Assembly: GCA_051748565.1 (NCBI GenBank)
Contig: JBNJHN010000001.1
Span: 8,593 to 72,592 of the forward strand
DNA length: 64,000 bases
From: Bacillota bacterium
Lineage (GTDB): Bacteria > Bacillota > Dethiobacteria > DTU022
Reading direction: 5' to 3'
Shown: piece by piece, positions 1 to 64,000 of the stretch
How the letters are laid out: each line of letters starts with the position of its first letter
How positions within the stretch are numbered: the first letter of the stretch is position 1
Made by a program: the position numbers and the translations under genes
Notes under the pieces: generated by a model
The model's input: only the letters and a program-made list of their open reading frames with translations
What the model was told of the DNA's origin: nothing
Databases searched by the model: none

Positions 1-120
1 GAAGAGCAGCTAATTGAAGAGGCCCGTGACAGTGAGCGCATCGGTGAGCTTCTGAAGGACAGGAAGGTCCTTAAAATTATTACGGTACCGGGTCGGTTGG
101 TTAATATAGTCGTTAATTAA
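1..120 (+). CDS. 3' end of an unidentified upstream gene (partial, ...EEQLIEEARDSERIGELLKDRKVLKIITVPGRLVNIVVN*)
   Basis: Frame +1 stays open from the window edge to TAA at 118-120. No family recognised. Confidence 0.3.
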   Translation, partial: EEQLIEEARDSERIGELLKDRKVLKIITVPGRLVNIVVN

Positions 121-208
121 TCTTTAAAAGCTTCCGGGCATTTTAATGTAAAAAAACGAAATATACAAAATATGGTGTATATTGCCAATAAGCATTCTTA
201 TTGCCTCC

Positions 209-237
209 TTGACAGTATTATATTCAAAATGTATAAT
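209..237 (+). promoter_or_regulatory. Sigma-A type promoter: TTGACA (209-214), 17-nt spacer, TATAAT (232-237), upstream of the Asp23-family gene
   Basis: Both hexamers match the consensus exactly with optimal 17-bp spacing, in an AT-rich intergenic region. It would give a 5' leader of about 135 nt. Confidence 0.55.
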
Positions 238-376
238 ATAATAAACAATTTTAATTACAGTACATTGATACTTGGTCTTGTTAATTGAAATCAGTTAACA
301 GCCCCAGCTAATTGATACCTGTGAACCAGCCGGCATAGACATTCCGGCTTTAATTATCAAATAAGGAGGAAATAGA

Positions 377-820
377 ATGGCTGAAGAAAAAAAAGGTAAA
401 GATGTTCGTACCGAAGAGGCAGTATTAAAGCCTGATCCCTCAAAAGAAGGAGACAGCATTCGTATATCATCTGAGGTTATTGCAGTAATAACAAGCATAA
501 TTTCCAGTGATATCCCCGGTGTTGCCGGAATGAGCGGCGGTGTAGTAGGAGGTATAGCTGAAAGGCTTGGCCGCCATGATATGACCAGGGGAATTAAAGT
601 CCAGGTTGACGAAGACAGGGTTTCTATCGATTTAAATATAATTGTAGAATATGGAATTTCTATTGTAGATACAACAGATAAGCTGAAAAAAGAGGTTCGC
701 ACCAATGTTGAAAAAACTACCGGTTTGAAAGTCAAAGCGATTAACATTAATGTCCTGGGCATAAACGTTCCAGGGGAAGAGGAGGAAGAGGAAAAGCCCG
801 AGGAAGGCAAAAAGAAATAA
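377..820 (+). CDS. Asp23/Gls24 family envelope/alkaline-shock stress protein
   Basis: 147 aa. Strong RBS AAGGAGG 7 nt upstream of the ATG. Asp23-type core (SSEVIAVITSIISSDIPGVAGMSGG...IVEYGISIV) and a Glu/Lys-rich C-terminal tail. Confidence 0.85.
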   Translation: MAEEKKGKDVRTEEAVLKPDPSKEGDSIRISSEVIAVITSIISSDIPGVAGMSGGVVGGIAERLGRHDMTRGIKVQVDEDRVSIDLNIIVEYGISIVDTTDKLKKEVRTNVEKTTGLKVKAININVLGINVPGEEEEEEKPEEGKKK

Positions 821-854
821 GAAATTTAATGTGTTGACATAAATAGAATTTTAA

Positions 855-888
855 CCCCCGGTACATTTCGAAATGACCGGGGTTTTTT
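855..888 (+). terminator. Rho-independent terminator after the Asp23 gene
   Basis: CCCCGGT(856-862)/ACCGGGG(876-882) stem followed by a T6 run. Confidence 0.6.
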
Positions 889-1004
889 ATATTTAAAGGC
901 AGGAAAAGAGGATTGTAAAAGCGAATTTTACAAGATTATTATTTTAAGTTCAAGTTAAATCGAATATTAAAGTCTTATAAGTCTGTTTTAAGGAGGTTGA
1001 GAAG

Positions 1005-1583
1005 TTGGAGCGATTATTTAACCTGCGGGGAAAAATAGTAATAGTAGCTCTCGTGTTGCTATTGATTACCGGATCTGTCTGGCGTGCAGTCCAGGTTTCG
1101 AATTCCGGGCCGGAAATAATTCAGGCCGGATACAGCGATAGAGAAGAAACTGCTCAGATAGAGGAAACAGATATGGTTACTGTTCACCTGGTAGGCGCAG
1201 TAGTAAATCCCGGCATATATCAACTCCCGGCCGGCTCAAGGATATATGAACTCATTAATCTTAGCGGTGGTTTTAGCGATGAGGCGGATCAGGATATTCT
1301 CAACCAGGCTCGCCCTATCCTTGACGGTGAGCAAATTCATGTACACAAGATCGGCGAGGCGCAGAAACCCCTGGGATCCAGCAATTCAAATAAAATTAAT
1401 ATTAACCGGGCAACAGCTTCAGAACTGACTGCTCTGCCCGGTATTGGCGATGTGCGTGCCAATCAAATTGTTGCACATCGCGAAAAGCACGGCTATTTCA
1501 CCTCTATAGAACAAATAATGGATGTTAGCGGTATCGGTGAAAGTACGTTTAATAATATTGCTGAACAAATTACCATCTATTGA
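1005..1583 (+). CDS. comEA: Competence protein ComEA (SLBB domain plus tandem helix-hairpin-helix DNA-binding domain)
   Basis: TTG start 8 nt after AGGAGG. N-terminal TM anchor. C-terminal HhH motifs (ELTALPGIGDVRANQIVAHR...IEQIMDVSGIGESTF). Confidence 0.8.
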   Translation: MERLFNLRGKIVIVALVLLLITGSVWRAVQVSNSGPEIIQAGYSDREETAQIEETDMVTVHLVGAVVNPGIYQLPAGSRIYELINLSGGFSDEADQDILNQARPILDGEQIHVHKIGEAQKPLGSSNSNKININRATASELTALPGIGDVRANQIVAHREKHGYFTSIEQIMDVSGIGESTFNNIAEQITIY

Positions 1584-1585
1584 AG

Positions 1586-2833
1586 CTATTCAATCTGCCA
1601 TGATTTAAGGTAATTTTCCTGATCGCCTGAAAGGTTGTCAATACTGATTCCCATAGCCTCCAGTTTGAGAGCCGCGGTTTGACGATCCAGCTCATCGGGT
1701 AATCTTATCACTTCTTTAGGCAGATTTTTACCTTTACTGACCAGGTATTGCATGGCTCCAAATTGGAGGGCAAAGGACAGGTCCATTATTTCTGCAGGAT
1801 GGCCGTCGCCGGCAGCCAGATTAACAAGCCGGCCTTCCCCTAAAAGATAAACCCTCCTGCCGTTGCTCAATCTGTATTCATCGATATTATCACGGGGTTG
1901 ACCCATATGCTCGCTCATGTTTATAAGAGCCTTCTTGTCGATTTCGACATCAAAGTGTCCGGCATTGCTCAAGATTGCCCCTTCTTTAAGCAGGGGGAAA
2001 TGCTCTGCTGAAATAATTTCCCGGCAACCGGTTGTAGTAACAAAGATATCACCCAGGGATGCTGCTTCTTTCATCGGCATTACCCTGAATCCTTCAACAG
2101 CAGCCTCAAGCGCATGAACCGGCTCAACTTCAGTGATGATAACGTTTGCGCCCAATCCGGAAGCACGCATAGCGACACCGCGCCCGCACCAGCCAAATCC
2201 GGATACGACCACTGTTTTGCCCGATATAAGCAGGTTGGTTGTGCGCATGATGCCGTCCCATACTGATTGGCCTGTCCCGTAACGGTTGTCGAAAAGGTAC
2301 TTGCACATTGCATCATTTACAGCCATAACCGGGAAAGCCAGTTTGCCTTCGCCGGCCATCGCTCTGAGGCGAATCAAGCCTGTTGTTGTTTCTTCGGCTC
2401 CCCCGATCACATGGGGCAGCAGGTCAGGCCGATCATGGTGCAGCTTTGTGATCAAATCGCCGCCGTCATCAATAATTAAATTTGGGCCTGTATCTATACT
2501 GCTTCGAAGATGACTGTTGTATTCTTCAGTTGTAGCGCCGTGCCAGGCATAAACCTCGATACCGTCTTCGACAAGAGCGTTGGCAATTGCATCCTGGGTT
2601 GAAAGTGGATTGCTCCCGGTGATTACCACCGCTGCTCCGCATTTTTGGAAGGCTTTGGCCATATAAGCTGATTTCGCTTCCAGGTGAATGCAAATTACCA
2701 TCTTAATTCCTTTGAACGGTTCTTCACCGCTGTATTGATCAATAAGTTTATTCATGACAGGCATATGCCTGCTAATCCATTCGATACGCCTGTGTCCCTC
2801 GGGGGCTTTTTCCGGTTTCCTGGTACTGCTCAT
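1586..2833 (-). CDS. ahcY: Adenosylhomocysteinase (S-adenosyl-L-homocysteine hydrolase)
   Basis: 415 aa with a full-length AhcY-like architecture and NAD-binding GxGxxG (VVSGFGWCGRG). RBS AAGGAG upstream on the minus strand. Confidence 0.9.
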   Translation of the reverse strand: MSSTRKPEKAPEGHRRIEWISRHMPVMNKLIDQYSGEEPFKGIKMVICIHLEAKSAYMAKAFQKCGAAVVITGSNPLSTQDAIANALVEDGIEVYAWHGATTEEYNSHLRSSIDTGPNLIIDDGGDLITKLHHDRPDLLPHVIGGAEETTTGLIRLRAMAGEGKLAFPVMAVNDAMCKYLFDNRYGTGQSVWDGIMRTTNLLISGKTVVVSGFGWCGRGVAMRASGLGANVIITEVEPVHALEAAVEGFRVMPMKEAASLGDIFVTTTGCREIISAEHFPLLKEGAILSNAGHFDVEIDKKALINMSEHMGQPRDNIDEYRLSNGRRVYLLGEGRLVNLAAGDGHPAEIMDLSFALQFGAMQYLVSKGKNLPKEVIRLPDELDRQTAALKLEAMGISIDNLSGDQENYLKSWQIE

Positions 2834-3098
2834 TACAAAATCGCTCCTTTTTTATTTCGAATCCTGGCTATGTTCATTCTTCGCAATTAACAGGGCAAAA
2901 TCCTGCCTGAAATAATGGTTTCTGATTAGAAGGATCTGGCATATAAATGCAGAATTAGAAAAGCGCAAATGTTTTATGAAATGGTAATTTGTAAATACTT
3001 GCGGGTAAAAGAGGGGTGAGACGGCAGTTTTACGCTGGACAGTCATGATTTGCTCAGGGAACACAATGATCGAATAAGAATAAAGAGGAGGTTTTACT

Positions 3099-4169
3099 AT
3101 GGGAAGGTGGATAGCTTTGCTGCTTGCGATTTTCTTGTTTTTTTCATTAGCGGGTTGTGGTACCGATGATACTGCATCTGCGGACTTGAAAGTTGGTATG
3201 GTTACCGATGCCGGAACTATTGATGACAAATCTTTTAACCAGGGCACCTGGGAAGGGATCCAACTGGCGGCGAAGGATTTTGGACTGGAGACCAGGTATT
3301 TACAACCTGGCGGGACTACGGAAGCAGATTATATTACCGAGATCGGCAACCTTGTTGATGCCGATTTTACTTTTGTTGTCTGCCCCGGATTCAAATTTGA
3401 GACTGCCATATATGATGTGCAGGACAGGTATCCCGGGGCCAAATTTGTTTTAATTGACGGCTATCCTCATGCCGGAGATTGGGTGCCGGTTGTCAATGAG
3501 AATGTAGTTTCCATCTTCTTTACCGAGCATGAATCCGGCTTTCTGGCTGGTCTTGCTACCGCTCTGCAGCTTGGTGAAGGGGAAGTCGGATTTATCGGCG
3601 GTATGGAGATACCCCCGGTTCAGCTCTTTAACTGGGGTTTCCAGCAGGGCATACAGTATGCCAATGAAAATCATGGCACTTCTATCGTAATGAATGCAGA
3701 AAACTTCATTTATGAAGGTACTTTTGAGAACGTAGCAGCAGGCCAGGCCCTGGCTGCCGCAATGTTTGATAAAGGTGTTGATGCGATCTTTGCTGCGGCC
3801 GGCGGTGTCGGCGTCGGAGCAATCAATGAAGCCAAAAGGCGGGCTGATGAAGGTGACACAGTATGGATCATCGGTGTCGACGTCGATCAGTATAATGAAG
3901 GCATCTACGATGGCGAAAACTCGATTATTCTTACCTCCGCAATGAAATATATAGATGTTGCCGCTTATGACATGATTGAAGCCGAGCTAAACGGTGTATT
4001 CCCTGGCGGAGAAATACTGACCTTTAGTGCAGAAAATTACGGTGTGGGTATTCCTCCTGAAAATCCAAATCTTGATGCCGAAGTTGAGGCGATTGTAGCT
4101 GAAGCTTTTGATGCAATGCAGGATGGCACTTTAGTTGTTGCTGATGAACAGGGTAACCTTTTCCAGTAA
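3099..4169 (+). CDS. BMP-family (PnrA/Med-like) ABC transporter substrate-binding lipoprotein, likely nucleoside-binding
   Basis: Signal peptide with lipobox LAGC. BMP-family motifs (KVGMVTDAGTIDDKSFNQ). RBS GAGGAGG. Confidence 0.85.
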   Translation: MGRWIALLLAIFLFFSLAGCGTDDTASADLKVGMVTDAGTIDDKSFNQGTWEGIQLAAKDFGLETRYLQPGGTTEADYITEIGNLVDADFTFVVCPGFKFETAIYDVQDRYPGAKFVLIDGYPHAGDWVPVVNENVVSIFFTEHESGFLAGLATALQLGEGEVGFIGGMEIPPVQLFNWGFQQGIQYANENHGTSIVMNAENFIYEGTFENVAAGQALAAAMFDKGVDAIFAAAGGVGVGAINEAKRRADEGDTVWIIGVDVDQYNEGIYDGENSIILTSAMKYIDVAAYDMIEAELNGVFPGGEILTFSAENYGVGIPPENPNLDAEVEAIVAEAFDAMQDGTLVVADEQGNLFQ

Positions 4170-4194
4170 TTATTGCAATTAGATTTAATAAGAA

Positions 4195-4218
4195 GGGCGG
4201 TAAATCCGCCCTTTTTTT
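4195..4218 (+). terminator. Rho-independent terminator/attenuator between the substrate-binding protein gene and the ABC ATPase/permease genes
   Basis: GGGCGG-taaat-CCGCCC followed by T7. Confidence 0.6.
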
Positions 4219-4356
4219 CTAAGTTTAGAATTCAATCTCATTGCAGGGCATCATAAATTTTTGCTGAGATGCACCTGTTAAGCCTTAGATTAACTTACCA
4301 TTGCCTTTCCGGTTTTGGTACTCTGGCGCCTGATCTCTAATGCAGCAGGGGAGTTG

Positions 4357-5886
4357 ATGCTTTTGGACTATGTGGTTGAAATGCGCGAGATCCGAAAAGA
4401 ATTTCCCGGTGTAGTAGCTTGTGACGATATTAATTTCCAGGTCAAAAAAGGTGAAATCCATGCCCTATTGGGTGAAAATGGAGCCGGAAAATCAACTCTG
4501 ATGAATATTCTTTTCGGTCTTTACCAACCCGATAATGGGGAAATTTACCTGCATGGCAAAAAAGTCAACATTGCCAATCCCAATGTTGCTAATGATCTCG
4601 GTATCGGTATGGTTCACCAGCATTTTAAGTTAGTCCACAATTTTACGGTAACGGAAAATATTATTCTAGGTTTGGAACCAACGAGGGCAATGATGATTGA
4701 TATTCGTACCGCTTCAGCCCGGATCAGGAATCTGTCAAAGCAGTATGGCCTGAATGTAGATCCGGATGCAAAAATATCTGATGTATCAGTGGGTATGCAG
4801 CAGAGAGTGGAAATCTTAAAAATGCTCTACCGAAATGCTGAAATCCTTATTTTCGACGAACCAACCGCAGTTTTAACCCCCCAGGAAGTACGCGAACTGA
4901 TGAAAATTATGCGCAGTTTGATTGACGAAGGAAAGACGATTATTTTGATTACACATAAACTGCGCGAAATTATGGCCATTGCCGATCGCTGTACGGTCAT
5001 CCGCTGGGGTAAATTTGTGGGTACGGTCAAAGTCTCAGAAGTCACGGAAGAGAAACTTGCTGAAATGATGGTCGGCCGGAAAATTTTATTCGAAATTAAG
5101 AAAAACGAAGCCCAAATAGGAGATGAAATTTTAAGTATCGAAAACCTTTCTGTCCTATCCGGCAGTGGGGCACTCGGCCTGAAAAATTTCTCTCTCGGGG
5201 TTAAATGCGGTGAAATTGTTGGCCTTGCCGGTGTTGACGGTAATGGGCAGGCCGAGCTGGTGGAGGCAATAATCGGTTTACGCAGCATTGAATCGGGCAA
5301 AATAATCATTCACGGTACTGATGTAAGTTCTTTTCCGGTTCGTAAACGGATCAGCAAAGGTATGGCCCATATCCCCGATGATCGCCACAAGCACGGTCTG
5401 ATCCTCGACTACACTGTCCAGGAAAACCTGGTCCTGAAAAACTACTACCTCGAGCCTTTTTCCCGCAGGGGGTTTTTAAACTGGGACCTGATCCGAGAAC
5501 ATGCCAGCCGGGTTATAAAGGATTTTGATGTCCGCGCCGGGGAAGGGCCGGATTCTTCAGCCCGGTCGCTTTCCGGCGGCAACCAGCAGAAAGCGATTGT
5601 CGGGCGGGAAATTGACGGCAATCCCGAGATACTTATAGCCGTCCAGCCGACCCGTGGCCTTGATGTGGGTGCAATTGAGTATATCCACAGACGCCTGATT
5701 GAACAGCGCGATCAGGGCAAAGCAGTCCTGCTCATATCCCTGGAGCTTGATGAAATTCTCGATTTGTCCGATCGTATTGCGGTAATTAACAGCGGTGAAC
5801 TGGTTGGCCTCGTCAATGCAGCTGAGACAAACGAAAACGAAATTGGTTTAATGATGGCCGGGGTGAAAAGAGGTGCTACAGCTTGA
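4357..5886 (+). CDS. ABC transporter ATP-binding protein with two fused ATPase domains (nucleoside/sugar type)
   Basis: Two Walker A/ABC-signature sets: GENGAGKST..LSGGNQQ-like in the N-terminal half and GVDGNGQ..LSGGNQQK in the C-terminal half. The start is ambiguous. I placed it at the ATG after GGGGAG (4357), but it could be the ORF start at 4315 or the ATG at 4381. Confidence 0.8.
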   Translation: MLLDYVVEMREIRKEFPGVVACDDINFQVKKGEIHALLGENGAGKSTLMNILFGLYQPDNGEIYLHGKKVNIANPNVANDLGIGMVHQHFKLVHNFTVTENIILGLEPTRAMMIDIRTASARIRNLSKQYGLNVDPDAKISDVSVGMQQRVEILKMLYRNAEILIFDEPTAVLTPQEVRELMKIMRSLIDEGKTIILITHKLREIMAIADRCTVIRWGKFVGTVKVSEVTEEKLAEMMVGRKILFEIKKNEAQIGDEILSIENLSVLSGSGALGLKNFSLGVKCGEIVGLAGVDGNGQAELVEAIIGLRSIESGKIIIHGTDVSSFPVRKRISKGMAHIPDDRHKHGLILDYTVQENLVLKNYYLEPFSRRGFLNWDLIREHASRVIKDFDVRAGEGPDSSARSLSGGNQQKAIVGREIDGNPEILIAVQPTRGLDVGAIEYIHRRLIEQRDQGKAVLLISLELDEILDLSDRIAVINSGELVGLVNAAETNENEIGLMMAGVKRGATA

Positions 5887-6998
5887 AAACAAAAGTCAGG
5901 GTCAAAAAAGATTTTCTTATGTCTCTTTTTGCCATATTTCTGGGCTTATTAGCCGGTGCTGTGTTGATGGTGGTTACCGGAAACAACCCCTTTGATGGAT
6001 TTTATTTTCTTTTCCGGGGTGGACTGATGAATATAGAGCGTATAGGTAACACCCTCGGTATGGCTACACCGCTTATATTTTCCGGTTTATCGGTAGCTTT
6101 TGCTTTTAAAACCGGCCTTTTTAATATTGGTGGTGCCGGGCAGATGCTGATTGGCGGTCTTTGTGCCACAGCCATTGGCCTCACTTTCGATTGGCCAAGG
6201 CCGGCTTTGCTTTTGGTTATAGTGTTTGGCTCCCTGATTGGCGGTGCACTCTGGGCAGCCCTGCCCGGTTACCTCAAAGCAAGGTTTAACGTTCATGAAG
6301 TAGTTTCCACGATTATGATGAACTGGATTGCTTACTGGTCCATTTTTTATATTGTGCCTGCATATTTTAAAGGACCCTTTTTGGAAACGGAGTCACAACG
6401 TATACCCGAAGCTGCATCGATGAAGGCATCCTGGCTGACATCACTTTTCAGTGGATCTTATATAAATCTAGGCATATTTCTTGCTGTTATATTTGTTGTT
6501 ATCAGTGCCCTGATCCTGGAGAGAACAACCCTGGGTTACGAGTTGAAAGCAGTCGGTTATAACCGTGATGCGGCCGAGGCTGCCGGGATCAGTGTTAATC
6601 GCAATATTATCCTTTCCATGTCTATTGCCGGTGCCCTGGCAGGTTTGGGCGGAGCTACTTTTTATGTCGGTTATGCTTCTAATATGCAGATTGGAGTTTT
6701 GCCTGCCCAGGGTTTTGACGGGATTGCTGTTGCCCTTTTAGGGGCTAATTCACCCTGGGGGGTGCTTGCAGCAGCAATTTTTTTCGGCCTGCTGCATACT
6801 GGAAAAGGATTTATGAATGCTATGACAGCTATTCCTCCTGAAATAGCCGATACTATTATAGCTACTATTATTTATTTTGCCGCTACATCAGTATTAATTG
6901 AACGGAATTGGGATCGGATCAAGAAGTTCAGGGCAGGCGCTCTACTTCGTAAAGTCAAAGAGAGAACCCTTGAAGCAGGCAATGGAGGTGGGCAATAA
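5883..6998 (+). CDS. ABC transporter permease (BMP-family nucleoside system, NupP-like)
   Basis: 371 aa, multiple TM helices. The start overlaps the upstream ATPase stop (translational coupling). Confidence 0.8.
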   Translation: MKTKVRVKKDFLMSLFAIFLGLLAGAVLMVVTGNNPFDGFYFLFRGGLMNIERIGNTLGMATPLIFSGLSVAFAFKTGLFNIGGAGQMLIGGLCATAIGLTFDWPRPALLLVIVFGSLIGGALWAALPGYLKARFNVHEVVSTIMMNWIAYWSIFYIVPAYFKGPFLETESQRIPEAASMKASWLTSLFSGSYINLGIFLAVIFVVISALILERTTLGYELKAVGYNRDAAEAAGISVNRNIILSMSIAGALAGLGGATFYVGYASNMQIGVLPAQGFDGIAVALLGANSPWGVLAAAIFFGLLHTGKGFMNAMTAIPPEIADTIIATIIYFAATSVLIERNWDRIKKFRAGALLRKVKERTLEAGNGGGQ

Positions 6999-7945
6999 TG
7001 GTAGACTTGATTTACCAGCTATTTCCCTATGCTATTGCTTTTACCATACCTCTGCTGATAACCTCACTGGGAGGCCTCTTTAGTGAACGAAGCGGTGTGA
7101 TCAATATCGGTCTCGAAGGACTTATGCTGATGGGCATGTTTGTCGGTGCCCTGGTTATATCAAGTACTGAAGTGATCTATCCCGGCACAGCTGTATGGAT
7201 TGGCCTTTTTACGGCAATGTTCTTTGGGGCTTTATTTGCCACTCTGCATGCTTTTGCCTGTGTTACATTAAATGCAAACCAGGTTATCAGTGGTATCGCA
7301 ATTAACATGATTGCCTCAGCAGTTACTGTATACTTGGCCCGTTTAATAACTGGCAGTGGTAATGTTCAGATTATCCGTGGTTTAAGCCGGGTGACCATTC
7401 CTGTTTTGTCCGAGATACCCATTCTTGGCAGGCTATTATTCACCCAGACATACGCTACAACCTGGTTTATACTTTTTATTTTAGCAGCGGCGACATTTTT
7501 ACTTTATAAAACTCGTTTCGGTTTACGTTTGCGAGCCTGTGGAGAGCATCCCCATGCAGCTGATGCAGCAGGTGTTAATGTCTACCTTATGCGCTATTTT
7601 GCTGTTCTTATCTCAGGAGCTTGCGCTGGGCTTGGTGGTGCAACATTTATTGTCACTCTCTCTGGTGAGTTTAACGGAACTGCTGCCGGGCTTGGTTTCC
7701 TGGCTCTGGCTGCCTTGATTTTCGGGCAATGGAAACCTTGGGGCATCCTCGGGGCGACATTCTTTTTTGGTTTTGCCAGTACTATTGCCAATGTATCTCA
7801 GGCTGTTCCGATCCTGGCCCAGATACCCGGTATTTATCTGAAAACGTTTCCGTATGTTGTTACATTGATTGCCCTGGTCCTTTCTTCTAAATCATCTCAA
7901 GCCCCGAAAGCGATTGGGGAGCCATATGATAAAGGGAAACGATAG
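6998..7945 (+). CDS. ABC transporter permease (BMP-family nucleoside system, NupQ-like)
   Basis: 315 aa polytopic membrane protein. RBS GGAGGTGGG. The start overlaps the upstream stop. Confidence 0.8.
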   Translation: MVDLIYQLFPYAIAFTIPLLITSLGGLFSERSGVINIGLEGLMLMGMFVGALVISSTEVIYPGTAVWIGLFTAMFFGALFATLHAFACVTLNANQVISGIAINMIASAVTVYLARLITGSGNVQIIRGLSRVTIPVLSEIPILGRLLFTQTYATTWFILFILAAATFLLYKTRFGLRLRACGEHPHAADAAGVNVYLMRYFAVLISGACAGLGGATFIVTLSGEFNGTAAGLGFLALAALIFGQWKPWGILGATFFFGFASTIANVSQAVPILAQIPGIYLKTFPYVVTLIALVLSSKSSQAPKAIGEPYDKGKR

Positions 7946-9314
7946 TAAATCTTTATGGCAGCGTGGTGATCTTTTGCGGGTTTATGATTTGATTTTAAAA
8001 AAACGCAATGGTTTTGCTCTGAGTGGAGCTGAAATTGATTTTATCATTAAAGGTTATGTTGATGGTGGTATACCTGACTATCAGATAGCGGCTCTGGTTA
8101 TGGCTGTTTTTTTTCAGGGCATGACTGAAGATGAAGCTCTATCCCTGACCATGGCCATGGTTGATTCCGGCGATACAATTTCTTTAAAAGAAATCCCGGG
8201 GATTAAAGTAGATAAACACAGCACCGGTGGAGTCGGTGATACAACTACCCTGGTTCTAGCTCCGCTGGTGGCAGCATCAGGAGCTCCTGTCGCCAAGTTA
8301 TCAGGTCGTGGACTCGGACACACCGGTGGCACCCTGGATAAACTGGAGTCTATTCCCGGCCTGAGGACGGAGATGTCTATAGAAGATTTTATTGCCGCCG
8401 TTAAAGATATCGGTTTGGCGGTGGCCGCTCAAACCGGTAACCTGGTCCCCGCTGATAAAAAACTTTATGCCCTTCGAGATGTTACGGCGACGGTCGACAG
8501 TATGGCCCTGATTGCTGCCAGTATCATGAGTAAAAAGCTGGCAGCAGGAGCCGATGCACTTGTCCTTGATGTTAAGTTCGGTGACGGTGCGTTCCTGAAG
8601 GATCAGGTTCAAGCATTGGAACTGGCAAGAATAATGGTAGATATTGGTTCTAAAGCCGGTCGTAAAACTGTGGCCCTGGTGACTGATATGAACCAACCCC
8701 TGGGCAGGGCAGTCGGTAATGCCCTGGAGGTTAAAGAAGCGATTAAGACTCTGCGCGGTGAGGGTCCTCCCGATTTAGAAGAATTATGCCTGGTTTTAGG
8801 CGGTTGGATGCTCTACCTTGCCGAAAAAGCTACCAGTCCTGAAAAGGGGAAAAATATCCTTAAGAAAGTGATTGAAAATGGTGCCGCCCTGAATAAATTC
8901 AGAGAAATGATAAAAAGACAGCACGGTGATATTATGGTAACCGAGGATCTCTCCCTGCTGCCGGAAACGGAAAGGCAATTTGAAGTCAAAGCGGCAATAG
9001 AAGGGTATGTAAGCCTTCTTAAAGCTGAAAGAATCGGAATGGCGGCAATGACTCTGGGCGCAGGCCGGGAAAAAAAGGATTCAACAATTGACCCTGCAGT
9101 TGGTATTATGATTGAGAAAAAAATGGGTGACATGGTCAAAAAGGGAGACACACTGGCTGTATTACACGCTCGTGCAGATTTATTACCGGATCAGATTGAA
9201 TCAATCAAGCAAATGGTTATATCCGCCTATGAGTTTGTTAACGAACCGGTAAATCTGCAACCGCTTGTATTAGGCGTTGTCAGGCAGAACGGAGGTAAAA
9301 CAGATGTCTTTTAA
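7926..9314 (+). CDS. pdp: Pyrimidine-nucleoside (thymidine) phosphorylase
   Basis: Pdp/DeoA architecture and motifs (GIPDYQIAALVMAV, KHSTGGVGDTTTL, ACT-like C-terminus). The start could be the ATG at 7926 (overlapping the permease end) or the in-frame TTG at 7974 preceded by GGTGA. Confidence 0.85.
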   Translation: MIKGNDSKSLWQRGDLLRVYDLILKKRNGFALSGAEIDFIIKGYVDGGIPDYQIAALVMAVFFQGMTEDEALSLTMAMVDSGDTISLKEIPGIKVDKHSTGGVGDTTTLVLAPLVAASGAPVAKLSGRGLGHTGGTLDKLESIPGLRTEMSIEDFIAAVKDIGLAVAAQTGNLVPADKKLYALRDVTATVDSMALIAASIMSKKLAAGADALVLDVKFGDGAFLKDQVQALELARIMVDIGSKAGRKTVALVTDMNQPLGRAVGNALEVKEAIKTLRGEGPPDLEELCLVLGGWMLYLAEKATSPEKGKNILKKVIENGAALNKFREMIKRQHGDIMVTEDLSLLPETERQFEVKAAIEGYVSLLKAERIGMAAMTLGAGREKKDSTIDPAVGIMIEKKMGDMVKKGDTLAVLHARADLLPDQIESIKQMVISAYEFVNEPVNLQPLVLGVVRQNGGKTDVF

Positions 9315-9951
9315 ACTGGCCGGTTATATCGACCATACCTTGCTTAAACCGGAAGCAACCGGGCGGGATATTGTTAAACTTTGCAAAGAAGCGGTTGAAT
9401 ACAGTTTTTATGCTGTCTGCATCAATCCCTCTTATGTCAATACTGCAGTCAAAGAGCTGCAGGGCAGCCCGGTAAAAGTTTGTGCCGTGGTCGGTTTTCC
9501 GTTGGGAGTAACGTCGACTACGGTTAAAGCTTTCGAAGCGGTTGAGGCTGTGGACGGTGGGGCCGAAGAAATTGATATGGTAATTCATGTCGGAGCCCTC
9601 AAGGAAGGCAGTACACGATATGTAATCGATGATCTGTCCGCTGTTGTTAAAGCGGTGAAGGGTAAAACCGTCAAGGTGATTATCGAGACCGGTTTGCTTG
9701 ATAAGGAAGAAAAAATTACTGCCTGCCGTTTGGTTAAAGAATCGGGGGCAGGCTTTGTAAAAACCTCAACCGGTTTTGGACCGGGCGGGGCTACGATTGC
9801 CGATATACAGCTGATGCGCGAAACGGTTGGCCCGGATTTGGGAGTCAAAGCTTCGGGCGGCATTCGCACTGCGAAGGCAGCCCGAGAGATGATTGAAGCC
9901 GGGGCTGACAGGATCGGCACCAGTTCAGGAATAGCAATAATCCAGGGATAA
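9304..9951 (+). CDS. deoC: Deoxyribose-phosphate aldolase
   Basis: GGAGG plus ATG at 9304. DeoC motifs (AVCINPSYV, catalytic Lys region GFVKTSTGF). Overlaps the end of pdp. Confidence 0.9.
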   Translation: MSFKLAGYIDHTLLKPEATGRDIVKLCKEAVEYSFYAVCINPSYVNTAVKELQGSPVKVCAVVGFPLGVTSTTVKAFEAVEAVDGGAEEIDMVIHVGALKEGSTRYVIDDLSAVVKAVKGKTVKVIIETGLLDKEEKITACRLVKESGAGFVKTSTGFGPGGATIADIQLMRETVGPDLGVKASGGIRTAKAAREMIEAGADRIGTSSGIAIIQG

Positions 9952-10114
9952 TTCTGTTTTCCAATCTGGTTTATATAAGAGTTGACAAACCAGCTAAAAG
10001 TTTTGACAGCTTAATTAAACTGGCGGGTCTGCGTGTAAGACAGTGTGTAACTAAAAGTGGTCATGCTTTGTTAACATAAGCCCTTAATGAATATAAGTCG
10101 GATGGGGAGAAACT

Positions 10115-10144
10115 TTGACAAAGCGGACTGGAGTAGGCTAAAAT
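10115..10144 (+). promoter_or_regulatory. Candidate promoter (TTGACA 10115-10120, TAAAAT 10139-10144, 18-nt spacer) upstream of the UPF0182 gene
   Basis: Hexamer match only. A small hairpin plus T-rich tract (10167-10195) lies between it and the start codon. Confidence 0.35.
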
Positions 10145-10208
10145 GAAGATAAGATAAGACAATATTAACCGGTCAAGCGCCGGTATTTATTTTGCAGGGG
10201 GAATTAAA

Positions 10209-12956
10209 TTGCGCAGCCGTTTTATGATCATCATCTTTGCAGTTGTCATCTTTGGGTCACTCCTGCTGGCTGGGACAAATTTTTATTTGGATTTGCTTTG
10301 GTTTACAGAATTGGATGTGGAGCAGGTATTTTGGACCCAAAATCTTATGCGCTGGGGTTTGCGTATTGGCGCATTTATTTTCATGTTCGCTTTTCTTTTT
10401 ATTAACCTTATGGTGACCAGGCCTTATGTAATGAGTTTTCCCAACCTGGCTCTTCGGGAAAGATTAATGGCAACCGGATTTATGCGCTACCTGACCCCGC
10501 GACGCCTGGCAATTTATTTTCTTATTGCAGCGGCTGTATTGTCTTATCTGTTTTCAGGTTATACAGGAAGCTTTTGGATGGAAGTATTGAAATATTTTAA
10601 CCAGGTTTCTTTTGGAATCAATGATCCAATTTTTGGGGCTGATGTTGCTTTTTATGTTTTCGGTCTTCCGTTCTACCGCTTAATTTATGGTTTTTTGATG
10701 ATGACCGTGGTGATCACCTTAATCTTAGTAGGAGCTATCTATCTGCTGCTGAACCCTCCATCACAGGGTAAACAGGGTTGGACACTCCCTCCGGTCAAGG
10801 GAATCAGCCACCTGGGAGTCTTGCTATCTCTTATATTCGGTTTGAAAGTTTGGGATTACCGGCTCAAGCAGTTGGAACTGCTTTTATCCGAACGGGGAGT
10901 GGTCTACGGGGCCGGCTATACTGATATAAATGCCAATTATACGGTTCTAACGATTTTAATGATCCTGGCTGGGCTGATAACCCTTGTTTTCCTGGCTAAC
11001 ATTTTTTTACGCCGTTACCGTATATTCGTATATGGAATTTTGGCTCTGACAGGAGTTTCGCTCCTGGGAGGATGGGCCTACCCGGCCGCTATTCAGGGTT
11101 TTGTGGTCGAACCAAGTGAATTTACCTATGAAAGGGAATATCTGGCCCATAATATAGAATTTACTCGTCAGGCTTACGGTATAGAGCAGTTTGGAACGCG
11201 CCCTTATGATCCGGGCGAACCGCTCACCTGGGATGATCTGCGCGATAACCCGGGGACAATAAACAACGTGCGCCTCTGGGATCATCGGCCCCTTTTAACT
11301 ACTTTTAACGAGCTGCAGGCGATCCGTCTTTACTATCGTTTTACCGATGTCGATATAGATCGTTATGTAATCGATGGTGAATACCGTCAGGTTATGCTGG
11401 CCGCCCGTGAACTGGATAAAAGCCGTCTTGCAGAGCAGGCCCAGACCTGGGTAAACCTGCACCTGCAGTGGACGCATGGATATGGCGTAACGATAAGCCC
11501 GGTCAACGAAGTAACTTCTGAAGGCTTGCCGCGTTATTTCCTGGGCGACATTCCTCCTGCCGGAGCCCTGGAGTTAGATAACCCAGCCATCTATTTCGGT
11601 GAACTGACCGATGATTATGTGATAATCAATACAGCGACACCGGAATTTCATTATGCCACAGCCGGTGACGAAAATGAATTTATTTTTTATGATGGCGATG
11701 CCGGGATACCACTGCAGAATATATTACGCAGAACCCTTTTTGCCCTTAAATTCGGGGAATACAGGATTCTAATATCAAATGAACTGAACAATGATAGCCG
11801 TATCCTTTTTGATCGCAATATCCATGAACGGGTGCGTAAGATTGCACCGTTTTTGCGCTACGACGGGGACCCATATATTGTGGTTAACGACGGACGATTA
11901 TTTTGGATTCAGGATGCTTATACCGTTACCGGAAATTACCCTTATTCAGCTCCTTATGGCAATATTAATTATATCCGCAACTCTGTGAAGATCGTAATTG
12001 ATGCTTATAACGGAAATGTTAATTATTACATTATCGATCCTGATGACCCCATGGTTCAAACCTATGCTGATATATTCCCGCAGTTGTTCTTGCCTTTTGA
12101 GGAACTCCCTGAGGGTTTAATTGAACATCTGCGTTATCCCGAGGATCTCTTTAACCTGCAGGCCCAGATTTACAAGCTCTACCATATTACCGATCCCAAT
12201 ATTTTCTATACCAGAGAAGATCTCTGGGATGTACCTATGGAGCAGTCTTTCGGGCAGGAACAGTTGATGGAGTCCTATTACACAATTTTAGAACTGCCCG
12301 GTTATGATGAGCCAGAATATGTTCAGATCTTGCCTTTTACGCCTGATAAGCGAAATAATATGATTGCCTGGATGGTTGCTCGCTGCGATCAACCCAATTA
12401 CGGAAATGTCGAGGTCTTCGAATTTCCCACGGAAAGGGTTATACTCGGCCCGAAACAGGTTGAAAACAGGATTGATCAGAGCACTGAAATATCGGAACAG
12501 TTCACACTTTGGGGACAGGTTGGTTCCAGTGTAATCCGCGGTAACCTTTTAGTTCTGCCGATCAACAATGCCCTGCTATATGTCGAACCGATCTTCCTGG
12601 AAGCCGATCGGGGTGGTTTGCCTGAACTGGCCCGGGTCATTGTGGTTTACGATGAAACAGTTGTCATGGAAAATACTCTGGAAATGGCCTTAATCCGTAT
12701 CTTCGGTGAAATAGGAGTCTTGCCGCCGGATCTCGATCCGGACGAACTGCCTGATGATATGCCGGAAGATGATCTTGTCCCTCCCGATGACTCTCCAATT
12801 ATTGACGACGCTGTGTTGGCTGAGTTAATCAGATCGGCGCAGGAAGCATATACCGAGGCTATAGAGTTCCAGCAGGCCGGTGACTGGGCCGGTTACGGTG
12901 AAAAAATCCGGGAACTGGAGCAAATTCTTGACGATCTTGCCCGCCTTGCACCCTGA
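10209..12956 (+). CDS. UPF0182 family large membrane protein (function unknown)
   Basis: 915 aa. About 7 N-terminal TM helices, then a large extracytoplasmic domain and a strongly acidic C-terminal tail (DLDPDELPDDMPEDDLVPPDD). TTG start after GGGGGAA. Confidence 0.7.
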   Translation: MRSRFMIIIFAVVIFGSLLLAGTNFYLDLLWFTELDVEQVFWTQNLMRWGLRIGAFIFMFAFLFINLMVTRPYVMSFPNLALRERLMATGFMRYLTPRRLAIYFLIAAAVLSYLFSGYTGSFWMEVLKYFNQVSFGINDPIFGADVAFYVFGLPFYRLIYGFLMMTVVITLILVGAIYLLLNPPSQGKQGWTLPPVKGISHLGVLLSLIFGLKVWDYRLKQLELLLSERGVVYGAGYTDINANYTVLTILMILAGLITLVFLANIFLRRYRIFVYGILALTGVSLLGGWAYPAAIQGFVVEPSEFTYEREYLAHNIEFTRQAYGIEQFGTRPYDPGEPLTWDDLRDNPGTINNVRLWDHRPLLTTFNELQAIRLYYRFTDVDIDRYVIDGEYRQVMLAARELDKSRLAEQAQTWVNLHLQWTHGYGVTISPVNEVTSEGLPRYFLGDIPPAGALELDNPAIYFGELTDDYVIINTATPEFHYATAGDENEFIFYDGDAGIPLQNILRRTLFALKFGEYRILISNELNNDSRILFDRNIHERVRKIAPFLRYDGDPYIVVNDGRLFWIQDAYTVTGNYPYSAPYGNINYIRNSVKIVIDAYNGNVNYYIIDPDDPMVQTYADIFPQLFLPFEELPEGLIEHLRYPEDLFNLQAQIYKLYHITDPNIFYTREDLWDVPMEQSFGQEQLMESYYTILELPGYDEPEYVQILPFTPDKRNNMIAWMVARCDQPNYGNVEVFEFPTERVILGPKQVENRIDQSTEISEQFTLWGQVGSSVIRGNLLVLPINNALLYVEPIFLEADRGGLPELARVIVVYDETVVMENTLEMALIRIFGEIGVLPPDLDPDELPDDMPEDDLVPPDDSPIIDDAVLAELIRSAQEAYTEAIEFQQAGDWAGYGEKIRELEQILDDLARLAP

Positions 12957-12977
12957 TCATAGATGGGAGGGTGACCA

Positions 12978-14570
12978 TTGCCGTCTGATGAATATGTTAT
13001 CTATACCGATGGTGCCTGTTCAGGAAACCCAGGTCCTGGAGGCTGGGGCGTAGTGATCAGACGCGGAGATTCTGAGAAAGAGATTTCCGGAAGAGAAGCT
13101 ATGACTACCAACCAGCGCATGGAGTTAAAAGCTGCCGTGGAAGCGCTGCGCTCGGTTCCAACCGGTTGTAAAGTTAGGCTGCACAGTGACAGCGCCTACC
13201 TGATCAATAGCTTTCGACAGGGATGGATGAAACGCTGGGTGAGGAATGGTTGGTTGACCAGCAAAGGCAATCCGGTCGAAAACCAGGATCTCTGGAAAGA
13301 ACTCCTGGAACTTTCAAAACTGAATACTGTTGAGTGGATCAAGGTGCAAGGGCACGGGACCGATCAAACCAATCAGCGCTGTGATCTTTTAGCCCGCAGA
13401 GCAATTGAATGTAACGAATCAGATGATGGTGGAAAGGCCCGGGAAAATACCGGCAGCCCAGGCATGCCAGGCAGTAAAGAAGCAGGTAGAATTCGCCGGT
13501 TAGGCCTCCTGACAGGCGGAGGAGATTGCCCGGGCTTGAATGCGGTAATCAGGGCAGTGGTTAAGGGGGCAAGTTATAATTATGATATCGAGGTAGTCGG
13601 TTTTAATAACGGTTTTAAAGGCCTGGTTGAAAACGATGCCTGCCTGATTAGTGATATTGCTGTGTCGGGTATTCTTAACCGCGGAGGCACAATTCTTGGA
13701 ACCTCCAATCGTGATAACCCCTTTGATTATCATCCCGGCGGTTCTGATTACAGTGAAACAGGTGTTGATCGTTCCAAAGATGCCATTGAAAATCTGAAAA
13801 AATGGGATATTGATTGCCTCGTGGTAATTGGTGGCGACGGCAGCCTCTTTTTAGCTCATCGTTTTAGTGAACTGGGTGTTCCTATTATCGGTATTCCCAA
13901 AACAATTGACAATGATCTGCCGGCAACCGACGTTACCTTTGGCTTCGATTCAGCTGTAACCACTGCTACCGAAGCGATTGACAAGATTCATACTACTGCC
14001 GAGTCGCATCACAGGGTTATGGTAGTTGAGGTTATGGGCCGCCATGCGGGTTGGATTGCGCTGCATGCTGGCATGGCCGGTGGAGGTGATATCATATTAA
14101 TTCCTGAACTGCCGTTTGAATATACCTGCATTGCCGAAAAAATTGCAGATCGCCGCCGCAGCGGTAAGAAATTTAGCATTATTGTTGTAGCCGAGGGGGC
14201 TTATGAAGCCGGAAAAGAGCCGGTTTATCAACAAAAAGGAGATGTTAAAAGGCTGGGCGGGATCGGTCCCTTGATTTCGCGTGAAATTGAGAAGCGCACA
14301 GGCATGGAAAGCAGGGCCACCGTTCTGGGTCACCTTCAGCGCGGTGGCAGTCCAACTTCGTATGATCGAATTCTTGCCACTCGTTTTGGCGTTAAAGCGG
14401 TTGAACTTTTTCGGGCCGGACGCTTGAACGAAATGGTCTGCCTGAGAGGAAATCTTATTGATTCTGTTCCACTGGAAGAGGCTGTTTCAGGGATCAAGAT
14501 GGTTGATCCCGCCAGCGAAATTGTGCGAACCGCTATCGCAGTAGGCACTTCGTTCGGCTGTTCTCTTTAA
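12978..14570 (+). CDS. Apparent fusion protein: N-terminal ribonuclease HI domain (about residues 1-147) joined by a Gly/Ser/charged linker to an ATP-dependent 6-phosphofructokinase (about residues 175-530)
   Basis: One uninterrupted 530-codon frame. The RNase H part carries the DEDD catalytic residues (YTDGAC, MELKA, HSDSAY, CDLLARRA). The PFK part has GGDCPGLNAVIRAVV, GGDGS, TIDNDL and MGRHAGW. TTG start 5 nt after GGGAGGG. No stop codon or credible internal RBS/start lies between the two domains. Confidence 0.8.
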   Translation: MPSDEYVIYTDGACSGNPGPGGWGVVIRRGDSEKEISGREAMTTNQRMELKAAVEALRSVPTGCKVRLHSDSAYLINSFRQGWMKRWVRNGWLTSKGNPVENQDLWKELLELSKLNTVEWIKVQGHGTDQTNQRCDLLARRAIECNESDDGGKARENTGSPGMPGSKEAGRIRRLGLLTGGGDCPGLNAVIRAVVKGASYNYDIEVVGFNNGFKGLVENDACLISDIAVSGILNRGGTILGTSNRDNPFDYHPGGSDYSETGVDRSKDAIENLKKWDIDCLVVIGGDGSLFLAHRFSELGVPIIGIPKTIDNDLPATDVTFGFDSAVTTATEAIDKIHTTAESHHRVMVVEVMGRHAGWIALHAGMAGGGDIILIPELPFEYTCIAEKIADRRRSGKKFSIIVVAEGAYEAGKEPVYQQKGDVKRLGGIGPLISREIEKRTGMESRATVLGHLQRGGSPTSYDRILATRFGVKAVELFRAGRLNEMVCLRGNLIDSVPLEEAVSGIKMVDPASEIVRTAIAVGTSFGCSL

Positions 14571-14652
14571 GAGGGTTGTGTCCGGCAGTATCAAATTAAG
14601 CCTGGCAGCAATAGCTAAGGTTTCAGCTGTAGCGCTTGCACTTACAAGATAG

Positions 14653-15480
14653 TTAAATTTGTGGCTTAATTGAAATGATAATATAGATTACCAGTATGGT
14701 GAAAAGCAGCATTATAAATCCTGCTGCCAGATCGATTCTTCCCAGGTGCAGGGTTTTCATTTTTGTCCTACCTTTACCTCCGGTATAACTCCTTGCCTCC
14801 ATGGCTACAATTAATTCTTCAGCTCTCTTGAAGGCATTAATAAACAAGGGAAGGAAAACGGGAAATAGTTTTCTCGTTTTTTGTAGGAAGTTACCACGAT
14901 CGAAGGCAACTCCACGTGCCATTTGTGCTTTAACGATTTTATCCAGCTCTTCGGCCAGAATCAAGACGAAACGCAGGGCAATTACCATGGTCATTACCAG
15001 TTCCTGGGAGGGAACGCCAATTGTGCGTAGTGGTTTCAGCAGGCTTTCCAATCCGTCTGTGAGGCTGACTATTGAAGTAGTCAGGGTTAAAATAGTAGTA
15101 ACTATAAACAGAAAAAGAACCCGCAAAGTTATCAGGTTGCCCATATGTAACCCCGCATCGGTGGCGGTAAAGATCCACCACGAAAATAAAACTTCGGCCC
15201 CGGGGGTTGAGTATAAAAACAGTTGGAAAACCCACATTAAAACAAGGACAGGAAGCATTGGTTTAAGGCCGCAGATAGCAAAGTTCATGGGGATACCGGC
15301 GGTTATGATCACCGCTGCGGTGAAGATTACAAAGACACCATACGCTTCATAAGATCGAATGAAGAGAAGAAGGGTAATCAAAAAAGCGGCAGCAATAATT
15401 TTTGTTCTTGGATCAAGACGGTGAATTGAGGTCGTTCCGGGCAGATAAACCCCTAAAGTAATATTTTTTGTCAGCTCCAT
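14653..15480 (-). CDS. ecfT: Energy-coupling factor transporter transmembrane component EcfT
   Basis: 275 aa polytopic membrane protein, last gene of the ecfA1-ecfA2-ecfT arrangement, with the conserved Arg-containing coupling region (ARGVAFDRG). Confidence 0.85.
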   Translation of the reverse strand: MELTKNITLGVYLPGTTSIHRLDPRTKIIAAAFLITLLLFIRSYEAYGVFVIFTAAVIITAGIPMNFAICGLKPMLPVLVLMWVFQLFLYSTPGAEVLFSWWIFTATDAGLHMGNLITLRVLFLFIVTTILTLTTSIVSLTDGLESLLKPLRTIGVPSQELVMTMVIALRFVLILAEELDKIVKAQMARGVAFDRGNFLQKTRKLFPVFLPLFINAFKRAEELIVAMEARSYTGGKGRTKMKTLHLGRIDLAAGFIMLLFTILVIYIIISIKPQI

Positions 15481-16346
15481 TAATCAGCCACCCTCCCTTC
15501 CTGCAGTGAAGCGGCAATTGATTCGAGAGCTTCTTCGAGATTAAGGATAGCGGGAGGCAGGCGATAACCAGCAGAGCGAAGTTTATCGGCAATAACCATC
15601 ACTTCAGGAAGCTCCAAACCAATTGAATATAGTTCTGCTGATTGTGAAAAGACATCCCTTGTCTTTCCGTCGAAGGCAATCCGGCCCCGGTCAATTACAA
15701 CTATTCTTTCAGCCAGTTCGGCAACTTCATCCATGCTGTTTGATATATATATTATAGTAATATTTTTTTCACGGTGCAGTTTCCTGATTACACTGATAAT
15801 TTCTTCCCTGCCCCGTGGATCAAGGCCGGCAGTTACATCATCAAGAATTAATATTTGTGGTCGGCAGGCTAAAACTCCTGCTATGGCTGCCCGCCTTTTT
15901 TGCCCTCCGCTTAAGGTAAAAATATCCCGTCCTAAAAAAGCAGAAGAATCGAGCCCGACTTGTTCCATGACTTCAAGGACCCTGCATTCTATCTCTTTAA
16001 CCGTCAGCTTCTGGTTTTTAGGGCCAAATGCAATATCTTCGCCTACAGTAGGTGCGAAAAGCTGGTAGTCAGGGTTTTGAAATACATAACCGACTTCATG
16101 TCTTAGTTTAACCAGGGCAGCTTTTTTATCGGAAGTATCGCAGTTGTTTATGATTACTTTACCCTGCTGGGGAATAAAAAGGGCATTGAAATGCTGGGCC
16201 AGCGTAGTTTTTCCGGACTGAGTGGGTCCGATAATGCCGACAAATTCACCGTCTTTTATACTGAGATTAATATGATGGAGCACTTTTTTTTCAAATGGGG
16301 TTCCTTTTTTATAACTGTGGCAGAGATTGCTTACTTCAATCGGCAT
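15480..16346 (-). CDS. ecfA2: Energy-coupling factor transporter ATPase EcfA2
   Basis: ABC ATPase (GPTQSGKTT, LSGGQKRRAAIAGVLA, ILILDD). The start overlaps the ecfA1 end. Confidence 0.85.
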   Translation of the reverse strand: MPIEVSNLCHSYKKGTPFEKKVLHHINLSIKDGEFVGIIGPTQSGKTTLAQHFNALFIPQQGKVIINNCDTSDKKAALVKLRHEVGYVFQNPDYQLFAPTVGEDIAFGPKNQKLTVKEIECRVLEVMEQVGLDSSAFLGRDIFTLSGGQKRRAAIAGVLACRPQILILDDVTAGLDPRGREEIISVIRKLHREKNITIIYISNSMDEVAELAERIVVIDRGRIAFDGKTRDVFSQSAELYSIGLELPEVMVIADKLRSAGYRLPPAILNLEEALESIAASLQEGRVAD

Positions 16347-17176
16347 ATGCTGTCAATAAGCTCCTCGGAATGGATAATATCATCAGGCAACAGGAATCCT
16401 TTATTACGGAGGCCTGTTGCGAGTTGTGCGGCAACCGGAAAATCAAGACCAAGATTTATTATTTCATCTCTCCGGCGGAAAATTTCAAAAGGAGCACCTT
16501 CCAACTTAATTTCGCCCCTGTCCAGAACAATCATCCGATCGCAGTGTACAACTTCGCTCATATAATGAGTCAAAAGTACAATAGTAATTCCTTCCGCACG
16601 GTTAAGTTGCAGCACATTTTCGATTACCTCCCGCCTGCTGCGCGGGTCAAGGTGGGCTGTTGGCTCATCAAGGACAATACAGCTTGGTTTCATGGCCAAA
16701 ACACCGGCAATGGCTACCCGCTGTTTTTGACCTTCCGAAAGGGAACTCGGTGATTCAAGGCGGAGATCTTCAAGATTTAAGGTGTCGAGAGCCCAATCGA
16801 CTCTTTCTCTTATCTCATTAGGGGGAAGACCCAGGTTTTCAGGCCCGAAGGCTATATCTTCTTCTACAATACTGCTGACCAACTGGTTATCAGGATTCTG
16901 AAAGACCATGCCTACCAATTTGCGGATAGCGGCGGTATTAACTTTATCGGAGGCAGAAAGGCCTTCCACAAACACTTTGCCTTTCGTTGCAGTCAGTAAA
17001 CCGTTGAAATGACGGGCCAGGGTAGACTTTCCTGAACCATTCTGACCGGTGACGGCCAGCATTTCACCTTGATGAACCTGCATGTTGACACTGCTTAATG
17101 CTTTAATTGCTTTGCCGCTGCCGGCCCTGTAAGTATATGAGAGGTCAATTGCCTCGATTAACGGATTCAAATCCAA
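16331..17176 (-). CDS. ecfA1: Energy-coupling factor transporter ATPase EcfA1
   Basis: ABC ATPase (GQNGSGKST, LSEGQKQRVAIAGVLA, IVLDEPT). Confidence 0.85.
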   Translation of the reverse strand: MDLNPLIEAIDLSYTYRAGSGKAIKALSSVNMQVHQGEMLAVTGQNGSGKSTLARHFNGLLTATKGKVFVEGLSASDKVNTAAIRKLVGMVFQNPDNQLVSSIVEEDIAFGPENLGLPPNEIRERVDWALDTLNLEDLRLESPSSLSEGQKQRVAIAGVLAMKPSCIVLDEPTAHLDPRSRREVIENVLQLNRAEGITIVLLTHYMSEVVHCDRMIVLDRGEIKLEGAPFEIFRRRDEIINLGLDFPVAAQLATGLRNKGFLLPDDIIHSEELIDSICRLK

Positions 17177-17217
17177 TACAGCCCCTTAAACCCTGCCTGG
17201 CACAGTATGATTTACGC

Positions 17218-17742
17218 TTACCCTTCTGTTGGCCTGATTCTTTGGATACCTTTAACCAGGATCACTGTTAATACGGCAGCAATAATTAGCTCAGGCACGC
17301 CGTGGAGAACCCCGACCGAGATAGAGACTTCGGCCGGCAGGTAACCTCTCCAGGTTGCCATACCAAGGACCAGTACGGTATTGGTTGCCGAACCGAACGC
17401 ACCGGCTAAAGCGCAAGCTAAAACATTGTTAATCTTTTTCGTGGAATAATAGATTAAAAATGCGACAACACCAATAAAAAGGCGGGGTACGACTGAAACA
17501 AGCGGATCGGCAAAAAAAGGAGCTCCCGGCTGCAGAAAACTAAATAAACCAAAAATTGCTCCGGTAATCAAGCCCACCACCGGTCCCTCCAGCACACCGC
17601 CCAGGATAGCCGGTATATGCATAATCGTTGCATGGCCGGCCGGCGTAGGCACCGGGATAAACCCTAAGCGGGTTACACCCAGTAGGATAGATATTGCTCC
17701 GAGGATTCCTGATATGACGATTTTACGGACGGATAAGTTCAT
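17218..17742 (-). CDS. ECF transporter substrate-specific (S) component, substrate not assigned
   Basis: 174 aa with about 5-6 TM helices directly upstream of ecfA1A2T. RBS GGAGG on the minus strand. A leader of roughly 90 nt lies between a TATAAT-like box (minus strand, about 17838-17846) and the start codon. Confidence 0.6.
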   Translation of the reverse strand: MNLSVRKIVISGILGAISILLGVTRLGFIPVPTPAGHATIMHIPAILGGVLEGPVVGLITGAIFGLFSFLQPGAPFFADPLVSVVPRLFIGVVAFLIYYSTKKINNVLACALAGAFGSATNTVLVLGMATWRGYLPAEVSISVGVLHGVPELIIAAVLTVILVKGIQRIRPTEG

Positions 17743-17942
17743 TTTTTAATTCCTCCTGTGATTCTGACTAAGCACGATTAAGTTCTACAACTGTGTGGCT
17801 GAATCCTTCACTGGCTCAAGCAGATTTGATAATCCGTTTAACCTATATATTATAATAAGTGCAGAAGGAATCATATACCCAATTGAAGAATTAGGCTATA
17901 GTATTTAGCATATTTCAAAATAAAAGATAGGAGATAAACCAA

Positions 17943-18362
17943 ATGATAAAGCATTATAGCATATTATCTGCATTGCTTATCATAGTTTTCCTTGTCTTAG
18001 CTGCATGTGGCAACGAAGAAAAACAACTACCTCCGACCGGCACTTCTGTAGGCGGCTCCGTTCTGGAAACAGGTTTGGAAATTGACCAAGAACTGCTTAT
18101 TATTTCGGCCCAGACAACATTTATGCCCAATGAGATATTTTATTTTTACTTTTATAATAATGCGGTTTTTGGTTCCGGGCAGGTGACTGTCCAGTTGGTT
18201 GAAAACAGCAACGAAAAAGTGCTTGCTCAAAGTAATTATGAAGTTGACCCGGATGATGATTCTTTAACCGATAAAATCTGGTTCGGAAGCCCCGGGAGGT
18301 ACACCATAGTTGTGAAAGTCGGCGGTGAAATCAGGGCAACACAGGAAGTAATTATCGAATAA
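17943..18362 (+). CDS. Hypothetical secreted lipoprotein
   Basis: Signal peptide with lipobox LAAC. RBS GGAGA. No recognised domain. Confidence 0.5.
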   Translation: MIKHYSILSALLIIVFLVLAACGNEEKQLPPTGTSVGGSVLETGLEIDQELLIISAQTTFMPNEIFYFYFYNNAVFGSGQVTVQLVENSNEKVLAQSNYEVDPDDDSLTDKIWFGSPGRYTIVVKVGGEIRATQEVIIE

Positions 18363-18460
18363 TGACAATCTGCAAATTGATATGGAAAAGACTCTGACTG
18401 AGGGCCTTATGCGATAATTTCCACGATATAAATACCCTGTAATCAAAATATTATAAACGA

Positions 18461-18487
18461 GGCCGGGATTTGTCCCGGTTTTTTTAT
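18461..18487 (+). terminator. Rho-independent terminator after the lipoprotein gene
   Basis: CCGGGA-tttg-TCCCGG followed by T9. Confidence 0.6.
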
Positions 18488-18587
18488 TTCTCGAAGATAG
18501 GCAGGAATAATCATTATACCGTCGAATAAGCAGAGAGGTGTCAAGCCACTTATTTAATGTCAATCTGCGCTGGAGGATACTGCTTTA

Positions 18588-18842
18588 ATGAATTTCAATA
18601 GACGTCTGGCCCTGGTTTGCCTGATTGTGTTGATCATGTTTCTATTACACAATAGTTTTTGGCTCTGGGATCTTGATGCCCGGCTGCCATTGCTTTTTGG
18701 TTTTATGCCTTTTGCTTTTTCTTTCTATGTCGGTTACGCGGTACTGGCTTTAATAGCAATGAAGCTTATCGTTGCATTGGCCTGGCCTGACCCACCTGCG
18801 GATGTGATAAAGTTGATCAAAGAGAAGGAACCCTCTGACTGA
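18588..18842 (+). CDS. Small two-TM membrane protein (DUF3311-like SSS-symporter partner)
   Basis: 84 aa and hydrophobic. Its stop overlaps the symporter start (ATGA). Confidence 0.5.
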   Translation: MNFNRRLALVCLIVLIMFLLHNSFWLWDLDARLPLLFGFMPFAFSFYVGYAVLALIAMKLIVALAWPDPPADVIKLIKEKEPSD

Positions 18843-20365
18843 TGACCAGCATTATTGGAATTGCCGTACTGTTAATTTATCTTTTTGTTTTGATCCTGCT
18901 GGGTGCATACGGCGCAAGGGTAGGTTTAAAAACCCGGGAAGATTACTTCCTGGCCGGGCGGAATCTCAGCAGTATTGGCATATTTATGGCTTTATTTGCC
19001 AGCAATATTACAGCTTTTACCATAATAGGCCATGCCGGGTTCGCTTACGAAGTAGGCTACGGTGCTTACGGTTATGTTATTGGTTGGAGCATATTTATTA
19101 CTCCTTTTACTTTTTACCTGGTCGGTTACCGCTCCTGGCTTCTGGGTAGGTATTATGGTTACGCTACTCAACCCCAGGTATTTGGCGGTATATTTAATAG
19201 CAAAATGATTGCCCTGTTGTTCCTGGTTTTACTTCTTTATTATACTTTGCCTTACCTTGTTGTCAGTGTCATCGGGGGCAGCCTTGCTTTTACAACCATC
19301 ACAGATGGTGTAGTTCCATACTGGTTGTCATCGGTTATTATTATCAGTGTATCTTTAATATACACTTTGCCTGCCGGGATGAGAGGTACCGTCTGGACTG
19401 ATATTTTTCAGGGGACCATTTTCCTGGTGGTTGCGGTATTGCTGCTGGTTGCCCTAGCCCAGGCTCTTGGGGGTTTTACTGCTATAACGGAACGGATCCT
19501 GCAGGTTAATCCGTCTGTGCTGCAGAGAGGCCGGTCACCACAGCTTGCGCCTATAAACTGGTTTAGCTTTTCATTCATCAATTCCATTGCAGTGATCGTA
19601 TTTCCGCAGATGTATACCCGAATTCTTGCCGCCCGCAGCAGCAGTAATCTAAAGAGGGTCAGTATATATTATCCCCTGGCTCTTGCAGCCATATTTGGAG
19701 TCTCTACTCTGCTCGGGGTCTGGGGTTCAGTGGCTGTTCCTGGATTGATGGGAAAAGATGCAGATAATATTGTGCCTTTACTAATTCATCGGTTTCTTTC
19801 ACCTGCCTGGATGATCCTTGGTTTAGTGGTTATCCTTGCTGTGGTTAAATCATCCATCGACTCCCAGCTTCTATCTGTGACACACCTGGTTACCGACGAC
19901 TTTTTGCCCCGCCTGAAACGTTTAAATTCTCAACAAGCTGTTTTCTGGGGCCGAATACTGCTGATTGTCTTTGCTGCGATAGCTTATTATATTGCCCTTG
20001 TACGTCCGGCAGCGATTTTAAGTATTGCCGCTTTTGCTTTTTCCGGATTCTCCGTGATGCTGCCGGTAATGATAGGCGCCTTATATTGGCCGCGTGCCAA
20101 CAAATATGGAGCCTGTGCAGCTCTGATCCTACCGGCAGTAATGCTCCATCTCTGGTATTTGAATATTATACCGGCCTGGACAACTTTTGGTTTTATGCCG
20201 GTATTCCCTTCCTTTATCCTGGCTATAATGACGCTGGTTGCAGTTTCATACCTGACACCTGCTCCACCGCCTGAACAGCGGGAAAAAACCTTCGCAATTT
20301 TTGACAGGGTTTTCAAGGACACAGTTAATAAACCGGTAATCAGTATTAAAAACAAAATAGGATAA
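18842..20365 (+). CDS. Sodium:solute symporter family transporter
   Basis: 507 aa with about 13 TM helices and SSS-family architecture. Confidence 0.85.
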   Translation: MTSIIGIAVLLIYLFVLILLGAYGARVGLKTREDYFLAGRNLSSIGIFMALFASNITAFTIIGHAGFAYEVGYGAYGYVIGWSIFITPFTFYLVGYRSWLLGRYYGYATQPQVFGGIFNSKMIALLFLVLLLYYTLPYLVVSVIGGSLAFTTITDGVVPYWLSSVIIISVSLIYTLPAGMRGTVWTDIFQGTIFLVVAVLLLVALAQALGGFTAITERILQVNPSVLQRGRSPQLAPINWFSFSFINSIAVIVFPQMYTRILAARSSSNLKRVSIYYPLALAAIFGVSTLLGVWGSVAVPGLMGKDADNIVPLLIHRFLSPAWMILGLVVILAVVKSSIDSQLLSVTHLVTDDFLPRLKRLNSQQAVFWGRILLIVFAAIAYYIALVRPAAILSIAAFAFSGFSVMLPVMIGALYWPRANKYGACAALILPAVMLHLWYLNIIPAWTTFGFMPVFPSFILAIMTLVAVSYLTPAPPPEQREKTFAIFDRVFKDTVNKPVISIKNKIG

Positions 20366-20400
20366 TTCATTTTACTTTACAGATTATTTTATACAAACTT

Positions 20401-22911
20401 ATGTCACTGATAAACGCAGCAAACAATCGAAACCGCCGGTTAAGCCGCGATCTTTCCAATCGCCTGCTGGTAATCGTTACCCTGGCCTATATTGCCGGTA
20501 TTGTAATCAGCCGTCTCTGGTTGGAGCTTTCACCATCTGCTTATTATTCGGTTGGCCTTTTTCTGTTTTTGCTTTCAACTGCTCTCTACCTGCGATATAT
20601 ATCTTTCTACAGGGCATTTCTTATACTTGTTGTCACCGTGGCCGGAGGATCTGCCTTTTTCTTTGCTGTGCAGCATTCAGATGATAGTTTGATTAACTAT
20701 GCCGGTTTTCCAGTAACTGTGGATGGAACAGTGGTTGAAGAGCCGATTTTCCATGCCGACCATACTGCTTATCGTTTAAGTATTAATGTGGTTGAGACAA
20801 GTGAAGGAAGTTTTCCGGTAACTGGAACATTGTTGGCTAAAATCTACGGTGATGGAGGGGAGAATTACTGGTTTGGTGAACGTCTCCGCCTGAGTGGCAC
20901 TATTATCGAACCTCGGGGCCGGCGCAATCCGGGTGGGTTTGATTACCGCTTTTACTTGCTCAGCCAGGGTGTTGATGCCTTGATTTATCCCGCCAAAGCC
21001 AGGGTAAGTTCTCTGGGTCCGGGTGAGGTTGGCAAACCGACTGAATCGGCAGCAATAATACGCAGTGCTATGACGGAGTCTATAAAAAGCGCTTTGCCTT
21101 CACCTTCAGCCGAGTTATTAACAGCAATCCTTTTTGGACAAAGAGATCAGTTGCCGCCAGAGGTCGAAGAAAATTTTCGCCGGGCAGGTGTCGGACACCT
21201 GATGGCCGTTTCAGGTTTGCATGTAGGTATAATAGCCACCATGATTCTCGGCTTATGGCGGCGACTGAACCTGAAAGGGAATCTGCCGCTGATTCTGGCA
21301 ATAGCGTTGGTTATAGTTTATGCTTACCTGACTGGTATGCGCCCATCAGCATTAAGGGCTGCTATAATGGTTTCCATAGCCCTGGCTGCCCTGCTTCTGG
21401 ACCGGGAAAGAGATTTACCTACGGCAGTTGCTTTTGCCGCCCTGGTTACTCTCTTTATCAATCCTCTCCTGCTTTTTACGATTGGTTTTCAGCTCTCTTA
21501 TGCGGCCACCCTTGCCCTGATATATATTTACCGCCCCCTGGAAAGGATATTGATTGATCTAAACTGTCCCCGTTATCTGATTGCTCCCCTTGTAGTAACC
21601 ATTGCAGCGCAGATCGGTGTTCTTCCACTTTGTATTTACTATTTTCAATATATACCAACAGGCGTCCTTCTTTTTAATTTGCTGTTGTTGCCAATGATTG
21701 CTTTAGTTGTTGGATTGGGTTTAACCGGAGCTTTAATAAGCCTTGTTTTTCCCGCGGGAGGAGCTTATCTGCTCTGGGCCTCTCGTCCGCTTCTGGAATT
21801 GATGTTGTTAATAACATCAATAAGCAGCCTTCCGGGTTTCTATGTCCCCCTTAAGCCTCCCGGGATCCTTTTATTATTTATATTTTATGGTTTCCTGACA
21901 GCGTCACTCTTATTGTATTATCGCTGGGAAAACCATACTCGCTTATTGGGGAAAATATCTCTACTTGATTATGCGCAGTTAATTTTTCACAGACTGTTGC
22001 CTGGTAAACGTATTCGCATGCATATTGTTGGAGGGTCAGTTCTAATTCTGGCCATAATTTTTGTTTGGTCGGGACTATTACTGCCATCACAGTCAATGCT
22101 GACAGTGACCTTTATTGATGTGGGACAGGGCGCTTCTGCTTTAGTTGAAGCCCCCTGCGGGGCGGTAATCATGATTGATGCGGGAGGTGTACCCGCCTGG
22201 CGAAGCGACCCGGGGGAGATAGGTGAAAGAGTGCTGCTGCCTTTCCTCAGGCGCCAGGGGATCCGCAGCATCGATCTGGCTGTAATTACTCATCCCCACG
22301 AAGATCATTTCGGAGGATTTATCTCCATGGTTGGTGAAATTGACCTTAAAAAGATACTGATTTCTCCGATTGCAGGCAACACGGAGCACTACGGTGACCT
22401 TCTCAACCAGGCACAATTAGCAGGATCGGTAATCAGCCAATCTGTTAATGGGCAAATTTGGCTTTGTGGCCCCGATTTAACATTGGAGATTGTTGGTCCC
22501 CCGGAACCCCTTTTGAGGGGCACAAACAGCGATCTCAACAACAACTCGATCGTATTTTTCCTGCATTATGGTGAAATTCGGATGCTATTCACAGGAGATA
22601 TCGAAGATGCAGCAGTTATCGATCTTTTCGGGCGCCGGGTTGATCTTCGGGCTGATTTGCTGCATGTTCCGCACCATGGCGGCTTTATGGAAGCTATGCC
22701 TGCATTTATAGAAGCTGTCAGGCCTTCTCTTGCTGTTATCCAGGTAGGCCCGAATTCTTTTGGTCATCCCCATCCTTATATTATCGGCGTCCTTGAAGCG
22801 GCCGGTGTTCCGATCTACCGTAACGATCACCACGGAGCGGTTATAGTAAAAACCGACGGTAAGGCGATCAGGGTCACTACCACAGAGCAGCCTACTCTGG
22901 TCAGGCAATAA
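20401..22911 (+). CDS. comEC: DNA internalization-related competence protein ComEC/Rec2 (with C-terminal metallo-beta-lactamase domain)
   Basis: 836 aa. Central polytopic competence domain and a C-terminal MBL motif (ITHPHEDHFGG). The start codon is uncertain, as there is no clear RBS at 20401. Confidence 0.85.
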   Translation: MSLINAANNRNRRLSRDLSNRLLVIVTLAYIAGIVISRLWLELSPSAYYSVGLFLFLLSTALYLRYISFYRAFLILVVTVAGGSAFFFAVQHSDDSLINYAGFPVTVDGTVVEEPIFHADHTAYRLSINVVETSEGSFPVTGTLLAKIYGDGGENYWFGERLRLSGTIIEPRGRRNPGGFDYRFYLLSQGVDALIYPAKARVSSLGPGEVGKPTESAAIIRSAMTESIKSALPSPSAELLTAILFGQRDQLPPEVEENFRRAGVGHLMAVSGLHVGIIATMILGLWRRLNLKGNLPLILAIALVIVYAYLTGMRPSALRAAIMVSIALAALLLDRERDLPTAVAFAALVTLFINPLLLFTIGFQLSYAATLALIYIYRPLERILIDLNCPRYLIAPLVVTIAAQIGVLPLCIYYFQYIPTGVLLFNLLLLPMIALVVGLGLTGALISLVFPAGGAYLLWASRPLLELMLLITSISSLPGFYVPLKPPGILLLFIFYGFLTASLLLYYRWENHTRLLGKISLLDYAQLIFHRLLPGKRIRMHIVGGSVLILAIIFVWSGLLLPSQSMLTVTFIDVGQGASALVEAPCGAVIMIDAGGVPAWRSDPGEIGERVLLPFLRRQGIRSIDLAVITHPHEDHFGGFISMVGEIDLKKILISPIAGNTEHYGDLLNQAQLAGSVISQSVNGQIWLCGPDLTLEIVGPPEPLLRGTNSDLNNNSIVFFLHYGEIRMLFTGDIEDAAVIDLFGRRVDLRADLLHVPHHGGFMEAMPAFIEAVRPSLAVIQVGPNSFGHPHPYIIGVLEAAGVPIYRNDHHGAVIVKTDGKAIRVTTTEQPTLVRQ

Positions 22912-23028
22912 ATTTCTATACATAACAGGAAAACATTTCATTTCGAAGAAACTAATTATTTATGATTTGATTGTTCAAAGATATTCCAAAATCTTAAAAA
23001 TAAAAAGGAAAGGCGGGAGAAAGTCATT

Positions 23029-23568
23029 ATGGAGCCGGATGAGATAGCCCAGCTGATTACTCAAAACGATAATGATTCCCGCCGCGCTCTTTTCGAAGCG
23101 TACTATAAGCGCACTTTTGCAGTTGTCTATAATATATTGCGGCGCCGTGAAAATGCTGAAGATATAACCCAGGATGCCTTCATCAAGGCCTTTCAGAACC
23201 TTCATCAATTGCAGGATGAGACTAAATTCGGAGCCTGGCTGGCCGTAATTGCCTCGAACCTGGCCCGCAATTACCTGAAACGGGAAAAGAAAATTTTGCT
23301 GACTGATGAACTGCCGGAAATCCGGTCTGCTCCCGCATCAAATGACACGGAAGAGGCAGCCATGCGCAGTTTGCAGGTAGATCAGGTCAGGACGGCAGTC
23401 AGAGCCCTGCCACCCGATCAATACCAGGTAATAGTTCTCCAGTATTACTATGATTTAAAAGTAGATGAAATTGCCGCTATACTTAATATAAGAGCCGGAA
23501 CGGTTAAGTCGCGTCTTTTTCGCGCCAGGCAAAAATTGGCAGAATCGTTGGAACCTGAAGTGAGTTAA
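23029..23568 (+). CDS. ECF-subfamily RNA polymerase sigma-70 factor
   Basis: 179 aa. Sigma region 2 (DITQDAFIKAF) and region 4 HTH (DEIAAILNIRAGTVKSRLFRARQKL). Confidence 0.8.
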   Translation: MEPDEIAQLITQNDNDSRRALFEAYYKRTFAVVYNILRRRENAEDITQDAFIKAFQNLHQLQDETKFGAWLAVIASNLARNYLKREKKILLTDELPEIRSAPASNDTEEAAMRSLQVDQVRTAVRALPPDQYQVIVLQYYYDLKVDEIAAILNIRAGTVKSRLFRARQKLAESLEPEVS

Positions 23569-23603
23569 GTTTGTCTTTAATTAAAAGGAGGTGACCGGGA
23601 TAA

Positions 23604-24368
23604 ATGTCTAAAAAATCCAACCTGAAATTATATGATGACTTAATCAGGAAAGCAGTGGCTATGGAAATAGATTGTATCGAAGTTGAACAGGCTGGAAAGG
23701 CCTGGCAGAACATTGAATCTAAACTGGAACAATCCCGGCCATCTTACCGACCCCGGTTTTTAGGCTTTACCTGGGGTCGTGCTGCTGCGGTTGCTGCCGC
23801 CTGCCTTGTCCTTGTCGCGGGCGGCCTCGGCATTTTTCGGACTGCCCAGCACTCCGTTCCTCTTGCAGACTCCGAGATGCCTGCAGAGCAGGCTGATGAA
23901 ATTGGTGTACTGCGGGTTGAAGATGATGTTGATTTGACTGAAACCACGGAAAAGGAAGCCGGGAGGGGAGAACATGATTTGCAGGTTTTTTTGGGTGTAC
24001 CTGACCCTATGCCTCCGGCCTGGCCTCAATCTTTACCTGGGGATTATATGCTTGATGAAGAAATTATTTTTATTGAAGCCGGTGAACCTGAATACCGGGG
24101 AGCAATTTACTTCAGCAGCAATACTGCGCTGCTCCTGGTTAAATCAGAAGTTCACGGTCAAGGAATACCGGAATTTTTAGATCACCTGGGAGATCATATC
24201 AAGGCTGAGTTGGGAGATATAGATCTATTAAATAGATATACATACATATCAGTTGAAGAACATCCGGGCCTGGCCTGGCAGGATAACGGGGGCAGCCAGG
24301 CCTTACTGGTTCTTTTTGGTGATATAGACATAGAAGAGCTTAAAAGAATAGCTGCTTTCCTTGATTAA
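23604..24368 (+). CDS. Putative membrane-spanning anti-sigma factor cognate to the upstream ECF sigma
   Basis: Immediately downstream of the sigma gene. Cytoplasmic N-terminus, single TM (AAAVAAACLVLVAGGLGIF) and an acidic extracytoplasmic domain. No zinc-finger motif, so the assignment rests on context. Confidence 0.45.
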   Translation: MSKKSNLKLYDDLIRKAVAMEIDCIEVEQAGKAWQNIESKLEQSRPSYRPRFLGFTWGRAAAVAAACLVLVAGGLGIFRTAQHSVPLADSEMPAEQADEIGVLRVEDDVDLTETTEKEAGRGEHDLQVFLGVPDPMPPAWPQSLPGDYMLDEEIIFIEAGEPEYRGAIYFSSNTALLLVKSEVHGQGIPEFLDHLGDHIKAELGDIDLLNRYTYISVEEHPGLAWQDNGGSQALLVLFGDIDIEELKRIAAFLD

Positions 24369-24381
24369 ATAATTATATCGT

Positions 24382-25374
24382 TCAAGGCTTGATATATTTC
24401 ATCATATTGCGAAGTTTCTTGCCAACGCTAGCAATCAGATGATTTTCTTCTATTTTTCTGAGTGCCTTGAACTGAGGTTGATTGGCCTGGTTTTCAGTTA
24501 TCCACTCCAGGGCAAACTGCCCGGTCTGGATTTCATATAAGATCTTTTTCATTTCTTTGCGGACCTGATCGTTTATGATCCTTGGTCCCCTGGTCAGGTC
24601 GCCGTATTCAGCAGTATCGCTTACCGAGTAACGCATTCTTTCCAGGCCGCCTTCGTAAATAAGATCAACTATCAATTTAAGCTCGTGCAGGCATTCAAAA
24701 TATGCCACTTCAGGTTGGTATCCTGCATCTACAAGTGTATCGAAGCTGGCTTTGATTAGCGATGATACCCCTCCACAGAGGATAACCTGTTCTCCGAAGA
24801 GGTCGGTTTCCGTTTCTTCCTGGAGGGTGGTTTCAATTACCCCGGCGCGGGTACAGCCGATACCCTTGGCATAAGCGAGGGCCAGCTCTTTTGCTTTTCC
24901 GGTAAAATCCTGGTGAATAGCAAGCAGACCCGGAACCCCAGCTCCTTCTTTGTAAAGTCTTCTCAAGAGGTGGCCCGGGCTTTTCGGGGCAACCATAAAG
25001 ACGTCTACATTTCCAGGGGGAACTACCTGGTTGTAGATGATATTAAAGCCGTGAGAAACCACCAGGGCTTTCCCTTCTGTCAGGTAAGGCAGGACCGATT
25101 CTTTATATACTGCCGGTTGGACATTATCTCCAATTAGAATTTGAATGATATCTGCTGCTTTTGCCGCTTCACTTACTGTTGCTACTTCCAGACCGTCTTC
25201 TTTAACCTGTTCCCAGCTTTTACTTTCCCTGTAGAGGCCGACTACAACATCAAGACCGCTGTCCTTTAAGTTTTGGGCCTGGGAATGACCCTGGCTGCCG
25301 TAACCTAAAACAGCAATTTTTTTATTCTTCAGGATGTTTAAGTCTGCGTCCTGGTCATAATACATAACTGCCAT
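24382..25374 (-). CDS. ilvC: Ketol-acid reductoisomerase
   Basis: 330 aa. N-terminal NADPH-binding fold ([18 protein letters not shown]) and IlvC C-terminal domain. Confidence 0.9.
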
Positions 25375-25633
25375 TTGATAAATCCTCCCTGCAAATATGA
25401 TAACTCTAAATATTAGCTATTTCCGGCAAAAGTCCTGCCTGCTGAAAAATAAAGTCAAAAAAGGGCTAATCCATTTTTAAAGATTAACTTTGTTATATCT
25501 TAAATAATAAGAAGCTGGAAATTTGAAAAATAATATTTTTTTGCAGGTATTTTGTCAGCAATAGTTTAATAAATATGATAAACCCTGCTGAAAATTTCAG
25601 CACGGATAATTTTATAGGAGGAGGTTGTTTGTA

Positions 25634-26206
25634 TTGAGTTTAAAAGGAACCAAAACTGAGAAGAACATTTTAACGGCATTTGCCGGGGAAGCTCAGGCTC
25701 GGAATCGCTATACTTTTTTTGCCAGCCAGGCCAAAAAAGACGGTTACGTGCAGATGTCGGCAATTTTTGAAGAGACTGCTAACCAGGAGAAAGAGCATGC
25801 AAAAAGGCTTTTTAAGCTTCTTGAAGGCGGTGAAGTTGAAATTCAGGCTGCTTTTCCGGCCGGTGTTATTGGCAATACTGTTGATAATCTTAAAGAAGCT
25901 GCAGCTGGTGAAAACTATGAATGGTCCGAAATGTATCCCGGTTTCGCAACTGTTGCCAGGGAAGAGGGTTTTAATGACATTGCAGATATTTTTGAATCGA
26001 TAGCAGTAGCCGAGAAGCAGCATGAAAAACGCTACCTGGCCCTGATGGGTAATATTAAAAATGGGACAGTGTTTAAAAAAGATAAACCTGTTAAATGGTT
26101 CTGCCGTAACTGTGGTTATGTTGAGGAAGGGCTGGAAGCACCGGATGTATGCCCTTCCTGTGATCATAAGCAGGAACATTTTGAGACTATTTGCGAGAAT
26201 TGGTAG
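25634..26206 (+). CDS. rbr: Rubrerythrin
   Basis: TTG start 9 nt after GGAGGAGG gives MSLKGTKTEKN. Di-iron ferritin-like domain (EAQARNRYTFFA, EKEHAKRL) plus a C-terminal rubredoxin-like CxxC...CxxC. Confidence 0.85.
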   Translation: MSLKGTKTEKNILTAFAGEAQARNRYTFFASQAKKDGYVQMSAIFEETANQEKEHAKRLFKLLEGGEVEIQAAFPAGVIGNTVDNLKEAAAGENYEWSEMYPGFATVAREEGFNDIADIFESIAVAEKQHEKRYLALMGNIKNGTVFKKDKPVKWFCRNCGYVEEGLEAPDVCPSCDHKQEHFETICENW

Positions 26207-26277
26207 AGTTCAGAGGAGCCCGGTAAAAAATTGATCGGGTTTCCTTTAAAAACTTTCAAAACCCGGGAGGGTTATCT

Positions 26278-27054
26278 TTGAAGCTGGTTCGTTTTCTGGA
26301 TCATCAGATCGTACGTTATGGAAAGCTTGAAAACGAGAATATTGTTGAAATTAATGAACCGGGATCTGATTGGTGCAGTGAACAATTCAGGGAAACCGGA
26401 ATGAGTTTTGAGCTTGCCAAAATCCGGTTACTTTCCCCATGCCTGCCTTCAAAAATAATCTGCCTCGGTCTAAACTATCGTTCCCACGCGGAGGAAATGA
26501 AATATGCCCTGCCAAAAAAACCAATTATTTTTTTGAAGCCGTCCACTTCAGTAATAGGTACAGGAGAAGCAATACTATACCCGCCACAGAGCCGGAGAGT
26601 TGATTATGAGGCAGAGTTGGGAGTAGTCATCGGCAGGCGTGCTTACCGGGTTGGGAACTCGGAAGCCCTTGATTACGTTTTTGGCTATACCTGCGCAAAC
26701 GATGTTACTGCCCGGGATAAGCAGCCGAAGGAAGGGCAGTGGACATATGCCAAGGGATTTGATACTTTTTGTCCACTCGGTCCTGTTATAGAAACTGAAA
26801 TTAGCAACCCGGAATCTTTGACGGTCAGGGGCTATTTAAACGGCAGGTTGGCTCAGGAAGCGCCAACTTCTGATCACTACTTTTCCGTGGCTCAAATCAT
26901 TGAATTTGTAGCCGGTTGTATGACTTTACTACCAGGAGATGTGATTATGACCGGAACTCCGGCAGGGATTGGCCCGCTTTCGCCGGGGGATCGTTTTGAA
27001 GTATTGATCGAAGGGATCGGTTTGTTATATAATACTGTAACCAAGGTGGAATAA
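26278..27054 (+). CDS. Fumarylacetoacetate hydrolase (FAH) family protein
   Basis: 258 aa FAH-fold sequence (GLNYRSHAEE, DYEAELGVVIG). TTG start after GGGAGGG. Confidence 0.8.
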   Translation: MKLVRFLDHQIVRYGKLENENIVEINEPGSDWCSEQFRETGMSFELAKIRLLSPCLPSKIICLGLNYRSHAEEMKYALPKKPIIFLKPSTSVIGTGEAILYPPQSRRVDYEAELGVVIGRRAYRVGNSEALDYVFGYTCANDVTARDKQPKEGQWTYAKGFDTFCPLGPVIETEISNPESLTVRGYLNGRLAQEAPTSDHYFSVAQIIEFVAGCMTLLPGDVIMTGTPAGIGPLSPGDRFEVLIEGIGLLYNTVTKVE

Positions 27055-27308
27055 AGGTATATTGGATCGTATTTTTTAACGAAAATTGGTGTTGTCATCA
27101 GCCGGTTCATGGTATATAATAAGGTAAGATTACCAGACCGTTCAGGACAAACCGCCCCGGCGGGGTTTGTATAACCTGGAGGGCCCTTTATAAAAGGAGA
27201 ATGCTTGGGCTGACGGTCAGGAATAAATTTGTATTTAACTTTTTCTCCCTGATGAGGCAGCGTAGCCGCTGTCTCTTTTTTTAGCTGAAAGGAAGGTTTA
27301 TATCCAAA

Positions 27309-28715
27309 ATGCATATCATTATAGTCGGTGGTGGTGGGGTAGGCTATGAAGTGGCCCGCAACCTGTCGGAAAAAGATCAGGACGTTGTAGTTATTGAGAA
27401 AAACGAAATTAAAGCCAGACGGTTTGACGAATCACTGGATGTAATGGTTATTGTGGATAACGGTGCCAATGCTGCCGTTTTAGAGCGGGCAGGCGTTAAA
27501 AAAGCAGACATGATGATCGCCGTGACCCAGGTGGATGAAGTAAACATTATTGCCTGCATGTTGGCCAAGCAGTATGATGTTCCGATTACAGTATGCAGGA
27601 TTCGCAATTCGGGATATGCCGGGGATTCATCGGTTCTAACCCCCAAGCAGCTTGGGATTGATATAGTGATTAACCCGGAGCGGGTTGCCGCCATGGAAAT
27701 ATCAAAAATGCTTCATTTCCCTGATGCCAGCGAAGTGGAATATTTTGACCACGGAAAAGTGATGATGCTTGGAGTGGTTGTTGGTGCTGAAGCGGATATT
27801 ACCGGAGTGCCCCTGCATAAACTCCCGCTTATTAAAAACTGTATTATCGTAGGGATAAGCGACCCCGATGGCAAATTTATTGTTCCCGGCGGAAATGACG
27901 TGATTCATCCGGGTAATAAAATATACCTTCTGGGTGATACCCGCACTTTAAAGGATATCAGTTCACTGCTGCACCATGAAAAGACCAGAGTCAGCCAGGT
28001 CACAATATTGGGCGGTGGGATGATCGGCCAGCAATTGGCCCGCCTGCTGGAAGAAAGCAAACAGCCGTTTAATGTAAAATTAATAGAAAAGAATGTGGAG
28101 CGCTGTGGAGAACTGTGCCGCCAGTTAGGTAAAACCCTGGTTTTACAGGGAGATGCTACAGAAATCGCCATGTTGAGAGAAGAAGATACGGATAAGGCAG
28201 ATGCTGTTATCGCCGCTACAGGAGATGATCGCAATAATATCGTTGCTGCCCTACTGGCCCGGCAGTTTGGTGTTAAGAAAATAATTTGCGAGGTTATGAA
28301 GCCCCAGTACGTTCCTGTTTACAGTGCACTTGGCATTGACAGCGTTATTAACCCCCGCTTAATCGCTGCATCCCAGATCGTTCGACTGACCCGCCGTGAA
28401 GATGTTTTGGCCCTATCAATTTTGCAGGATGAAAAAGCCGAGGTTGTTGAAATCGTCTTACCGGAATCAGCCAGAGTTGCCAATAAAAGAATTGCTGCCG
28501 CAAACCTGCCTCGTGGGATGATAATCGGTTCAATTGTTCGCCAGGGAGAGGTAATTATCCCGGGTGGAAATACAAAACTGCTTCCTGAAGACCACCTGGT
28601 GATTTTTGCCGTACCAAAGGTCAGCGCTAAATTAGATCGTTTTTTTGCCCCTGATATAAGCAAAGAGGACAGAGAATACCTTCGTAACAAGATGGTTCAC
28701 ATCGAAGAAAGTTGA
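27309..28715 (+). CDS. trkA: Trk potassium uptake system NAD-binding protein TrkA
   Basis: Two tandem Rossmann plus RCK_C units (IIVGGGGVGYEVA and ILGGGMIGQQLA). Confidence 0.85.
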   Translation: MHIIIVGGGGVGYEVARNLSEKDQDVVVIEKNEIKARRFDESLDVMVIVDNGANAAVLERAGVKKADMMIAVTQVDEVNIIACMLAKQYDVPITVCRIRNSGYAGDSSVLTPKQLGIDIVINPERVAAMEISKMLHFPDASEVEYFDHGKVMMLGVVVGAEADITGVPLHKLPLIKNCIIVGISDPDGKFIVPGGNDVIHPGNKIYLLGDTRTLKDISSLLHHEKTRVSQVTILGGGMIGQQLARLLEESKQPFNVKLIEKNVERCGELCRQLGKTLVLQGDATEIAMLREEDTDKADAVIAATGDDRNNIVAALLARQFGVKKIICEVMKPQYVPVYSALGIDSVINPRLIAASQIVRLTRREDVLALSILQDEKAEVVEIVLPESARVANKRIAAANLPRGMIIGSIVRQGEVIIPGGNTKLLPEDHLVIFAVPKVSAKLDRFFAPDISKEDREYLRNKMVHIEES

Positions 28716-28769
28716 TATCCCGGCCGGCAGGCCGGTAGATCAATGCTCAGCAGGCATGGAGGTTAACCT

Positions 28770-30236
28770 TTGCGTCGTTTACGGATATTTTATCTGCTTG
28801 GCATAATGCTGCTTTTTTTAGCGCTGACCATGTTTCTTTCGGCGCTCTGGTCTTTTGCCGGACAGGGCCCGGATCAGAACGCATTTATAAAGTCAATCTT
28901 CCTGACTGCTGCCATCGGGGGATTGCTTTACTGGTTTTTTTCTCCATCCCGGGGCAGAGAGCTCAGTATTATTGAAAATTTTACAGTTGTTACTCTTGCC
29001 TGGTTTACAGCAGGGCTATTCGGTGCACTGCCTTATCATTTCTACGGGGTTTTCGGCGGAAACTATATGCATGCTTTTTTTGAATCCGTTTCTGGCTTTA
29101 CAACTACCGGTGCGACTCTGATAGAAGATATTGAAGCTGTGCCGCGCGGTCTTTTACTCTGGAGGAGTTTTACCCAGTGGCTGGGTGGTATGGGTATCAT
29201 CGTCCTGTTTCTTGCTGTTTTACCCCGCTTTGGTTTCCGAAGCATGACCATGTTTAAAGCTGAAATCCCGGGTCCGATTGCAGAACGGGTTGTACCGAGA
29301 GTTGTTGAAACCGCCCGCCGGCTCTGGTTCATATATGTTGCTTTTACTATTAGCCAAATGGTCCTGCTAATGGCCTGTGGGATCAGTTTTTTCGATTCCC
29401 TTGCCCATGCTCTCACAACCATGCCCACAGGTGGTTTTTCCACGTACAACGCCAGTATTGCCGCTTTCAACAACCCCCTGGCTGAAATCGTGATTATTCT
29501 ATTTATGCTTTTTGCCGGAATCAACTTTGTTTTATATTTCCGCCTGGTTCGTGGGGACTTTAAAGTTTTTAAAAACCCTGAACTGAGGTTCTACCTGGCG
29601 GTTATTACAATTGGAATCGTGCTGGTTACAATTAACACTTATGATCTTGCAGATGGTAACATCTTCCTGGCTTTGCGCCAAAGCGCTTTTCAGGTTGTTT
29701 CAATAACTACCACTACCGGTTATGCTACCGTAAATTTTGATAACTGGCATCATTTTTCACGTTTATTTCTGCTCTTGCTTATGTTTATAGGTGCCTGTGG
29801 TGGTTCAACAGGAGGTTCAATGAAACAGGCCCGGTGGATGCTTATGATTAAATATTCTTTCCGTGAAATTAAACAGCTGGTTCACCCATCATCAATTTCA
29901 ACAGTTAAACTGGGTGATCAATATGTAAGCGAAGAAGTTTTAAGGCCGGTTATGGGTTTCGGATTTATCTATCTTTCACTGACAGCCCTGGCTACACTTG
30001 TCCTGGCTTTTATGGGCCTCGATATAGATACCGCATTTTCGGCGGTGGCTGCAACAATCGGCAATGTCGGCCCCGGCCTCGCAGGAGTAGGTCCTTTGGA
30101 GACTTATCAGGTTATTCCAGATACCGGTAAAGCTCTTCTGGCCATAATGATGGTTATTGGACGGCTTGAAATATATACTGTTCTGGTTATTTTCCTTCCC
30201 GAATCAAGGCTCTTCTTGACGAGATCCATAAAATAG
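28770..30236 (+). CDS. trkH: Trk potassium transporter membrane subunit TrkH
   Basis: 488 aa polytopic with repeated selectivity-filter-like GGxxGG loops (TTTGAT, PTGGFS, TTTGYA, GGSTGGS). Confidence 0.85.
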   Translation: MRRLRIFYLLGIMLLFLALTMFLSALWSFAGQGPDQNAFIKSIFLTAAIGGLLYWFFSPSRGRELSIIENFTVVTLAWFTAGLFGALPYHFYGVFGGNYMHAFFESVSGFTTTGATLIEDIEAVPRGLLLWRSFTQWLGGMGIIVLFLAVLPRFGFRSMTMFKAEIPGPIAERVVPRVVETARRLWFIYVAFTISQMVLLMACGISFFDSLAHALTTMPTGGFSTYNASIAAFNNPLAEIVIILFMLFAGINFVLYFRLVRGDFKVFKNPELRFYLAVITIGIVLVTINTYDLADGNIFLALRQSAFQVVSITTTTGYATVNFDNWHHFSRLFLLLLMFIGACGGSTGGSMKQARWMLMIKYSFREIKQLVHPSSISTVKLGDQYVSEEVLRPVMGFGFIYLSLTALATLVLAFMGLDIDTAFSAVAATIGNVGPGLAGVGPLETYQVIPDTGKALLAIMMVIGRLEIYTVLVIFLPESRLFLTRSIK

Positions 30237-30241
30237 AAAGG

Positions 30242-31339
30242 TTGGCTATGCTCACATATCAGGCCCTGGTGAAAAAAATAAATGAGGGTATTTTTAATTC
30301 CGTTTACCTTTTTTACGGGGATGAGAGGTTTTTACAGGAAGAGCTGGCGGAACTGCTGGCAGCTGCATATCTCGGGGAGGACATAGATTTTGGCAGAGAA
30401 AAAGTGGAAGGTAATAATCTTAGCCTGGAAGAAGTAATAGCCAGGCTCAGTGAGACAGGACTCTTTTCTGAGCGGCGCCTGCTAATCGTTGATAGTCCTC
30501 CTTACCTGGCTGCATCAGGCAGGGGCGAACAGGCTGCTTCAGAAGAGGAAAATAAAAATATTGACCGTGGAACTGATTTCACCTCTTTACTTGAAGACTA
30601 TATTAATCGGCATACTTCCGGGATACCGGGCAGTATACTCGTATTTCTGGCTTCAAGAATAGATCGCAGGAAGCGTCTTTACAAGCTTATTGATAATAAA
30701 GGGACAGCAGTTGAATGCACTGCTTTAAAAGGAGAGGCGTTGGCATCATGGATCAGGAATAAGGCCGGCCGGTTGGGTAAAAAAATAGATCGGGCTGCCG
30801 TGGAAAAACTGCTTATGGCCGATGAGCATAACCTTCATTATATATCAGGGGAATTGGAAAAATACTCTGCTTACCTGGGAGAAGAGGGAAAAATAATTTC
30901 CGCTCAAACAGTTGATACCCTTTTTTCCGGTGATATTCAGGGTGATATTTTTAGGTTGTCAGATGCTATAGCCGAAGGAAACACAGCTAAAGCGCATGAT
31001 ATACTGGAACTCTTACTGAGAAGGCGTGAAAAGCCTCTTCTTATTTTTTTTATGGTAGTGCGGCATTACCGCCTGCTTTTACAGGCACACTGCTTACAGC
31101 AAGCGGGTATTCCCCATAACGAATTTGCTTCCACCCTTGAAGTTCACCCTTTTGCTGCCCGCAAGTTAAGAGAACAGGTTGTAAGCTTCAATAGGTATGC
31201 TTTGGAAGAAGTTTTACTTGCCCTGCAAAAAGCCGATATGCAGATTAAAACGGGACAGATCGAATCTAATCATGCGCTGAGGCTGATTTTGAACCGGATC
31301 GCTTACATACAGGATAGCGCCTGCAATGGCAAATCTTAA
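30242..31339 (+). CDS. holA: DNA polymerase III subunit delta
   Basis: 365 aa delta-subunit architecture. The conserved comEC-holA-rpsT(reverse) neighbourhood holds, apart from a 7-kb insertion. Confidence 0.75.
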   Translation: MAMLTYQALVKKINEGIFNSVYLFYGDERFLQEELAELLAAAYLGEDIDFGREKVEGNNLSLEEVIARLSETGLFSERRLLIVDSPPYLAASGRGEQAASEEENKNIDRGTDFTSLLEDYINRHTSGIPGSILVFLASRIDRRKRLYKLIDNKGTAVECTALKGEALASWIRNKAGRLGKKIDRAAVEKLLMADEHNLHYISGELEKYSAYLGEEGKIISAQTVDTLFSGDIQGDIFRLSDAIAEGNTAKAHDILELLLRRREKPLLIFFMVVRHYRLLLQAHCLQQAGIPHNEFASTLEVHPFAARKLREQVVSFNRYALEEVLLALQKADMQIKTGQIESNHALRLILNRIAYIQDSACNGKS

Positions 31340-31369
31340 TGACCGGTATTAAAGAAAGGAGAGTCTAAT

Positions 31370-31897
31370 ATGAAAAACAGACCGGCGGTTGATAGGGAAC
31401 AATTAATAAAAGATGTATATCAGCGCGGCTATGAATTGGAGCAAAGGTACTATGGTTGCGCACAGTGTGTAGTTGCGGGCATACAGGATTTTTTCCCTGT
31501 TCACAATACTTTGTTTAAGGCAGCAACATCTTTTTCTGGCGGTTTTGCCTCAACAATTGAGGGACCCTGTGGAGCTCTAACCGGTGGCATTCTTATTCTC
31601 AGTTATTTTTTCGGACGCTCACGTGAAGAGTACTCTGATATCAGCTTGCTGCGCCGGCCAGGTCCGCTGGTCAGAATATACTGGGATAAGTTTATCCAGA
31701 CTTATGGCGGCGATAGCTGCAGGCAGGTGCAGGCCCATCTTTTTGGCAAAGCATATCATTTTTTGGATAATGAGGAATACTCTGCGTATGAAGAAGCCGG
31801 CGGTCACCTTGATAAATGTCCTGCGGTTGTCGGCCAGGCCGGTGCCTGGCTGGCGGAACTGCTTATAGATAACAAGGTGCCTGTTCTGAAAAGATAG
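31370..31897 (+). CDS. C_GCAxxG_C_C family putative redox-active protein (Cys form)
   Basis: 175 aa with the spaced Cys pattern typical of the family (YGCAQCVVAG ... CGALTGG ... CRQVQ ... DKCPAVV). Confidence 0.55.
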   Translation: MKNRPAVDREQLIKDVYQRGYELEQRYYGCAQCVVAGIQDFFPVHNTLFKAATSFSGGFASTIEGPCGALTGGILILSYFFGRSREEYSDISLLRRPGPLVRIYWDKFIQTYGGDSCRQVQAHLFGKAYHFLDNEEYSAYEEAGGHLDKCPAVVGQAGAWLAELLIDNKVPVLKR

Positions 31898-31936
31898 CTA
31901 AAACCCGGCAATGAATATAAAGTAATAATGAACAAA

Positions 31937-31980
31937 CCGACCTCTTATCCGCTTTAGCAGGATAAAGGTCGGTATTTATT
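31937..31980. terminator. Bidirectional rho-independent terminator between the holA operon (+) and rpsT (-)
   Basis: CCGACCTcTTATCC-loop-GGATAAaGGTCGG (13 bp) flanked by T-rich tracts on both strands. Confidence 0.55.
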
Positions 31981-32029
31981 TGCCGGTAGACCTGTTAAAC
32001 CGTTTACGGCTTGGTCCTGTCGTTATGAA

Positions 32030-32299
32030 TTAAACCGCAGTAATGTTGTGAAGCTGCCGGTTCAGGCGTGATTTTTTCCGGGCTGCATTGTTCTTGTGCA
32101 AAATACCTTTGGCTGCGGCTCTATCGATCTGGCGTACTGCGGCATGAAGTTTGGCCTGCGCATCTTCATGATCTCCATTTTGCAGTGATTCCTCGAAGCG
32201 GCGAATCGAAGTTTTAAGCAAACTCTTTATACGCCGGTTGCGGATTTCACGTTTTAAATTTTGTCTGGCTCTCTTTGCAGCCGATTTAATATTTGGCAA
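32030..32299 (-). CDS. rpsT: 30S ribosomal protein S20
   Basis: 89 aa, MPNIKSAAKRARQNLKRE... typical bS20. Confidence 0.9.
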   Translation of the reverse strand: MPNIKSAAKRARQNLKREIRNRRIKSLLKTSIRRFEESLQNGDHEDAQAKLHAAVRQIDRAAAKGILHKNNAARKKSRLNRQLHNITAV

Positions 32300-32631
32300 A
32301 ATTATAACCTCCTTCTTTTGCTTTAGGGCACTAAAATATTACCATCAGTGCTGATAAAAAGCAAGCCTTGGTTCAATATTCAACAACAATTAACCTGCTT
32401 TACCCTGAAAGAAAGCCTGTATTAACAATATAGAAGGCAGGAAGGAGTAGAATGAGCTCGTACCGAAGTATTTAAAGCCGGGAAAGCTTTTTCAGCGCAT
32501 TCAACCAGAGATCAAGGTAAGCTGTCACACCTGGTTACTGCTGCACCTGGTATTTTAGATTCGCTATCAAAGATAATGCAGGGCCGGACTTTCCGTGCAG
32601 TAAACTAATTCAACCGTGAGGAGTGGAAATT

Positions 32632-34212
32632 TTGAAAGTGTTAAGCCGGGAATCTATGAAAGCCGTTGATCTCCAGGCTGTCGAGCAGTTTGGTGTGCCC
32701 GGAGCAGTTTTGATGGAAACAGCCGGTTTGAGAATGGTTGAATTTATTCGCTCCCGTTTCACTGATTCAAGCCGGGTAATTATCCTGGCAGGGCCCGGTA
32801 ACAACGGCGGTGACGGATTCGTAGCTGCCAGGTTGTTAAAAAAGGCAGGATTTGCCGTATCCCTGTGGAGCACAGTCAAGCAAGGCGGCTACAGGGGTGA
32901 CGCAGCAATAAATGAAAAATATTTAAGCAAATTATCTTTCCCTGTTCAGAGAATAAACAGTCCTGCTGATCTTGATCCCCTTCGGGGTGATTTAAAATAC
33001 GCCGATCTGATAGTCGATGCCCTCCTTGGTATTGGTGCCGACAGAGATGTAACCGGGTTGTTGGCGGAGATTATTAATGTTGTTAACAGCAGTGGTGTAC
33101 CGGTGCTGGCAGTTGATATCCCTTCAGGAGTGAATGCCGACAGCGGTGCGGTGATGGGCTGCGCGATCAGGGCTAAATGGACGGTAACTTTTGCTTCACC
33201 GAAATTTGGTTTAATATTATATCCCGGGGCAGGTTGTGCAGGTGAAATAGTGGTCGGCGATATTAATGTTCCTGATATGCTCATGGAAAATGAGATGATC
33301 GATTTGATTGATTCCCCATTCGTAAGAAAAGTATTACCGGATCGCCCGGTTGATGCTCACAAAGGAAGCCTGGGGCGGGTTTTGATTGTGGCCGGCTCAC
33401 CGGGGATGAGCGGCGCTGCCGCCCTGGCTGCTGAATCTGCTTTAAAAGGCGGTGCTGGTTTGGTTTATCTTGCGGCGCCTGAAAGCGCCTGCACGGCTCT
33501 CGATGCGAAACTGGTTGAAGTAATTACTATAGTCCTGCCCGAAAAAAACAGGGGTGCGATTGATCCCTCTGCTGCCGAAATCATAATCGATAAGGCTCGT
33601 GAGTGTGATGTTCTTGCGGTTGGGCCCGGCCTTGACACCGGTGAAGTAACCTCAGAATTGATTTACAAACTGGTCCAACTTAGCCCGGTACCGATGGTTT
33701 TTGATGCAGGTGCACTTGGAGCCCTGGGTAAAAAGATGAACATGCTTCGCTCAGCCATGCACATGCCGGTAATTACTCCCCACCCTGGTGAAATGGCCCG
33801 CCTGATTGGTAAAACCGCTGGAGAGGTACAAAGCAGTCGCCTTGAAACCGCCCTAAAAAATGCCAATTTATGGAATTGTATCTTAATGTTGAAAGGACCA
33901 AATACAATCATTGCTACACCGGATGGGCGGGCATCTATTAACCCCACCGGAAGCCCCTCACTTTCCACTGCCGGTTCCGGTGATTTGCTGACCGGACTTG
34001 TTGCATCATTTATTGCTCAGGGAGTTATACCTGCGGATGCTGCCAGGGCCGGTGCTTTTATGCATGGCCTTGCCGGAGATCTGATCCCCGAGGGACGCGG
34101 ACATATGGCCCGTGACATTCTGGCAAATTACAAAAAAGCATTTAAATTCCTTGAAAATTGTGATCAAAGAGTAGCCGGTAACCCTTATCTGATAAGTTTA
34201 AGGCCCGGATAA
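32632..34212 (+). CDS. nnr: Bifunctional NAD(P)H-hydrate repair enzyme Nnr (YjeF-N epimerase plus YjeF-C ADP-dependent dehydratase)
   Basis: TTG start 8 nt after GAGGAG. The N-terminal domain has GPGNNGGDG and the C-terminal carbohydrate-kinase-like domain has GSGDLLTG. Confidence 0.85.
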   Translation: MKVLSRESMKAVDLQAVEQFGVPGAVLMETAGLRMVEFIRSRFTDSSRVIILAGPGNNGGDGFVAARLLKKAGFAVSLWSTVKQGGYRGDAAINEKYLSKLSFPVQRINSPADLDPLRGDLKYADLIVDALLGIGADRDVTGLLAEIINVVNSSGVPVLAVDIPSGVNADSGAVMGCAIRAKWTVTFASPKFGLILYPGAGCAGEIVVGDINVPDMLMENEMIDLIDSPFVRKVLPDRPVDAHKGSLGRVLIVAGSPGMSGAAALAAESALKGGAGLVYLAAPESACTALDAKLVEVITIVLPEKNRGAIDPSAAEIIIDKARECDVLAVGPGLDTGEVTSELIYKLVQLSPVPMVFDAGALGALGKKMNMLRSAMHMPVITPHPGEMARLIGKTAGEVQSSRLETALKNANLWNCILMLKGPNTIIATPDGRASINPTGSPSLSTAGSGDLLTGLVASFIAQGVIPADAARAGAFMHGLAGDLIPEGRGHMARDILANYKKAFKFLENCDQRVAGNPYLISLRPG

Positions 34213-34233
34213 ATATTTTTGGGGGGAAAGAAT

Positions 34234-35472
34234 ATGCTTGATTGCCTGATGACAGAAGCGGAAAAAACCTTACAGGATGAAGTGCGTTCATTTGTCAGGG
34301 AAGATATCGACAGGCAGCTCTTACGCGATATGGATGAAGATAAAATTCTTTATCCACGGGAATTTCTGGAGAGAGCAGCCAAACGGGGCCTGCTCGGCTT
34401 GCGGTTCCCAAAGAAATATGGCGGGCGGGGTATGCCCTGGACTGCAGAAGTTGTTGCCCTTGAAGAAGTTGGAGTTCTCGGTACATCTCTGGGCTGTCTT
34501 TATTCACTGGTCAGTATTGTCGGAGAAGCTATCGACAAATTTGGTTCGGGCCTGCTCAAAGAAAAGTACTTGCGCCCTGCCATAGAAGGAAGGATGACAG
34601 TTGCTGAAGCTTTAACGGAACCGCGAGGCGGCTCAGATTTTTTTGGGGCAACCTGCACTGCGAGAAGAGAGGGCGACTACTACATTATAAATGGCCAAAA
34701 GCGTTTTGTAGTTGGAGCTGAAGGTGCCGATTATTTCATGGTCTATGCCCGAACCGATCCCGATGGGCCGCCTCACAAGTCGATCAGTGCTTTCCTTGTT
34801 GATCGCTGCCCTGAAATAAAAGTCGAATACCTTTACGGTTTGATGGGTACCCGGGGGGGAGGAACTGGGCGCCTGGTTTTTAAAGATGTTTATGTCCCTG
34901 CAGAAAACCTTTTGGGAGAAGAAAATAATGGTTCGGCAATATTTTACCAGATGATGATACCCGAGCGGATGACCAGCGCCGGAGGTGCGATTGGCATGGG
35001 TCGGGCCGCAATAGACGTGGCGGCACGGTACAGTACAAGACGTAAAGCTTTCGGAGCCAGTATTAAAAACTTTCAGGCGGTTAGTTTCAAGGTAGCCGAC
35101 AGCGTAACCTGCCTTGATACAGCCAGGGGTATAGTTTACCTCGCAGCCAGATCTGTCGATGGCGGTGATCCACCCGGCAGATCAAGACGTTTGGTTTCTG
35201 AAGCTAAAAAAGTGGCAACTGAGAATGCCTGGAAAGTTGTTAACAACGCAATGCAGATCATGGGAGGTATCGGTTATTCAAACGTTTACCCAATAGAAAA
35301 AATGCTGCGCGATGTTCGCTTAATTATGATCTGGACTGGAACGAACGAAATTATGGATCTCATTATTCAACATGAATACTACAAAGAACTTGACAGGGAA
35401 GGCTTTAAAGGGCGGGACATAGAGTTTGATGCTGTCGAGGCCGAACAGGTTGATGAAAAGATTTATGAATAA
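34234..35472 (+). CDS. Acyl-CoA dehydrogenase family protein
   Basis: ACAD N-terminal, middle and C-terminal domain order over its full length. ATG after GGGGGGAAAG. Confidence 0.8.
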
Positions 35473-35494
35473 GGAAGGGGAAATAAAAAAGTCA

Positions 35495-36784
35495 ATGGGG
35501 AAAGAAACGCTAAAGATTGGCATGCTGGGCATGGGGACTATCGGCGGTGGTGTTGTTGATCTCCTGAAAAGTAACGGCAGCCTGATCAGTAAAAGAATAA
35601 ATATTAATTTGGCATTAAAACGGGTGTTGGATCGCGATCTTGGTCGTTTGCAGGCTTCAGGGCTTTCTGAGGACGAAATAACTGTTGATCCCGTCCAGGT
35701 TCTTGAAGACCCGGAGATTAAGATAGTGATAGAATTGATTGGCGGACTGGAACCGGCCCGCACTTTTATTATTAAGGCCCTGGAGAACGGCAAATATGTA
35801 GTTACTGCGAATAAAGATTTAATGGCCGCTCACGGCGAAGAACTTTTAGCTATTGCACGGGGAAAAAACCTGAATGTGTTTTATGAAGCGAGTGTCGGTG
35901 GCGGTATACCGCTGATTCGGCCTCTTAAACAGAGCCTTATAGCTGATCGAATCAATCGCCTGGTGGGAATTGTGAACGGCACGACCAATTACATCTTAAC
36001 CCGTATGTCACAGGACAACTTGAACCTTGAAGATGCACTTTTGCAGGCCCGGGAGCTTGGTTTTGCAGAAGCCGATCCCTCAAATGATATTGAAGGTCGT
36101 GATGCTGCTTATAAACTAATAATCCTTTCCGGTCTTGCTTTTGGAAGCAGTATCGATCCCGACAATGTTTTTGTTGAGGGTATTAAAGGGGTTACTTCTG
36201 AAGATATAGCTTATGCCCGGGAAATTGGTTATGTGATTAAACTTCTCGCTATAGGAGAGGTTTTACCTGATGGTCTTGCTTTAAGAGTCCACCCTGCCCT
36301 GGTGCCCCGGGATCACCCTCTTGCAGTAGTCGCCAATGAATTTAATGCAATTTTTATCGAGGGCGATGCTATTGGAGAAGTGATGTTCTACGGGCGCGGA
36401 GCGGGAGCGAAACCAACAGCGACTGCTGTATTGGCCGACGTGGCCGAAGCGGCGCGATATGTTTGCCATCAGTGTAACAGTGTCCAGGATGAGAGATTAG
36501 ATTATAAAGCATCTTTTGTTCCGATCAAAGATCTGAGCGCACGGTTTTACCTGCGTTTTCTCGCTGATGATCGGCCCGGGGTTTTTGCTGCATTGGCAAA
36601 TGCCTTTGGAGACGAGCAGGTCAGCCTCGATATGGTTATTCAAAAAAGGTGTGTCGGCAGCACGGCAGAGATAGTTCTGGTAACTCATACGGCGAAGGAA
36701 GAGGCTTTTCAAAAAGCATTGGGACGGGTTATGAACCTGTCGGCTATTAAGCCGAACCCAAGTATGATTCGCCTGCTCGATTGA
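35495..36784 (+). CDS. hom: Homoserine dehydrogenase (with C-terminal ACT domain)
   Basis: GMLGMGTIGGGV NAD-binding motif, Hom catalytic domain and ACT domain. Start chosen at the ATG after GGAAGGGG. The upstream in-frame Met codons overlap the preceding gene. Confidence 0.85.
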   Translation: MGKETLKIGMLGMGTIGGGVVDLLKSNGSLISKRININLALKRVLDRDLGRLQASGLSEDEITVDPVQVLEDPEIKIVIELIGGLEPARTFIIKALENGKYVVTANKDLMAAHGEELLAIARGKNLNVFYEASVGGGIPLIRPLKQSLIADRINRLVGIVNGTTNYILTRMSQDNLNLEDALLQARELGFAEADPSNDIEGRDAAYKLIILSGLAFGSSIDPDNVFVEGIKGVTSEDIAYAREIGYVIKLLAIGEVLPDGLALRVHPALVPRDHPLAVVANEFNAIFIEGDAIGEVMFYGRGAGAKPTATAVLADVAEAARYVCHQCNSVQDERLDYKASFVPIKDLSARFYLRFLADDRPGVFAALANAFGDEQVSLDMVIQKRCVGSTAEIVLVTHTAKEEAFQKALGRVMNLSAIKPNPSMIRLLD

Positions 36785-36817
36785 GGCCGGAAAGTAATAA
36801 GGAAGGCGGAAGTATCG

Positions 36818-37999
36818 ATGAGGTCTATGTTTTCTGCCCGACCTGCCTGGGTGGAAATTAATTTAGATTATATAGCACAAAACGTTAGTCAGTTCAGGCA
36901 TTTAATCGGTCCAATGACACAAATCATGGCTGTTGTAAAAGCTGATGGTTATGGCCATGGAGCGGTAGCCGTTGCTGAAACTGCGCTTAAATCCGGGGCA
37001 TCCAGCCTGGCTGTTGCTTTTGTCGAAGAAGCGATTAGTTTGCGGCAGGCGGGGATCGACGTCCCAATCCTTTTACTTGGTTATACCGATCCGGTCCATT
37101 TTTCTTCACTGATAGAATACAAGCTGACCCCTACTGTTTTCGGCTTTGAAACAGCAATTAATTTCTCACGGAAAGCGCAAGAGCATAATGTTACAATACC
37201 GCTTCATATAAAAATTGATACAGGTATGGGACGGATTGGCCTTCTGCCTGAAGAAGCGGTTGAGGTAATTTCTCGTATCACTCTTCTTCCAGGCCTGTTA
37301 ACTGAAGGGGTTTTTACCCACTTTGCAGCTGCGGAAGAAAAAGACGAGGTATATACCAGTGGACAGCTGAAACTATTTAACCGGGTTCTTGAACGCTGTC
37401 AAGAAAAAGGGATAACTTTCCCCCTGGTTCACGCGGCTAACAGTGCCGCCTCGATAAACCACCCTTCTGCAAGGTATAACCTGATTCGCCTTGGGCTGGC
37501 TATGTACGGCTATTACCCCTCGTCTGAGTTAAAGAGAAAAGATTTGCAGCTGTTTCCGGCTCTGACCTTTAAAAGCAGGGTGGTCCTGGTTAAAAAAGTA
37601 CCTCCGGGCACCGCGATCAGCTATGGCTGTACTTACCGTACTACAGGTGAGGCTCTTATTGCTACCATACCGGTCGGTTATGCAGATGGTTACAGCCGGC
37701 TTCAATCTAACAGGGGCCAAATCCTGATCAGGGGACTGCGGGCTCCGGTTGTCGGTAACATTTGTATGGATCATTTTATGGCTGATGTGACCCATATTCC
37801 GGGTGTGCGTTTTAATGATGAAGTGGTTTTATATGGCCGACAGGGTAATGAGCTGGTCAGTATAGAAGAGGCAGCAGAGATAATTGGCACAATTAATTAT
37901 GAGCTGCTTTGTGCGGTCAATAAGCGTGTTCCCCGTTTCTATTTTAAGGAAGGTAAACTCATCTCAATCCACGATTTTATCGAAGATTACATCATCTAA
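36818..37999 (+). CDS. alr: Alanine racemase
   Basis: PLP-binding motif AVVKADGYGHG and a full-length Alr sequence. Confidence 0.85.
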   Translation: MRSMFSARPAWVEINLDYIAQNVSQFRHLIGPMTQIMAVVKADGYGHGAVAVAETALKSGASSLAVAFVEEAISLRQAGIDVPILLLGYTDPVHFSSLIEYKLTPTVFGFETAINFSRKAQEHNVTIPLHIKIDTGMGRIGLLPEEAVEVISRITLLPGLLTEGVFTHFAAAEEKDEVYTSGQLKLFNRVLERCQEKGITFPLVHAANSAASINHPSARYNLIRLGLAMYGYYPSSELKRKDLQLFPALTFKSRVVLVKKVPPGTAISYGCTYRTTGEALIATIPVGYADGYSRLQSNRGQILIRGLRAPVVGNICMDHFMADVTHIPGVRFNDEVVLYGRQGNELVSIEEAAEIIGTINYELLCAVNKRVPRFYFKEGKLISIHDFIEDYII

Positions 38000-38031
38000 A
38001 CAAAGCGGTGTTAAATGAAATGCCTTTGGAG

Positions 38032-39171
38032 TTAAATCTGCCGGGGAAAATCGTCTATATTACGATTAAACCAGAGACGGTTTAACATAAGTGCTGCCAT
38101 TGCATGCGGCAGAGCTGATGGGTTCGTAATTGAAAGGGCATGCAGCAAAAAAGCTCCGGCAAGACTGGTGGTAAAACCGCTACGGAAATGCTGTTTAAAA
38201 ATTTTGCTATAGATTGATCCTGCCTCCCTGTTGTTTTTTTCTGCAGCGCTGATCGCCCCGACAGCAAGGATAGAGCTTTTAAAAGCGTTATAAAGGCCTT
38301 CCCCGGAGAATGGATCAATCAGCCCTGCTGCGTCTCCGGTTAGAAGCAGGTTGCCGGCCGCCGGCTTTCGCATCGGTCCAAAAAAAGGAAGTGGCCAGGA
38401 TTGGGGTTTTATATTATCAGGCTCCCCGGGAAAAATTCGGTTATATGCCTTTGACAAACCTTTCCTGCCGAATAAACCCCCGACACCATGGTTTGTCCAG
38501 TCAGGCCCGCTAAAAGACCAGCCCATGCCACCCAGAAAAGGCAGCGGATAAAACTTAACCGCACCTGTTTCAGCTACATTTGACCTTGCTTTTATAATTT
38601 TTGACATTCCCCATCCGGCCGGGCTGTTTTTATCCCTTCTCAACCCCGTGAGCTTTGCTGTCCGCCCCGCAGCCCCGTCTGCGGCGATCACATAACGGGC
38701 CAAATATTTTATTCCAGAGGAATTACCGGTTTCAAGAAGGTAGGGCCGGAATTTCTCTTTGTTATTTTCTACCCTGGTAATTTTTTGCAGGGAATGCCCT
38801 TCCATTATTACTGCACCATTACTGCAAGCGTATTTTGCCATAAGATGATCCAGTTGTTCTCTCTCGATTACTATTCCCAGGCGGGTTTTACTGTTATAAA
38901 TGTAAGGCTGCCGCTTTTTTATTATGCTTACCTGGTAAATGGATTCCGAAGGTAGTGAAGAAAGCCTTAAATCTTTCGGCAGCAGTGAAATGCTTCTTGC
39001 CGACATAAAACCCCCGCAGATTTTAACCCGGGGATAACTGCTTTTTTCCAAAATTATTGTTGAAAGGCCCGCTTTGGCAGCAAGAGCAGCAGCAAGTGTT
39101 CCTGCAGGGCCTCCCCCGATAACAGCAAGATCGTAATAGTGAAAATTAAGATCATTTATTTCATTTTGCAT
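38032..39171 (-). CDS. Geranylgeranyl reductase family FAD-dependent oxidoreductase
   Basis: N-terminal FAD-binding fold (YDLAVIGGGPAGTLAA) in a roughly 380 aa GGR-like sequence. Confidence 0.7.
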   Translation of the reverse strand: MQNEINDLNFHYYDLAVIGGGPAGTLAAALAAKAGLSTIILEKSSYPRVKICGGFMSARSISLLPKDLRLSSLPSESIYQVSIIKKRQPYIYNSKTRLGIVIEREQLDHLMAKYACSNGAVIMEGHSLQKITRVENNKEKFRPYLLETGNSSGIKYLARYVIAADGAAGRTAKLTGLRRDKNSPAGWGMSKIIKARSNVAETGAVKFYPLPFLGGMGWSFSGPDWTNHGVGGLFGRKGLSKAYNRIFPGEPDNIKPQSWPLPFFGPMRKPAAGNLLLTGDAAGLIDPFSGEGLYNAFKSSILAVGAISAAEKNNREAGSIYSKIFKQHFRSGFTTSLAGAFLLHALSITNPSALPHAMAALMLNRLWFNRNIDDFPRQI

Positions 39172-39418
39172 GTGTCGATTATAACACAGCCCGCCAATCC
39201 CCTAAATGTGTTCAACTTGACTGGGCAGCTAAGATAGATTAAAATAATTTTGTGATAAATAAAGTAAAAATAATTGTTAGAAAGAAGATCCTGCGGCTTA
39301 AAACGGGATTGAAAAAAAAGCCTGCGTTCTGCATTCCAGGCTATTTCTAACTTTTAGACCGGCTCAGGGAAGCCGGTTTATTGTTTTTAGGTATATTTGC
39401 AACGACAGGAGATTAAAA

Positions 39419-39727
39419 ATGATCATTGACTTTAGGAAAGAAGTTGACTATGTAGCCCGCCTTGCCCGCCTAGCCTTAAAACCGGATGAGAAATTGAAGA
39501 TGGCCGGACAGTTAAGCGATATACTCGAGACCGCCCGCCGTATTCAAGAGCTGGATACGGATGGTATTGAGCCTACTTCACACGTTATAGACCTTCCTGC
39601 CGTTATGCGGGAAGATGTAACCAGACCCTCGCTACCTCTTAACAGGGTACTTCAAAATGCACCCCGCCGTCAGAAGGATTTTTTCCGTGTTCCGAGCATC
39701 ACTGTTACCGGGCAGGACGAAACTTAA
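39419..39727 (+). CDS. gatC: Asp-tRNA(Asn)/Glu-tRNA(Gln) amidotransferase subunit C
   Basis: 102 aa GatC. RBS AGGAG. Confidence 0.85.
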   Translation: MIIDFRKEVDYVARLARLALKPDEKLKMAGQLSDILETARRIQELDTDGIEPTSHVIDLPAVMREDVTRPSLPLNRVLQNAPRRQKDFFRVPSITVTGQDET

Positions 39728-39773
39728 TACGCCAGAAGTACTTGACCCTATGTAATTTGAAATGAGGCCTATT

Positions 39774-41255
39774 ATGGAACTATATGAGAATACGGCAGCA
39801 GATCTCAGCCAAATGCTTCAAAAAAAAGAAGTCAGTGCGGTCGAAGTTGTCCAGAGTTTTTTAGATAGGATAGAACTTGTCGAACCTTATGTGAAAGCTT
39901 TTATTACCCATACACCGGCGATGGCACTTGAAACAGCAGCCGGTATAGATCGTAAAAGGCTGAGTGGAGAAGAGCTGCACCCCCTGGCCGGAGTACCTAT
40001 AGCCATTAAAGATAATATATGCACCAATGGTTTAAGAACTACCTGTGCTTCCCGCATTCTCGATAATTTTATTCCACCCTTTGATGCAACGGTTGTCGAA
40101 GCGTTAAAAAGGGTCGGTATGCCTTTGCTCGGAAAAACAAATATGGACGAGTTTGCCATGGGTTCGTCTACTGAAAATTCAGCTTTTTTTACTACCCGCA
40201 ATCCGTGGAATTTAGAAAAAGTTCCGGGTGGTTCCAGCGGCGGATCCGCCGTTTCAGTCTCAACAGGAATGGCTCCCCTGGCGCTTGGTTCTGATACTGG
40301 AGGCTCAATCCGCCAACCGGCTTCCTTTTGCGGTTTGACAGGATTAAGGCCTACTTATGGAAGGGTGTCCCGTTATGGTTTAATTGCTTTTGCCTCGTCT
40401 TTGGATCAGATCGGAACTTTATCGCTTACTGCTCTTGACAGTGCTATGCTGATGAGTGTTATAGCCGGTTATGATCACCGTGACTCTACTTCTCTGCCTG
40501 AAGCAGCCCCCGATTACTTTGCCGAAGCTAAGAATGATATGAAAAATTTGAAAATTGGAGTTATCAGGCAGAATCTTGCCGATGGGTTTGATCCGGAAAT
40601 AAGGGCAGCTGTTATGAAATTGGTTGCCCTGTTTGAAGAACACGGTGCAGAGGTCGATGAGGTATCCCTGCCTCTTACAGATTACGGTCTTGGAGCATAT
40701 TATTTGATCGCACCATCGGAAGCCAGTTCAAACCTTGGCCGTTATGACGGTGTGCGTTTCGGCTATAATGCAGGTGGTAAAAATATCGAAACTATGTTCA
40801 GCCAGAGCAGGGGAAAAGGGTTTGGGTCCGAAGTTAAGCGCAGGATTATGATCGGGACCTATGCTTTAAGTGCCGGTTACTATGATGCTTATTATTTGCA
40901 GGCCATGAAGGTCAGGACTCTCATCCGTCGCGACTTCGAATCGGCTTTCAAGCGTTTTGATTTGTTGGTTGGAGCAACGACTCCGACTCCTGCTTTCAAT
41001 ATCGGTGAAAAAATTGACGACCCTCTGCAAATGTATCTTTCAGATATCTGTAATATTACCGATGCCCTGGCCGGAGTTCCCTCGCTCTCTGTACCTTGCG
41101 GCATGCATACCAGTGGATTACCGATGGGTATGCAGATGACATCATCTCCTTCCCGGGAAGGATTGTTACTGAAAGTTGCCGGTTTCCTGGAAATGAGACG
41201 TGAAGCTATTCCGCTTCGTCCGTATGTGAAGCTTCCTGGAGGAGGAATAATATAA
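39774..41255 (+). CDS. gatA: Asp-tRNA(Asn)/Glu-tRNA(Gln) amidotransferase subunit A
   Basis: Amidase signature (GGSSGGSAVSV) and Ser-cisSer-Lys triad context. Start at the ATG after TGAGG. Confidence 0.9.
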   Translation: MELYENTAADLSQMLQKKEVSAVEVVQSFLDRIELVEPYVKAFITHTPAMALETAAGIDRKRLSGEELHPLAGVPIAIKDNICTNGLRTTCASRILDNFIPPFDATVVEALKRVGMPLLGKTNMDEFAMGSSTENSAFFTTRNPWNLEKVPGGSSGGSAVSVSTGMAPLALGSDTGGSIRQPASFCGLTGLRPTYGRVSRYGLIAFASSLDQIGTLSLTALDSAMLMSVIAGYDHRDSTSLPEAAPDYFAEAKNDMKNLKIGVIRQNLADGFDPEIRAAVMKLVALFEEHGAEVDEVSLPLTDYGLGAYYLIAPSEASSNLGRYDGVRFGYNAGGKNIETMFSQSRGKGFGSEVKRRIMIGTYALSAGYYDAYYLQAMKVRTLIRRDFESAFKRFDLLVGATTPTPAFNIGEKIDDPLQMYLSDICNITDALAGVPSLSVPCGMHTSGLPMGMQMTSSPSREGLLLKVAGFLEMRREAIPLRPYVKLPGGGII

Positions 41256-41258
41256 AAA

Positions 41259-42695
41259 ATGCGGTATGAAGTGATTATCGGCCTGGAAATACACCTGGAG
41301 CTGCAAACCAAATCAAAACTTTTTTGTGGCTGCAGCACTGCTTTTGGCAGGGAACCAAACGTAAATTGCTGCCCGGTATGTCTCGGTTTGCCGGGTACAC
41401 TCCCTGTTTTCAACGGAAGGGCCATTGAACTGGCGGTAACGGCAGCCTTGACCCTTAACAGTAATGTCAATTTTAAGAGCCGATTTGACCGCAAAAATTA
41501 TTATTATCCCGATTTACCGAAAGCTTACCAGATTTCTCAGTACGATAAGCCATTGGCAAAAGGTGGTTATCTCGAAATTGAGTTCGAAAGTTCTGTTAGA
41601 AAAATTAACCTGGAAAGGGTTCACCTTGAGGAGGAAGCCGGTAAGCTGATTCACGCCGGGGATTCAATAATGGGGTCCGATTATTCATTGGTAGACTACA
41701 ATCGGGCCGGAATTCCCCTGCTGGAAATAGTTACGGCCCCCGATATACGATCCGGTAGGGAAGCCCGTCTTTTCCTGGAAGATCTTCGCTTACTCCTGCT
41801 TTATTCCGGGGTTTCCGATTGTAAAATGGAAGAAGGTTCTCTGCGCTGCGATGCTAATATATCACTACGCCCGATTGGTGCTGCCGGACTGGGCACAAAA
41901 ACGGAAGTGAAAAATATGAATTCCTTTCGTGCAGTTGAGATGGCCTTAAATTACGAGGCAGAAAGGCAGGAAGCAATTCTTTCTGCAGGCGGAACGATTA
42001 ACCAGGAAACCTGTCACTGGGACGAAGAGAAAAAAGAGACCATTCCCCTGCGCAGCAAAGAAGAATCATCAGACTACCGTTATTTTCCCGACCCCGATTT
42101 ACTGCCTCTTATTCTCGAGGGTTCTTTTGTTGAAAAAATTCATGCTTCACTTCCGGAGCTGCCCCAACAGCGGCGGTCCCGTTTAAGGGAGCAATACGGG
42201 CTTGAGCGTAAGGAAGCTGCTTTGTTTACCGAAAATAGGTCAATTGGCAATTTTTTTGAAACGGCAGCCGAAAAGTATAAGGATTATCGCAACCTGGCCA
42301 AATGGGTGCAGGGTGACCTGCTTTACCAGGTTCGTGAAAGCGGTAAATCAACCGATCAGATTCGACCGGAACAGCTTGCTGAATTGCTAACCCTGCTTGA
42401 TAAAGGGGAAATAAACCGCCCGGTAGCAAAAGAATTGCTGAATGAAATGGTAAATAAAGGGATAAGCCCTGCAGAGCTGGTAAGGGAAAAAGGTTTAAAA
42501 CGAATATCTGACAAAGGAAAACTCATGCCTTTAGTAGATCGGGTTATCGCTGAAAATCCTGATGCAGTTGAAAACTACCGAAAGGGCAAAGAAAAGGCTA
42601 TTGCTTATCTGATCGGCAGGGTAATGGCGCTAACAGGTGGTAGAGCGGATCCTGAAGAATTGAACCAGCTCTTTAAGAAAAAAATAGGTCAATGA
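41259..42695 (+). CDS. gatB: Asp-tRNA(Asn)/Glu-tRNA(Gln) amidotransferase subunit B
   Basis: 478 aa GatB (GLEIHLEL, GatB/YqeY C-terminal domain). RBS GGAGGAGG. Confidence 0.9.
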   Translation: MRYEVIIGLEIHLELQTKSKLFCGCSTAFGREPNVNCCPVCLGLPGTLPVFNGRAIELAVTAALTLNSNVNFKSRFDRKNYYYPDLPKAYQISQYDKPLAKGGYLEIEFESSVRKINLERVHLEEEAGKLIHAGDSIMGSDYSLVDYNRAGIPLLEIVTAPDIRSGREARLFLEDLRLLLLYSGVSDCKMEEGSLRCDANISLRPIGAAGLGTKTEVKNMNSFRAVEMALNYEAERQEAILSAGGTINQETCHWDEEKKETIPLRSKEESSDYRYFPDPDLLPLILEGSFVEKIHASLPELPQQRRSRLREQYGLERKEAALFTENRSIGNFFETAAEKYKDYRNLAKWVQGDLLYQVRESGKSTDQIRPEQLAELLTLLDKGEINRPVAKELLNEMVNKGISPAELVREKGLKRISDKGKLMPLVDRVIAENPDAVENYRKGKEKAIAYLIGRVMALTGGRADPEELNQLFKKKIGQ

Positions 42696-44029
42696 TGGGT
42701 GGTATTAATTTGAAAAAAACACATAGCCTGGCTGTGGTTGGTGCTCAATGGGGCGATGAGGGAAAAGGTAAGGTTATTGATTACCTGGCCAAAGAAGCTG
42801 ACCTGGTAGCCCGTTTCCAGGGAGGTAATAATGCCGGCCATACCGTTGTATATGGAGCGAATATTTTTAAGCTCCACCACGTTCCTTCAGGCATTTTAAA
42901 CCCGGATACGCTCTGCCTGCTTGGCAACGGAATGGTTATTAACCCGCTGGTATTAATTAAGGAACTTTCCGAGCTGGAAAAACGGGGTATTGACACTTCA
43001 AATTTGCTAATAAGTGGAAAAGCGCATCTGATCATGGCTTACCATGAAGACCTTGATGAAGCCAATGAAAAATTACTGGGTGAAAAAAAGATCGGAACAA
43101 CCGGACGCGGAATCGGACCGGCTTATGCTGACAAAGCTTTGCGCCGTGGTTTAAGGGCTATTGATCTGACCGGCTCCGATCGTTTTTACGAACGGCTATC
43201 GGAAATTCTGCCCATCCAGAATCGTTTATTAAGGGAGATATTCGATCATCCGGGATACGATTTAAATCATTTGGCCGATCTCTATCGCCCGGCTTTGGAA
43301 AAATTGGGACCACTTGTTACCGATGTATCGCTGATACTGGATGAAAATATAAAAAGCGGGAATAAAGTGCTTTTTGAAGGAGCCCAGGGTGCTTTGCTGG
43401 ATATCGATCACGGGACCTATCCTTTTGTTACATCATCTTCCACGGTTACGGCGGCTGCCGCTTCCGGTACCGGCCTTGGCCCGCAGCATATCGGGCAGGC
43501 CCTGGGAGTAATAAAAGCTTATACAACCAGAGTTGGCGAAGGGCCGTTTCCTTCAGAAGATAAAACGGAAGCAGGAGATCAGCTCAGGCAGCGCGGCAAT
43601 GAATTCGGAACAACTACCGGCCGTCCACGGCGCTGCGGATGGTTCGATGCCGTTATAGCCCGTTACGCAGCCATGGTGAACGGTCTGACCGGCCTGGCTT
43701 TAACCAAGCTGGATGTTTTGAGCGGTATGGAAATAATTCATATTGCAGTTGCCTATAATTGCCAGGGTAAAGAAAGAAGACATTTCCCAATGAGTATAGA
43801 AGAACTGAAAGAATGTCAACCGGTTTACGAATCATTTCCGGGGTGGGATGAAGATATTTCTAGAATTCGCAGGTTGGAAGATTTACCGGCTGCGGCAAGA
43901 TTCTTCATAAATGCTCTTGAAGAATCTGTCGGTGTTAAAGTTGAACTTGTCTCTGTCGGTCCGGACCGTTCACAGACGATAATTTGCCCCGGATCGTATT
44001 TATCATTATGGATTAATGGTTCAAAGTAA
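42692..44029 (+). CDS. purA: Adenylosuccinate synthetase
   Basis: GAQWGDEGKGK P-loop and a full-length PurA sequence. The start overlaps the gatB stop (ATGA). An alternative start is the TTG at 42710. Confidence 0.9.
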   Translation: MMGGINLKKTHSLAVVGAQWGDEGKGKVIDYLAKEADLVARFQGGNNAGHTVVYGANIFKLHHVPSGILNPDTLCLLGNGMVINPLVLIKELSELEKRGIDTSNLLISGKAHLIMAYHEDLDEANEKLLGEKKIGTTGRGIGPAYADKALRRGLRAIDLTGSDRFYERLSEILPIQNRLLREIFDHPGYDLNHLADLYRPALEKLGPLVTDVSLILDENIKSGNKVLFEGAQGALLDIDHGTYPFVTSSSTVTAAAASGTGLGPQHIGQALGVIKAYTTRVGEGPFPSEDKTEAGDQLRQRGNEFGTTTGRPRRCGWFDAVIARYAAMVNGLTGLALTKLDVLSGMEIIHIAVAYNCQGKERRHFPMSIEELKECQPVYESFPGWDEDISRIRRLEDLPAAARFFINALEESVGVKVELVSVGPDRSQTIICPGSYLSLWINGSK

Positions 44030-44144
44030 AATATTTTATTAGGCAGGATAATTAATCGCAGCGGTCGAATTGTAAAAGTTAATTCATAATCTTCATACTA
44101 TATTAGCCATATTAAGATTTCAATTAAGTGGGAGGGATTTTATT

Positions 44145-44657
44145 TTGCACAGTCTGCGGGTTTCAGCAAAAATCATAATCGGTTTTCTCTTTTCCATTAC
44201 AATTTTACTTACTTTTTTTACTTTGTCTTTATTCGGTGTTCAGGCTGATGATGGAGTTCGCTTAATTATAACTGAAGCAACCGGCCTGCAGAGAGATATG
44301 ATAGTCTTTCAGGCCAATCTCCAGCCGATGGTTATCCATAATGTATTTTGGCTTTGTCTTGCCTCGTTTGGATTTATGTTGATCTTTCTTTATTTTATCG
44401 ATCATAACTTTAAGGTTTTTCTTCCGCCAGGTTTGCTCTGCCTGATTTTTACTATTGTTCTGGTTGTCATGGTTGCTGTTTCACGTGACAGTATAATAAA
44501 TTTTACAGGACCTTCCACTGATCTCTATCTCCAAACCGCCCTGGACCGTTTTCGACAGGCTGCTATTGGTATGACTATTTTCGGAATATTATTAACTGCC
44601 GTTGCGTTATGGGGTGATCAGTTTTTGAAAAAGAGTAAGCAGAAATTAAAGGATTAA
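44145..44657 (+). CDS. Hypothetical four-TM membrane protein
   Basis: 170 aa and hydrophobic, no recognised domain. RBS GGGAGGG. Confidence 0.45.
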   Translation: MHSLRVSAKIIIGFLFSITILLTFFTLSLFGVQADDGVRLIITEATGLQRDMIVFQANLQPMVIHNVFWLCLASFGFMLIFLYFIDHNFKVFLPPGLLCLIFTIVLVVMVAVSRDSIINFTGPSTDLYLQTALDRFRQAAIGMTIFGILLTAVALWGDQFLKKSKQKLKD

Positions 44658-44830
44658 TCAACCAGGGTTTGAACAACTCACCGGTTTAATCTGCTTTTTC
44701 CCTGAGATTTGCATAATATTTGCCCCTGTGAGAAACCGGGCCAAAATGCCGCAGATTGTACTGCTCTGTTTTAAAAGCACCTTAATAATTTAAGAAGTAA
44801 TATTTTGAGTGACCCTGGCCGGGGAATGCA

Positions 44831-45922
44831 GTGAAAGGGGTTTTTAAAACTTTGAAGATACTGCACACATCCGATTTGCATTTAACAGAAAAGGCTTCTG
44901 AGCGCTGGGATGCGCTGGATGATATAGTAAAAATCGCTTCAAAACATCAGGTTTCAGCCCTGGTGATTGTCGGCGATCTTTTTGACCATAATGTAGAAGC
45001 GGATAAACTCAGGGCACGACTGCGTGCTATCTTTGGAGGTTCTGACTTTCAAACTATAATTCTTCCGGGTAACCACGATCATAAGGCTTATCGCAGTGGA
45101 CTTTACTTTGGAGAAAATGTATCTGTAATAACTACCTGGGAAGAGCCAATTAGCCTCGGGGAGGCTTTTATCTGGGGCCTTCCCTATGAAAGATTAAGCG
45201 GGGAAAGGCTTGTAAGCCGCCTGCGGAAGATAGCGGGGCTTATGCAACCTGAAAATATAAACTTTCTGCTTTTTCATGGTGAACTTCTGGATGCCTATTT
45301 TTCACGTAATGATTTAGGCGATGAAGGTGACCTGCGCTATATGCCTGTTAAGCTATCTTACTTTGAACCTTTACCCATACAATATGTATTAGCAGGGCAC
45401 TTTCATTCCCGCTATACCAGCTGGCAGTTACCGGGTGGCGGCTTGTTCATATATCCCGGATCTCCGGTAGCTGTAACCAGGCGGGAGACCGGCAGAAGGG
45501 TGGCAAACCTTGTTGAACCGGGTCAGGATCCTGTAGAAATACCGCTAAACACCCATCACTATGAGAAAGTGGTTATATCCCTTCATCCCTTCAATACAGA
45601 AGATCCGCTTTCAATGCTCGATCAAAAAATGCTAAAGATACATGCCAAATCAAAAGTTATCCTTACTGTGGAGGGCCTTTTCAATGGTTCAGTACTGGGT
45701 ATGGATGAAAGCGAATTGTCAGCAGAAATCAGGGCCCGGGTCGGTGATCGTTTCGGCGGCGAACCGGCCATGGAATTTTTCGATGTCCGTCATATCATTG
45801 AAGACGATCTCTTTCAGCAATTCCACGAGAAGTTGAAGCTGGCAGATTGCCCCAGTGAGCAAAAAGAGCAGGTTAAGCAATTGGTTGTCAGTGCTTTCAG
45901 GGTGGTGAAAGCATGTTCCTGA
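44831..45922 (+). CDS. SbcD/Mre11-like metallophosphoesterase (YhaO/SbcE-like DNA repair exonuclease)
   Basis: Calcineurin-like phosphoesterase motifs (LHTSDLHL, VIVGDLFDH, LPGNHDH, GHFH). GTG at 44831 or TTG at 44852 (MKILHTSDLHL). Confidence 0.75.
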   Translation: MKGVFKTLKILHTSDLHLTEKASERWDALDDIVKIASKHQVSALVIVGDLFDHNVEADKLRARLRAIFGGSDFQTIILPGNHDHKAYRSGLYFGENVSVITTWEEPISLGEAFIWGLPYERLSGERLVSRLRKIAGLMQPENINFLLFHGELLDAYFSRNDLGDEGDLRYMPVKLSYFEPLPIQYVLAGHFHSRYTSWQLPGGGLFIYPGSPVAVTRRETGRRVANLVEPGQDPVEIPLNTHHYEKVVISLHPFNTEDPLSMLDQKMLKIHAKSKVILTVEGLFNGSVLGMDESELSAEIRARVGDRFGGEPAMEFFDVRHIIEDDLFQQFHEKLKLADCPSEQKEQVKQLVVSAFRVVKACS

Positions 45923-48234
45923 AGGAATTTTTAATCAGCCGCTATGGGCCTCTACCTGACAGCGGCCTGAGGAAAACGGGTTCTTTCAACCTTTTTTTTG
46001 GCCTTAATGAGGAAGGTAAAACATTAACCATCGATGCCCTGCTCAAAATGCTTCTTGGTAAAGGAACGAAAAGGTTTAATGCCATCAAACGGGTTAATGA
46101 ATACCCAGAAGGTTACCTGATCATCGAGGACGGGAACCGCAGGGAGCTCAAACTACCTGAGGCCGGTACTGTTGAAGAACTCTTTGGCCTCAGCACCACC
46201 GAGTTTTCCAATATTTTCGTTATCCGTGACAGCGACTTGTCAATTAGTGAAGAGAACATTTTTTATCGGAATATTACCAATCGCCTGACCGGTCTCCGTT
46301 CTGGTGAAATAAATGAAATAAAAAACAGGATCTATGATCTGGCCGGGATTACTGCAGGCGGGGATTACCAGAACGTAGCTCCGGTAAAGCTTAAAGATAA
46401 GATTAAGAAAGCGCATTATTTGTCCGAGAGGGTTGATGAACTGCTCTCCAGGCTCCAGGAAGAAGGTTTCGTCCGTTTTGAAGAAGAGCTTGCCGGCCTG
46501 GAGGCCTTAAAACGCAATACTGAAGAAAAACTGAACCTTTTCCGTGCAGTTCAGAACCGGGAGCTGTATGAAAAAGGGATAGAAGCACTCGGAAAGTTGA
46601 AAAATGCTCTTCTAGAAACCGCAAAGTTAAAAGATCTAAACCAAGCAGACTATGATTCCTGGCAGCGGACCGAGTCAAGCCTGGCTTACTTCCATAGTGA
46701 CCTGAAGCGGCTCGAGGCAGAGATTGATCAACACAAACAAGTCTCGCAGGCGGCACGCACGGAATTGGAACAAATAAAAAGCACTTATAAAAAAGCCGAG
46801 TACAAAACAGCTCTGGTGTCAGAAAAAATTGAACCGTTAATATCTGGTTACCAGCAGGCAGTAATTGAATTTCAAAAAGAGGAAAAGTTGGCGGACTCAA
46901 CTTTTTATACCCGGACTGTTTTAGTATCAACATTTGTTTTTCTCCTGACGCTGTCTGGCCTGATTTTTCAACCTTCCTGGTGGCTTTTTACCCTGTTTGC
47001 TGTCTCATTTGCTTTAACTGTTTTACTGGGCGGTATCAAATACAGATTTTTGAAAAAGAAAGGCCGCCTGGCCGAAATTGAAACAGAGTTACTTTTTGAA
47101 ACCGGGCAGGCAGGATTGTCGGCAGACAATATTAAAGCGGTGGAGAAAAGTGTAAACCGTATTAAAAATGACCTGGCTGAGATTGCTGATCAGCTGAATG
47201 ATGCAGAAAAAGAAACTGAATGGCAGCAGAAAGAACAAGAACGCCTTGTTAGGGAGCGTGAAGAAAAACTGGGTAGGATTAAAGAAGCAAAATATCAGAT
47301 AGATCATATCCGGCATAAAACGGGTTTGGATGAAATTGAACAGTATAGAACAGTTTTAGCTGAAAAGGAAAGGCAGAAAAGCGAAGTCGAAAAACAGAAA
47401 AGCATTTTGAGCAGCCATTTCTTTCAGGGCGCCGGGTTATCTTCAGACGAAGCGCGGATTAAACTTTGGGAAGAACAGGTTGCAGCCATTGAGGAATACG
47501 CTGATGCTGCAGTGGGTTTGAAGTATGATCAGAAAGAAAATACAAATTTACTTGTTAAAAAGGAAGAGCTGGAACGCTTTATAAAAGCACTGAAAGAGAA
47601 GCTGCAGGAACGCAGTGATGAACTGCGCGATATAGAGAAAGATGTAAATGAGCTGCTCCATGGGAGTGAAGAAAGCAGTATACCCTGCCAGACTACAGTT
47701 GACCTCGAAGTTGTTCAACAAAAATTGGAGAAGTGGATTCAGTGTCACGAACAGAAGAAGGCAAACGCAGCTATAGCTCTGGAAATACTCAGCAGTATAG
47801 AACAGGAAGAAGAAGAAAAAGTAACCGCATTATTCGGTTCTGACAACCGGGTCAGCGAATACTTCAGACAGATTACCGGTGGGTGTTACCGGGAAGTATT
47901 TTTTGAAAGCCGGGAGAATTTGATCAGGGTAATTCGCTCCGATGGGACCGAACTTGATGCTTACCAGCTTTCAGGTGGAGCTTATGACCAGCTTTACTTT
48001 TCAATCCGGCTTGCTCTCGGTGAAAAATTGCTTGAGGGCAATAAAGGGTTTTTTATTCTGGATGACCCATTTGTCAAGGCAGATCCGGAAAGGTTAAAGC
48101 TCCTCCTGGACATGCTGATCGACATTAGTTCGAATGGTTGGCAAATTTTATATTTCAGCGCCAAAGGCGAAGTGAAATATGAATTACAGCATAAGATCGA
48201 TCAGCAAATAGTCAGGGAATTTAGGATATCCTGA
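45913..48234 (+). CDS. SbcC/Rad50-like AAA ATPase with central membrane hairpin (YhaN/SbcF-like)
   Basis: N-terminal Walker A (GLNEEGKT), long coiled coil interrupted by two hydrophobic helices (about residues 335-380, VLVSTFVFLLTLSGLIF...FTLFAVSFALTVLLGGI), C-terminal signature LSGGAYDQ plus Walker B FFILDDPF. The start overlaps the phosphoesterase gene. Confidence 0.7.
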   Translation: MFLKEFLISRYGPLPDSGLRKTGSFNLFFGLNEEGKTLTIDALLKMLLGKGTKRFNAIKRVNEYPEGYLIIEDGNRRELKLPEAGTVEELFGLSTTEFSNIFVIRDSDLSISEENIFYRNITNRLTGLRSGEINEIKNRIYDLAGITAGGDYQNVAPVKLKDKIKKAHYLSERVDELLSRLQEEGFVRFEEELAGLEALKRNTEEKLNLFRAVQNRELYEKGIEALGKLKNALLETAKLKDLNQADYDSWQRTESSLAYFHSDLKRLEAEIDQHKQVSQAARTELEQIKSTYKKAEYKTALVSEKIEPLISGYQQAVIEFQKEEKLADSTFYTRTVLVSTFVFLLTLSGLIFQPSWWLFTLFAVSFALTVLLGGIKYRFLKKKGRLAEIETELLFETGQAGLSADNIKAVEKSVNRIKNDLAEIADQLNDAEKETEWQQKEQERLVREREEKLGRIKEAKYQIDHIRHKTGLDEIEQYRTVLAEKERQKSEVEKQKSILSSHFFQGAGLSSDEARIKLWEEQVAAIEEYADAAVGLKYDQKENTNLLVKKEELERFIKALKEKLQERSDELRDIEKDVNELLHGSEESSIPCQTTVDLEVVQQKLEKWIQCHEQKKANAAIALEILSSIEQEEEEKVTALFGSDNRVSEYFRQITGGCYREVFFESRENLIRVIRSDGTELDAYQLSGGAYDQLYFSIRLALGEKLLEGNKGFFILDDPFVKADPERLKLLLDMLIDISSNGWQILYFSAKGEVKYELQHKIDQQIVREFRIS

Positions 48235-48331
48235 AAAATAATTTAATCAGATCAGATTATCATATTTATTGGTCGGCAAACAGCTCTTAAAGAGCAGAGT
48301 AATAATATATCATTTCCCGGAGGTTGAATCG

Positions 48332-49072
48332 ATGAAGCTTACAGTTCTCGGTTGTTACGGCCCCTACCCCCCTGCGGGAGGATGCTGTTCCGGTTATTTG
48401 ATTCAGGAAGAAGGTTTTAATCTTTTAATTGATTGCGGCAATGGTGTTTTAAGCCGCCTGCAGGAGCAACTATATTACCAGAATCTAAATGCAGTAATCC
48501 TTTCCCACCTGCATGCCGATCATATTTCCGATATTATGATCATGCGTTACGGCCTTGAAATGGCATATAACCGGGGCCTGCGCAGGGAGCCATTACCGCT
48601 TTACGCTCCTGCAGAACCCGTTTCTGAATTTGACCGCTTAACTTACAAAAATGCTTACTCTGTGATCCCGATTAACGGCGATCAAGAACTGCAGGTCGGT
48701 CCTTTTACAATCCAGACCAAAAAGGGGGTCCACGCGGTTCCATCACTGGCATTACGGATTGAAACCTTATTGGAAAGCCTTGTCTATTCCAGCGACACTG
48801 AATACTACAGGGGCCTTGAAGAATTTGCTTCCGAATCAAACCTTTTTCTTTGTGAAGCAAATTTTCAGGAAACAGACATTCAAAATAAACTGCCTAATCA
48901 TCTTAGCGCCGCACAGGCTGCTAAAATTGCCGCCGCTGCAAAAGTTGACAGATTGGTTTTGACCCATCACCATCCCGAACGTGACCCGGAAGTTTCAATT
49001 GCTGAAGCTAAAAAGTATTTCCCAACGACCGGGTTGGCCCGGGAAGGAGAATCCTACAGCCTAATTATTTAG
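48332..49072 (+). CDS. MBL-fold metallo-hydrolase
   Basis: HxHxDH motif (SHLHADHISD). ATG after GGAGG. Confidence 0.7.
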   Translation: MKLTVLGCYGPYPPAGGCCSGYLIQEEGFNLLIDCGNGVLSRLQEQLYYQNLNAVILSHLHADHISDIMIMRYGLEMAYNRGLRREPLPLYAPAEPVSEFDRLTYKNAYSVIPINGDQELQVGPFTIQTKKGVHAVPSLALRIETLLESLVYSSDTEYYRGLEEFASESNLFLCEANFQETDIQNKLPNHLSAAQAAKIAAAAKVDRLVLTHHHPERDPEVSIAEAKKYFPTTGLAREGESYSLII

Positions 49073-49223
49073 CAATTAGCCAGGTTAGATTTAATTTAAC
49101 CGGTATTTAATGCAGAGATAATAAAAATTATAAGAAAAGAGGCAGTTGCAATTCAGTTTTCAGTCGACTGAGTCAGACAGTTGGAGATGGTTAGATAAAA
49201 CAATTGCAGAAGGAGGTTTTGAA

Positions 49224-49787
49224 ATGGTAAAGCAAAAGCAGCCAACACAAATAATTCTGGGACCGGTTCCTCCGGCCCTGATCGGCTGCGGTAATGAAAA
49301 AGTAAAAAATATTATTACCCTGGCCTGGGTTGGAGTGGTTAATTCCTCCCCGCCAATGGTATCTGTTGCAGTTCGTCCCAACCGATACTCTTTTGATATA
49401 ATTCGGGATTCAAAAGAATTTTCGATAAACCTGCCCTCTGTAGACCAGGTTGAACTTGCTGACGGTTGCGGTAATCTAAGCGGGCGGGATCTTAATAAAT
49501 TTGAACATTTTAATCTTAGTGCTGTCCAGGGAACTCTAAAATATGCCCCAATGATTGATGAATGTCCAATCAGCCTGGAGTGTAAGGTTGAAAAAATCCT
49601 GGAACTTGGCAGTCACACAATTTTTATAAGCAGGGTGGTTGCGACCTATGTCTCATCCGAAGTAATCGATGAGGAGGGAAAAATAGATTATGATCGATGC
49701 CGCCTGCTGGGGTTCTGTGCCGGCAGCTATCTTGAAACAAAATCTCTAAACCTTTCAATCGGCTATACTAAAAAAAAGCAGTCCTGA
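49224..49787 (+). CDS. Flavin reductase family protein
   Basis: Flavin-reductase-like domain about 188 aa. ATG after GAAGGAGG. Confidence 0.7.
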   Translation: MVKQKQPTQIILGPVPPALIGCGNEKVKNIITLAWVGVVNSSPPMVSVAVRPNRYSFDIIRDSKEFSINLPSVDQVELADGCGNLSGRDLNKFEHFNLSAVQGTLKYAPMIDECPISLECKVEKILELGSHTIFISRVVATYVSSEVIDEEGKIDYDRCRLLGFCAGSYLETKSLNLSIGYTKKKQS

Positions 49788-49874
49788 CTATAGTTGCCAA
49801 GCAGCTTTTTATATTGATATAATTAAAAAAAATTATTTAGTTTTAGATTTGATTCGTTATGAAAAGAGGTAATA

Positions 49875-51299
49875 ATGATGAGTAAAGATCAGTCATTATT
49901 GCGTGAACTCCCAGCTGTCGACCGTCTGCTGCGCGAACCGGCTTTGGAAGCAATGCAGGAGTTTTTACCACGCCGCATCATTCTTAAGGCAGCCCAGGAT
50001 ATTATTGCTTCTTACCGAAACCATTTAACCGGTAATAATGATCAGAATAACAGAACCGGGGACATCGATCTTTCTCCTGCTGTTTTGGCCCGGGAAGTTG
50101 CAGCACTGGCAGAAAAAAATGCCGGATCAAACCTAAAATCATTAATTAATGCTACAGGAATTATCATCCACACCAATCTCGGCCGTGCGCCGCTGCCTGA
50201 ACCGGCAGTTAATGCTCTGAAAGAAATAGCGACAAACTATAACAATCTTGAATTATCGCTGGAGACCGGTAAACGCGGTTCGCGCCAGGAACACCTGGAA
50301 AACCTTCTCTGCGAGCTTAGCGGAGCCGAAGCGGCTATTGTTCTTAACAATAATGCAGCAGCAGTATTTATTGCCCTTAATACTATAGCCAAAGGCAGGG
50401 AGGTAGTAGTCTCCCGTGGTCAGCTGGTTGAAATCGGTGGCTCTTTCCGTATCCCCGAGATTATGGCCGCAAGTGGTGCACTTATGGTAGAGGTTGGGAC
50501 TACTAACAAAACTTACCTGCGCGATTACGAGGCAGTGGTTAACGAAAACACGGCGGCTTTTCTTAAAGTACACACCAGTAATTATCACATGATCGGTTTT
50601 ACTGCAGAAGTAAATACTGCCGATCTCTCTGAGATGGCTCATAAATACAACCTCCTGCTCATTGAAGATCTGGGCAGTGGTTTGTTTATTGATCCCAAAA
50701 AATATAACCTGCCTTCGGAACCGCAGGTTCAGGACAGTATTGCTGCCGGTGCCGATTTGGTTACCTTCAGTGGTGATAAAATGCTCGGTGGCCCCCAGTC
50801 CGGTATTATGCTCGGGCGCAAAGACCTTGTTTCTGATATTCGTACAAATCAGCTTGCCAGGACTTTGCGTGTTGATAAATTTTCAATTACCGCCCTGGAA
50901 GCGACCTTGCGCCTTTATCTCGACGAAGAAACGGCAATTCGTGAAATACCCGTATGGCGGATGCTTACCATGAAAAAAGAAACCATCAAAAAGCGGGCCT
51001 TGGCTCTGGCTAAACGCTTCGAAGAGATAATTGAAACCGGAAATGTTTTTACTGTCGAAGGTATTTCAAAAGTAGGCGGAGGTGCCCTGCCAATGGCAGA
51101 ACTGCCAACTCACCTGGTAGCAATTAATCTGCCTGAAGAGGGCCTTCACCCAACAAAACTGGTAGAAAGATTGCGCCGGGGTAATCCTCCGGTGATCCTC
51201 CGTCACCAGCAGGATACACTGCTCTTTGATCCCCGAACTATCTTCGAAGGCCAGGAGGATGCCTTAGTGGAAGCTGTCCGCCTGGCTTATTGTGAATAG
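49875..51299 (+). CDS. selA: L-seryl-tRNA(Sec) selenium transferase
   Basis: 474 aa SelA (PLP Lys region [11 protein letters not shown]). RBS AGAGG. Confidence 0.9.
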
Positions 51300-51321
51300 C
51301 AGCCCGAGGAGTGTCAACAAT

Positions 51322-53238
51322 TTGGAACAACTGATAATAGGTACAGCCGGCCATGTTGACCACGGGAAAACAGTATTGATCAAGGCGCTCACCGGTATTG
51401 ATACCGATCGACTGCAGGAGGAGAAAGAACGGGGCATATCAATCGACCTCGGTTTTGCTCCCTTCAGACTTCCCGGCGGAAGACTGGCAGGCGTTGTCGA
51501 TGTCCCCGGACACGAACGCTTCATTCACAACATGCTGGCCGGAGCAGCGGGCATGGATCTGGTGATGCTTGTAGTTGATGCAACCGAAGGTATCATGCCC
51601 CAGACCAGGGAGCACCTTGATATTCTGGAACTGCTTGGCACTCAAAAAGGTATTGTAGTTATTACGAAGATAGATCTGGTCGAAGAAGAATGGCGTGAAT
51701 TGGTTCGGGAGGAGATCAGAGAAGAACTTAAAGGGTCATTTCTGGAAGAAGCGCCGATTCATTCTGTTTCAGCAATAGAGGGCCGGGGAATTGAAGAATT
51801 AAAAGAGCTGATTGACCTTTTAACTGCTGATTTGGAAACGAGAAGTTTTTCCGGACCCCTGCGCCTGCCCGTAGACCGCTCTTTTGTGATTGCAGGTTTT
51901 GGGACTGTGGTTACGGGAACCCTCATCCAGGGATTCGTAAAAGTCGGCGATACAGTATCTGTAGTCCCTCCCGGCCTGGAAGCAAGGGTACGTAACATAC
52001 AGGTTCATGATGCTGACGTGAAAGAGGCAAAAGCGGGTTCCAGGGTAGCCCTGAACCTTTCAGGGCTTGAAAAAGGGCAGGTTTTAAGGGGCAGTGTAAT
52101 TAGCACCCCCGGTTATTATCGGCAGACCGATTTGATCGATGTCTCAGTAGAGCTGCTGAAACGTTCGCCGCGCCGCCTTAAAAATTTAGACCCGGTTCAT
52201 TTTTTCCTGGGCACTGCCCGTACTGTGGCCCGACTTTTATTGCTCGATAGTGAAGATCTGCGCCCCGGCCAAAACACTCTTGCGCAGTGCCGATTAGACA
52301 GACCCCTGGTAGCTGAACGGGGTGATTCCTTTGTGATCCGGTCTTATTCACCGATGACTACTATCGGCGGGGGAAAAGTACTGGATCCCTACCCCTCAAA
52401 ACATCGCCGTTTCCGCCCCCAGGTCATTGAGCGTCTCAATGAATTAAGGCAGGCTCCCACTGCCGGGGGAGATGCTGCATTTATTCGTCGGAAACTTGAA
52501 GAACTGGTTGCAGCCGATAGTAGTCGTTTGGCCAGGGAAACCCGTCTTGCTCCGGAAATAGTAAATTCCATTCTAGAAGAACTCTCTTCCGAGGGACTTG
52601 TGCAAAAAATTGGCGGCATTTTTATTGCTGCAGAGATTCTTAAAGAATATGAAGATAAATTATTAACGGAACTGGAAAAATTTCATCGAAAACTGCCTTT
52701 ATCTCCGGGGATTTCACGCGCGCGCTTAAAAGGAATTTTACCTTCCGCTTTCAGCCAGCGAGATTATGATGCCCTGCTTGGTAATCTGCAGGAAAAAGAA
52801 TTGGTTTTATCAAAAGGTGATCTGGTCTCTTTGTATCACTTTAAACCAGTACCTTCAGCCGAAGATAGAAAACTGCTGGACAGTTTAATCGAACTTTACA
52901 AGTCGGAAGGCTTTCAACCTCCGTCTGTAAAAGAGGCCATGGAGCAAGCGGGAGCAAATTATGCCCGCAAAGACGAACTTATAAACTACCTGCTTGCAGA
53001 AAGGGTTTTGGTTAAAATAAATGAAGAGCTCTATTTTCACAATGATATTTATAATGAAGCCCGGAATCTGCTCCTAAAACATTTTTCCGAAAACAAAACT
53101 CTTACCCTGGCCCAGTTCCGGGATATTACGGGCAGCTCTCGGAAATATGCCCAGGCATTACTCGAACACTTTGACCAGGCCAGATTAACCAGGCGTGTTG
53201 AAGACCACAGGGTAGCCTTAAAACTTAAAACTGATTGA
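51322..53238 (+). CDS. selB: Selenocysteine-specific translation elongation factor
   Basis: GTPase domain [21 protein letters not shown], plus C-terminal winged-helix SECIS-binding domains. Start chosen at the TTG after GAGGAG. The ORF start at 51292 (GTG) overlaps selA. Confidence 0.9.
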
Positions 53239-53288
53239 TCTATAAATATAAGTCCCGGAGCCCCGGAGACAGAAAGGATGGCGAGCCG

Positions 53289-54338
53289 ATGAGTCGTGAA
53301 GATATCCGCCTGACCAGTATGACCTCAAGCGCCGGCTGAGCGGCGAAAATCGGGCCTGAGGCCCTGGCGCAGGTGCTGCGTCGATTACCGGCTATTGAGG
53401 ATCCAAACTATTTGAACCGCGAGCAGCACTTTTCGGATGCAGGTATTTATCGTATCTCAGAAAAGCAAGCCCTGGTTCAGACTGTGGATTTCTTTACGCC
53501 CATAGTTGACGACCCTTACAAATTCGGGCAAATTGCTGCCGCCAATGCATTCAGCGATGTCTATGCCATTGGTGCAAAACCGCTTACTGCTTTAAATGTT
53601 ATTTGTTACCCGTTATCCTGTCACCCCCTGGAAGTGATGGAGGATATTCTGCGTGGTGGCTACGACAAGATTATTGAAGCTGGTGCGGTACTGGTTGGAG
53701 GCCACAGTATTGAAGATCCCGAACCCAAATACGGTCTATCTGTAACCGGTTTGGTTGATATTAATAAGATGGTCACCTCAGGTGGTGCAAAACCGGGTGA
53801 TTGCCTTATTCTGACCAAGCCGCTGGGCACAGGTATTATTGCCACCGCAGTAAAAGGTGAAATTATCACAGATCAAGATGCAGCAGTTGTAATCAATGGA
53901 ATGGCAGCTCTCAGTGCAGCACCTTCCAAAGCGATGGTGCAGATAGGTGTATCCGCCTGTACTGATGTGACAGGGTTTAGCCTGCTGGGACACCTGTATG
54001 AGATGCTAATTTCAAGTAATGTCGCTGCCGAAATAGAATATAGAAAAGTGCCTCTCTATCCTGAAGTTAAAGAGATGACTGCAATGGGAATGATTCCCGG
54101 TGGGGCCTACCGCAATCTTGAATATATACGACCACATTTATCCTGGAAAGGAAAAGCGGAGGATAAGGACGATACCCTGGTTATTCTTTCTGATCCGCAA
54201 ACTTCAGGAGGGCTTTTAATCGCCCTGCAAGAAGCAAAGCTGGAAGCTTATTTTTCTATCCTGAAAGAAAATAATATCGAAGGTTATCAAATCGGCCGAA
54301 TTACCAAGGGTCCTCCCGGCAGAATCGTTGTTGCCTGA
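53289..54338 (+). CDS. selD: Selenide, water dikinase (selenophosphate synthetase), selenocysteine-containing form with in-frame TGA at 53337-53339
   Basis: The ORF caller starts at 53373, but the frame continues upstream through TGA to an ATG at 53289 preceded by AAAGGA. This gives MSREDIRLTSMTSSAG-U-AAKIGPEALAQVL, which matches the SelD N-terminus GAGCGCK with Sec in place of the catalytic Cys and the conserved Lys retained. Confidence 0.8.
53352..53364 (+). promoter_or_regulatory. SECIS-like hairpin 12 nt downstream of the selD UGA
   Basis: GGGCC-TGA-GGCCC stem-loop with a G in the apical loop. Position and form are consistent with a bacterial SECIS. Confidence 0.35.
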
Positions 54339-54603
54339 ATTCAGGTTTTGCCAATTATTTTAAGGGTTAATAGTTGATTATGTTAAATATTTATGAATTT
54401 AAAGTTACAGGCAGGAAAAAATAAAGGAAATGTCGAAATTACTTAAGATAGTCCATTAATATCGCAATTGTCTGACAATAAAACCGGGTCAAGGGGGTGT
54501 GGTAGCAGCGGAGTAGTTATTTCGATTCCTCAGACGGTAAACGGGATTGTGTTTGCCGGGAGCATTGTGGAAAAATTATCACTTAATGATGCGGGGTATG
54601 CTA

Positions 54604-55740
54604 ATGAGTACCGAAATTCAGACTTTTACTGAAAAATATGATCTGCTGGGTTGTATTCAATGCGGTCGCTGTACCGGCGGTTGCCCGGTTACTGTGCGGG
54701 CAGATTTAAACGTACGTCAATTTGTAAATGATGCTTACAACGAAGAAAAGCTTGACGAGTTGGCCAGGCTGGCTGAAATTTGGGATTGCACAGCCTGTCA
54801 TACCTGTGCTGTTCGCTGTCCCAAGGGCTTAAAACCGCTTGAGGTTTTAATTGGCCTGCGATCGCTGATTGTCGAAAGTGGTAAAGTCGAACCGACTGTG
54901 CGAGATGCTTTGCAAAGTGTCCTTCTCGAAGGAAATCCCTGGGAAAAATCAAGAGCAGCCCGTTCTGATTGGATGGAAGGTCTTGATGTAAATATTGCTG
55001 AACCCGGGGTTCCTGTAGAAAACCTTTTTTTTGTTTGCTGTACGATTGCCTATGACCCCCGGGTCCAGACTATTGCCAAAAATATCGTCAGGCTTTTAAA
55101 CAAGGCCGGTGTTGACTATGCCTTTTTGCCGGAAGATGAAAGCTGCTGCGGCAGCGAGGTTTTCACTCTCGGTGAAGAGGGGCTTTTCGAAATGTTGGTT
55201 GAAGATAATACGGAATATTTGAATGAATTTTCCGCGAAGCGGATAGTGACTCTTTCGCCGCACTGCTTTACTACTTACAAAACCCATTACCCTGACCTTA
55301 AAGTGCCCGTTCTTCATTATACCCAGCTATTGGTTGAATTACTCAGGGAAGGAAAGCTTACCTGGAAAGGTGATCTCCAAAAAAGGATTGTCTACCATGA
55401 TCCCTGCTATTTGGGTAAGCAGGGTGATATTTATGATGAACCCCGGGAATTGTTAAAGAGTATTCCCGGAGCAGTGCTCGTAGAATTTGACCGCCGCCGT
55501 GAACGCAGTCTCTGTTGTGAAGGCGGTGGTGGAAAGATGTGGGTAGAATCAGAGTCTAAGAAGGAACGCCTGGCTGATACACGAATCAAGGATGCCAAAG
55601 CTCTCGATGCCGATATCGTAGCTGTTGCGTGTCCTTTCTGTGTATTAACACTGGAAGATTCATTGAAAGGTCTTGGTTTTGAGGAAGAAATGCGTGTAGC
55701 GGAAATAATGGAGCTTCTTGGCGAATATGTGGAGTCGTAA
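54604..55740 (+). CDS. HdrD-like (HdrB/HdrC-fusion type) iron-sulfur protein with two CCG cysteine-rich domains
   Basis: Two 4Fe-4S ferredoxin motifs (CIQCGRCTGGCP, CTACHTCAVRCP) followed by two CCG-type Cys clusters (CCGSEVF...HCF, CCEGGGG...CPFC). No TM segment. Start among clustered Met codons, taken as the ATG at 54604. Confidence 0.75.
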   Translation: MSTEIQTFTEKYDLLGCIQCGRCTGGCPVTVRADLNVRQFVNDAYNEEKLDELARLAEIWDCTACHTCAVRCPKGLKPLEVLIGLRSLIVESGKVEPTVRDALQSVLLEGNPWEKSRAARSDWMEGLDVNIAEPGVPVENLFFVCCTIAYDPRVQTIAKNIVRLLNKAGVDYAFLPEDESCCGSEVFTLGEEGLFEMLVEDNTEYLNEFSAKRIVTLSPHCFTTYKTHYPDLKVPVLHYTQLLVELLREGKLTWKGDLQKRIVYHDPCYLGKQGDIYDEPRELLKSIPGAVLVEFDRRRERSLCCEGGGGKMWVESESKKERLADTRIKDAKALDADIVAVACPFCVLTLEDSLKGLGFEEEMRVAEIMELLGEYVES

Positions 55741-55776
55741 GCAATTTTATATTATTGCAGGAGGTGGAATGAATAG

Positions 55777-56565
55777 ATGAAAACTTTAGTATGTATCAAG
55801 TATGTGCCCGATACTTCCGAGGCGGAAGTAAAACTAAATCCAGATGGCATCACGGTTGATGACAGCCGATTTTCATTTGACATCAACGATGCCGACAATT
55901 ATGCCGTTGAAGAATCAGTCTTGATTAAAGAAGCAAAGGGCGGTGAAATAACCGTTATTTCGATCGGGCCGAAAAAATCTGATGTGATGATTCGTATGGC
56001 TATGGCAAAGGGATGCGACCAGGCGGTTCGAGTCGAAGACGACCGTATTGCGATCCATGATCCGCTTATGGTGGCGAAAACACTTGCCGGTGCAATCAAA
56101 GGGCATGAATTCGATCTGGTGCTTACAGGTTGCATGGCTAATGATGATTGGCACATGTCGACCGGTGTAGCCCTGGCTGAAGAACTTGGTGTAAACCATG
56201 CCTCAATGGTCAATAATGTTGAAATTTTAGACGGTAAAGTCAAAGTTCATCGTGAATTGGAAGGTGGACTGTTAGAAGTAGTTGAACTTGAACTTCCTGC
56301 AGTCCTTACAATACAGACTGGTATCAACGAGCCTCGTTATGCCCCGATTCGCGGCATCCGCCAGGCTCAGAAGAAAGAACTTAATGTTGTCAGCTTGGAT
56401 GATATCGGTATAGATCCTGGGGAAGTTAATGCAGATGCTTCACAGGTAATCCTGGAAAAACTCTATATACCTGAAATTGAATCCAGTGCTGAATTTATCG
56501 AAGGTGAACCGGAGGAGAAGGCTGAAAAACTGGCGTCCATATTGCATAAGGGAGGCTTAGTATAA
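55777..56565 (+). CDS. etfB: Electron transfer flavoprotein beta subunit
   Basis: MKTLVCIKYVPDT N-terminus. RBS GGAGGTGG. Confidence 0.85.
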   Translation: MKTLVCIKYVPDTSEAEVKLNPDGITVDDSRFSFDINDADNYAVEESVLIKEAKGGEITVISIGPKKSDVMIRMAMAKGCDQAVRVEDDRIAIHDPLMVAKTLAGAIKGHEFDLVLTGCMANDDWHMSTGVALAEELGVNHASMVNNVEILDGKVKVHRELEGGLLEVVELELPAVLTIQTGINEPRYAPIRGIRQAQKKELNVVSLDDIGIDPGEVNADASQVILEKLYIPEIESSAEFIEGEPEEKAEKLASILHKGGLV

Positions 56566-57539
56566 TGGGTAACGTTTTAGTATTGGTAGAACACCGTCAG
56601 GGTGCATTGAGGGATGTTTCTTTTGAAATGATGGCAGTTGCTCCCGGAATTGCAGAAAGTATGGATGGCGAAGTCGTTGTGCTGCTTCTCGGCAGCGGAT
56701 TGGACGATATGGCCAAGAAGATGACTGGATATGGTGTCAAGGTTATGGTTGTCGATGATCCCGCTTTTGAGAATTTCAACGCCGAAAAATACCAGATGGC
56801 TCTGTCGGCCTTAATTGATGATCTTAAGCCTGCGGTCCTTATGACCGGTCACACGGCCCAGGGGGTCGATTTTATGCCTGCCCTCGCTGTGGAGAAAAAG
56901 CTGCCTCTGGTTGCCGATGCAGTCGGGTTGATTTATGAAGATGGGACTTTAAAAGCGACCCGCTCGCTTTACTCGGGCAAAGTAAATGCCATAGTTGCAT
57001 TTAAACCTGCAGATACTTACCTGGTTACTTTCAGGGAAGGCGCGGTAGAAGCGCCCGAGGCATCTGCTGCAGGTGAATTGGAGAAGATAGATTCCCCGCT
57101 GAAAGAAGATGTGCCTTATCGTAAGTTTGTTGAATATATTGAAGCAGAAGTCGGCGATGTCGATATTACCCAGTCCGATATACTGGTAGCTATAGGCCGC
57201 GGGCTGAAAGAAGATAAAAACCTTCCTGGGGTAGAAGAACTGGCTAAGGCAATAAAAGCTGACATAGCCGGTTCCAGGGCGGCGACAGATGCCGGTTGGA
57301 TTCCCCATGACCGTCAGGTCGGTACTTCCGGAAAATCGGTTAAACCGAAGCTCTATATTGCTATGGGTATATCGGGAGCATTCCAGCATTTGGCCGGAAT
57401 GAAAGGGGCTAAAACAATCGTAGCTATCAACAAAGATCCTGAAGCCCCGATATTCTCAGTGGCCGATTACGCTATTGTAGATGACATGTTCAAAGTTTTG
57501 CCCAAGTTAACTGAAAAGCTAAAAGAGCTCAAAGGATAA
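56565..57539 (+). CDS. etfA: Electron transfer flavoprotein alpha subunit
   Basis: 324 aa EtfA with FAD-binding C-terminal domain. TAATG overlap with etfB. Confidence 0.85.
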
Positions 57540-57571
57540 AACAGTATTAGAGGGCCAATCTTTGCGGGAGG

Positions 57572-59584
57572 ATGAAAAATCAGATGACGGAAAAACCAAA
57601 AATTGGCGTCTATGTCTGCCACTGTGGGATTAATATAGCTTCGACAGTAGATGTAGATGCAGTTTCAGAATATGCGCAAAATTTACCTAACGTAGAGGTA
57701 GCGCGCACCTATTCATATATGTGTTCCGATCCCGGACAGGTCCTGATCAAGAATGATATAAAGGAGCAAGGCTTAAACAGGATCGTTGTTGCTTCCTGTT
57801 CGCCCCGGATGCATGAACCGACTTTCAGGAAGGCGATTGCAGAAGCGGGCATAAATCCTTATTTCCTTGAGATGGCCAATGTTCGGGAACAGTGCTCATG
57901 GGTCCATGAAGAGATAGAAGAAGGAACAGCTAAGGCTAAAAAACTGGTTTCAGCTTCCGTGGCCAAGGTCAGGCTGCTTGAAGCGCTCGAAACAAAAGAA
58001 GTAGATGCCGAACCCTCTGCCCTGGTTATCGGGGCTGGTATTGCCGGTATTCAGGCATCTCTTGATATTGCCGATGCGGGGTTTAAGGTTTATCTTGTGG
58101 AAAAAACACCTTCAGTGGGCGGCCGGATGGCTCAGCTCGATAAGACCTTCCCCACTCTTGACTGCTCGGCCTGTATTCTTACCCCTAAGATGGTGGACGC
58201 CGCCAGTCATCCCAACATCGAGCTTTTGAGCTACTCTGAAGTTGAGGAAATCACCGGTTTTATCGGTAACTTTGATGTTAAAGTGCGCAAAAAAGCACGC
58301 TATGTTGATTTTGATAAATGTACAGGCTGTGGTGACTGTGCTGCGGAATGCCGTGTCAAAGACCGTATCCCAAGCGAGTTTGACCAGGGTATGGGTAAAC
58401 GTTCCGCTATTTACCTGCCTTTTCCACAGGCTGTGCCGGCCAAGTACACCATCGATCCCGAAAACTGCCTTTATCTCAGCAAGGGCAAATGTGGCAAGAG
58501 CCCGAAATGCCAGGATGTCTGCGGAGCAGGGGCGATAAACTTTGACCAGGAAGATGAAATAGTTGAATTTAAAGTCGGTGCGATTATTGTGGCAACAGGA
58601 TTTGATCCCTTTGATGCTTCACGCAAACCTGAATACGGTTATGACGATTATCCCAATGTAATCACAGGTATGGAGATGGAACGCCTTGTCTCTGCATCGG
58701 GACCGACCGGTGGTAAAGTTAAGATTTTTAACGGTGAAGAAGTAATTGAACCGAAAGAAATTGCTCTAATCAAATGTGTCGGTTCACGCGATCAAAGTGT
58801 TGGTAATGAGTATTGTTCAAGGGTTTGCTGTATGTATGTTGCCAAACAGGCTCACCTGCTCAGGGATAAAATGCCTGATGCCAACATAAGGATTTACTAT
58901 ATGGATGTGCGGGCTTTCGGTAAGGGTTTCGAAGAATTCTATGATCGGGTCCGCCGTGAAAATGTTCGCTACATCCGCGGAAACCCCTCTGAAATATTTA
59001 AGCGGGGCAATAAACTTGTGATTAAAGTCGAAGACACCCTGACTTCTACACCGCTTGAAGATGAAGTAGATATGGTCGTACTGGGGGTTGGCCTGGAACC
59101 GCGTGCTGATATGCGTCAAATTATGGATTTACTGCGACTTTCACAGTCCCCTGACCGTTTCTTCTTGGAGGCACACCCTAAACTTCGACCTGTGGATACT
59201 GCAACGGACGGTGTTTTTTTAGCCGGCTGCTGCCAGGGCCCGAAAGATATTCCCGATACCGTAGCCCAGGCCAAGGGCGCTGCCGCTTCGGCGATGATCC
59301 CGTTGGCCAGGGGCAAAGTGACAATCAATGCCCAGGTGGCTACGGTTAATGAAGCAACCTGCAGGGGCTGCAGCTTTTGCGTCAGCATTTGCCCCTATTC
59401 TGCTATTGAGATGGTTACTGTAAACCGTTTCGGCAACGAAGTGGAAGTTGCCAGGGTCAACGAGGCCCTTTGTAAGGGCTGTGGTTCATGCTCAGCTGCC
59501 TGTCTCTCCGATTCAATTCAGCCGAAGTCATTCCGCGACAGCCAGATCTTACCACAGATTGCGGCATTGGGGGTCATGAAATGA
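57572..59584 (+). CDS. hdrA: Heterodisulfide reductase subunit A-like flavoprotein
   Basis: N-terminal Cys cluster (VCHCGINIAS), FAD-binding GAGIAGIQAS, inserted ferredoxin domain (CTGCGDCAAEC...CQDVCGAG) and two C-terminal 4Fe-4S motifs (CRGCSFCVSICP, CKGCGSCSAACL). Alternative start at the ATG 57584. Confidence 0.85.
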   Translation: MKNQMTEKPKIGVYVCHCGINIASTVDVDAVSEYAQNLPNVEVARTYSYMCSDPGQVLIKNDIKEQGLNRIVVASCSPRMHEPTFRKAIAEAGINPYFLEMANVREQCSWVHEEIEEGTAKAKKLVSASVAKVRLLEALETKEVDAEPSALVIGAGIAGIQASLDIADAGFKVYLVEKTPSVGGRMAQLDKTFPTLDCSACILTPKMVDAASHPNIELLSYSEVEEITGFIGNFDVKVRKKARYVDFDKCTGCGDCAAECRVKDRIPSEFDQGMGKRSAIYLPFPQAVPAKYTIDPENCLYLSKGKCGKSPKCQDVCGAGAINFDQEDEIVEFKVGAIIVATGFDPFDASRKPEYGYDDYPNVITGMEMERLVSASGPTGGKVKIFNGEEVIEPKEIALIKCVGSRDQSVGNEYCSRVCCMYVAKQAHLLRDKMPDANIRIYYMDVRAFGKGFEEFYDRVRRENVRYIRGNPSEIFKRGNKLVIKVEDTLTSTPLEDEVDMVVLGVGLEPRADMRQIMDLLRLSQSPDRFFLEAHPKLRPVDTATDGVFLAGCCQGPKDIPDTVAQAKGAAASAMIPLARGKVTINAQVATVNEATCRGCSFCVSICPYSAIEMVTVNRFGNEVEVARVNEALCKGCGSCSAACLSDSIQPKSFRDSQILPQIAALGVMK

Positions 59585-60012
59585 GCGCAAACTTTGAACC
59601 TAACATTGTAGCTTTTCTATGTAACTGGTGCTCCTATGCCGGAGCCGATCTTGCAGGCACCAGCCGGGTGCATTACCCGGCAAACCTACAGATTATACGG
59701 GTAATGTGTTCGGGGCGGGTTAATCCACTCTATGTCATGAATGCCCTGCAGCAGGGTGCTGATGGAGTGCTGGTTTCAGGTTGTCATCCCGGAGATTGCC
59801 ACTACATGGAAGGCAACTACTATGCCAGGCGCCGGCTTGGTATGTTAAAAGACCTGATGGAATTTGTCGGTGTCGATCCAAAACGCTTTCACATGAGCTG
59901 GGTATCTGCCTCCGAGGGGCATAAGTGGAAAGAAGTGGTGGAAAAAACCGTTGAAGATGCACGAGAAGCCGGACCGTTTGAAGGGTTCAGGCGTCGTCAG
60001 ATCGATTGGTAG
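59581..60012 (+). CDS. mvhD: MvhD/FlxD-like methyl-viologen-reducing hydrogenase delta subunit homolog
   Basis: About 143 aa with the MvhD Cys pattern (CNWCSYAGADLAG...CSGRVNP...SGCHPGDCHY). ATGA overlap with hdrA. Confidence 0.8.
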   Translation: MSANFEPNIVAFLCNWCSYAGADLAGTSRVHYPANLQIIRVMCSGRVNPLYVMNALQQGADGVLVSGCHPGDCHYMEGNYYARRRLGMLKDLMEFVGVDPKRFHMSWVSASEGHKWKEVVEKTVEDAREAGPFEGFRRRQIDW

Positions 60013-60026
60013 GAGGGGTTTTATAG

Positions 60027-61007
60027 ATGGATCTGGAACAATTACGAAAAACTGCGGCTGAAGTAGCGGCCCGTGATGATGTTAAGTACCTGATCGGTTG
60101 GAAAAAAGGTTCTTACGGCTACAGGGTTGCCCCGGGCTTTATCGAAGATGCCGCCGGTGCTGCAGAGCTGATCTTTTCACCCCTTTGCACCGCTAACCTG
60201 GCTACATACCTGACACTGGTAGAAAAACTTCCCGTTCCGCGTGGTCAGGAAGCCGACAACCGCAAGGTTGCCTTAATGGTCAAAGGATGTGACAGCCGGG
60301 CAGTAACCCAACTCCTGGTTGAAAAGGGAATTCACCGTGACGAAGTACTCATTATCGGATGTCCTTGTCCGGGTGTTGTTGACCCGGACCTGCTGGCTGA
60401 AAAATTTCCGGAAACTGAAGAATCAGTGGAAATGAAGTGGAATGGGGATGGATTTCTTCTGGTTCGGGACGGAGAAGAAACCAAAATAGCCAGGGAAGAT
60501 CTGCTGGCTGAAAAATGCCGGTTATGCCGTTATCCAAACCCGGTAATTAGTGATATCATGCTTGGCGATCCGGTTGAAACCTGGGAACCGGCAGAAGATA
60601 AAGGTGTGACAGAAATCGAAGGCAAAGATGTGGACGAACGCGCGGCCTACTGGGAAGAGCAATTCGAGAAATGTGTACGCTGTTACAGCTGTCGTAATGT
60701 TTGTCCGCTCTGTTATTGTCAGGACTGTATCCTCGATCGTCTTAACCCGACCTGGGTTAACCGGGCGGTCAACTTTTCCGAGAATACAGCTTTTAATATT
60801 GCCCGGGCCTTTCACCTTGCCGGCCGTTGTATTGAGTGCGGTGAATGCGAGCGTGTCTGCCCGGCAAATATTCCCCTGGGTAAGTTAAATCGCAAACTGG
60901 CCCGGGAAGTGCGGGATAAATACGATTTTGAGCCCGGGTTAGACCCCGAGGCCGAACCGTTCCAGGCCAGCTTTAAGCCTGATGATCCCGAGGACTTCAT
61001 ACTTTAG
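60027..61007 (+). CDS. Iron-sulfur cluster-binding protein (FlxC/HydB/AsrA-like ferredoxin-type subunit)
   Basis: Multiple Cys clusters (CPCPG, CRLCRYPNP, CVRCYSCRNVCPLCYC, CIECGECERVCP). RBS GGAGGGG. Confidence 0.55.
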   Translation: MDLEQLRKTAAEVAARDDVKYLIGWKKGSYGYRVAPGFIEDAAGAAELIFSPLCTANLATYLTLVEKLPVPRGQEADNRKVALMVKGCDSRAVTQLLVEKGIHRDEVLIIGCPCPGVVDPDLLAEKFPETEESVEMKWNGDGFLLVRDGEETKIAREDLLAEKCRLCRYPNPVISDIMLGDPVETWEPAEDKGVTEIEGKDVDERAAYWEEQFEKCVRCYSCRNVCPLCYCQDCILDRLNPTWVNRAVNFSENTAFNIARAFHLAGRCIECGECERVCPANIPLGKLNRKLAREVRDKYDFEPGLDPEAEPFQASFKPDDPEDFIL

Positions 61008-61018
61008 AGGTGGGTGAT

Positions 61019-62032
61019 ATGTCAGCGATGCTGTTGAATAAAGAAAAATGGCCTGATTTTGTCGGAAAGTTGGCCGGTAAAAAGCTCTTGGCCCCGCAAT
61101 CAGAAGGCGATGTGATAAGTTTTGATCCTGTAGCCGAAGGGGCAATACCTTCCTTCGACTTCAACAACACCAGGGTGCCGCCCAAAGAAATCTTGTTTCC
61201 CCAGACTGAAACGATGTATCGTTTTCATCTGGGCTCAGAAGAAGTGGATGAGCCTCAGCTTGATGAAGAGATTGTGCTCCTGGGCGTGCGGCCATGTGAT
61301 GCCAGGGCTATGACTATTGTAGAGAAGTTATTTAAGTGGGATATTGACGATCCATACTATGTCAGAAGACGGGAATTAGTGACCCTGGTAGGTTTAGCCT
61401 GTGGTGATCCCGGTTTAAATTGTTTTTGTACCTCGGTTGAAGGCGGTCCTGCGACTACCGAAGGGCTTGATATTTTGATGACCGATCTGGGGGATAACTA
61501 TCTGCTGGAAGCTGTAACTGAAAAAGGCGAAGCACTGCTGGCCGAAGCGAAAGATTTGCTTGATGAAGCAGGTGATGATGCAATTAAGGAAAAGGGAAAA
61601 CTTGTGGATGCAGCCGAGAAGAAAATCAAGCGAAAAGTAAAAACTGAAGGTATTCCTGAAGGGCTGCCGGGTTTATGGGAAAATCCGCTCTGGCAAAATG
61701 TTTCGGCTTCCTGTCTCGGTTGTGGAACCTGTACCTATCTGTGCCCCACCTGCCATTGCTTTGATATCCAGGATGAGACGGAAGGTTTTGAAAGCAGACG
61801 CTGTCGCATGTGGGATTCATGTATGTTTGAAGAATATACAATGCACACCTCGGGACATAACCCACGTCCCACCCGCCGGGAACGGACCCGGAATCGGATC
61901 AACCATAAATACAGTTACTATGTCGATAAATTTGATGTGATTGCCTGCGTCGGGTGTGGCAGATGTATCAATCTCTGTCCCGTTAATATAGACATTGTTG
62001 AAATCCTTAGGCAGGTGGAGGAGGCGCTATGA
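61019..62032 (+). CDS. 4Fe-4S dicluster protein, anaerobic sulfite reductase subunit A / sulfhydrogenase beta (FlxB)-like
   Basis: Two CxxCxxCxxxCP motifs (CLGCGTCTYLCPTC, CVGCGRCINLCP). ATG after GAGGTGGGTG. Confidence 0.6.
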   Translation: MSAMLLNKEKWPDFVGKLAGKKLLAPQSEGDVISFDPVAEGAIPSFDFNNTRVPPKEILFPQTETMYRFHLGSEEVDEPQLDEEIVLLGVRPCDARAMTIVEKLFKWDIDDPYYVRRRELVTLVGLACGDPGLNCFCTSVEGGPATTEGLDILMTDLGDNYLLEAVTEKGEALLAEAKDLLDEAGDDAIKEKGKLVDAAEKKIKRKVKTEGIPEGLPGLWENPLWQNVSASCLGCGTCTYLCPTCHCFDIQDETEGFESRRCRMWDSCMFEEYTMHTSGHNPRPTRRERTRNRINHKYSYYVDKFDVIACVGCGRCINLCPVNIDIVEILRQVEEAL

Positions 62033-62877
62033 AAACCAACAATAACCCCTATATACCTTATACAGCAACTGTAGAAGAAGCCTGGTTTGAAACCGGTGGA
62101 GAGCGCTGCATAAAAACTTTCAAAGTCGTTTTTGACGATGAAGAAGTTCGTGAAAACTGGAGCCATAGTCCTGGCCAGTGTGCCATGATCGGAATACTTG
62201 GTGTCGGCGAAAGTATGATTTCGATTTCATCCTCCCCCACCGAGGGCAAGTTCCTCCGTTTCTCGGTCATGCGCATGGGCAAGGTAACCCAGGCTTTACA
62301 CCAACTGGAACCTGGAGACAAGATGATGGTGCGAGGGCCATACGGGAACAGTTTTCCGATCGATGATTGGGAGGGGAAGAAGATCCTTACCATCGGTGGT
62401 GGTATTGGACAAGCCCCCCTGCGTCCGATTATCGAATATGTTAAGGCTAAACGTGATAAATTTGAGGAACTAACAATGATTTATGGCGCCCGTACTTCAG
62501 GTGATCTCTGTTTCAAAGTAGAATTCGAGGAGATGAGCAAATGTGACGACCTTTCCTGCCACCTTACTATAGATGTTGAAGAAGAGGATTGGAGTCATAA
62601 TGTGGGTTTTGTACCCCAGATGCTGCTGGATTTAAACCCCTCGCCTGAGAATACCATAGCGATCACCTGTGGCCCGCCGATTATGATTCGCTTTGTTTTG
62701 GAGAATCTGAAAAAGCTGGGCTTTGCCGACGAGCAAATTTACACCACTTTGGAAAACAGGATGAAATGCGGCATTGGCAAATGTGGTCGCTGTAATGCCG
62801 GTAGTATGTATGTCTGTAAAGACGGCCCTGTATTTAGTTACGACGTCCTTAAAGAGATACCGGAGGCTTTTGCTTAA
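62029..62877 (+). CDS. FAD/NAD(P)-binding oxidoreductase with C-terminal 2Fe-2S (AsrB/HydG/PyrK/FlxA-like)
   Basis: FNR-like fold (RFSVMR, GGGIGQAPL) and C-terminal CGIGKCGRC cluster. Overlaps the upstream gene stop. Confidence 0.7.
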   Translation: MKTNNNPYIPYTATVEEAWFETGGERCIKTFKVVFDDEEVRENWSHSPGQCAMIGILGVGESMISISSSPTEGKFLRFSVMRMGKVTQALHQLEPGDKMMVRGPYGNSFPIDDWEGKKILTIGGGIGQAPLRPIIEYVKAKRDKFEELTMIYGARTSGDLCFKVEFEEMSKCDDLSCHLTIDVEEEDWSHNVGFVPQMLLDLNPSPENTIAITCGPPIMIRFVLENLKKLGFADEQIYTTLENRMKCGIGKCGRCNAGSMYVCKDGPVFSYDVLKEIPEAFA

Positions 62878-63065
62878 TATTAATATTGGGTGAACCTGTT
62901 TAATTGCTTGTTAAATATCAAATGCTTTTTATATAATCCAGGAGGCACTGCCACCCCTTAAAGGGCAGTGTCTCTTAGTTATTCATCATAATCCTTCAGG
63001 TTTATCACTTGTTACAGTTGCCTTCTTATGCTAAGATTTACTTAACTTTTCTGAAGGAGTCCAGC

Positions 63066-63557
63066 ATGGAACAATACGGAGTGATCACCGAAACAAGAGG
63101 CGAAATCGCAGCAGTAAATATACAGCGCCATTTAATCTGCGGAGAATGTGGTAAATGCGGTATCCTAAGTGGTTCGGGCAAACGCAGTATAGTTATTGAA
63201 GCTCATAACCCTATTCAAGCCGAAAAGGGTCAAAGGGTAGTTTTAGAATCAGACGATCGCCAGGTTATATTTCTGGCTTTTATGCTCTACATTGTACCAC
63301 TAATTGGGCTTGTAGCCGGTATTATTGCCTGGCTGCAGCTGGCAGGCTTCATTGGTTTTGATGGAAACCAGGAATTGCAGGCCGTGGGAGCAGGATTTGT
63401 TTTGATGGTTTTAGTTTTCCTGGTTATCCGTCTTTGGGATCGCAGGGTTAAAGATGATCCTAAATATAAACCGGTTATTACCGGATTTCTATTGGATAAA
63501 TTCGGGTGTGATGATGATTTGCCTCAAGCAAAACTGGATAATCAGGAGGAGATTTAG
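63066..63557 (+). CDS. RseC/MucC-family (SoxR-reducing system) protein
   Basis: N-terminal soluble domain with CGECGKCG, two C-terminal TM helices. ATG after AAGGAG. Confidence 0.6.
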   Translation: MEQYGVITETRGEIAAVNIQRHLICGECGKCGILSGSGKRSIVIEAHNPIQAEKGQRVVLESDDRQVIFLAFMLYIVPLIGLVAGIIAWLQLAGFIGFDGNQELQAVGAGFVLMVLVFLVIRLWDRRVKDDPKYKPVITGFLLDKFGCDDDLPQAKLDNQEEI

Positions 63558-64000
63558 TGGCTAAAAATTATAATGTAGCTGTGGTTGGTGCAACCGGGAT
63601 GGTTGGGCAAATGATGATTGAAATTTTACTCGAACGCCAATTTCCATTTGCTGAAATTAAACTTTTAGCTTCGTCTCGCTCAGCTGATATGCAGGTAAAA
63701 GTTGGTTCAAAAGAGTATACGGTTGAAGAAGTTAAACCCGAATCTTTTGATGGAATCGACTTTGCCTTTTTCAGTGCAGGAGAAGAGATCAGTAAAATCT
63801 TTGGCCCTGAGGCTGCCAGGCGGGGAGCAGTGGTTATCGATAACAGCAATGCTTTTCGTATGGATGAAGGTGTGCCCCTGGTAGTCCCGGAAGTCAATCC
63901 CGATGATGTTTTCAGTCATAAAGGTATTATCGCCAACCCGAATTGCTCAACCATTCAGATGGTGGTGGTCTTAAAGCCGCTGCATGAAGCTGCATCCCTT
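63557..64000 (+). CDS. asd: Aspartate-semialdehyde dehydrogenase (5' part, continues past the window end)
   Basis: GTG 5 nt after AGGAGGAG. N-terminus VAVVGATGMVGQ (NAD(P)-binding) and the active-site Cys region NPNCSTI. Confidence 0.85.
   Translation, partial: MAKNYNVAVVGATGMVGQMMIEILLERQFPFAEIKLLASSRSADMQVKVGSKEYTVEEVKPESFDGIDFAFFSAGEEISKIFGPEAARRGAVVIDNSNAFRMDEGVPLVVPEVNPDDVFSHKGIIANPNCSTIQMVVVLKPLHEAASL

Follow-up and report, generated by a model that had tools for sequence, protein, structure and literature searches.

We find that an open reading frame joining ribonuclease HI to 6-phosphofructokinase (PFK) is a genuine and old gene fusion, kept by selection, and that it most likely places two autonomous activities on one chain. 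The rnhA::pfk frame lies at 12978..14570 on the forward strand of the window, the 64,000-nucleotide stretch of DNA analysed here, and it is complete, with a TTG start, 530 codons and a TAA stop. No stop codon separates its domains, as the original prediction had stated. The encoded protein runs from RNase HI (residues 5–143) through a disordered linker of about 27 residues to PFK (residues 174–527), and it is identical to NCBI MGM0687966.1, titled 'MAG: ribonuclease HI [Bacillota bacterium]'. The same architecture recurs at full length in about 70 protein clusters, formed at 90% identity from NCBI, JGI, ENA and Logan assemblies, whose members are 67–93% identical to the query.

The RNase HI domain (12990..13406, forward strand) had been described as complete with intact DEDD residues, and profile comparisons bear this out. 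It matches PF00075 (RNase_H) over residues 5–143 and profile positions 3–140 of 141 (E = 1.6e-40; 139 bits against a cut-off of 25.8), and it scores 182 bits against the cut-off of 160 for the NCBIfam RNase HI model PRK00203/NF001236. Its best solved match in the PDB is 3h08, at 3e-47. The catalytic residues D11, E49, D71, H126 and D136 correspond to D10, E48, D70, H124 and D134 of the E. coli RNase HI sequence, and all five are invariant in 68/68 full-length fused proteins. Tryptophans W85, W90 and W104 of the basic protrusion, or handle, which serves hybrid binding, are likewise invariant, and the K87 position is mostly K or R. In the predicted structure, the pLDDT of this domain is mostly 80–95.

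The PFK domain (13497..14558, forward strand) is of the PFK_mixed type, carrying Gly104 and Lys124 in E. coli numbering. It matches PF00365 over residues 174–477 (E = 6.4e-110; 367 bits against a cut-off of 30.9), TIGR02483 (PFK_mixed) over residues 174–503 (442.2 bits against 430.55) and NF002872 (403.5 bits against 253), and it aligns with the bacterial PFK structures 3pfk and 1pfk at about 1e-70. The motifs GGDG, TIDND and MGRHAGW, quoted for the kinase in the original prediction, are all found in the frame. Eleven positions are invariant in 68/68 fused proteins (D103, G104, T125, D127, D129, R162, R171, E222, R243, H249 and R252), including the catalytic base D127, the Mg/ATP-site residues D103 and G104 within GGDG, and the fructose-6-phosphate ligands R162, R243, H249 and R252. 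The equivalent of R72 is shifted by one position, within an invariant SNR motif.

Which phosphoryl donor the kinase uses can be approached through two of its residues. At position 104, glycine marks ATP enzymes and aspartate PPi enzymes; at position 124, classical ATP enzymes have glycine and PPi or mixed-clade enzymes have lysine. The fused proteins invariantly combine G104, which favours ATP, with K124, the PPi/mixed-clade state, a pair that also occurs in ATP-dependent PFK_mixed members such as the Streptomyces coelicolor enzyme. None of the PPi-PFK equivalog models comes near its own cut-off with the fusion protein. The ATP-dependent PfkA equivalog models also fall short of theirs (TIGR02482, PFKA_ATP, 310 against 371; NF010674, PRK14071, 388 against 544), and the allosteric effector positions R21, R25, R54, R154, E187 and K213 of the E. 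coli and Geobacillus enzymes are R, K, D, H, D and K here. Consequently, this is not a classical allosteric PfkA. The earlier label 'ATP-type' is thus a probable one: Gly104 favours ATP as the donor, whereas Lys124 and the family assignment place the enzyme among the PFK_mixed group.

We now turn to the reality of the fusion. The original prediction had left room for an assembly, sequencing or gene-calling artefact, in which a local error removed the stop between rnhA and pfk, and the sister lineages described below show how this could look, because their same-frame genes lie one stop apart and one wrong base would be enough to make them look fused. However, the roughly 70 clusters found when relatives were searched for orthologous fusions come from four data sources, with independent assemblies and pipelines, and share synteny and invariant active sites. 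Their linkers vary in length and sequence, yet always remain open, and the GC content continues smoothly across the RNase HI/PFK junction (0.49–0.53). The internal Shine-Dalgarno sequence and start codon of pfk have decayed, which an error does not explain. The artefact is refuted, and we leave it virtually no probability.

Selection on the two domains is shown by their substitution rates. The dN/dS ratio is 0.069 for RNase H and 0.033 for PFK, at a dS of about 1.6–1.9, compared to 0.742 for the linker; both domains are under strong purifying selection, while the linker is near-neutral yet never interrupted. The DNA-level test of junction continuity covers six fused loci, each of which is one uninterrupted frame, including two that are annotated as PFK only, and neither these six loci nor 72 fused proteins contain a stop in the linker. 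In a neighbour-joining tree without support values, the PFK domains of the fusions group as one clade, which also argues against an error. The fusion is carried by a Dethiobacteria-type clade of Bacillota, uncultured alkaliphilic Firmicutes, and outside it the best 150 of 1.84 billion representatives include no independent RNase H–PFK fusion. A literature search found no published account of an RNase H–PFK fusion or of a Dethiobacteria PFK.

Several candidates were set aside along the way. Proteins P0158 and P0165, considered as independent fusions, are PFKs extended at the N-terminus by about 180 residues without a Pfam match, and P0247 and P0277 carry RNase H in tandem. P0073, considered as a split locus, is an unfused PFK inside the fused clade, in another context, with neither RNase H nor UPF0182; we regard it as a copy of PFK alone that has moved elsewhere. 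P0304 and P0289 had appeared to be short members of fused clusters, but their DNA encodes uninterrupted fusions and the short forms are annotation artefacts. A motif scan of genome contigs with the query protein, whose patterns mostly matched the RNase H motif QGWMKRWV, returned one fused locus (L001); in the other 79 loci, RNase HI stands alone and no pfk lies closer than 6 kb, and these serve as a negative control. In metagenome contigs, the generic family patterns GNPGPGGW and GGDCPGLN returned, among the matches listed, distant PFKs with 46–59% identity and no nearby RNase H or UPF0182.

The origin of the fusion can be read from sister lineages in which the two genes are still split. We examined four of these (L082/L083, L086, L175 and L176), where the gene order is UPF0182-rnhA-pfk or deoC-rnhA-pfk. 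Compared to the fusion, the split pairs have the same synteny, gene order and frame, with identities of 60–63% for RNase H and 67–71% for PFK, but they have one to three in-frame stops between the genes, and their pfk has its own strong Shine-Dalgarno sequence and start codon. A single stop codon divides the genes in three of the four lineages (L086, L175 and L176), and in two of these three it is TGA; in 4/4, the spacer is a multiple of three and hence in frame. Adjacent genes in the same frame, mostly one stop apart, point to fusion by stop loss, or to states that interconvert. It had been proposed that two adjacent same-frame genes in all relatives would speak against the fusion; such pairs are confined to the sister lineages and do not extend to the fused clade, and so they explain its origin and do not refute it. 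In two further sister groups, rnhA is absent beside pfk. The split lineages L086 and L176 also show a PFK of 421 residues, a candidate second pfk.

A single fusion explains the in-frame spacers of all split lineages no better than repeated fission or read-through does. Taken furthest, rnhA-pfk would be a fusion/fission toggle whose joined product matters: a leaky single stop would let split lineages make some fusion protein by read-through, and in the fused clade the PFK tetramer would present RNase HI in multivalent form and inform it of the metabolic state. If this were true, the glycolytic state would be tied to the removal of R-loops or primers, or to an assembly resembling a degradosome, and the gene would stand as a covalent 'Rosetta stone' for a link long debated in Firmicutes, that of PFK with the machinery of RNA processing. 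We regard the toggle as very unlikely.

The surroundings of the fusion are conserved together with it. The gene for a UPF0182 membrane protein (10209..12956, forward strand; PF03699, E = 3.8e-285) ends 21 nt before the fusion start, and the best promoter-like site of a consensus scan lies upstream of it, TTGACA-18-TAAAAT at 10115..10144 on the forward strand (11/12), which is likely the operon's promoter. Downstream, convergent ECF-transporter genes occupy 14653..17176 on the reverse strand, comprising a CbiQ-type T component and two ABC ATPases; CbiQ and the adjacent ATPase have Pfam matches, while the third frame (16331..17176) is taken for an ABC ATPase on the strength of its sequence and of its positional counterpart in L085 and L093. 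UPF0182 is the upstream neighbour in fused loci L001, L084, L085, L093 and L094 and in split loci L082, L083 and L175, and the ECF arrangement also lies downstream in L085, L086, L093, L094 and L176. Among fused loci, the order UPF0182, fusion, ECF transporter is kept down to 67% identity. An Rfam scan of the whole window returned zero RNA elements.

The translation signals indicate how the protein is made. A Shine-Dalgarno sequence, GGGAGGG (12965..12971, forward strand), can be read 6 nt upstream of the TTG start, and equivalent sequences precede a TTG in L001 (TGGAGGG) and L085 (GGGGGAGG). The disordered part of the linker (residues 146–169; 13413..13484, forward strand; pLDDT 25–33) combines the former rnhA tail with the intergenic spacer. 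Its only in-frame ATG (M163; 13464..13466, forward strand) has no Shine-Dalgarno-like sequence upstream and is found only in the query and P0001, in agreement with the earlier view that there is no credible internal start. By comparison with unfused relatives, all of which begin with Met or GTG at this position or within four codons of it, the ancestral pfk start lay at 13491..13493 (forward strand), which is now ATT (Ile172) with its upstream Shine-Dalgarno sequence lost. The linker of L001 has no in-frame start codon whatsoever. With the ancestral start and its Shine-Dalgarno sequence decayed, PFK should normally be made only as part of the fusion.

These same signals bear on whether one frame could yield two proteins, with PFK, and perhaps RNase HI too, released in free form by internal initiation in or near the linker or by its proteolysis. 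The linker is long, disordered and accessible to proteases, and free PFK would remove the mismatch in stoichiometry between the two enzymes. Across the family, however, it varies from 14 to 59 residues, always in frame, with 84% polar or Gly/Pro residues and a mean identity of 9.8%, and it has no conserved cleavage motif. At the ancestral start position, Met persists in 13/72 fused proteins and Val or Leu stands in 18/72, and L093 has a weak Shine-Dalgarno-like GGGGTGGA upstream of it; the remaining 41/72 have a residue incapable of initiation, as has the window. Moreover, an independently made PFK would tolerate stops in the linker, and these are absent from the six DNA loci and 72 proteins. 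Some internal initiation is possible in the minority of lineages that keep Met, L093 among them, but as a general account we consider two separate proteins improbable.

We conclude that the best explanation, in which we have considerable confidence, is a stable bifunctional polypeptide that arose by in situ fusion, with domains that would work independently, probably no coupling and a fixation that was most likely neutral or mildly convenient. The fusion would have formed from co-oriented, same-frame neighbours in the cluster pdp-deoC-UPF0182-rnhA-pfk, when rnhA lost its stop codon and the short sequence between the genes turned into a linker. Translation would then start at the rnhA TTG behind its strong Shine-Dalgarno sequence. 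By homology, the RNase HI domain would on its own cleave the RNA strand of RNA:DNA hybrids, such as R-loops and primers, and the PFK domain would independently phosphorylate fructose-6-phosphate, probably with ATP. Bacterial PFKs are homotetramers, and the expected product is therefore a PFK tetramer of about 230 kDa with four flexibly tethered RNase HI modules, and the two activities would be locked at a 1:1 stoichiometry. By analogy with the conclusion reached for the mycobacterial RNase HI-CobC fusion, fixation was most likely a neutral or mildly convenient result of operon adjacency. It is odd that a normally scarce nuclease should be kept at a 1:1 ratio with a normally abundant glycolytic enzyme, and this may be a sign that the chain is cleaved after translation or that it has some function so far unseen.

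A functional coupling of the two halves would take one of several forms: PFK as a tetrameric scaffold that gives RNase HI avidity for R-loops, a degradosome-like tie, or an RNase H that responds to metabolites. The adjacency of rnhA and pfk is kept even in the split lineages, in frame in 4/4, and the fusion itself has been kept through saturating synonymous divergence. In Bacillus subtilis, PFK is reported to interact with RNase Y and CshA in a degradosome-like network centred on RNase Y (PMC5289998; see also PMC8152036 and PMC5030255). Against these points, the structure prediction resolves both domains with confidence but yields a pTM of 0.52, no inter-domain interface and a disordered linker, whose length varies. 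The search of the best 150 of 1.84 billion representatives, which returned no convergent fusion, weighs in the same direction, as does the finding that rnhA does not lie beside pfk in the two sister groups, in the 79 loci with close RNase HI genes or in the 80 distant PFK loci among the matches listed. In addition, the domains of the best-studied analogue, RNase HI-CobC, are dissociated. Coupling is thus unlikely, and a mechanistic link between the two chemistries is probably not what lies behind the fusion. Of the 'genuine moonlighting/fusion' protein first proposed, the fusion stands, while functional coupling of its halves is so far without support.

The fusion has practical consequences. 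Proteins of 520–565 residues with this architecture are named 'ribonuclease HI' only by NCBI PGAP and '6-phosphofructokinase' only by JGI, and some MAG annotations shorten them to PFK. Since databases name one half only, metabolic reconstructions of Dethiobacteria from soda-lake and serpentinising sites can wrongly score glycolysis as without PFK, or the genome as without RNase HI. The family also offers a clean natural case of fusion by stop-codon loss, with intermediates one mutation away persisting in sister lineages, and its decayed internal start and spacer-turned-linker are useful for studying how fusions become irreversible. By placing a nuclease and a glycolytic enzyme on one tetrameric scaffold, the fusion would oblige the cell to express them 1:1; were the halves coupled, it would give direct access to the reason, long sought, for the association between glycolysis and RNA-processing enzymes in Gram-positives.

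Lastly, we compare the fusion to known systems. It shares with stand-alone RNase HI (E. coli RnhA) the full-length PRK00203 match, the DEDD residues with His124 and the protrusion tryptophans; however, the stand-alone enzyme is a monomer of about 150 residues, whereas here the C-terminus runs on into the linker and a 357-residue kinase. It shares catalytic and fructose-6-phosphate residues with the PFK_mixed (TIGR02483) enzymes of Bacillota and Actinomycetota, the closest unfused relatives being 67–73% identical, and differs from them by its N-terminal RNase HI. From the E. coli and Geobacillus PFKs, it differs in its mostly replaced effector-site residues (K25, D54, H154 and D187). The B. subtilis RNase Y network, with PfkA and enolase, likewise links PFK with RNA-cleaving enzymes in Bacillota, but its associations are non-covalent and debated, and its partners are RNase Y, RNase J and PNPase, not RNase HI.

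The closest precedent is the mycobacterial and actinomycete RNase HI-CobC acid phosphatase (Rv2228c, MSMEG_4305/RnhC; NF005567). Both proteins have an N-terminal RNase HI, a hypervariable linker and a C-terminal enzyme of small-molecule phospho-metabolism, and both are confined to one clade, with domains that evolve at different rates. They differ in partner and host: a histidine-phosphatase-fold CobC in Actinomycetota, and PFK in Bacillota. Against NF005567, the query scores 15.9 bits, from its RNase H part only, compared to a cut-off of 326, and by this sequence comparison the fusion is an analogue of the Rv2228c type, not a member. In MSMEG_4305, the domains are functionally dissociated and act independently in vivo, the linker is hypervariable, and the authors credit fixation to drift (PMC7466739). 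If the halves of the rnhA-pfk fusion are likewise not coupled, it would add to RNase HI-CobC a second and independent example in which RNase HI tolerates being fused to an unrelated metabolic enzyme.

The open reading frame at 12978..14570 (+ strand) runs for 530 codons from a TTG start, which lies 21 nt beyond the upstream gene's stop and follows a GGGAGGG Shine-Dalgarno (SD) sequence 6 nt upstream (12965-12971, + strand). Using Pfam, we found an RNase_H domain at residues 5-143 (E=1.6e-40) and a PFK domain at residues 174-477 (E=6.4e-110). NCBIfam assigns the N-terminal part to RNase HI (PRK00203, 182 bits against a cut-off of 160) and the C-terminal part to PFK_mixed (TIGR02483, 442 bits against a cut-off of 430.55), and each half is separately matched, at full length, by solved structures. 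These matches bear out the original prediction of one 530-codon ORF with both domains, a description that was accurate on every checkable point. There is no break in GC content at the junction between the domains. No second rnhA or pfk was found elsewhere in the 64-kb window, and an Rfam scan of positions 1-64000 gave no family at the gathering score and no tRNA, rRNA or riboswitch match.

The fused architecture is a family, not an artefact. When 5.8 billion proteins were searched through a word index, about 70 clusters (90% identity) showed both Pfam domains over their full length, with 518-565 aa and 67-93% identity to the query. Their sources are NCBI, JGI, ENA and Logan assemblies, a recurrence that speaks against the assembly or gene-structure artefact offered earlier as the alternative. 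The window protein itself is NCBI MGM0687966.1, 'MAG: ribonuclease HI [Bacillota bacterium]', whose contig measures 82.5 kb, and the named members are labeled Dethiobacteria, Bacillota or 'Syntrophomonadaceae' (serpentinising-spring sediment). Orthologous fusions, sought in relatives as had been proposed, keep the window's neighbourhood down to 67% identity, with (pyrimidine-nucleoside phosphorylase)-DeoC-UPF0182 on the 5' side and ECF-transporter genes on the opposite strand on the 3' side. When HMMER was run exhaustively over 1.84 billion representatives (50% identity), the whole family collapsed into one of them, P0049, and no second independent RNase H-PFK fusion occurred among the best 150 matches. 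The other long matches are tandem PFKs, tandem RNase H proteins and PFKs with unrelated extensions. Two candidates, P0158 (563 aa) and P0165 (532 aa), were rejected as independent fusions: their PFKs share about 50% identity with the query, and their ~180-aa N-terminal extensions, without a Pfam match, are other uncharacterised additions to the PFK family. Likewise, P0247 (509 aa) is made up of three tandem RNase HI domains and P0277 (356 aa) of two.

We aligned 72 fused proteins and scored residue invariance over the 68 full-length members. Both catalytic domains are intact: D10, E48, D70, H124 and D134 of RNase HI (E. coli numbering), the tryptophans of its basic protrusion, and D103, G104, T125, D127, D129, R162, R171, E222, R243, H249 and R252 of PFK are all invariant (68/68). 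Mean pairwise identity is 68% for RNase H and 82% for PFK across the 72 proteins; the linker has 9.8% identity, a length of 14-59 residues (median 28.5) and a composition that is 84% Gly/Ser/Pro/charged/polar. Comparing the window with L001, a fused locus at 86% amino-acid identity, the Nei-Gojobori dN/dS is 0.069 for the RNase H segment, 0.742 for the linker and 0.033 for the PFK segment, at a dS of ~1.6-1.9, where synonymous divergence nears saturation. The low ratios in RNase H and PFK indicate that selection maintains both enzymes; the linker drifts almost freely, yet without any stop or frameshift. Given the family alignment, AlphaFold2 yields a fold for both domains and places residues 146-169 at pLDDT 25-33, with a pTM of 0.52, as expected for two modules without a fixed mutual orientation; the model thus predicts a disordered tether between them.

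The TTG start with its strong SD, kept in the window and in the fused loci L001 and L085, is the single conserved initiation site. In unfused relatives, every PFK starts at or near one position (M-x-[RK]-[IL]-G-[IL]-L-T-G-G-G-D). Only 13 of the 72 fused proteins have Met there, and 41 have Ile, Ala, Thr, Glu, Lys, Ser, Phe, Gly or Asn, residues that ATG, GTG or TTG do not encode; in the window, the position (13491-13493, + strand) is now ATT. The strong pfk SD of split relatives (GGGGGAGGTGA, GGGGGATTAAG, AAAGGAG) is gone from fused genes. An in-frame ATG in the window's linker (13464, + strand) is neither preceded by an SD nor conserved, and no in-frame start codon was found in the L001 linker. 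The earlier claim of no credible internal RBS or start therefore holds. Together, the decayed start, the lost SD and the lack of an SD-backed ATG argue that PFK would normally be produced only as part of the fusion; internal initiation could occur in minority lineages, such as L093, with GGGGTGGA-N7-ATG.

The fusion originated from neighbouring genes. All fused PFK domains form one clade, sister to the closest unfused PFKs (neighbor-joining tree, no support values), and four unfused lineages carry rnhA directly 5' of pfk in the same neighbourhood. The spacer is 186 nt with three in-frame stops in L082/L083 (UPF0182-rnhA-pfk; 5815-6000 of L082), 15 nt in L175 (DeoC-UPF0182-rnhA-pfk; 3986-4000), 48 nt in L086 (deoC-rnhA-pfk; 4953-5000) and 96 nt in L176 (deoC-rnhA-pfk; 3905-4000), the last three each with a single in-frame stop (TGA, TGA and TAA across the three). 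The L086 junction reads ...LARLAVPGAGG*GRRRDKEIYPFGGGEAVRRLGILTGGGD..., so that one substitution would restore the fused architecture. The L176 spacer resembles a typical linker. We found no rnhA at the pfk position in two other sister groups or at a more distant PFK, no pairing at 79 loci with the closest stand-alone RNase HI genes and, among the matches listed, no rnhA beside 80 distant metagenome PFK loci; the pairing is therefore specific to the fused and split lineage. In the simplest history, a conserved rnhA-pfk pair would have fused once through stop loss, recruiting the spacer as linker, after which the internal initiation signals would have eroded.

In all four split lineages, rnhA and pfk share a frame, each spacer being a multiple of three, and the differing lengths imply at least three indel events. 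Chance could account for this, at a probability of roughly (1/3)^3, or ~0.04, if the spacers evolved as non-coding DNA. Alternatively, an ancestral fusion may have split repeatedly: a nonsense mutation 5' of a latent SD and start could suffice, and linkers rich in Gly/Glu/Lys/Arg readily give rise to such signals. A third possibility is selection for frame, with stop-codon read-through giving some fusion protein in 'split' genomes. The shared frame suggests repeated fission or read-through over ordinary intergenic drift; a single stop-loss fusion remains the simplest overall history. Separately, a PFK-only gene on a long branch inside the fused clade (P0073; L090 1486-2568) sits in an unrelated neighbourhood that includes neither UPF0182 nor RNase H, has an SD of its own (AGGAGAGGAAG) and probably derives from the PFK half via relocation and domain loss.

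Upstream of UPF0182, a nucleoside-catabolism block (4315-9951, + strand) holds an ABC ATPase, two BPD_transp_2 permeases, pyrimidine-nucleoside phosphorylase (7869-9314, + strand) and DeoC aldolase (9277-9951, + strand). The pdp-deoC pair stays beside rnhA/pfk in relatives of both kinds, fused and split (L085, L086, L091, L176), and this synteny suggests that the fusion PFK may serve pentose or nucleoside carbon catabolism. Directly 3' of pfk, two split loci (L086 6334-8431; L176 5329-7429) carry a second, divergent PFK (421-422 aa, ~32% identical, possibly PPi-type) and then a class II fructose-bisphosphate aldolase, a pair missing at the window and other fused loci. In L081/L082 (7341-7634), a 97-aa ORF ~250 nt 3' of the intact pfk matches the last 85 residues of the PFK domain at 72% identity and has the look of a partial duplicate or a fragment of a pseudogene. 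In this split lineage, too, a defence-gene insertion seems to have disrupted or remodelled UPF0182: the gene (L082 3340-4875) matches only residues 410-914 of the window's UPF0182 protein, and its call in L081 (1999-4875) is 958 aa long, begins with a GmrSD_N domain (PF03235) and follows a HEPN_Swt1/DUF499 gene.

Each domain would carry out its canonical reaction independently; PFK tetramerisation would yield a particle with four tethered RNase HI modules, and expression would fix the two activities at 1:1. With Gly104 forming a GGDG motif, ATP is the probable phosphoryl donor; against a plain ATP-PFK assignment stand the 'PFK_mixed' family and Lys at residue 124. Conservation does not extend to the classical allosteric effector site. 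Because the RNase Y degradosome-like network of B. subtilis is reported to include PFK (PMC5289998), the two halves could conceivably be linked in function, but such a link finds no support in the present data, and we consider it improbable.

Annotation of the fusion is systematically half-blind, each pipeline naming a single half, and some shorten the gene. The full-length protein is only 'ribonuclease HI' to PGAP and only '6-phosphofructokinase' to JGI; at L093 (2485-4089) and L094 (2569-4179), the NCBI MAGs call only a 362- or 392-aa '6-phosphofructokinase' where the DNA encodes the full uninterrupted fusion, the first codon of the L093 ORF being TTG. The evolutionary interest of the locus is that of a textbook-quality fusion through stop loss whose intermediates survive; its biological interest, possible but unproven, is as a way into the links between glycolytic and RNA-processing enzymes. 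Full-text literature searches found no published account of an RNase H-PFK fusion, which is a real, conserved and previously undescribed architecture of two well-known enzymes. Among described systems, the actinomycete RNase HI-CobC protein (Rv2228c/MSMEG_4305) comes nearest; the query falls outside that family, scoring 15.9 bits where the cut-off is 326. RNase HI-CobC is likewise confined to one clade and has a hypervariable linker; its domains are functionally dissociated in vivo, and its authors ascribe its fixation to drift (PMC7466739).

Follow-up and report, generated by a model that had tools for sequence, protein, structure and literature searches.

Eight consecutive genes on the plus strand of the window, the 64,000-nucleotide stretch of Bacillota DNA analyzed here, most likely encode a single soluble, HdrA-centered complex for flavin-based electron bifurcation or confurcation in which an ETF occupies the high-potential branch. 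We assign this reading a probability of roughly 0.55. The first-pass annotation had proposed such an Etf-HdrA complex, and the co-occurrence of CCG and ETF genes with HdrA across phyla supports the proposal; nothing that the annotation had listed as grounds for refutation was found. The cluster would represent a conserved, uncharacterized soluble route that probably links the oxidation or reduction of fatty-acyl-CoA to NAD(P)H and ferredoxin with no involvement of quinones. Its composition, as the first-pass annotation noted, is not that of a textbook system; related arrangements have been mentioned only in passing in the literature.

In the proposed complex, FlxA (with its FAD and NAD(P)H site), FlxB, FlxC, and MvhD would exchange mid-potential electrons with the flavin of HdrA, with this Flx module in place of the Mvh hydrogenase of methanogens. 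The low-potential branch would run through the ferredoxin domains of HdrA to ferredoxin. The high-potential branch would consist of fused HdrC-like and noncubane-cluster (CCG) domains, which would dock the alpha-FAD of a nonbifurcating EtfAB in the manner of EtfD/EMO, without heterodisulfide reduction. The ETF would then serve an ETF-dependent dehydrogenase encoded elsewhere in the genome, most likely an acyl-CoA dehydrogenase (ACAD). The net reaction would be 2 NAD(P)H + Fd(ox) + ETF(ox) (then enoyl-CoA) <-> 2 NAD(P)+ + Fd(red) + ETF(red) (from acyl-CoA), which has the stoichiometry of Bcd-EtfAB, but with the bifurcating flavin on HdrA. We infer the physical association of the eight products, and this electron path, its direction of flow, and the substrate, from their homologies and linkage. 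The standard potentials of enoyl-CoA (about -10 mV) and ferredoxin (about -450 mV) have a mean of roughly -230 mV, compared with -320 mV for NAD, and therefore the oxidative direction would be expected to be unfavorable.

The eight open reading frames lie in the same orientation at positions 54604-62877, and their family matches are far above chance, in agreement with the composition first described. From the CCG gene to the FlxA-like gene the intergenic gaps are 36, -1, 32, -4, 14, 2, and -4 nt, and GGAGG Shine-Dalgarno-like motifs precede most of the start codons. The genes selA, selB, and selD are directly upstream. Therefore, the "Sec machinery" that the cluster was said to follow is correctly placed but serves selenocysteine synthesis, not protein secretion. 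The RseC-like protein reported downstream is encoded at 63066-63557. The proximity of selABD and rseC to the cluster is clade-level synteny, and no cluster gene of any relative contains an in-frame TGA. Within the 265-nt upstream intergenic region, a conserved plus-strand block at 54368-54438, which includes the imperfect palindrome ATGTTAAATATTTATGAA at 54380-54397, is a possible promoter or operator. When 17 upstream regions were aligned, conserved blocks appeared ca. 160 to 230 nt 5' of the start, and a Rex-like pattern at a 15/18 match was found in 17 of 57 loci versus ca. 2% of shuffles. At the other end, a candidate 9-bp plus-strand hairpin read from the sequence (GGCACTGCC...GGCAGTGTC, 62944-62972), with a weak T-tract, begins 67 nt past the flxA stop codon and possibly marks the end of the operon, an uncertain assignment; it was not called in a terminator consensus scan.

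HdrA (57572-59584) is full length and a bona fide bifurcating-type protein, and its flavin is the proposed bifurcating site. It matched Methanothermococcus thermolithotrophicus HdrA (5ODC_A) over residues 7-664 with 832 bits and the NCBIfam HdrA2 model with an E value of 4e-268. N-terminal Fe-S, FAD, and inserted and C-terminal ferredoxin domains are present, and the FAD/Cys pattern expected of such a protein is conserved (DCSxCIL and the cluster Cys motifs). The next gene, which overlaps hdrA by 4 nt (ATGA), encodes the [2Fe-2S] connector MvhD/FlxD (59581-60012; Pfam FlpD 1-122/123, E 9e-54), which is 91 to 97% identical among close relatives. The FlxA to FlxD labels follow family models and, for FlxA and FlxB, sulfhydrogenase structures. 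The FlxC-like Fe-S protein (60027-61007) has Fer4 motifs and matches FrhB_FdhB_C weakly, and its gene keeps its position in 42 of 42 genomes. The FlxB-like Fe-S protein (61010-62032) belongs to the sulfhydrogenase beta/AsrA family (Fer4_22, E 3e-33; NCBIfam ShyB, HydB/AsrA models, E 1e-64; 170 bits to sulfhydrogenase beta, PDB 9NEZ_B). The FlxA-like FAD/NAD(P)H oxidoreductase (62029-62877), of the sulfhydrogenase gamma/AsrB family, has NAD_binding_1 and DHODB_Fe-S_bind domains and a [2Fe-2S] site (HydG/AsrB models, E 7e-76; 226 bits to sulfhydrogenase gamma, 9NEZ_C). No hydrogenase genes were found in the window, and the Flx module sits in the position of MvhAG.

The genes for EtfB (55777-56565) and the alpha-FAD subunit EtfA (56565-57539) overlap by 1 nt and matched Pfam ETF (E 4e-37 and 3e-34) and ETF_alpha (E 3e-33). 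The pair resembles the nonbifurcating, AMP-type ETF of Methylophilus W3A1. Among PDB entries, EtfB matched W3A1 ETF-beta (1O94_C) with 182 bits, CarD with 117, 5OL2_B with 100, and 4KPU_B with 86. EtfA, which has no N-terminal ferredoxin domain, matched 5OL2_A with 204 bits and W3A1 alpha with 194 bits. Bifurcating EtfB proteins reportedly carry the beta-FAD signature G-R/K-Q-A-x-D-G-D-T-x-Q-V-G plus NPxD, attributed to Garcia Costas et al. in 2017. This signature is missing from the window EtfB, which has DLVLTGCMANDDWHMSTG at the site of CarD DLVLAGRQAIDGDTAQVG (GCMANDDWHMSTG over the motif) and DINDAD in place of NPxD; the R/K-Q is absent family-wide. Bifurcation would therefore be expected at HdrA, and a bifurcating flavin outside the ETF makes sense. 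A standard LctBCD or CarCDE system is also inconsistent with the locus because no LctD/CarC-type dehydrogenase is adjacent and EtfB does not belong to the Lct/Car type.

Every species-level genome of a relative that offered enough sequence (42 of 42) keeps the eight-gene order, and the shorter contigs of relatives are consistent with it (24/24); one 3.3-Mb genome contained only the CCG gene and an EtfB fragment. The cluster proteins are better conserved than neighboring proteins. For example, identities at one related locus were 90% for the CCG protein, 90% for HdrA, and 96% for MvhD versus 63% for SelA, and RseC identity at another was 55%. Within-clade synteny extends to the unrelated neighbors selABD, rseC, and asd, and therefore within-clade conservation alone reflects vertical descent. 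The etfBA pair adjoins the CCG gene in every related locus. Separate hdrB and hdrC genes are absent from the window and from the 42 genomes, in which the fused CCG protein is the sole HdrBC equivalent, so that no independent Flx-Hdr system stands beside Etf.

In other phyla and in metagenomes the module is rearranged: the CCG-ETF pair recombines with ACAD, beta-oxidation, HdrA-MvhD, HdrBC, and NuoEF-type modules. In Dehalococcoidales and Spirochaetota the order is EtfBA-ACAD-CCG-HdrA; in three "Candidatus Methanolliviera" loci it is CCG-EtfBA-HdrA-HdrC-HdrB. Elsewhere HdrA-MvhD-EtfBA-ACAD is divergent from CCG, and another locus reads thiolase-HADH-ACAD-CCG-NuoE-NuoF-molybdopterin enzyme-EtfBA-ACAD. 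One contig has an ACAD together with exactly this order of eight genes, and a 2-oxoacid:ferredoxin oxidoreductase comes next. Of 21 metagenome loci flanked on each side by 3 kb or more, 20 encoded HdrA or NuoF within 8 kb, and none lacked all partners. An ACAD gene immediately preceded CCG in 27 of 55 metagenome loci.

No ETF-dependent dehydrogenase gene is adjacent to the cluster in the window (54.3-63.0 kb) or in the close relatives, and no ACAD adjoins it there or in ca. 60 of these relatives. The only ACAD of the window (34219-35472), which the first-pass annotation had offered as an electron source, has no link to the cluster. Its gene, 19 kb away in an unrelated context, is flanked by those for Nnr/YjeF and homoserine dehydrogenase, and its identity to operon-linked ACADs is only 32%. 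It is possible, though we consider it unlikely, that the same architecture in this clade serves a different partner, such as a dehydrogenase acting on an amine, lactate, or glycolate, or a Wood-Ljungdahl methyl-branch step in syntrophic acetate oxidizers. The nearest solved ETF, that of W3A1, serves trimethylamine dehydrogenase, and the relatives have been described as candidate syntrophic acetate oxidizers with the Wood-Ljungdahl pathway. However, wherever other lineages have an adjacent dehydrogenase, it is an ACAD, and complete beta-oxidation has been reported for a related Dethiobacteria MAG.

The CCG protein (54604-55740, possibly starting at 54586 because ATGATGCGGGGTATGCTAATG is conserved) bears on what the high-potential branch would reduce. 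This 378-amino-acid protein has two Pfam CCG domains (E 1e-32) and two 4Fe-4S motifs (Fer4). Over residues 409-737 only of the 1,042-amino-acid EtfD of Mycobacterium smegmatis (9OJN), its best PDB match, it scored 178 bits, versus 55 for HdrC and ca. 20 for HdrB. The same structure was the top Foldseek match to its AF2 model (E 8.6e-18, versus ca. 5e-7 for HdrB). The "HdrD-like" label fits the HdrC/HdrB fusion, but the protein is nearer to the cytoplasmic part of the ETF-oxidizing EtfD/EMO than to HdrB. No hydrophobic stretch of transmembrane grade occurs in any of the eight proteins (Kyte-Doolittle 19-residue mean of at most 1.62, the CCG protein's own peak, versus 2.58 for RseC), in line with the reported lack of a membrane anchor. 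The CCG protein is a predicted soluble ETF-docking module of the EtfD/EMO kind that lacks the membrane domain. Across 73 family members, His220 and both CX2CX2CX3CP motifs are invariant and 8 + 9 cysteines are conserved. His220 aligns with H583 of 9OJN, in the context SPHC versus CPHC in M. smegmatis EMO and CNGC in HdrB. In EMO this His fills the CoM site, and the clusters transfer electrons without catalysis.

An ordinary Flx-Hdr NAD(P)H:ferredoxin/disulfide system is a distinctly unlikely alternative. In it, the CCG protein would be a genuine disulfide reductase acting on some thiol carrier, with the ETF as only a second, optional donor or acceptor. The flxDCBA-hdrA-mvhD part fits the published Flx-Hdr description. 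The CCG protein also has ten NCB-domain cysteines, as many as catalytic HdrB, and its match to the thiol-using TfrB (179 bits) is on par with that to EtfD, which therefore leaves some room for a thiol or disulfide substrate. However, the invariant His at the CoM-blocking position of EMO, the sequence and fold scores favoring EtfD, and the presence of etfBA in all 42 complete clusters argue against this reading, as does the company that the module keeps elsewhere, where its neighbors are genes for ACAD and beta-oxidation and not those for thiol carriers. Still less probable are two independent systems in one operon, a soluble ETF:CCG oxidoreductase with another acceptor and an HdrA-MvhD-FlxCBA NAD(P)H:ferredoxin enzyme without a high-potential branch: promoter and terminator scans were uninformative and unrelated genes share the within-clade synteny, but by the known mechanism such an HdrA could not bifurcate, the HdrC-like domain, which makes the connection to HdrA in solved complexes, is part of the CCG protein, and the CCG-ETF pair lies beside an HdrA/NuoF-type module in many orders in nearly all of the well-flanked metagenome loci.

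The proposed ETF-linked complex can be compared with several known systems. ETF and CCG genes beside hdr genes, as in the window, have been mentioned in passing as hdr-associated ETF and Fe-S oxidoreductase genes in "Ca. Methanoliparia" and as etfAB-hydB-hdrAC in candidate phylum NPL-UPA2; those papers contain no analysis or test of the arrangement, and the archaeal version has a short HdrA and separate HdrBC without a Flx module. The methanogen MvhAGD-HdrABC complex (5ODC) shares full-length HdrA, MvhD, and HdrC-like and HdrB-like domains, but in the window the [NiFe] hydrogenase MvhAG is lacking, HdrB and HdrC are fused, and an EMO-type His replaces the HdrB CNGC motif. CoM/CoB chemistry is not known from bacteria.

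EtfD/EMO, the ETF:(methyl)menaquinone oxidoreductase of M. smegmatis and S. aciditrophicus, likewise has HdrC-like two-cubane and NCB domains, a conserved His that neighbors the final Cys of CCG motif 1, variable distal cluster ligands, and a gene adjoining etfAB. In contrast, the window protein lacks the N-terminal heme-b membrane domain and quinone site, its first CCG motif (CC...CCG...SPHC) differs from those of both characterized EMOs, and its predicted electron sink or source is HdrA rather than menaquinone. With Bcd-EtfAB, CarCDE, and LctBCD the proposed complex would share a net reaction (NADH, ferredoxin, and enoyl-CoA) and the use of an ETF with an ACAD. Unlike in those systems, EtfB lacks the GRQAxDGDTxQVG-type motif and resembles the AMP-binding W3A1 ETF, the window has neither a fused nor an adjacent dehydrogenase (distant relatives do have an ACAD), and HdrA would hold the bifurcating flavin.

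FlxABCD-HdrABC (Hdr-Flox) of Desulfovibrio vulgaris and many other anaerobes, for which NADH-dependent bifurcation at HdrA has been proposed, similarly combines in one operon an HdrA bearing FAD and several Fe-S domains, a FlxD that resembles MvhD, a pair of Fe-S proteins, and an FNR-type FAD/NAD(P)H subunit. The window differs in that one fused CCG protein, of EtfD/EMO lineage, stands in for separate HdrB and HdrC, and in the insertion of etfBA between the CCG gene and hdrA. The proposed high-potential partner would thus be an ETF here, rather than a disulfide such as DsrC.

The first-pass annotation had listed eight genes between positions 54604 and 62877, and the long ORFs found there, all on the plus strand, and their Pfam and NCBIfam families agreed with that composition. 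The first gene encodes a CCG protein that combines two 4Fe-4S motifs with two CCG domains (CCG E value, 1e-32). It is followed by genes for EtfB (ETF, 4e-37), EtfA (ETF, 3e-34; ETF_alpha, 3e-33), HdrA (HdrA2 model, 4e-268), MvhD/FlpD (9e-54), a FlxC-like Fe-S protein with a weak FrhB-C match, a FlxB-like protein (Fer4_22, ShyB/HydB/AsrA family; 1e-64), and a FlxA-like flavoprotein (NAD_binding_1/DHODB_Fe-S_bind, HydG/AsrB family; 7e-76). Intergenic spacings across the cluster are, in order, 36, -1, 32, -4, 14, 2, and -4 nt; most of the start codons follow a Shine-Dalgarno-like motif. None of the eight proteins has a transmembrane-grade hydrophobic segment, which bears out the claim that the HdrD-like CCG protein is not anchored in the membrane. 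Such a segment is present in the RseC-family membrane protein that, as had been proposed, is encoded 3' of the cluster, after a gap of 188 nt. This RseC/MucC-family protein (63066 to 63557) has a CxxCxxC motif as well as its strong hydrophobic segment, and the gap before it holds a promoter-like TTGTTA-18-TATAAT (62908 to 62937) and a hairpin. The RseC gene is kept 3' of the cluster in the clade, at a variable distance, and is missing in distant relatives.

An AT-rich intergenic stretch of 265 nt lies 5' of the cluster. Within it, a non-coding block at 54368 to 54438 is conserved and contains an imperfect palindrome, ATGTTAAATATTTATGAA (54380 to 54397), that resembles Rex or CRP/FNR operators. 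The block is ca. 160 to 230 nt before the first cluster gene, a distance that suggests a long leader or a distal operator. Scans for promoter and terminator consensus sequences gave counts not above those of shuffled sequences, and an Rfam search of 53 to 64 kb gave no match.

Exact-sequence look-ups of the CCG and EtfB proteins of the window gave no recorded entry. A scan of one genome per species recovered 128 relatives of the CCG protein, the closest of which are from metagenome-assembled genomes (MAGs) of uncultured "Syntrophomonadaceae," Bacillota, Dethiobacter, and Dethiobacteria, recovered from anaerobic digesters and the sediments of soda lakes. The cluster is present in Dethiobacter spp. 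(L051), a culturable group. At every one of the 42 loci with a CCG protein at least 69% identical and enough downstream DNA, all eight genes occur in the same order with the same short gaps, and 24 of 24 shorter contigs agree as far as they extend. The cluster is a real, strongly conserved operon. Its proteins are also better conserved than their neighbors; for example, at one related locus, L005, identities are 90% for CCG, 90% for HdrA, and 96% for MvhD versus 63% for SelA. However, selABD, rseC, and asd are likewise syntenic in the clade, and thus conservation within the clade proves only vertical descent. One locus in a 3.3-Mb contig of GCA_900198705.1 (L001, 10001 to 12024) has a CCG gene 70% identical to that of the window, after which come only a fragment of EtfB (uncalled; 71%) and, next, a gene of the URO-D family; it looks like a cluster copy that has decayed. 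Two contigs labelled Desulfovibrio/Desulfovibrionaceae (L055 and L058) have the full Bacillota-type selAB-cluster synteny and are probably mis-binned.

Recombination of the partners outside the clade is a stronger argument for a functional unit. Dehalococcoidales and one Spirochaetota MAG have the order EtfB-EtfA-ACAD-CCG-HdrA, in which a 389-aa protein was identified with Pfam as an acyl-CoA dehydrogenase (ACAD). An Actinomycetota MAG keeps CCG-EtfBA-HdrA, and the order is CCG-EtfBA-short HdrA-HdrC-HdrB in "Ca. Methanolliviera" and in a MAG labelled "Halobacteria." With distant CCG members as seeds, a metagenome scan added 80 loci. An ACAD gene is directly 5' of the CCG gene in 27 of the 55 metagenome loci with enough sequence, and a divergent HdrA-MvhD-EtfB-EtfA-ACAD operon is 5' of CCG in 14 of 40. 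Of the 21 loci flanked by 3 kb or more on each side, 20 encode HdrA or a NuoF-type protein no farther than 8 kb away, and every one has some partner. The locus L088 has an ACAD gene, then CCG-EtfB-EtfA-HdrA-MvhD-FlxC-FlxB-FlxA, the exact order of the window, and then a 2-oxoacid:ferredoxin oxidoreductase subunit. Another locus, L096 (6086 to 19286), encodes a thiolase, a 3-hydroxyacyl-CoA dehydrogenase, ACAD, CCG, NuoE, and NuoF, followed by a molybdopterin/NuoG-like protein of 870 aa, EtfB, EtfA, and ACAD. The locus combines a beta-oxidation operon with a Bfu-type module and may be the Bfu-type counterpart of the HdrA system. NuoEF and the 870-aa protein take the place of HdrA here and at L092, L098, L102, L113, and L127.

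In the window itself, no ACAD gene adjoins the cluster. The first-pass annotation had suggested the ACAD encoded near position 34234 as an electron source for the cluster ETF, a proposal that did not find support. This gene (34219 to 35472), the only ACAD gene in the window, is solitary rather than in a beta-oxidation context, is flanked by an Nnr/YjeF NAD(P)HX repair fusion and homoserine dehydrogenase, and its product is just 32% identical to the operon-linked ACADs. These features would fit an ETF that, in the window clade, serves an ETF-dependent dehydrogenase other than ACAD, which, given the recurrence of ACAD as a partner elsewhere, we regard as unlikely but worth keeping in mind.

The crystallized HdrA of Methanothermococcus thermolithotrophicus, a bifurcating enzyme, aligns with residues 7 to 664 of the window HdrA at 832 bits. 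In this full-length alignment the N-terminal cluster domain, the flavin-adjacent DCSxCIL stretch, and both the inserted and the C-terminal ferredoxin domains are kept. FlxB and FlxA match the beta (170 bits) and gamma (226 bits) subunits of Pyrococcus sulfhydrogenase I, a pair that forms an NAD(P)H:Fe-S module.

EtfB is closest to the AMP-containing, non-bifurcating ETF of Methylophilus methylotrophus W3A1 (182 bits), compared with 117 bits for CarD, 100 for Clostridioides difficile EtfB, 86 for A. fermentans EtfB, and 79 for LctB, all of which are bifurcating. The EtfB motifs of the window (DLVLTGCMANDDWHMSTG and DINDAD) resemble those of W3A1 (AGVQSSDQAYASTG and DLNEWD) rather than those of CarD (DLVLAGRQAIDGDTAQVG and NPDD). 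The same is true of the whole family, distant members included, and the bifurcating-type signature is absent throughout. Unlike CarE and LctC, the window EtfA does not have an N-terminal ferredoxin domain. Judged from these sequence features, the window ETF is most likely an ordinary one-FAD carrier, in which case HdrA would be the site of bifurcation, if bifurcation occurs.

In the CCG protein, an HdrC-like domain (55 bits to HdrC) is fused to a non-cubane-cluster (NCB) domain resembling HdrB. Among solved structures, the cytoplasmic part of EtfD, the membrane ETF:(methyl)menaquinone oxidoreductase (EMO), from Mycobacterium smegmatis is by far the closest to the protein (178 bits; residues 59 to 371 versus 409 to 737), whereas the score to HdrB is only ca. 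20 bits. An AF2 model had a mean pLDDT of 69, exceeding 80 in the NCB domain and falling to an unreliable value of ca. 40 in the N-terminal ferredoxin domain. Foldseek with this model ranked EtfD (E value, 8.6e-18) ahead of LutA (2.8e-10) and HdrB (ca. 5e-7), matching the sequence ranking. According to two recent structural papers, the non-cubane clusters of EMO are not catalytic but carry electrons from ETF; a His (H583 in the M. smegmatis enzyme, H534 in that of S. aciditrophicus) fills the CoM site of the proximal cluster, and the distal-cluster ligands are variable. The motif at the His position is SPHC in the window protein, CPHC in M. smegmatis EMO, and CNGC in HdrB. The His and all cubane ligands are invariant across 73 family members, among which the Cys next to the His varies to Ala or Gly and the first Cys of the "VCC" motif varies to Gly. 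With its nearest sequence and fold relative in EtfD and an invariant EMO-type His, the CCG protein has the hallmarks of an ETF-docking NCB module. EMO is, however, defined by a heme-b membrane domain that the CCG protein does not have.

A conventional Flx-Hdr system, with the CCG protein reducing an unknown disulfide, would account for the ten cysteines retained in the NCB domain and for an equal score of the protein against TfrB. It would account less readily for the EMO-type His, the greater proximity to EtfD, and the invariable presence of etfBA, and we consider it improbable. Still less probable is the presence of two unrelated systems in one operon, because HdrA would be left without a high-potential branch and the components co-occur across phyla.

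The earlier interpretation of a soluble Etf-HdrA-Flx bifurcating/confurcating complex stands, refined in that the ETF is of a non-bifurcating type, the CCG protein is EMO-like, and ACAD is a recurrent partner elsewhere. From the homologies, residue signatures, and gene linkages we infer complex formation, an electron path, and its direction. By homology to MvhAGD-HdrABC, the Flx module and MvhD would exchange mid-potential electrons of NAD(P)H with the HdrA flavin, the HdrA ferredoxin domains would serve ferredoxin, and the HdrC-like and NCB domains would form the high-potential branch. By homology to EMO, that branch would end at the alpha-FAD of ETF, which would communicate with an acyl-CoA dehydrogenase, for a net reaction the same as that of Bcd-EtfAB. 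Textbook potentials are -320 mV for NAD, ca. -450 mV for ferredoxin, and ca. -10 mV for enoyl-CoA, and thus the standard-state direction would be NADH oxidation; the oxidative, confurcating direction would need a low NADH/NAD ratio and reduced ferredoxin. The context at L088 suggests a balanced scheme in which the 2-oxoacid oxidoreductase would give one reduced ferredoxin and one acyl-CoA, ACAD would give one reduced ETF, and the reduced ferredoxin and ETF together would reduce two NAD(P)+ to two NAD(P)H.

More tentatively, with a probability of roughly one in three, the soluble EMO-like CCG protein and the W3A1-type ETF could be a portable high-potential adaptor, linking acyl-CoA oxidation or reduction to either of two unrelated bifurcating cores. 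One would be HdrA-MvhD, with Flx or HdrBC, and the other NuoEF-type Bfu modules with a molybdopterin/formate-dehydrogenase-like subunit. The carriers found here are Dethiobacteria-like Bacillota, Dehalococcoidales, Spirochaetota, and alkane-degrading Methanolliviera. If so, anaerobes could re-oxidize ETF in a wholly soluble, quinone-independent manner by confurcation with reduced ferredoxin, and the scheme would be stoichiometrically self-sufficient wherever a 2-oxoacid:ferredoxin oxidoreductase is the source of the acyl-CoA.

The first-pass annotation also put the cluster downstream of the "Sec machinery." The position was correct, and the genes are those for SelA, SelB, and SelD (49875 to 54338), directly 5' of the cluster, an adjacency kept in ca. 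50 related genomes. A selenoprotein within the cluster, considered as a reason for these neighbors, was rejected: the stops in HdrA are TAA or TAG, not Sec codons, and the in-frame stops detected with tblastn in the HdrA of four relatives are all 5' of the real start codons. Because Sec codons are absent from the cluster genes of all relatives, simple synteny would seem to explain the adjacency. ARAGORN found no tRNA, and hence no selC, in the entire 64-kb window. SelD (53289 to 54338) is itself a selenoprotein, with its true ATG at 53289 and an in-frame TGA at codon 17 (53337 to 53339; context SSAG-U-AAK), because of which a mechanical ORF list placed the start at 53373. The first 50 kb of the window hold nothing but housekeeping genes; none is for beta-oxidation or the Wood-Ljungdahl pathway. 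A 530-aa ORF (12978 to 14570) with RNase H (residues 5 to 143) and phosphofructokinase (174 to 477) domains is an unusual fusion or two genes joined by the ORF caller. At 44831 to 48234, the gene for a 363-aa Metallophos phosphoesterase precedes and overlaps a 773-aa ORF that has no Pfam match; the pair, also found at two related loci (L002 and L003), could be an SbcCD-like nuclease pair.

For anaerobes, getting rid of the high-potential electrons released by acyl-CoA dehydrogenation is an energetic problem of central importance, faced during the syntrophic breakdown of fatty acids and amino acids and during methanogenesis from alkanes. It has two established solutions, reverse electron transport with membrane EMO/EtfD and bifurcating Bcd-EtfAB run backwards. 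A soluble ETF-CCG-HdrA-Flx complex would be a third, requiring neither quinones nor a membrane potential. The cluster bears on quinone-independent re-oxidation of ETF. If the complex is real, ETF would join the HdrA-based bifurcating enzymes as a new high-potential partner, and it would follow that soluble enzymes can use non-cubane-cluster domains as docking wires for ETF. A widespread clade of soda lakes and anaerobic digesters keeps the cluster highly conserved, relatives occur in sediment Dehalococcoidales and Methanolliviera, and the cluster could therefore bear on carbon flow there. Because every component is soluble, the proposed complex is directly testable.

A full-text literature search on composite Etf/Hdr names, with some key reviews outside its coverage and an earlier mention thus possible, returned no paper. 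Two papers each give one sentence, without analysis, to a related arrangement; in "Ca. Methanoliparia" it is an ETF with an Fe-S oxidoreductase, "associated with the hdr operon," and in NPL-UPA2 it is etfAB adjoining hydB-hdrAC. The NCB-domain clades named in the survey of an August 2026 EMO preprint are EMO, HdrDE, archaeal Sdh, TfrB, HdrB, BamD, GlcF, D-iLDH, and GlpC, with no soluble ETF/HdrA-linked clade among them. Published Flx-Hdr clusters have HdrB and HdrC as separate subunits of HdrABC and no ETF, in contrast to the fused CCG protein and etfBA of the window, and ETF in the literature is paired with the membrane CCG proteins HdrF, EMO, and EtfD. The cluster is a new form of the known HdrA-based bifurcating complexes and ETF:NCB oxidoreductases.
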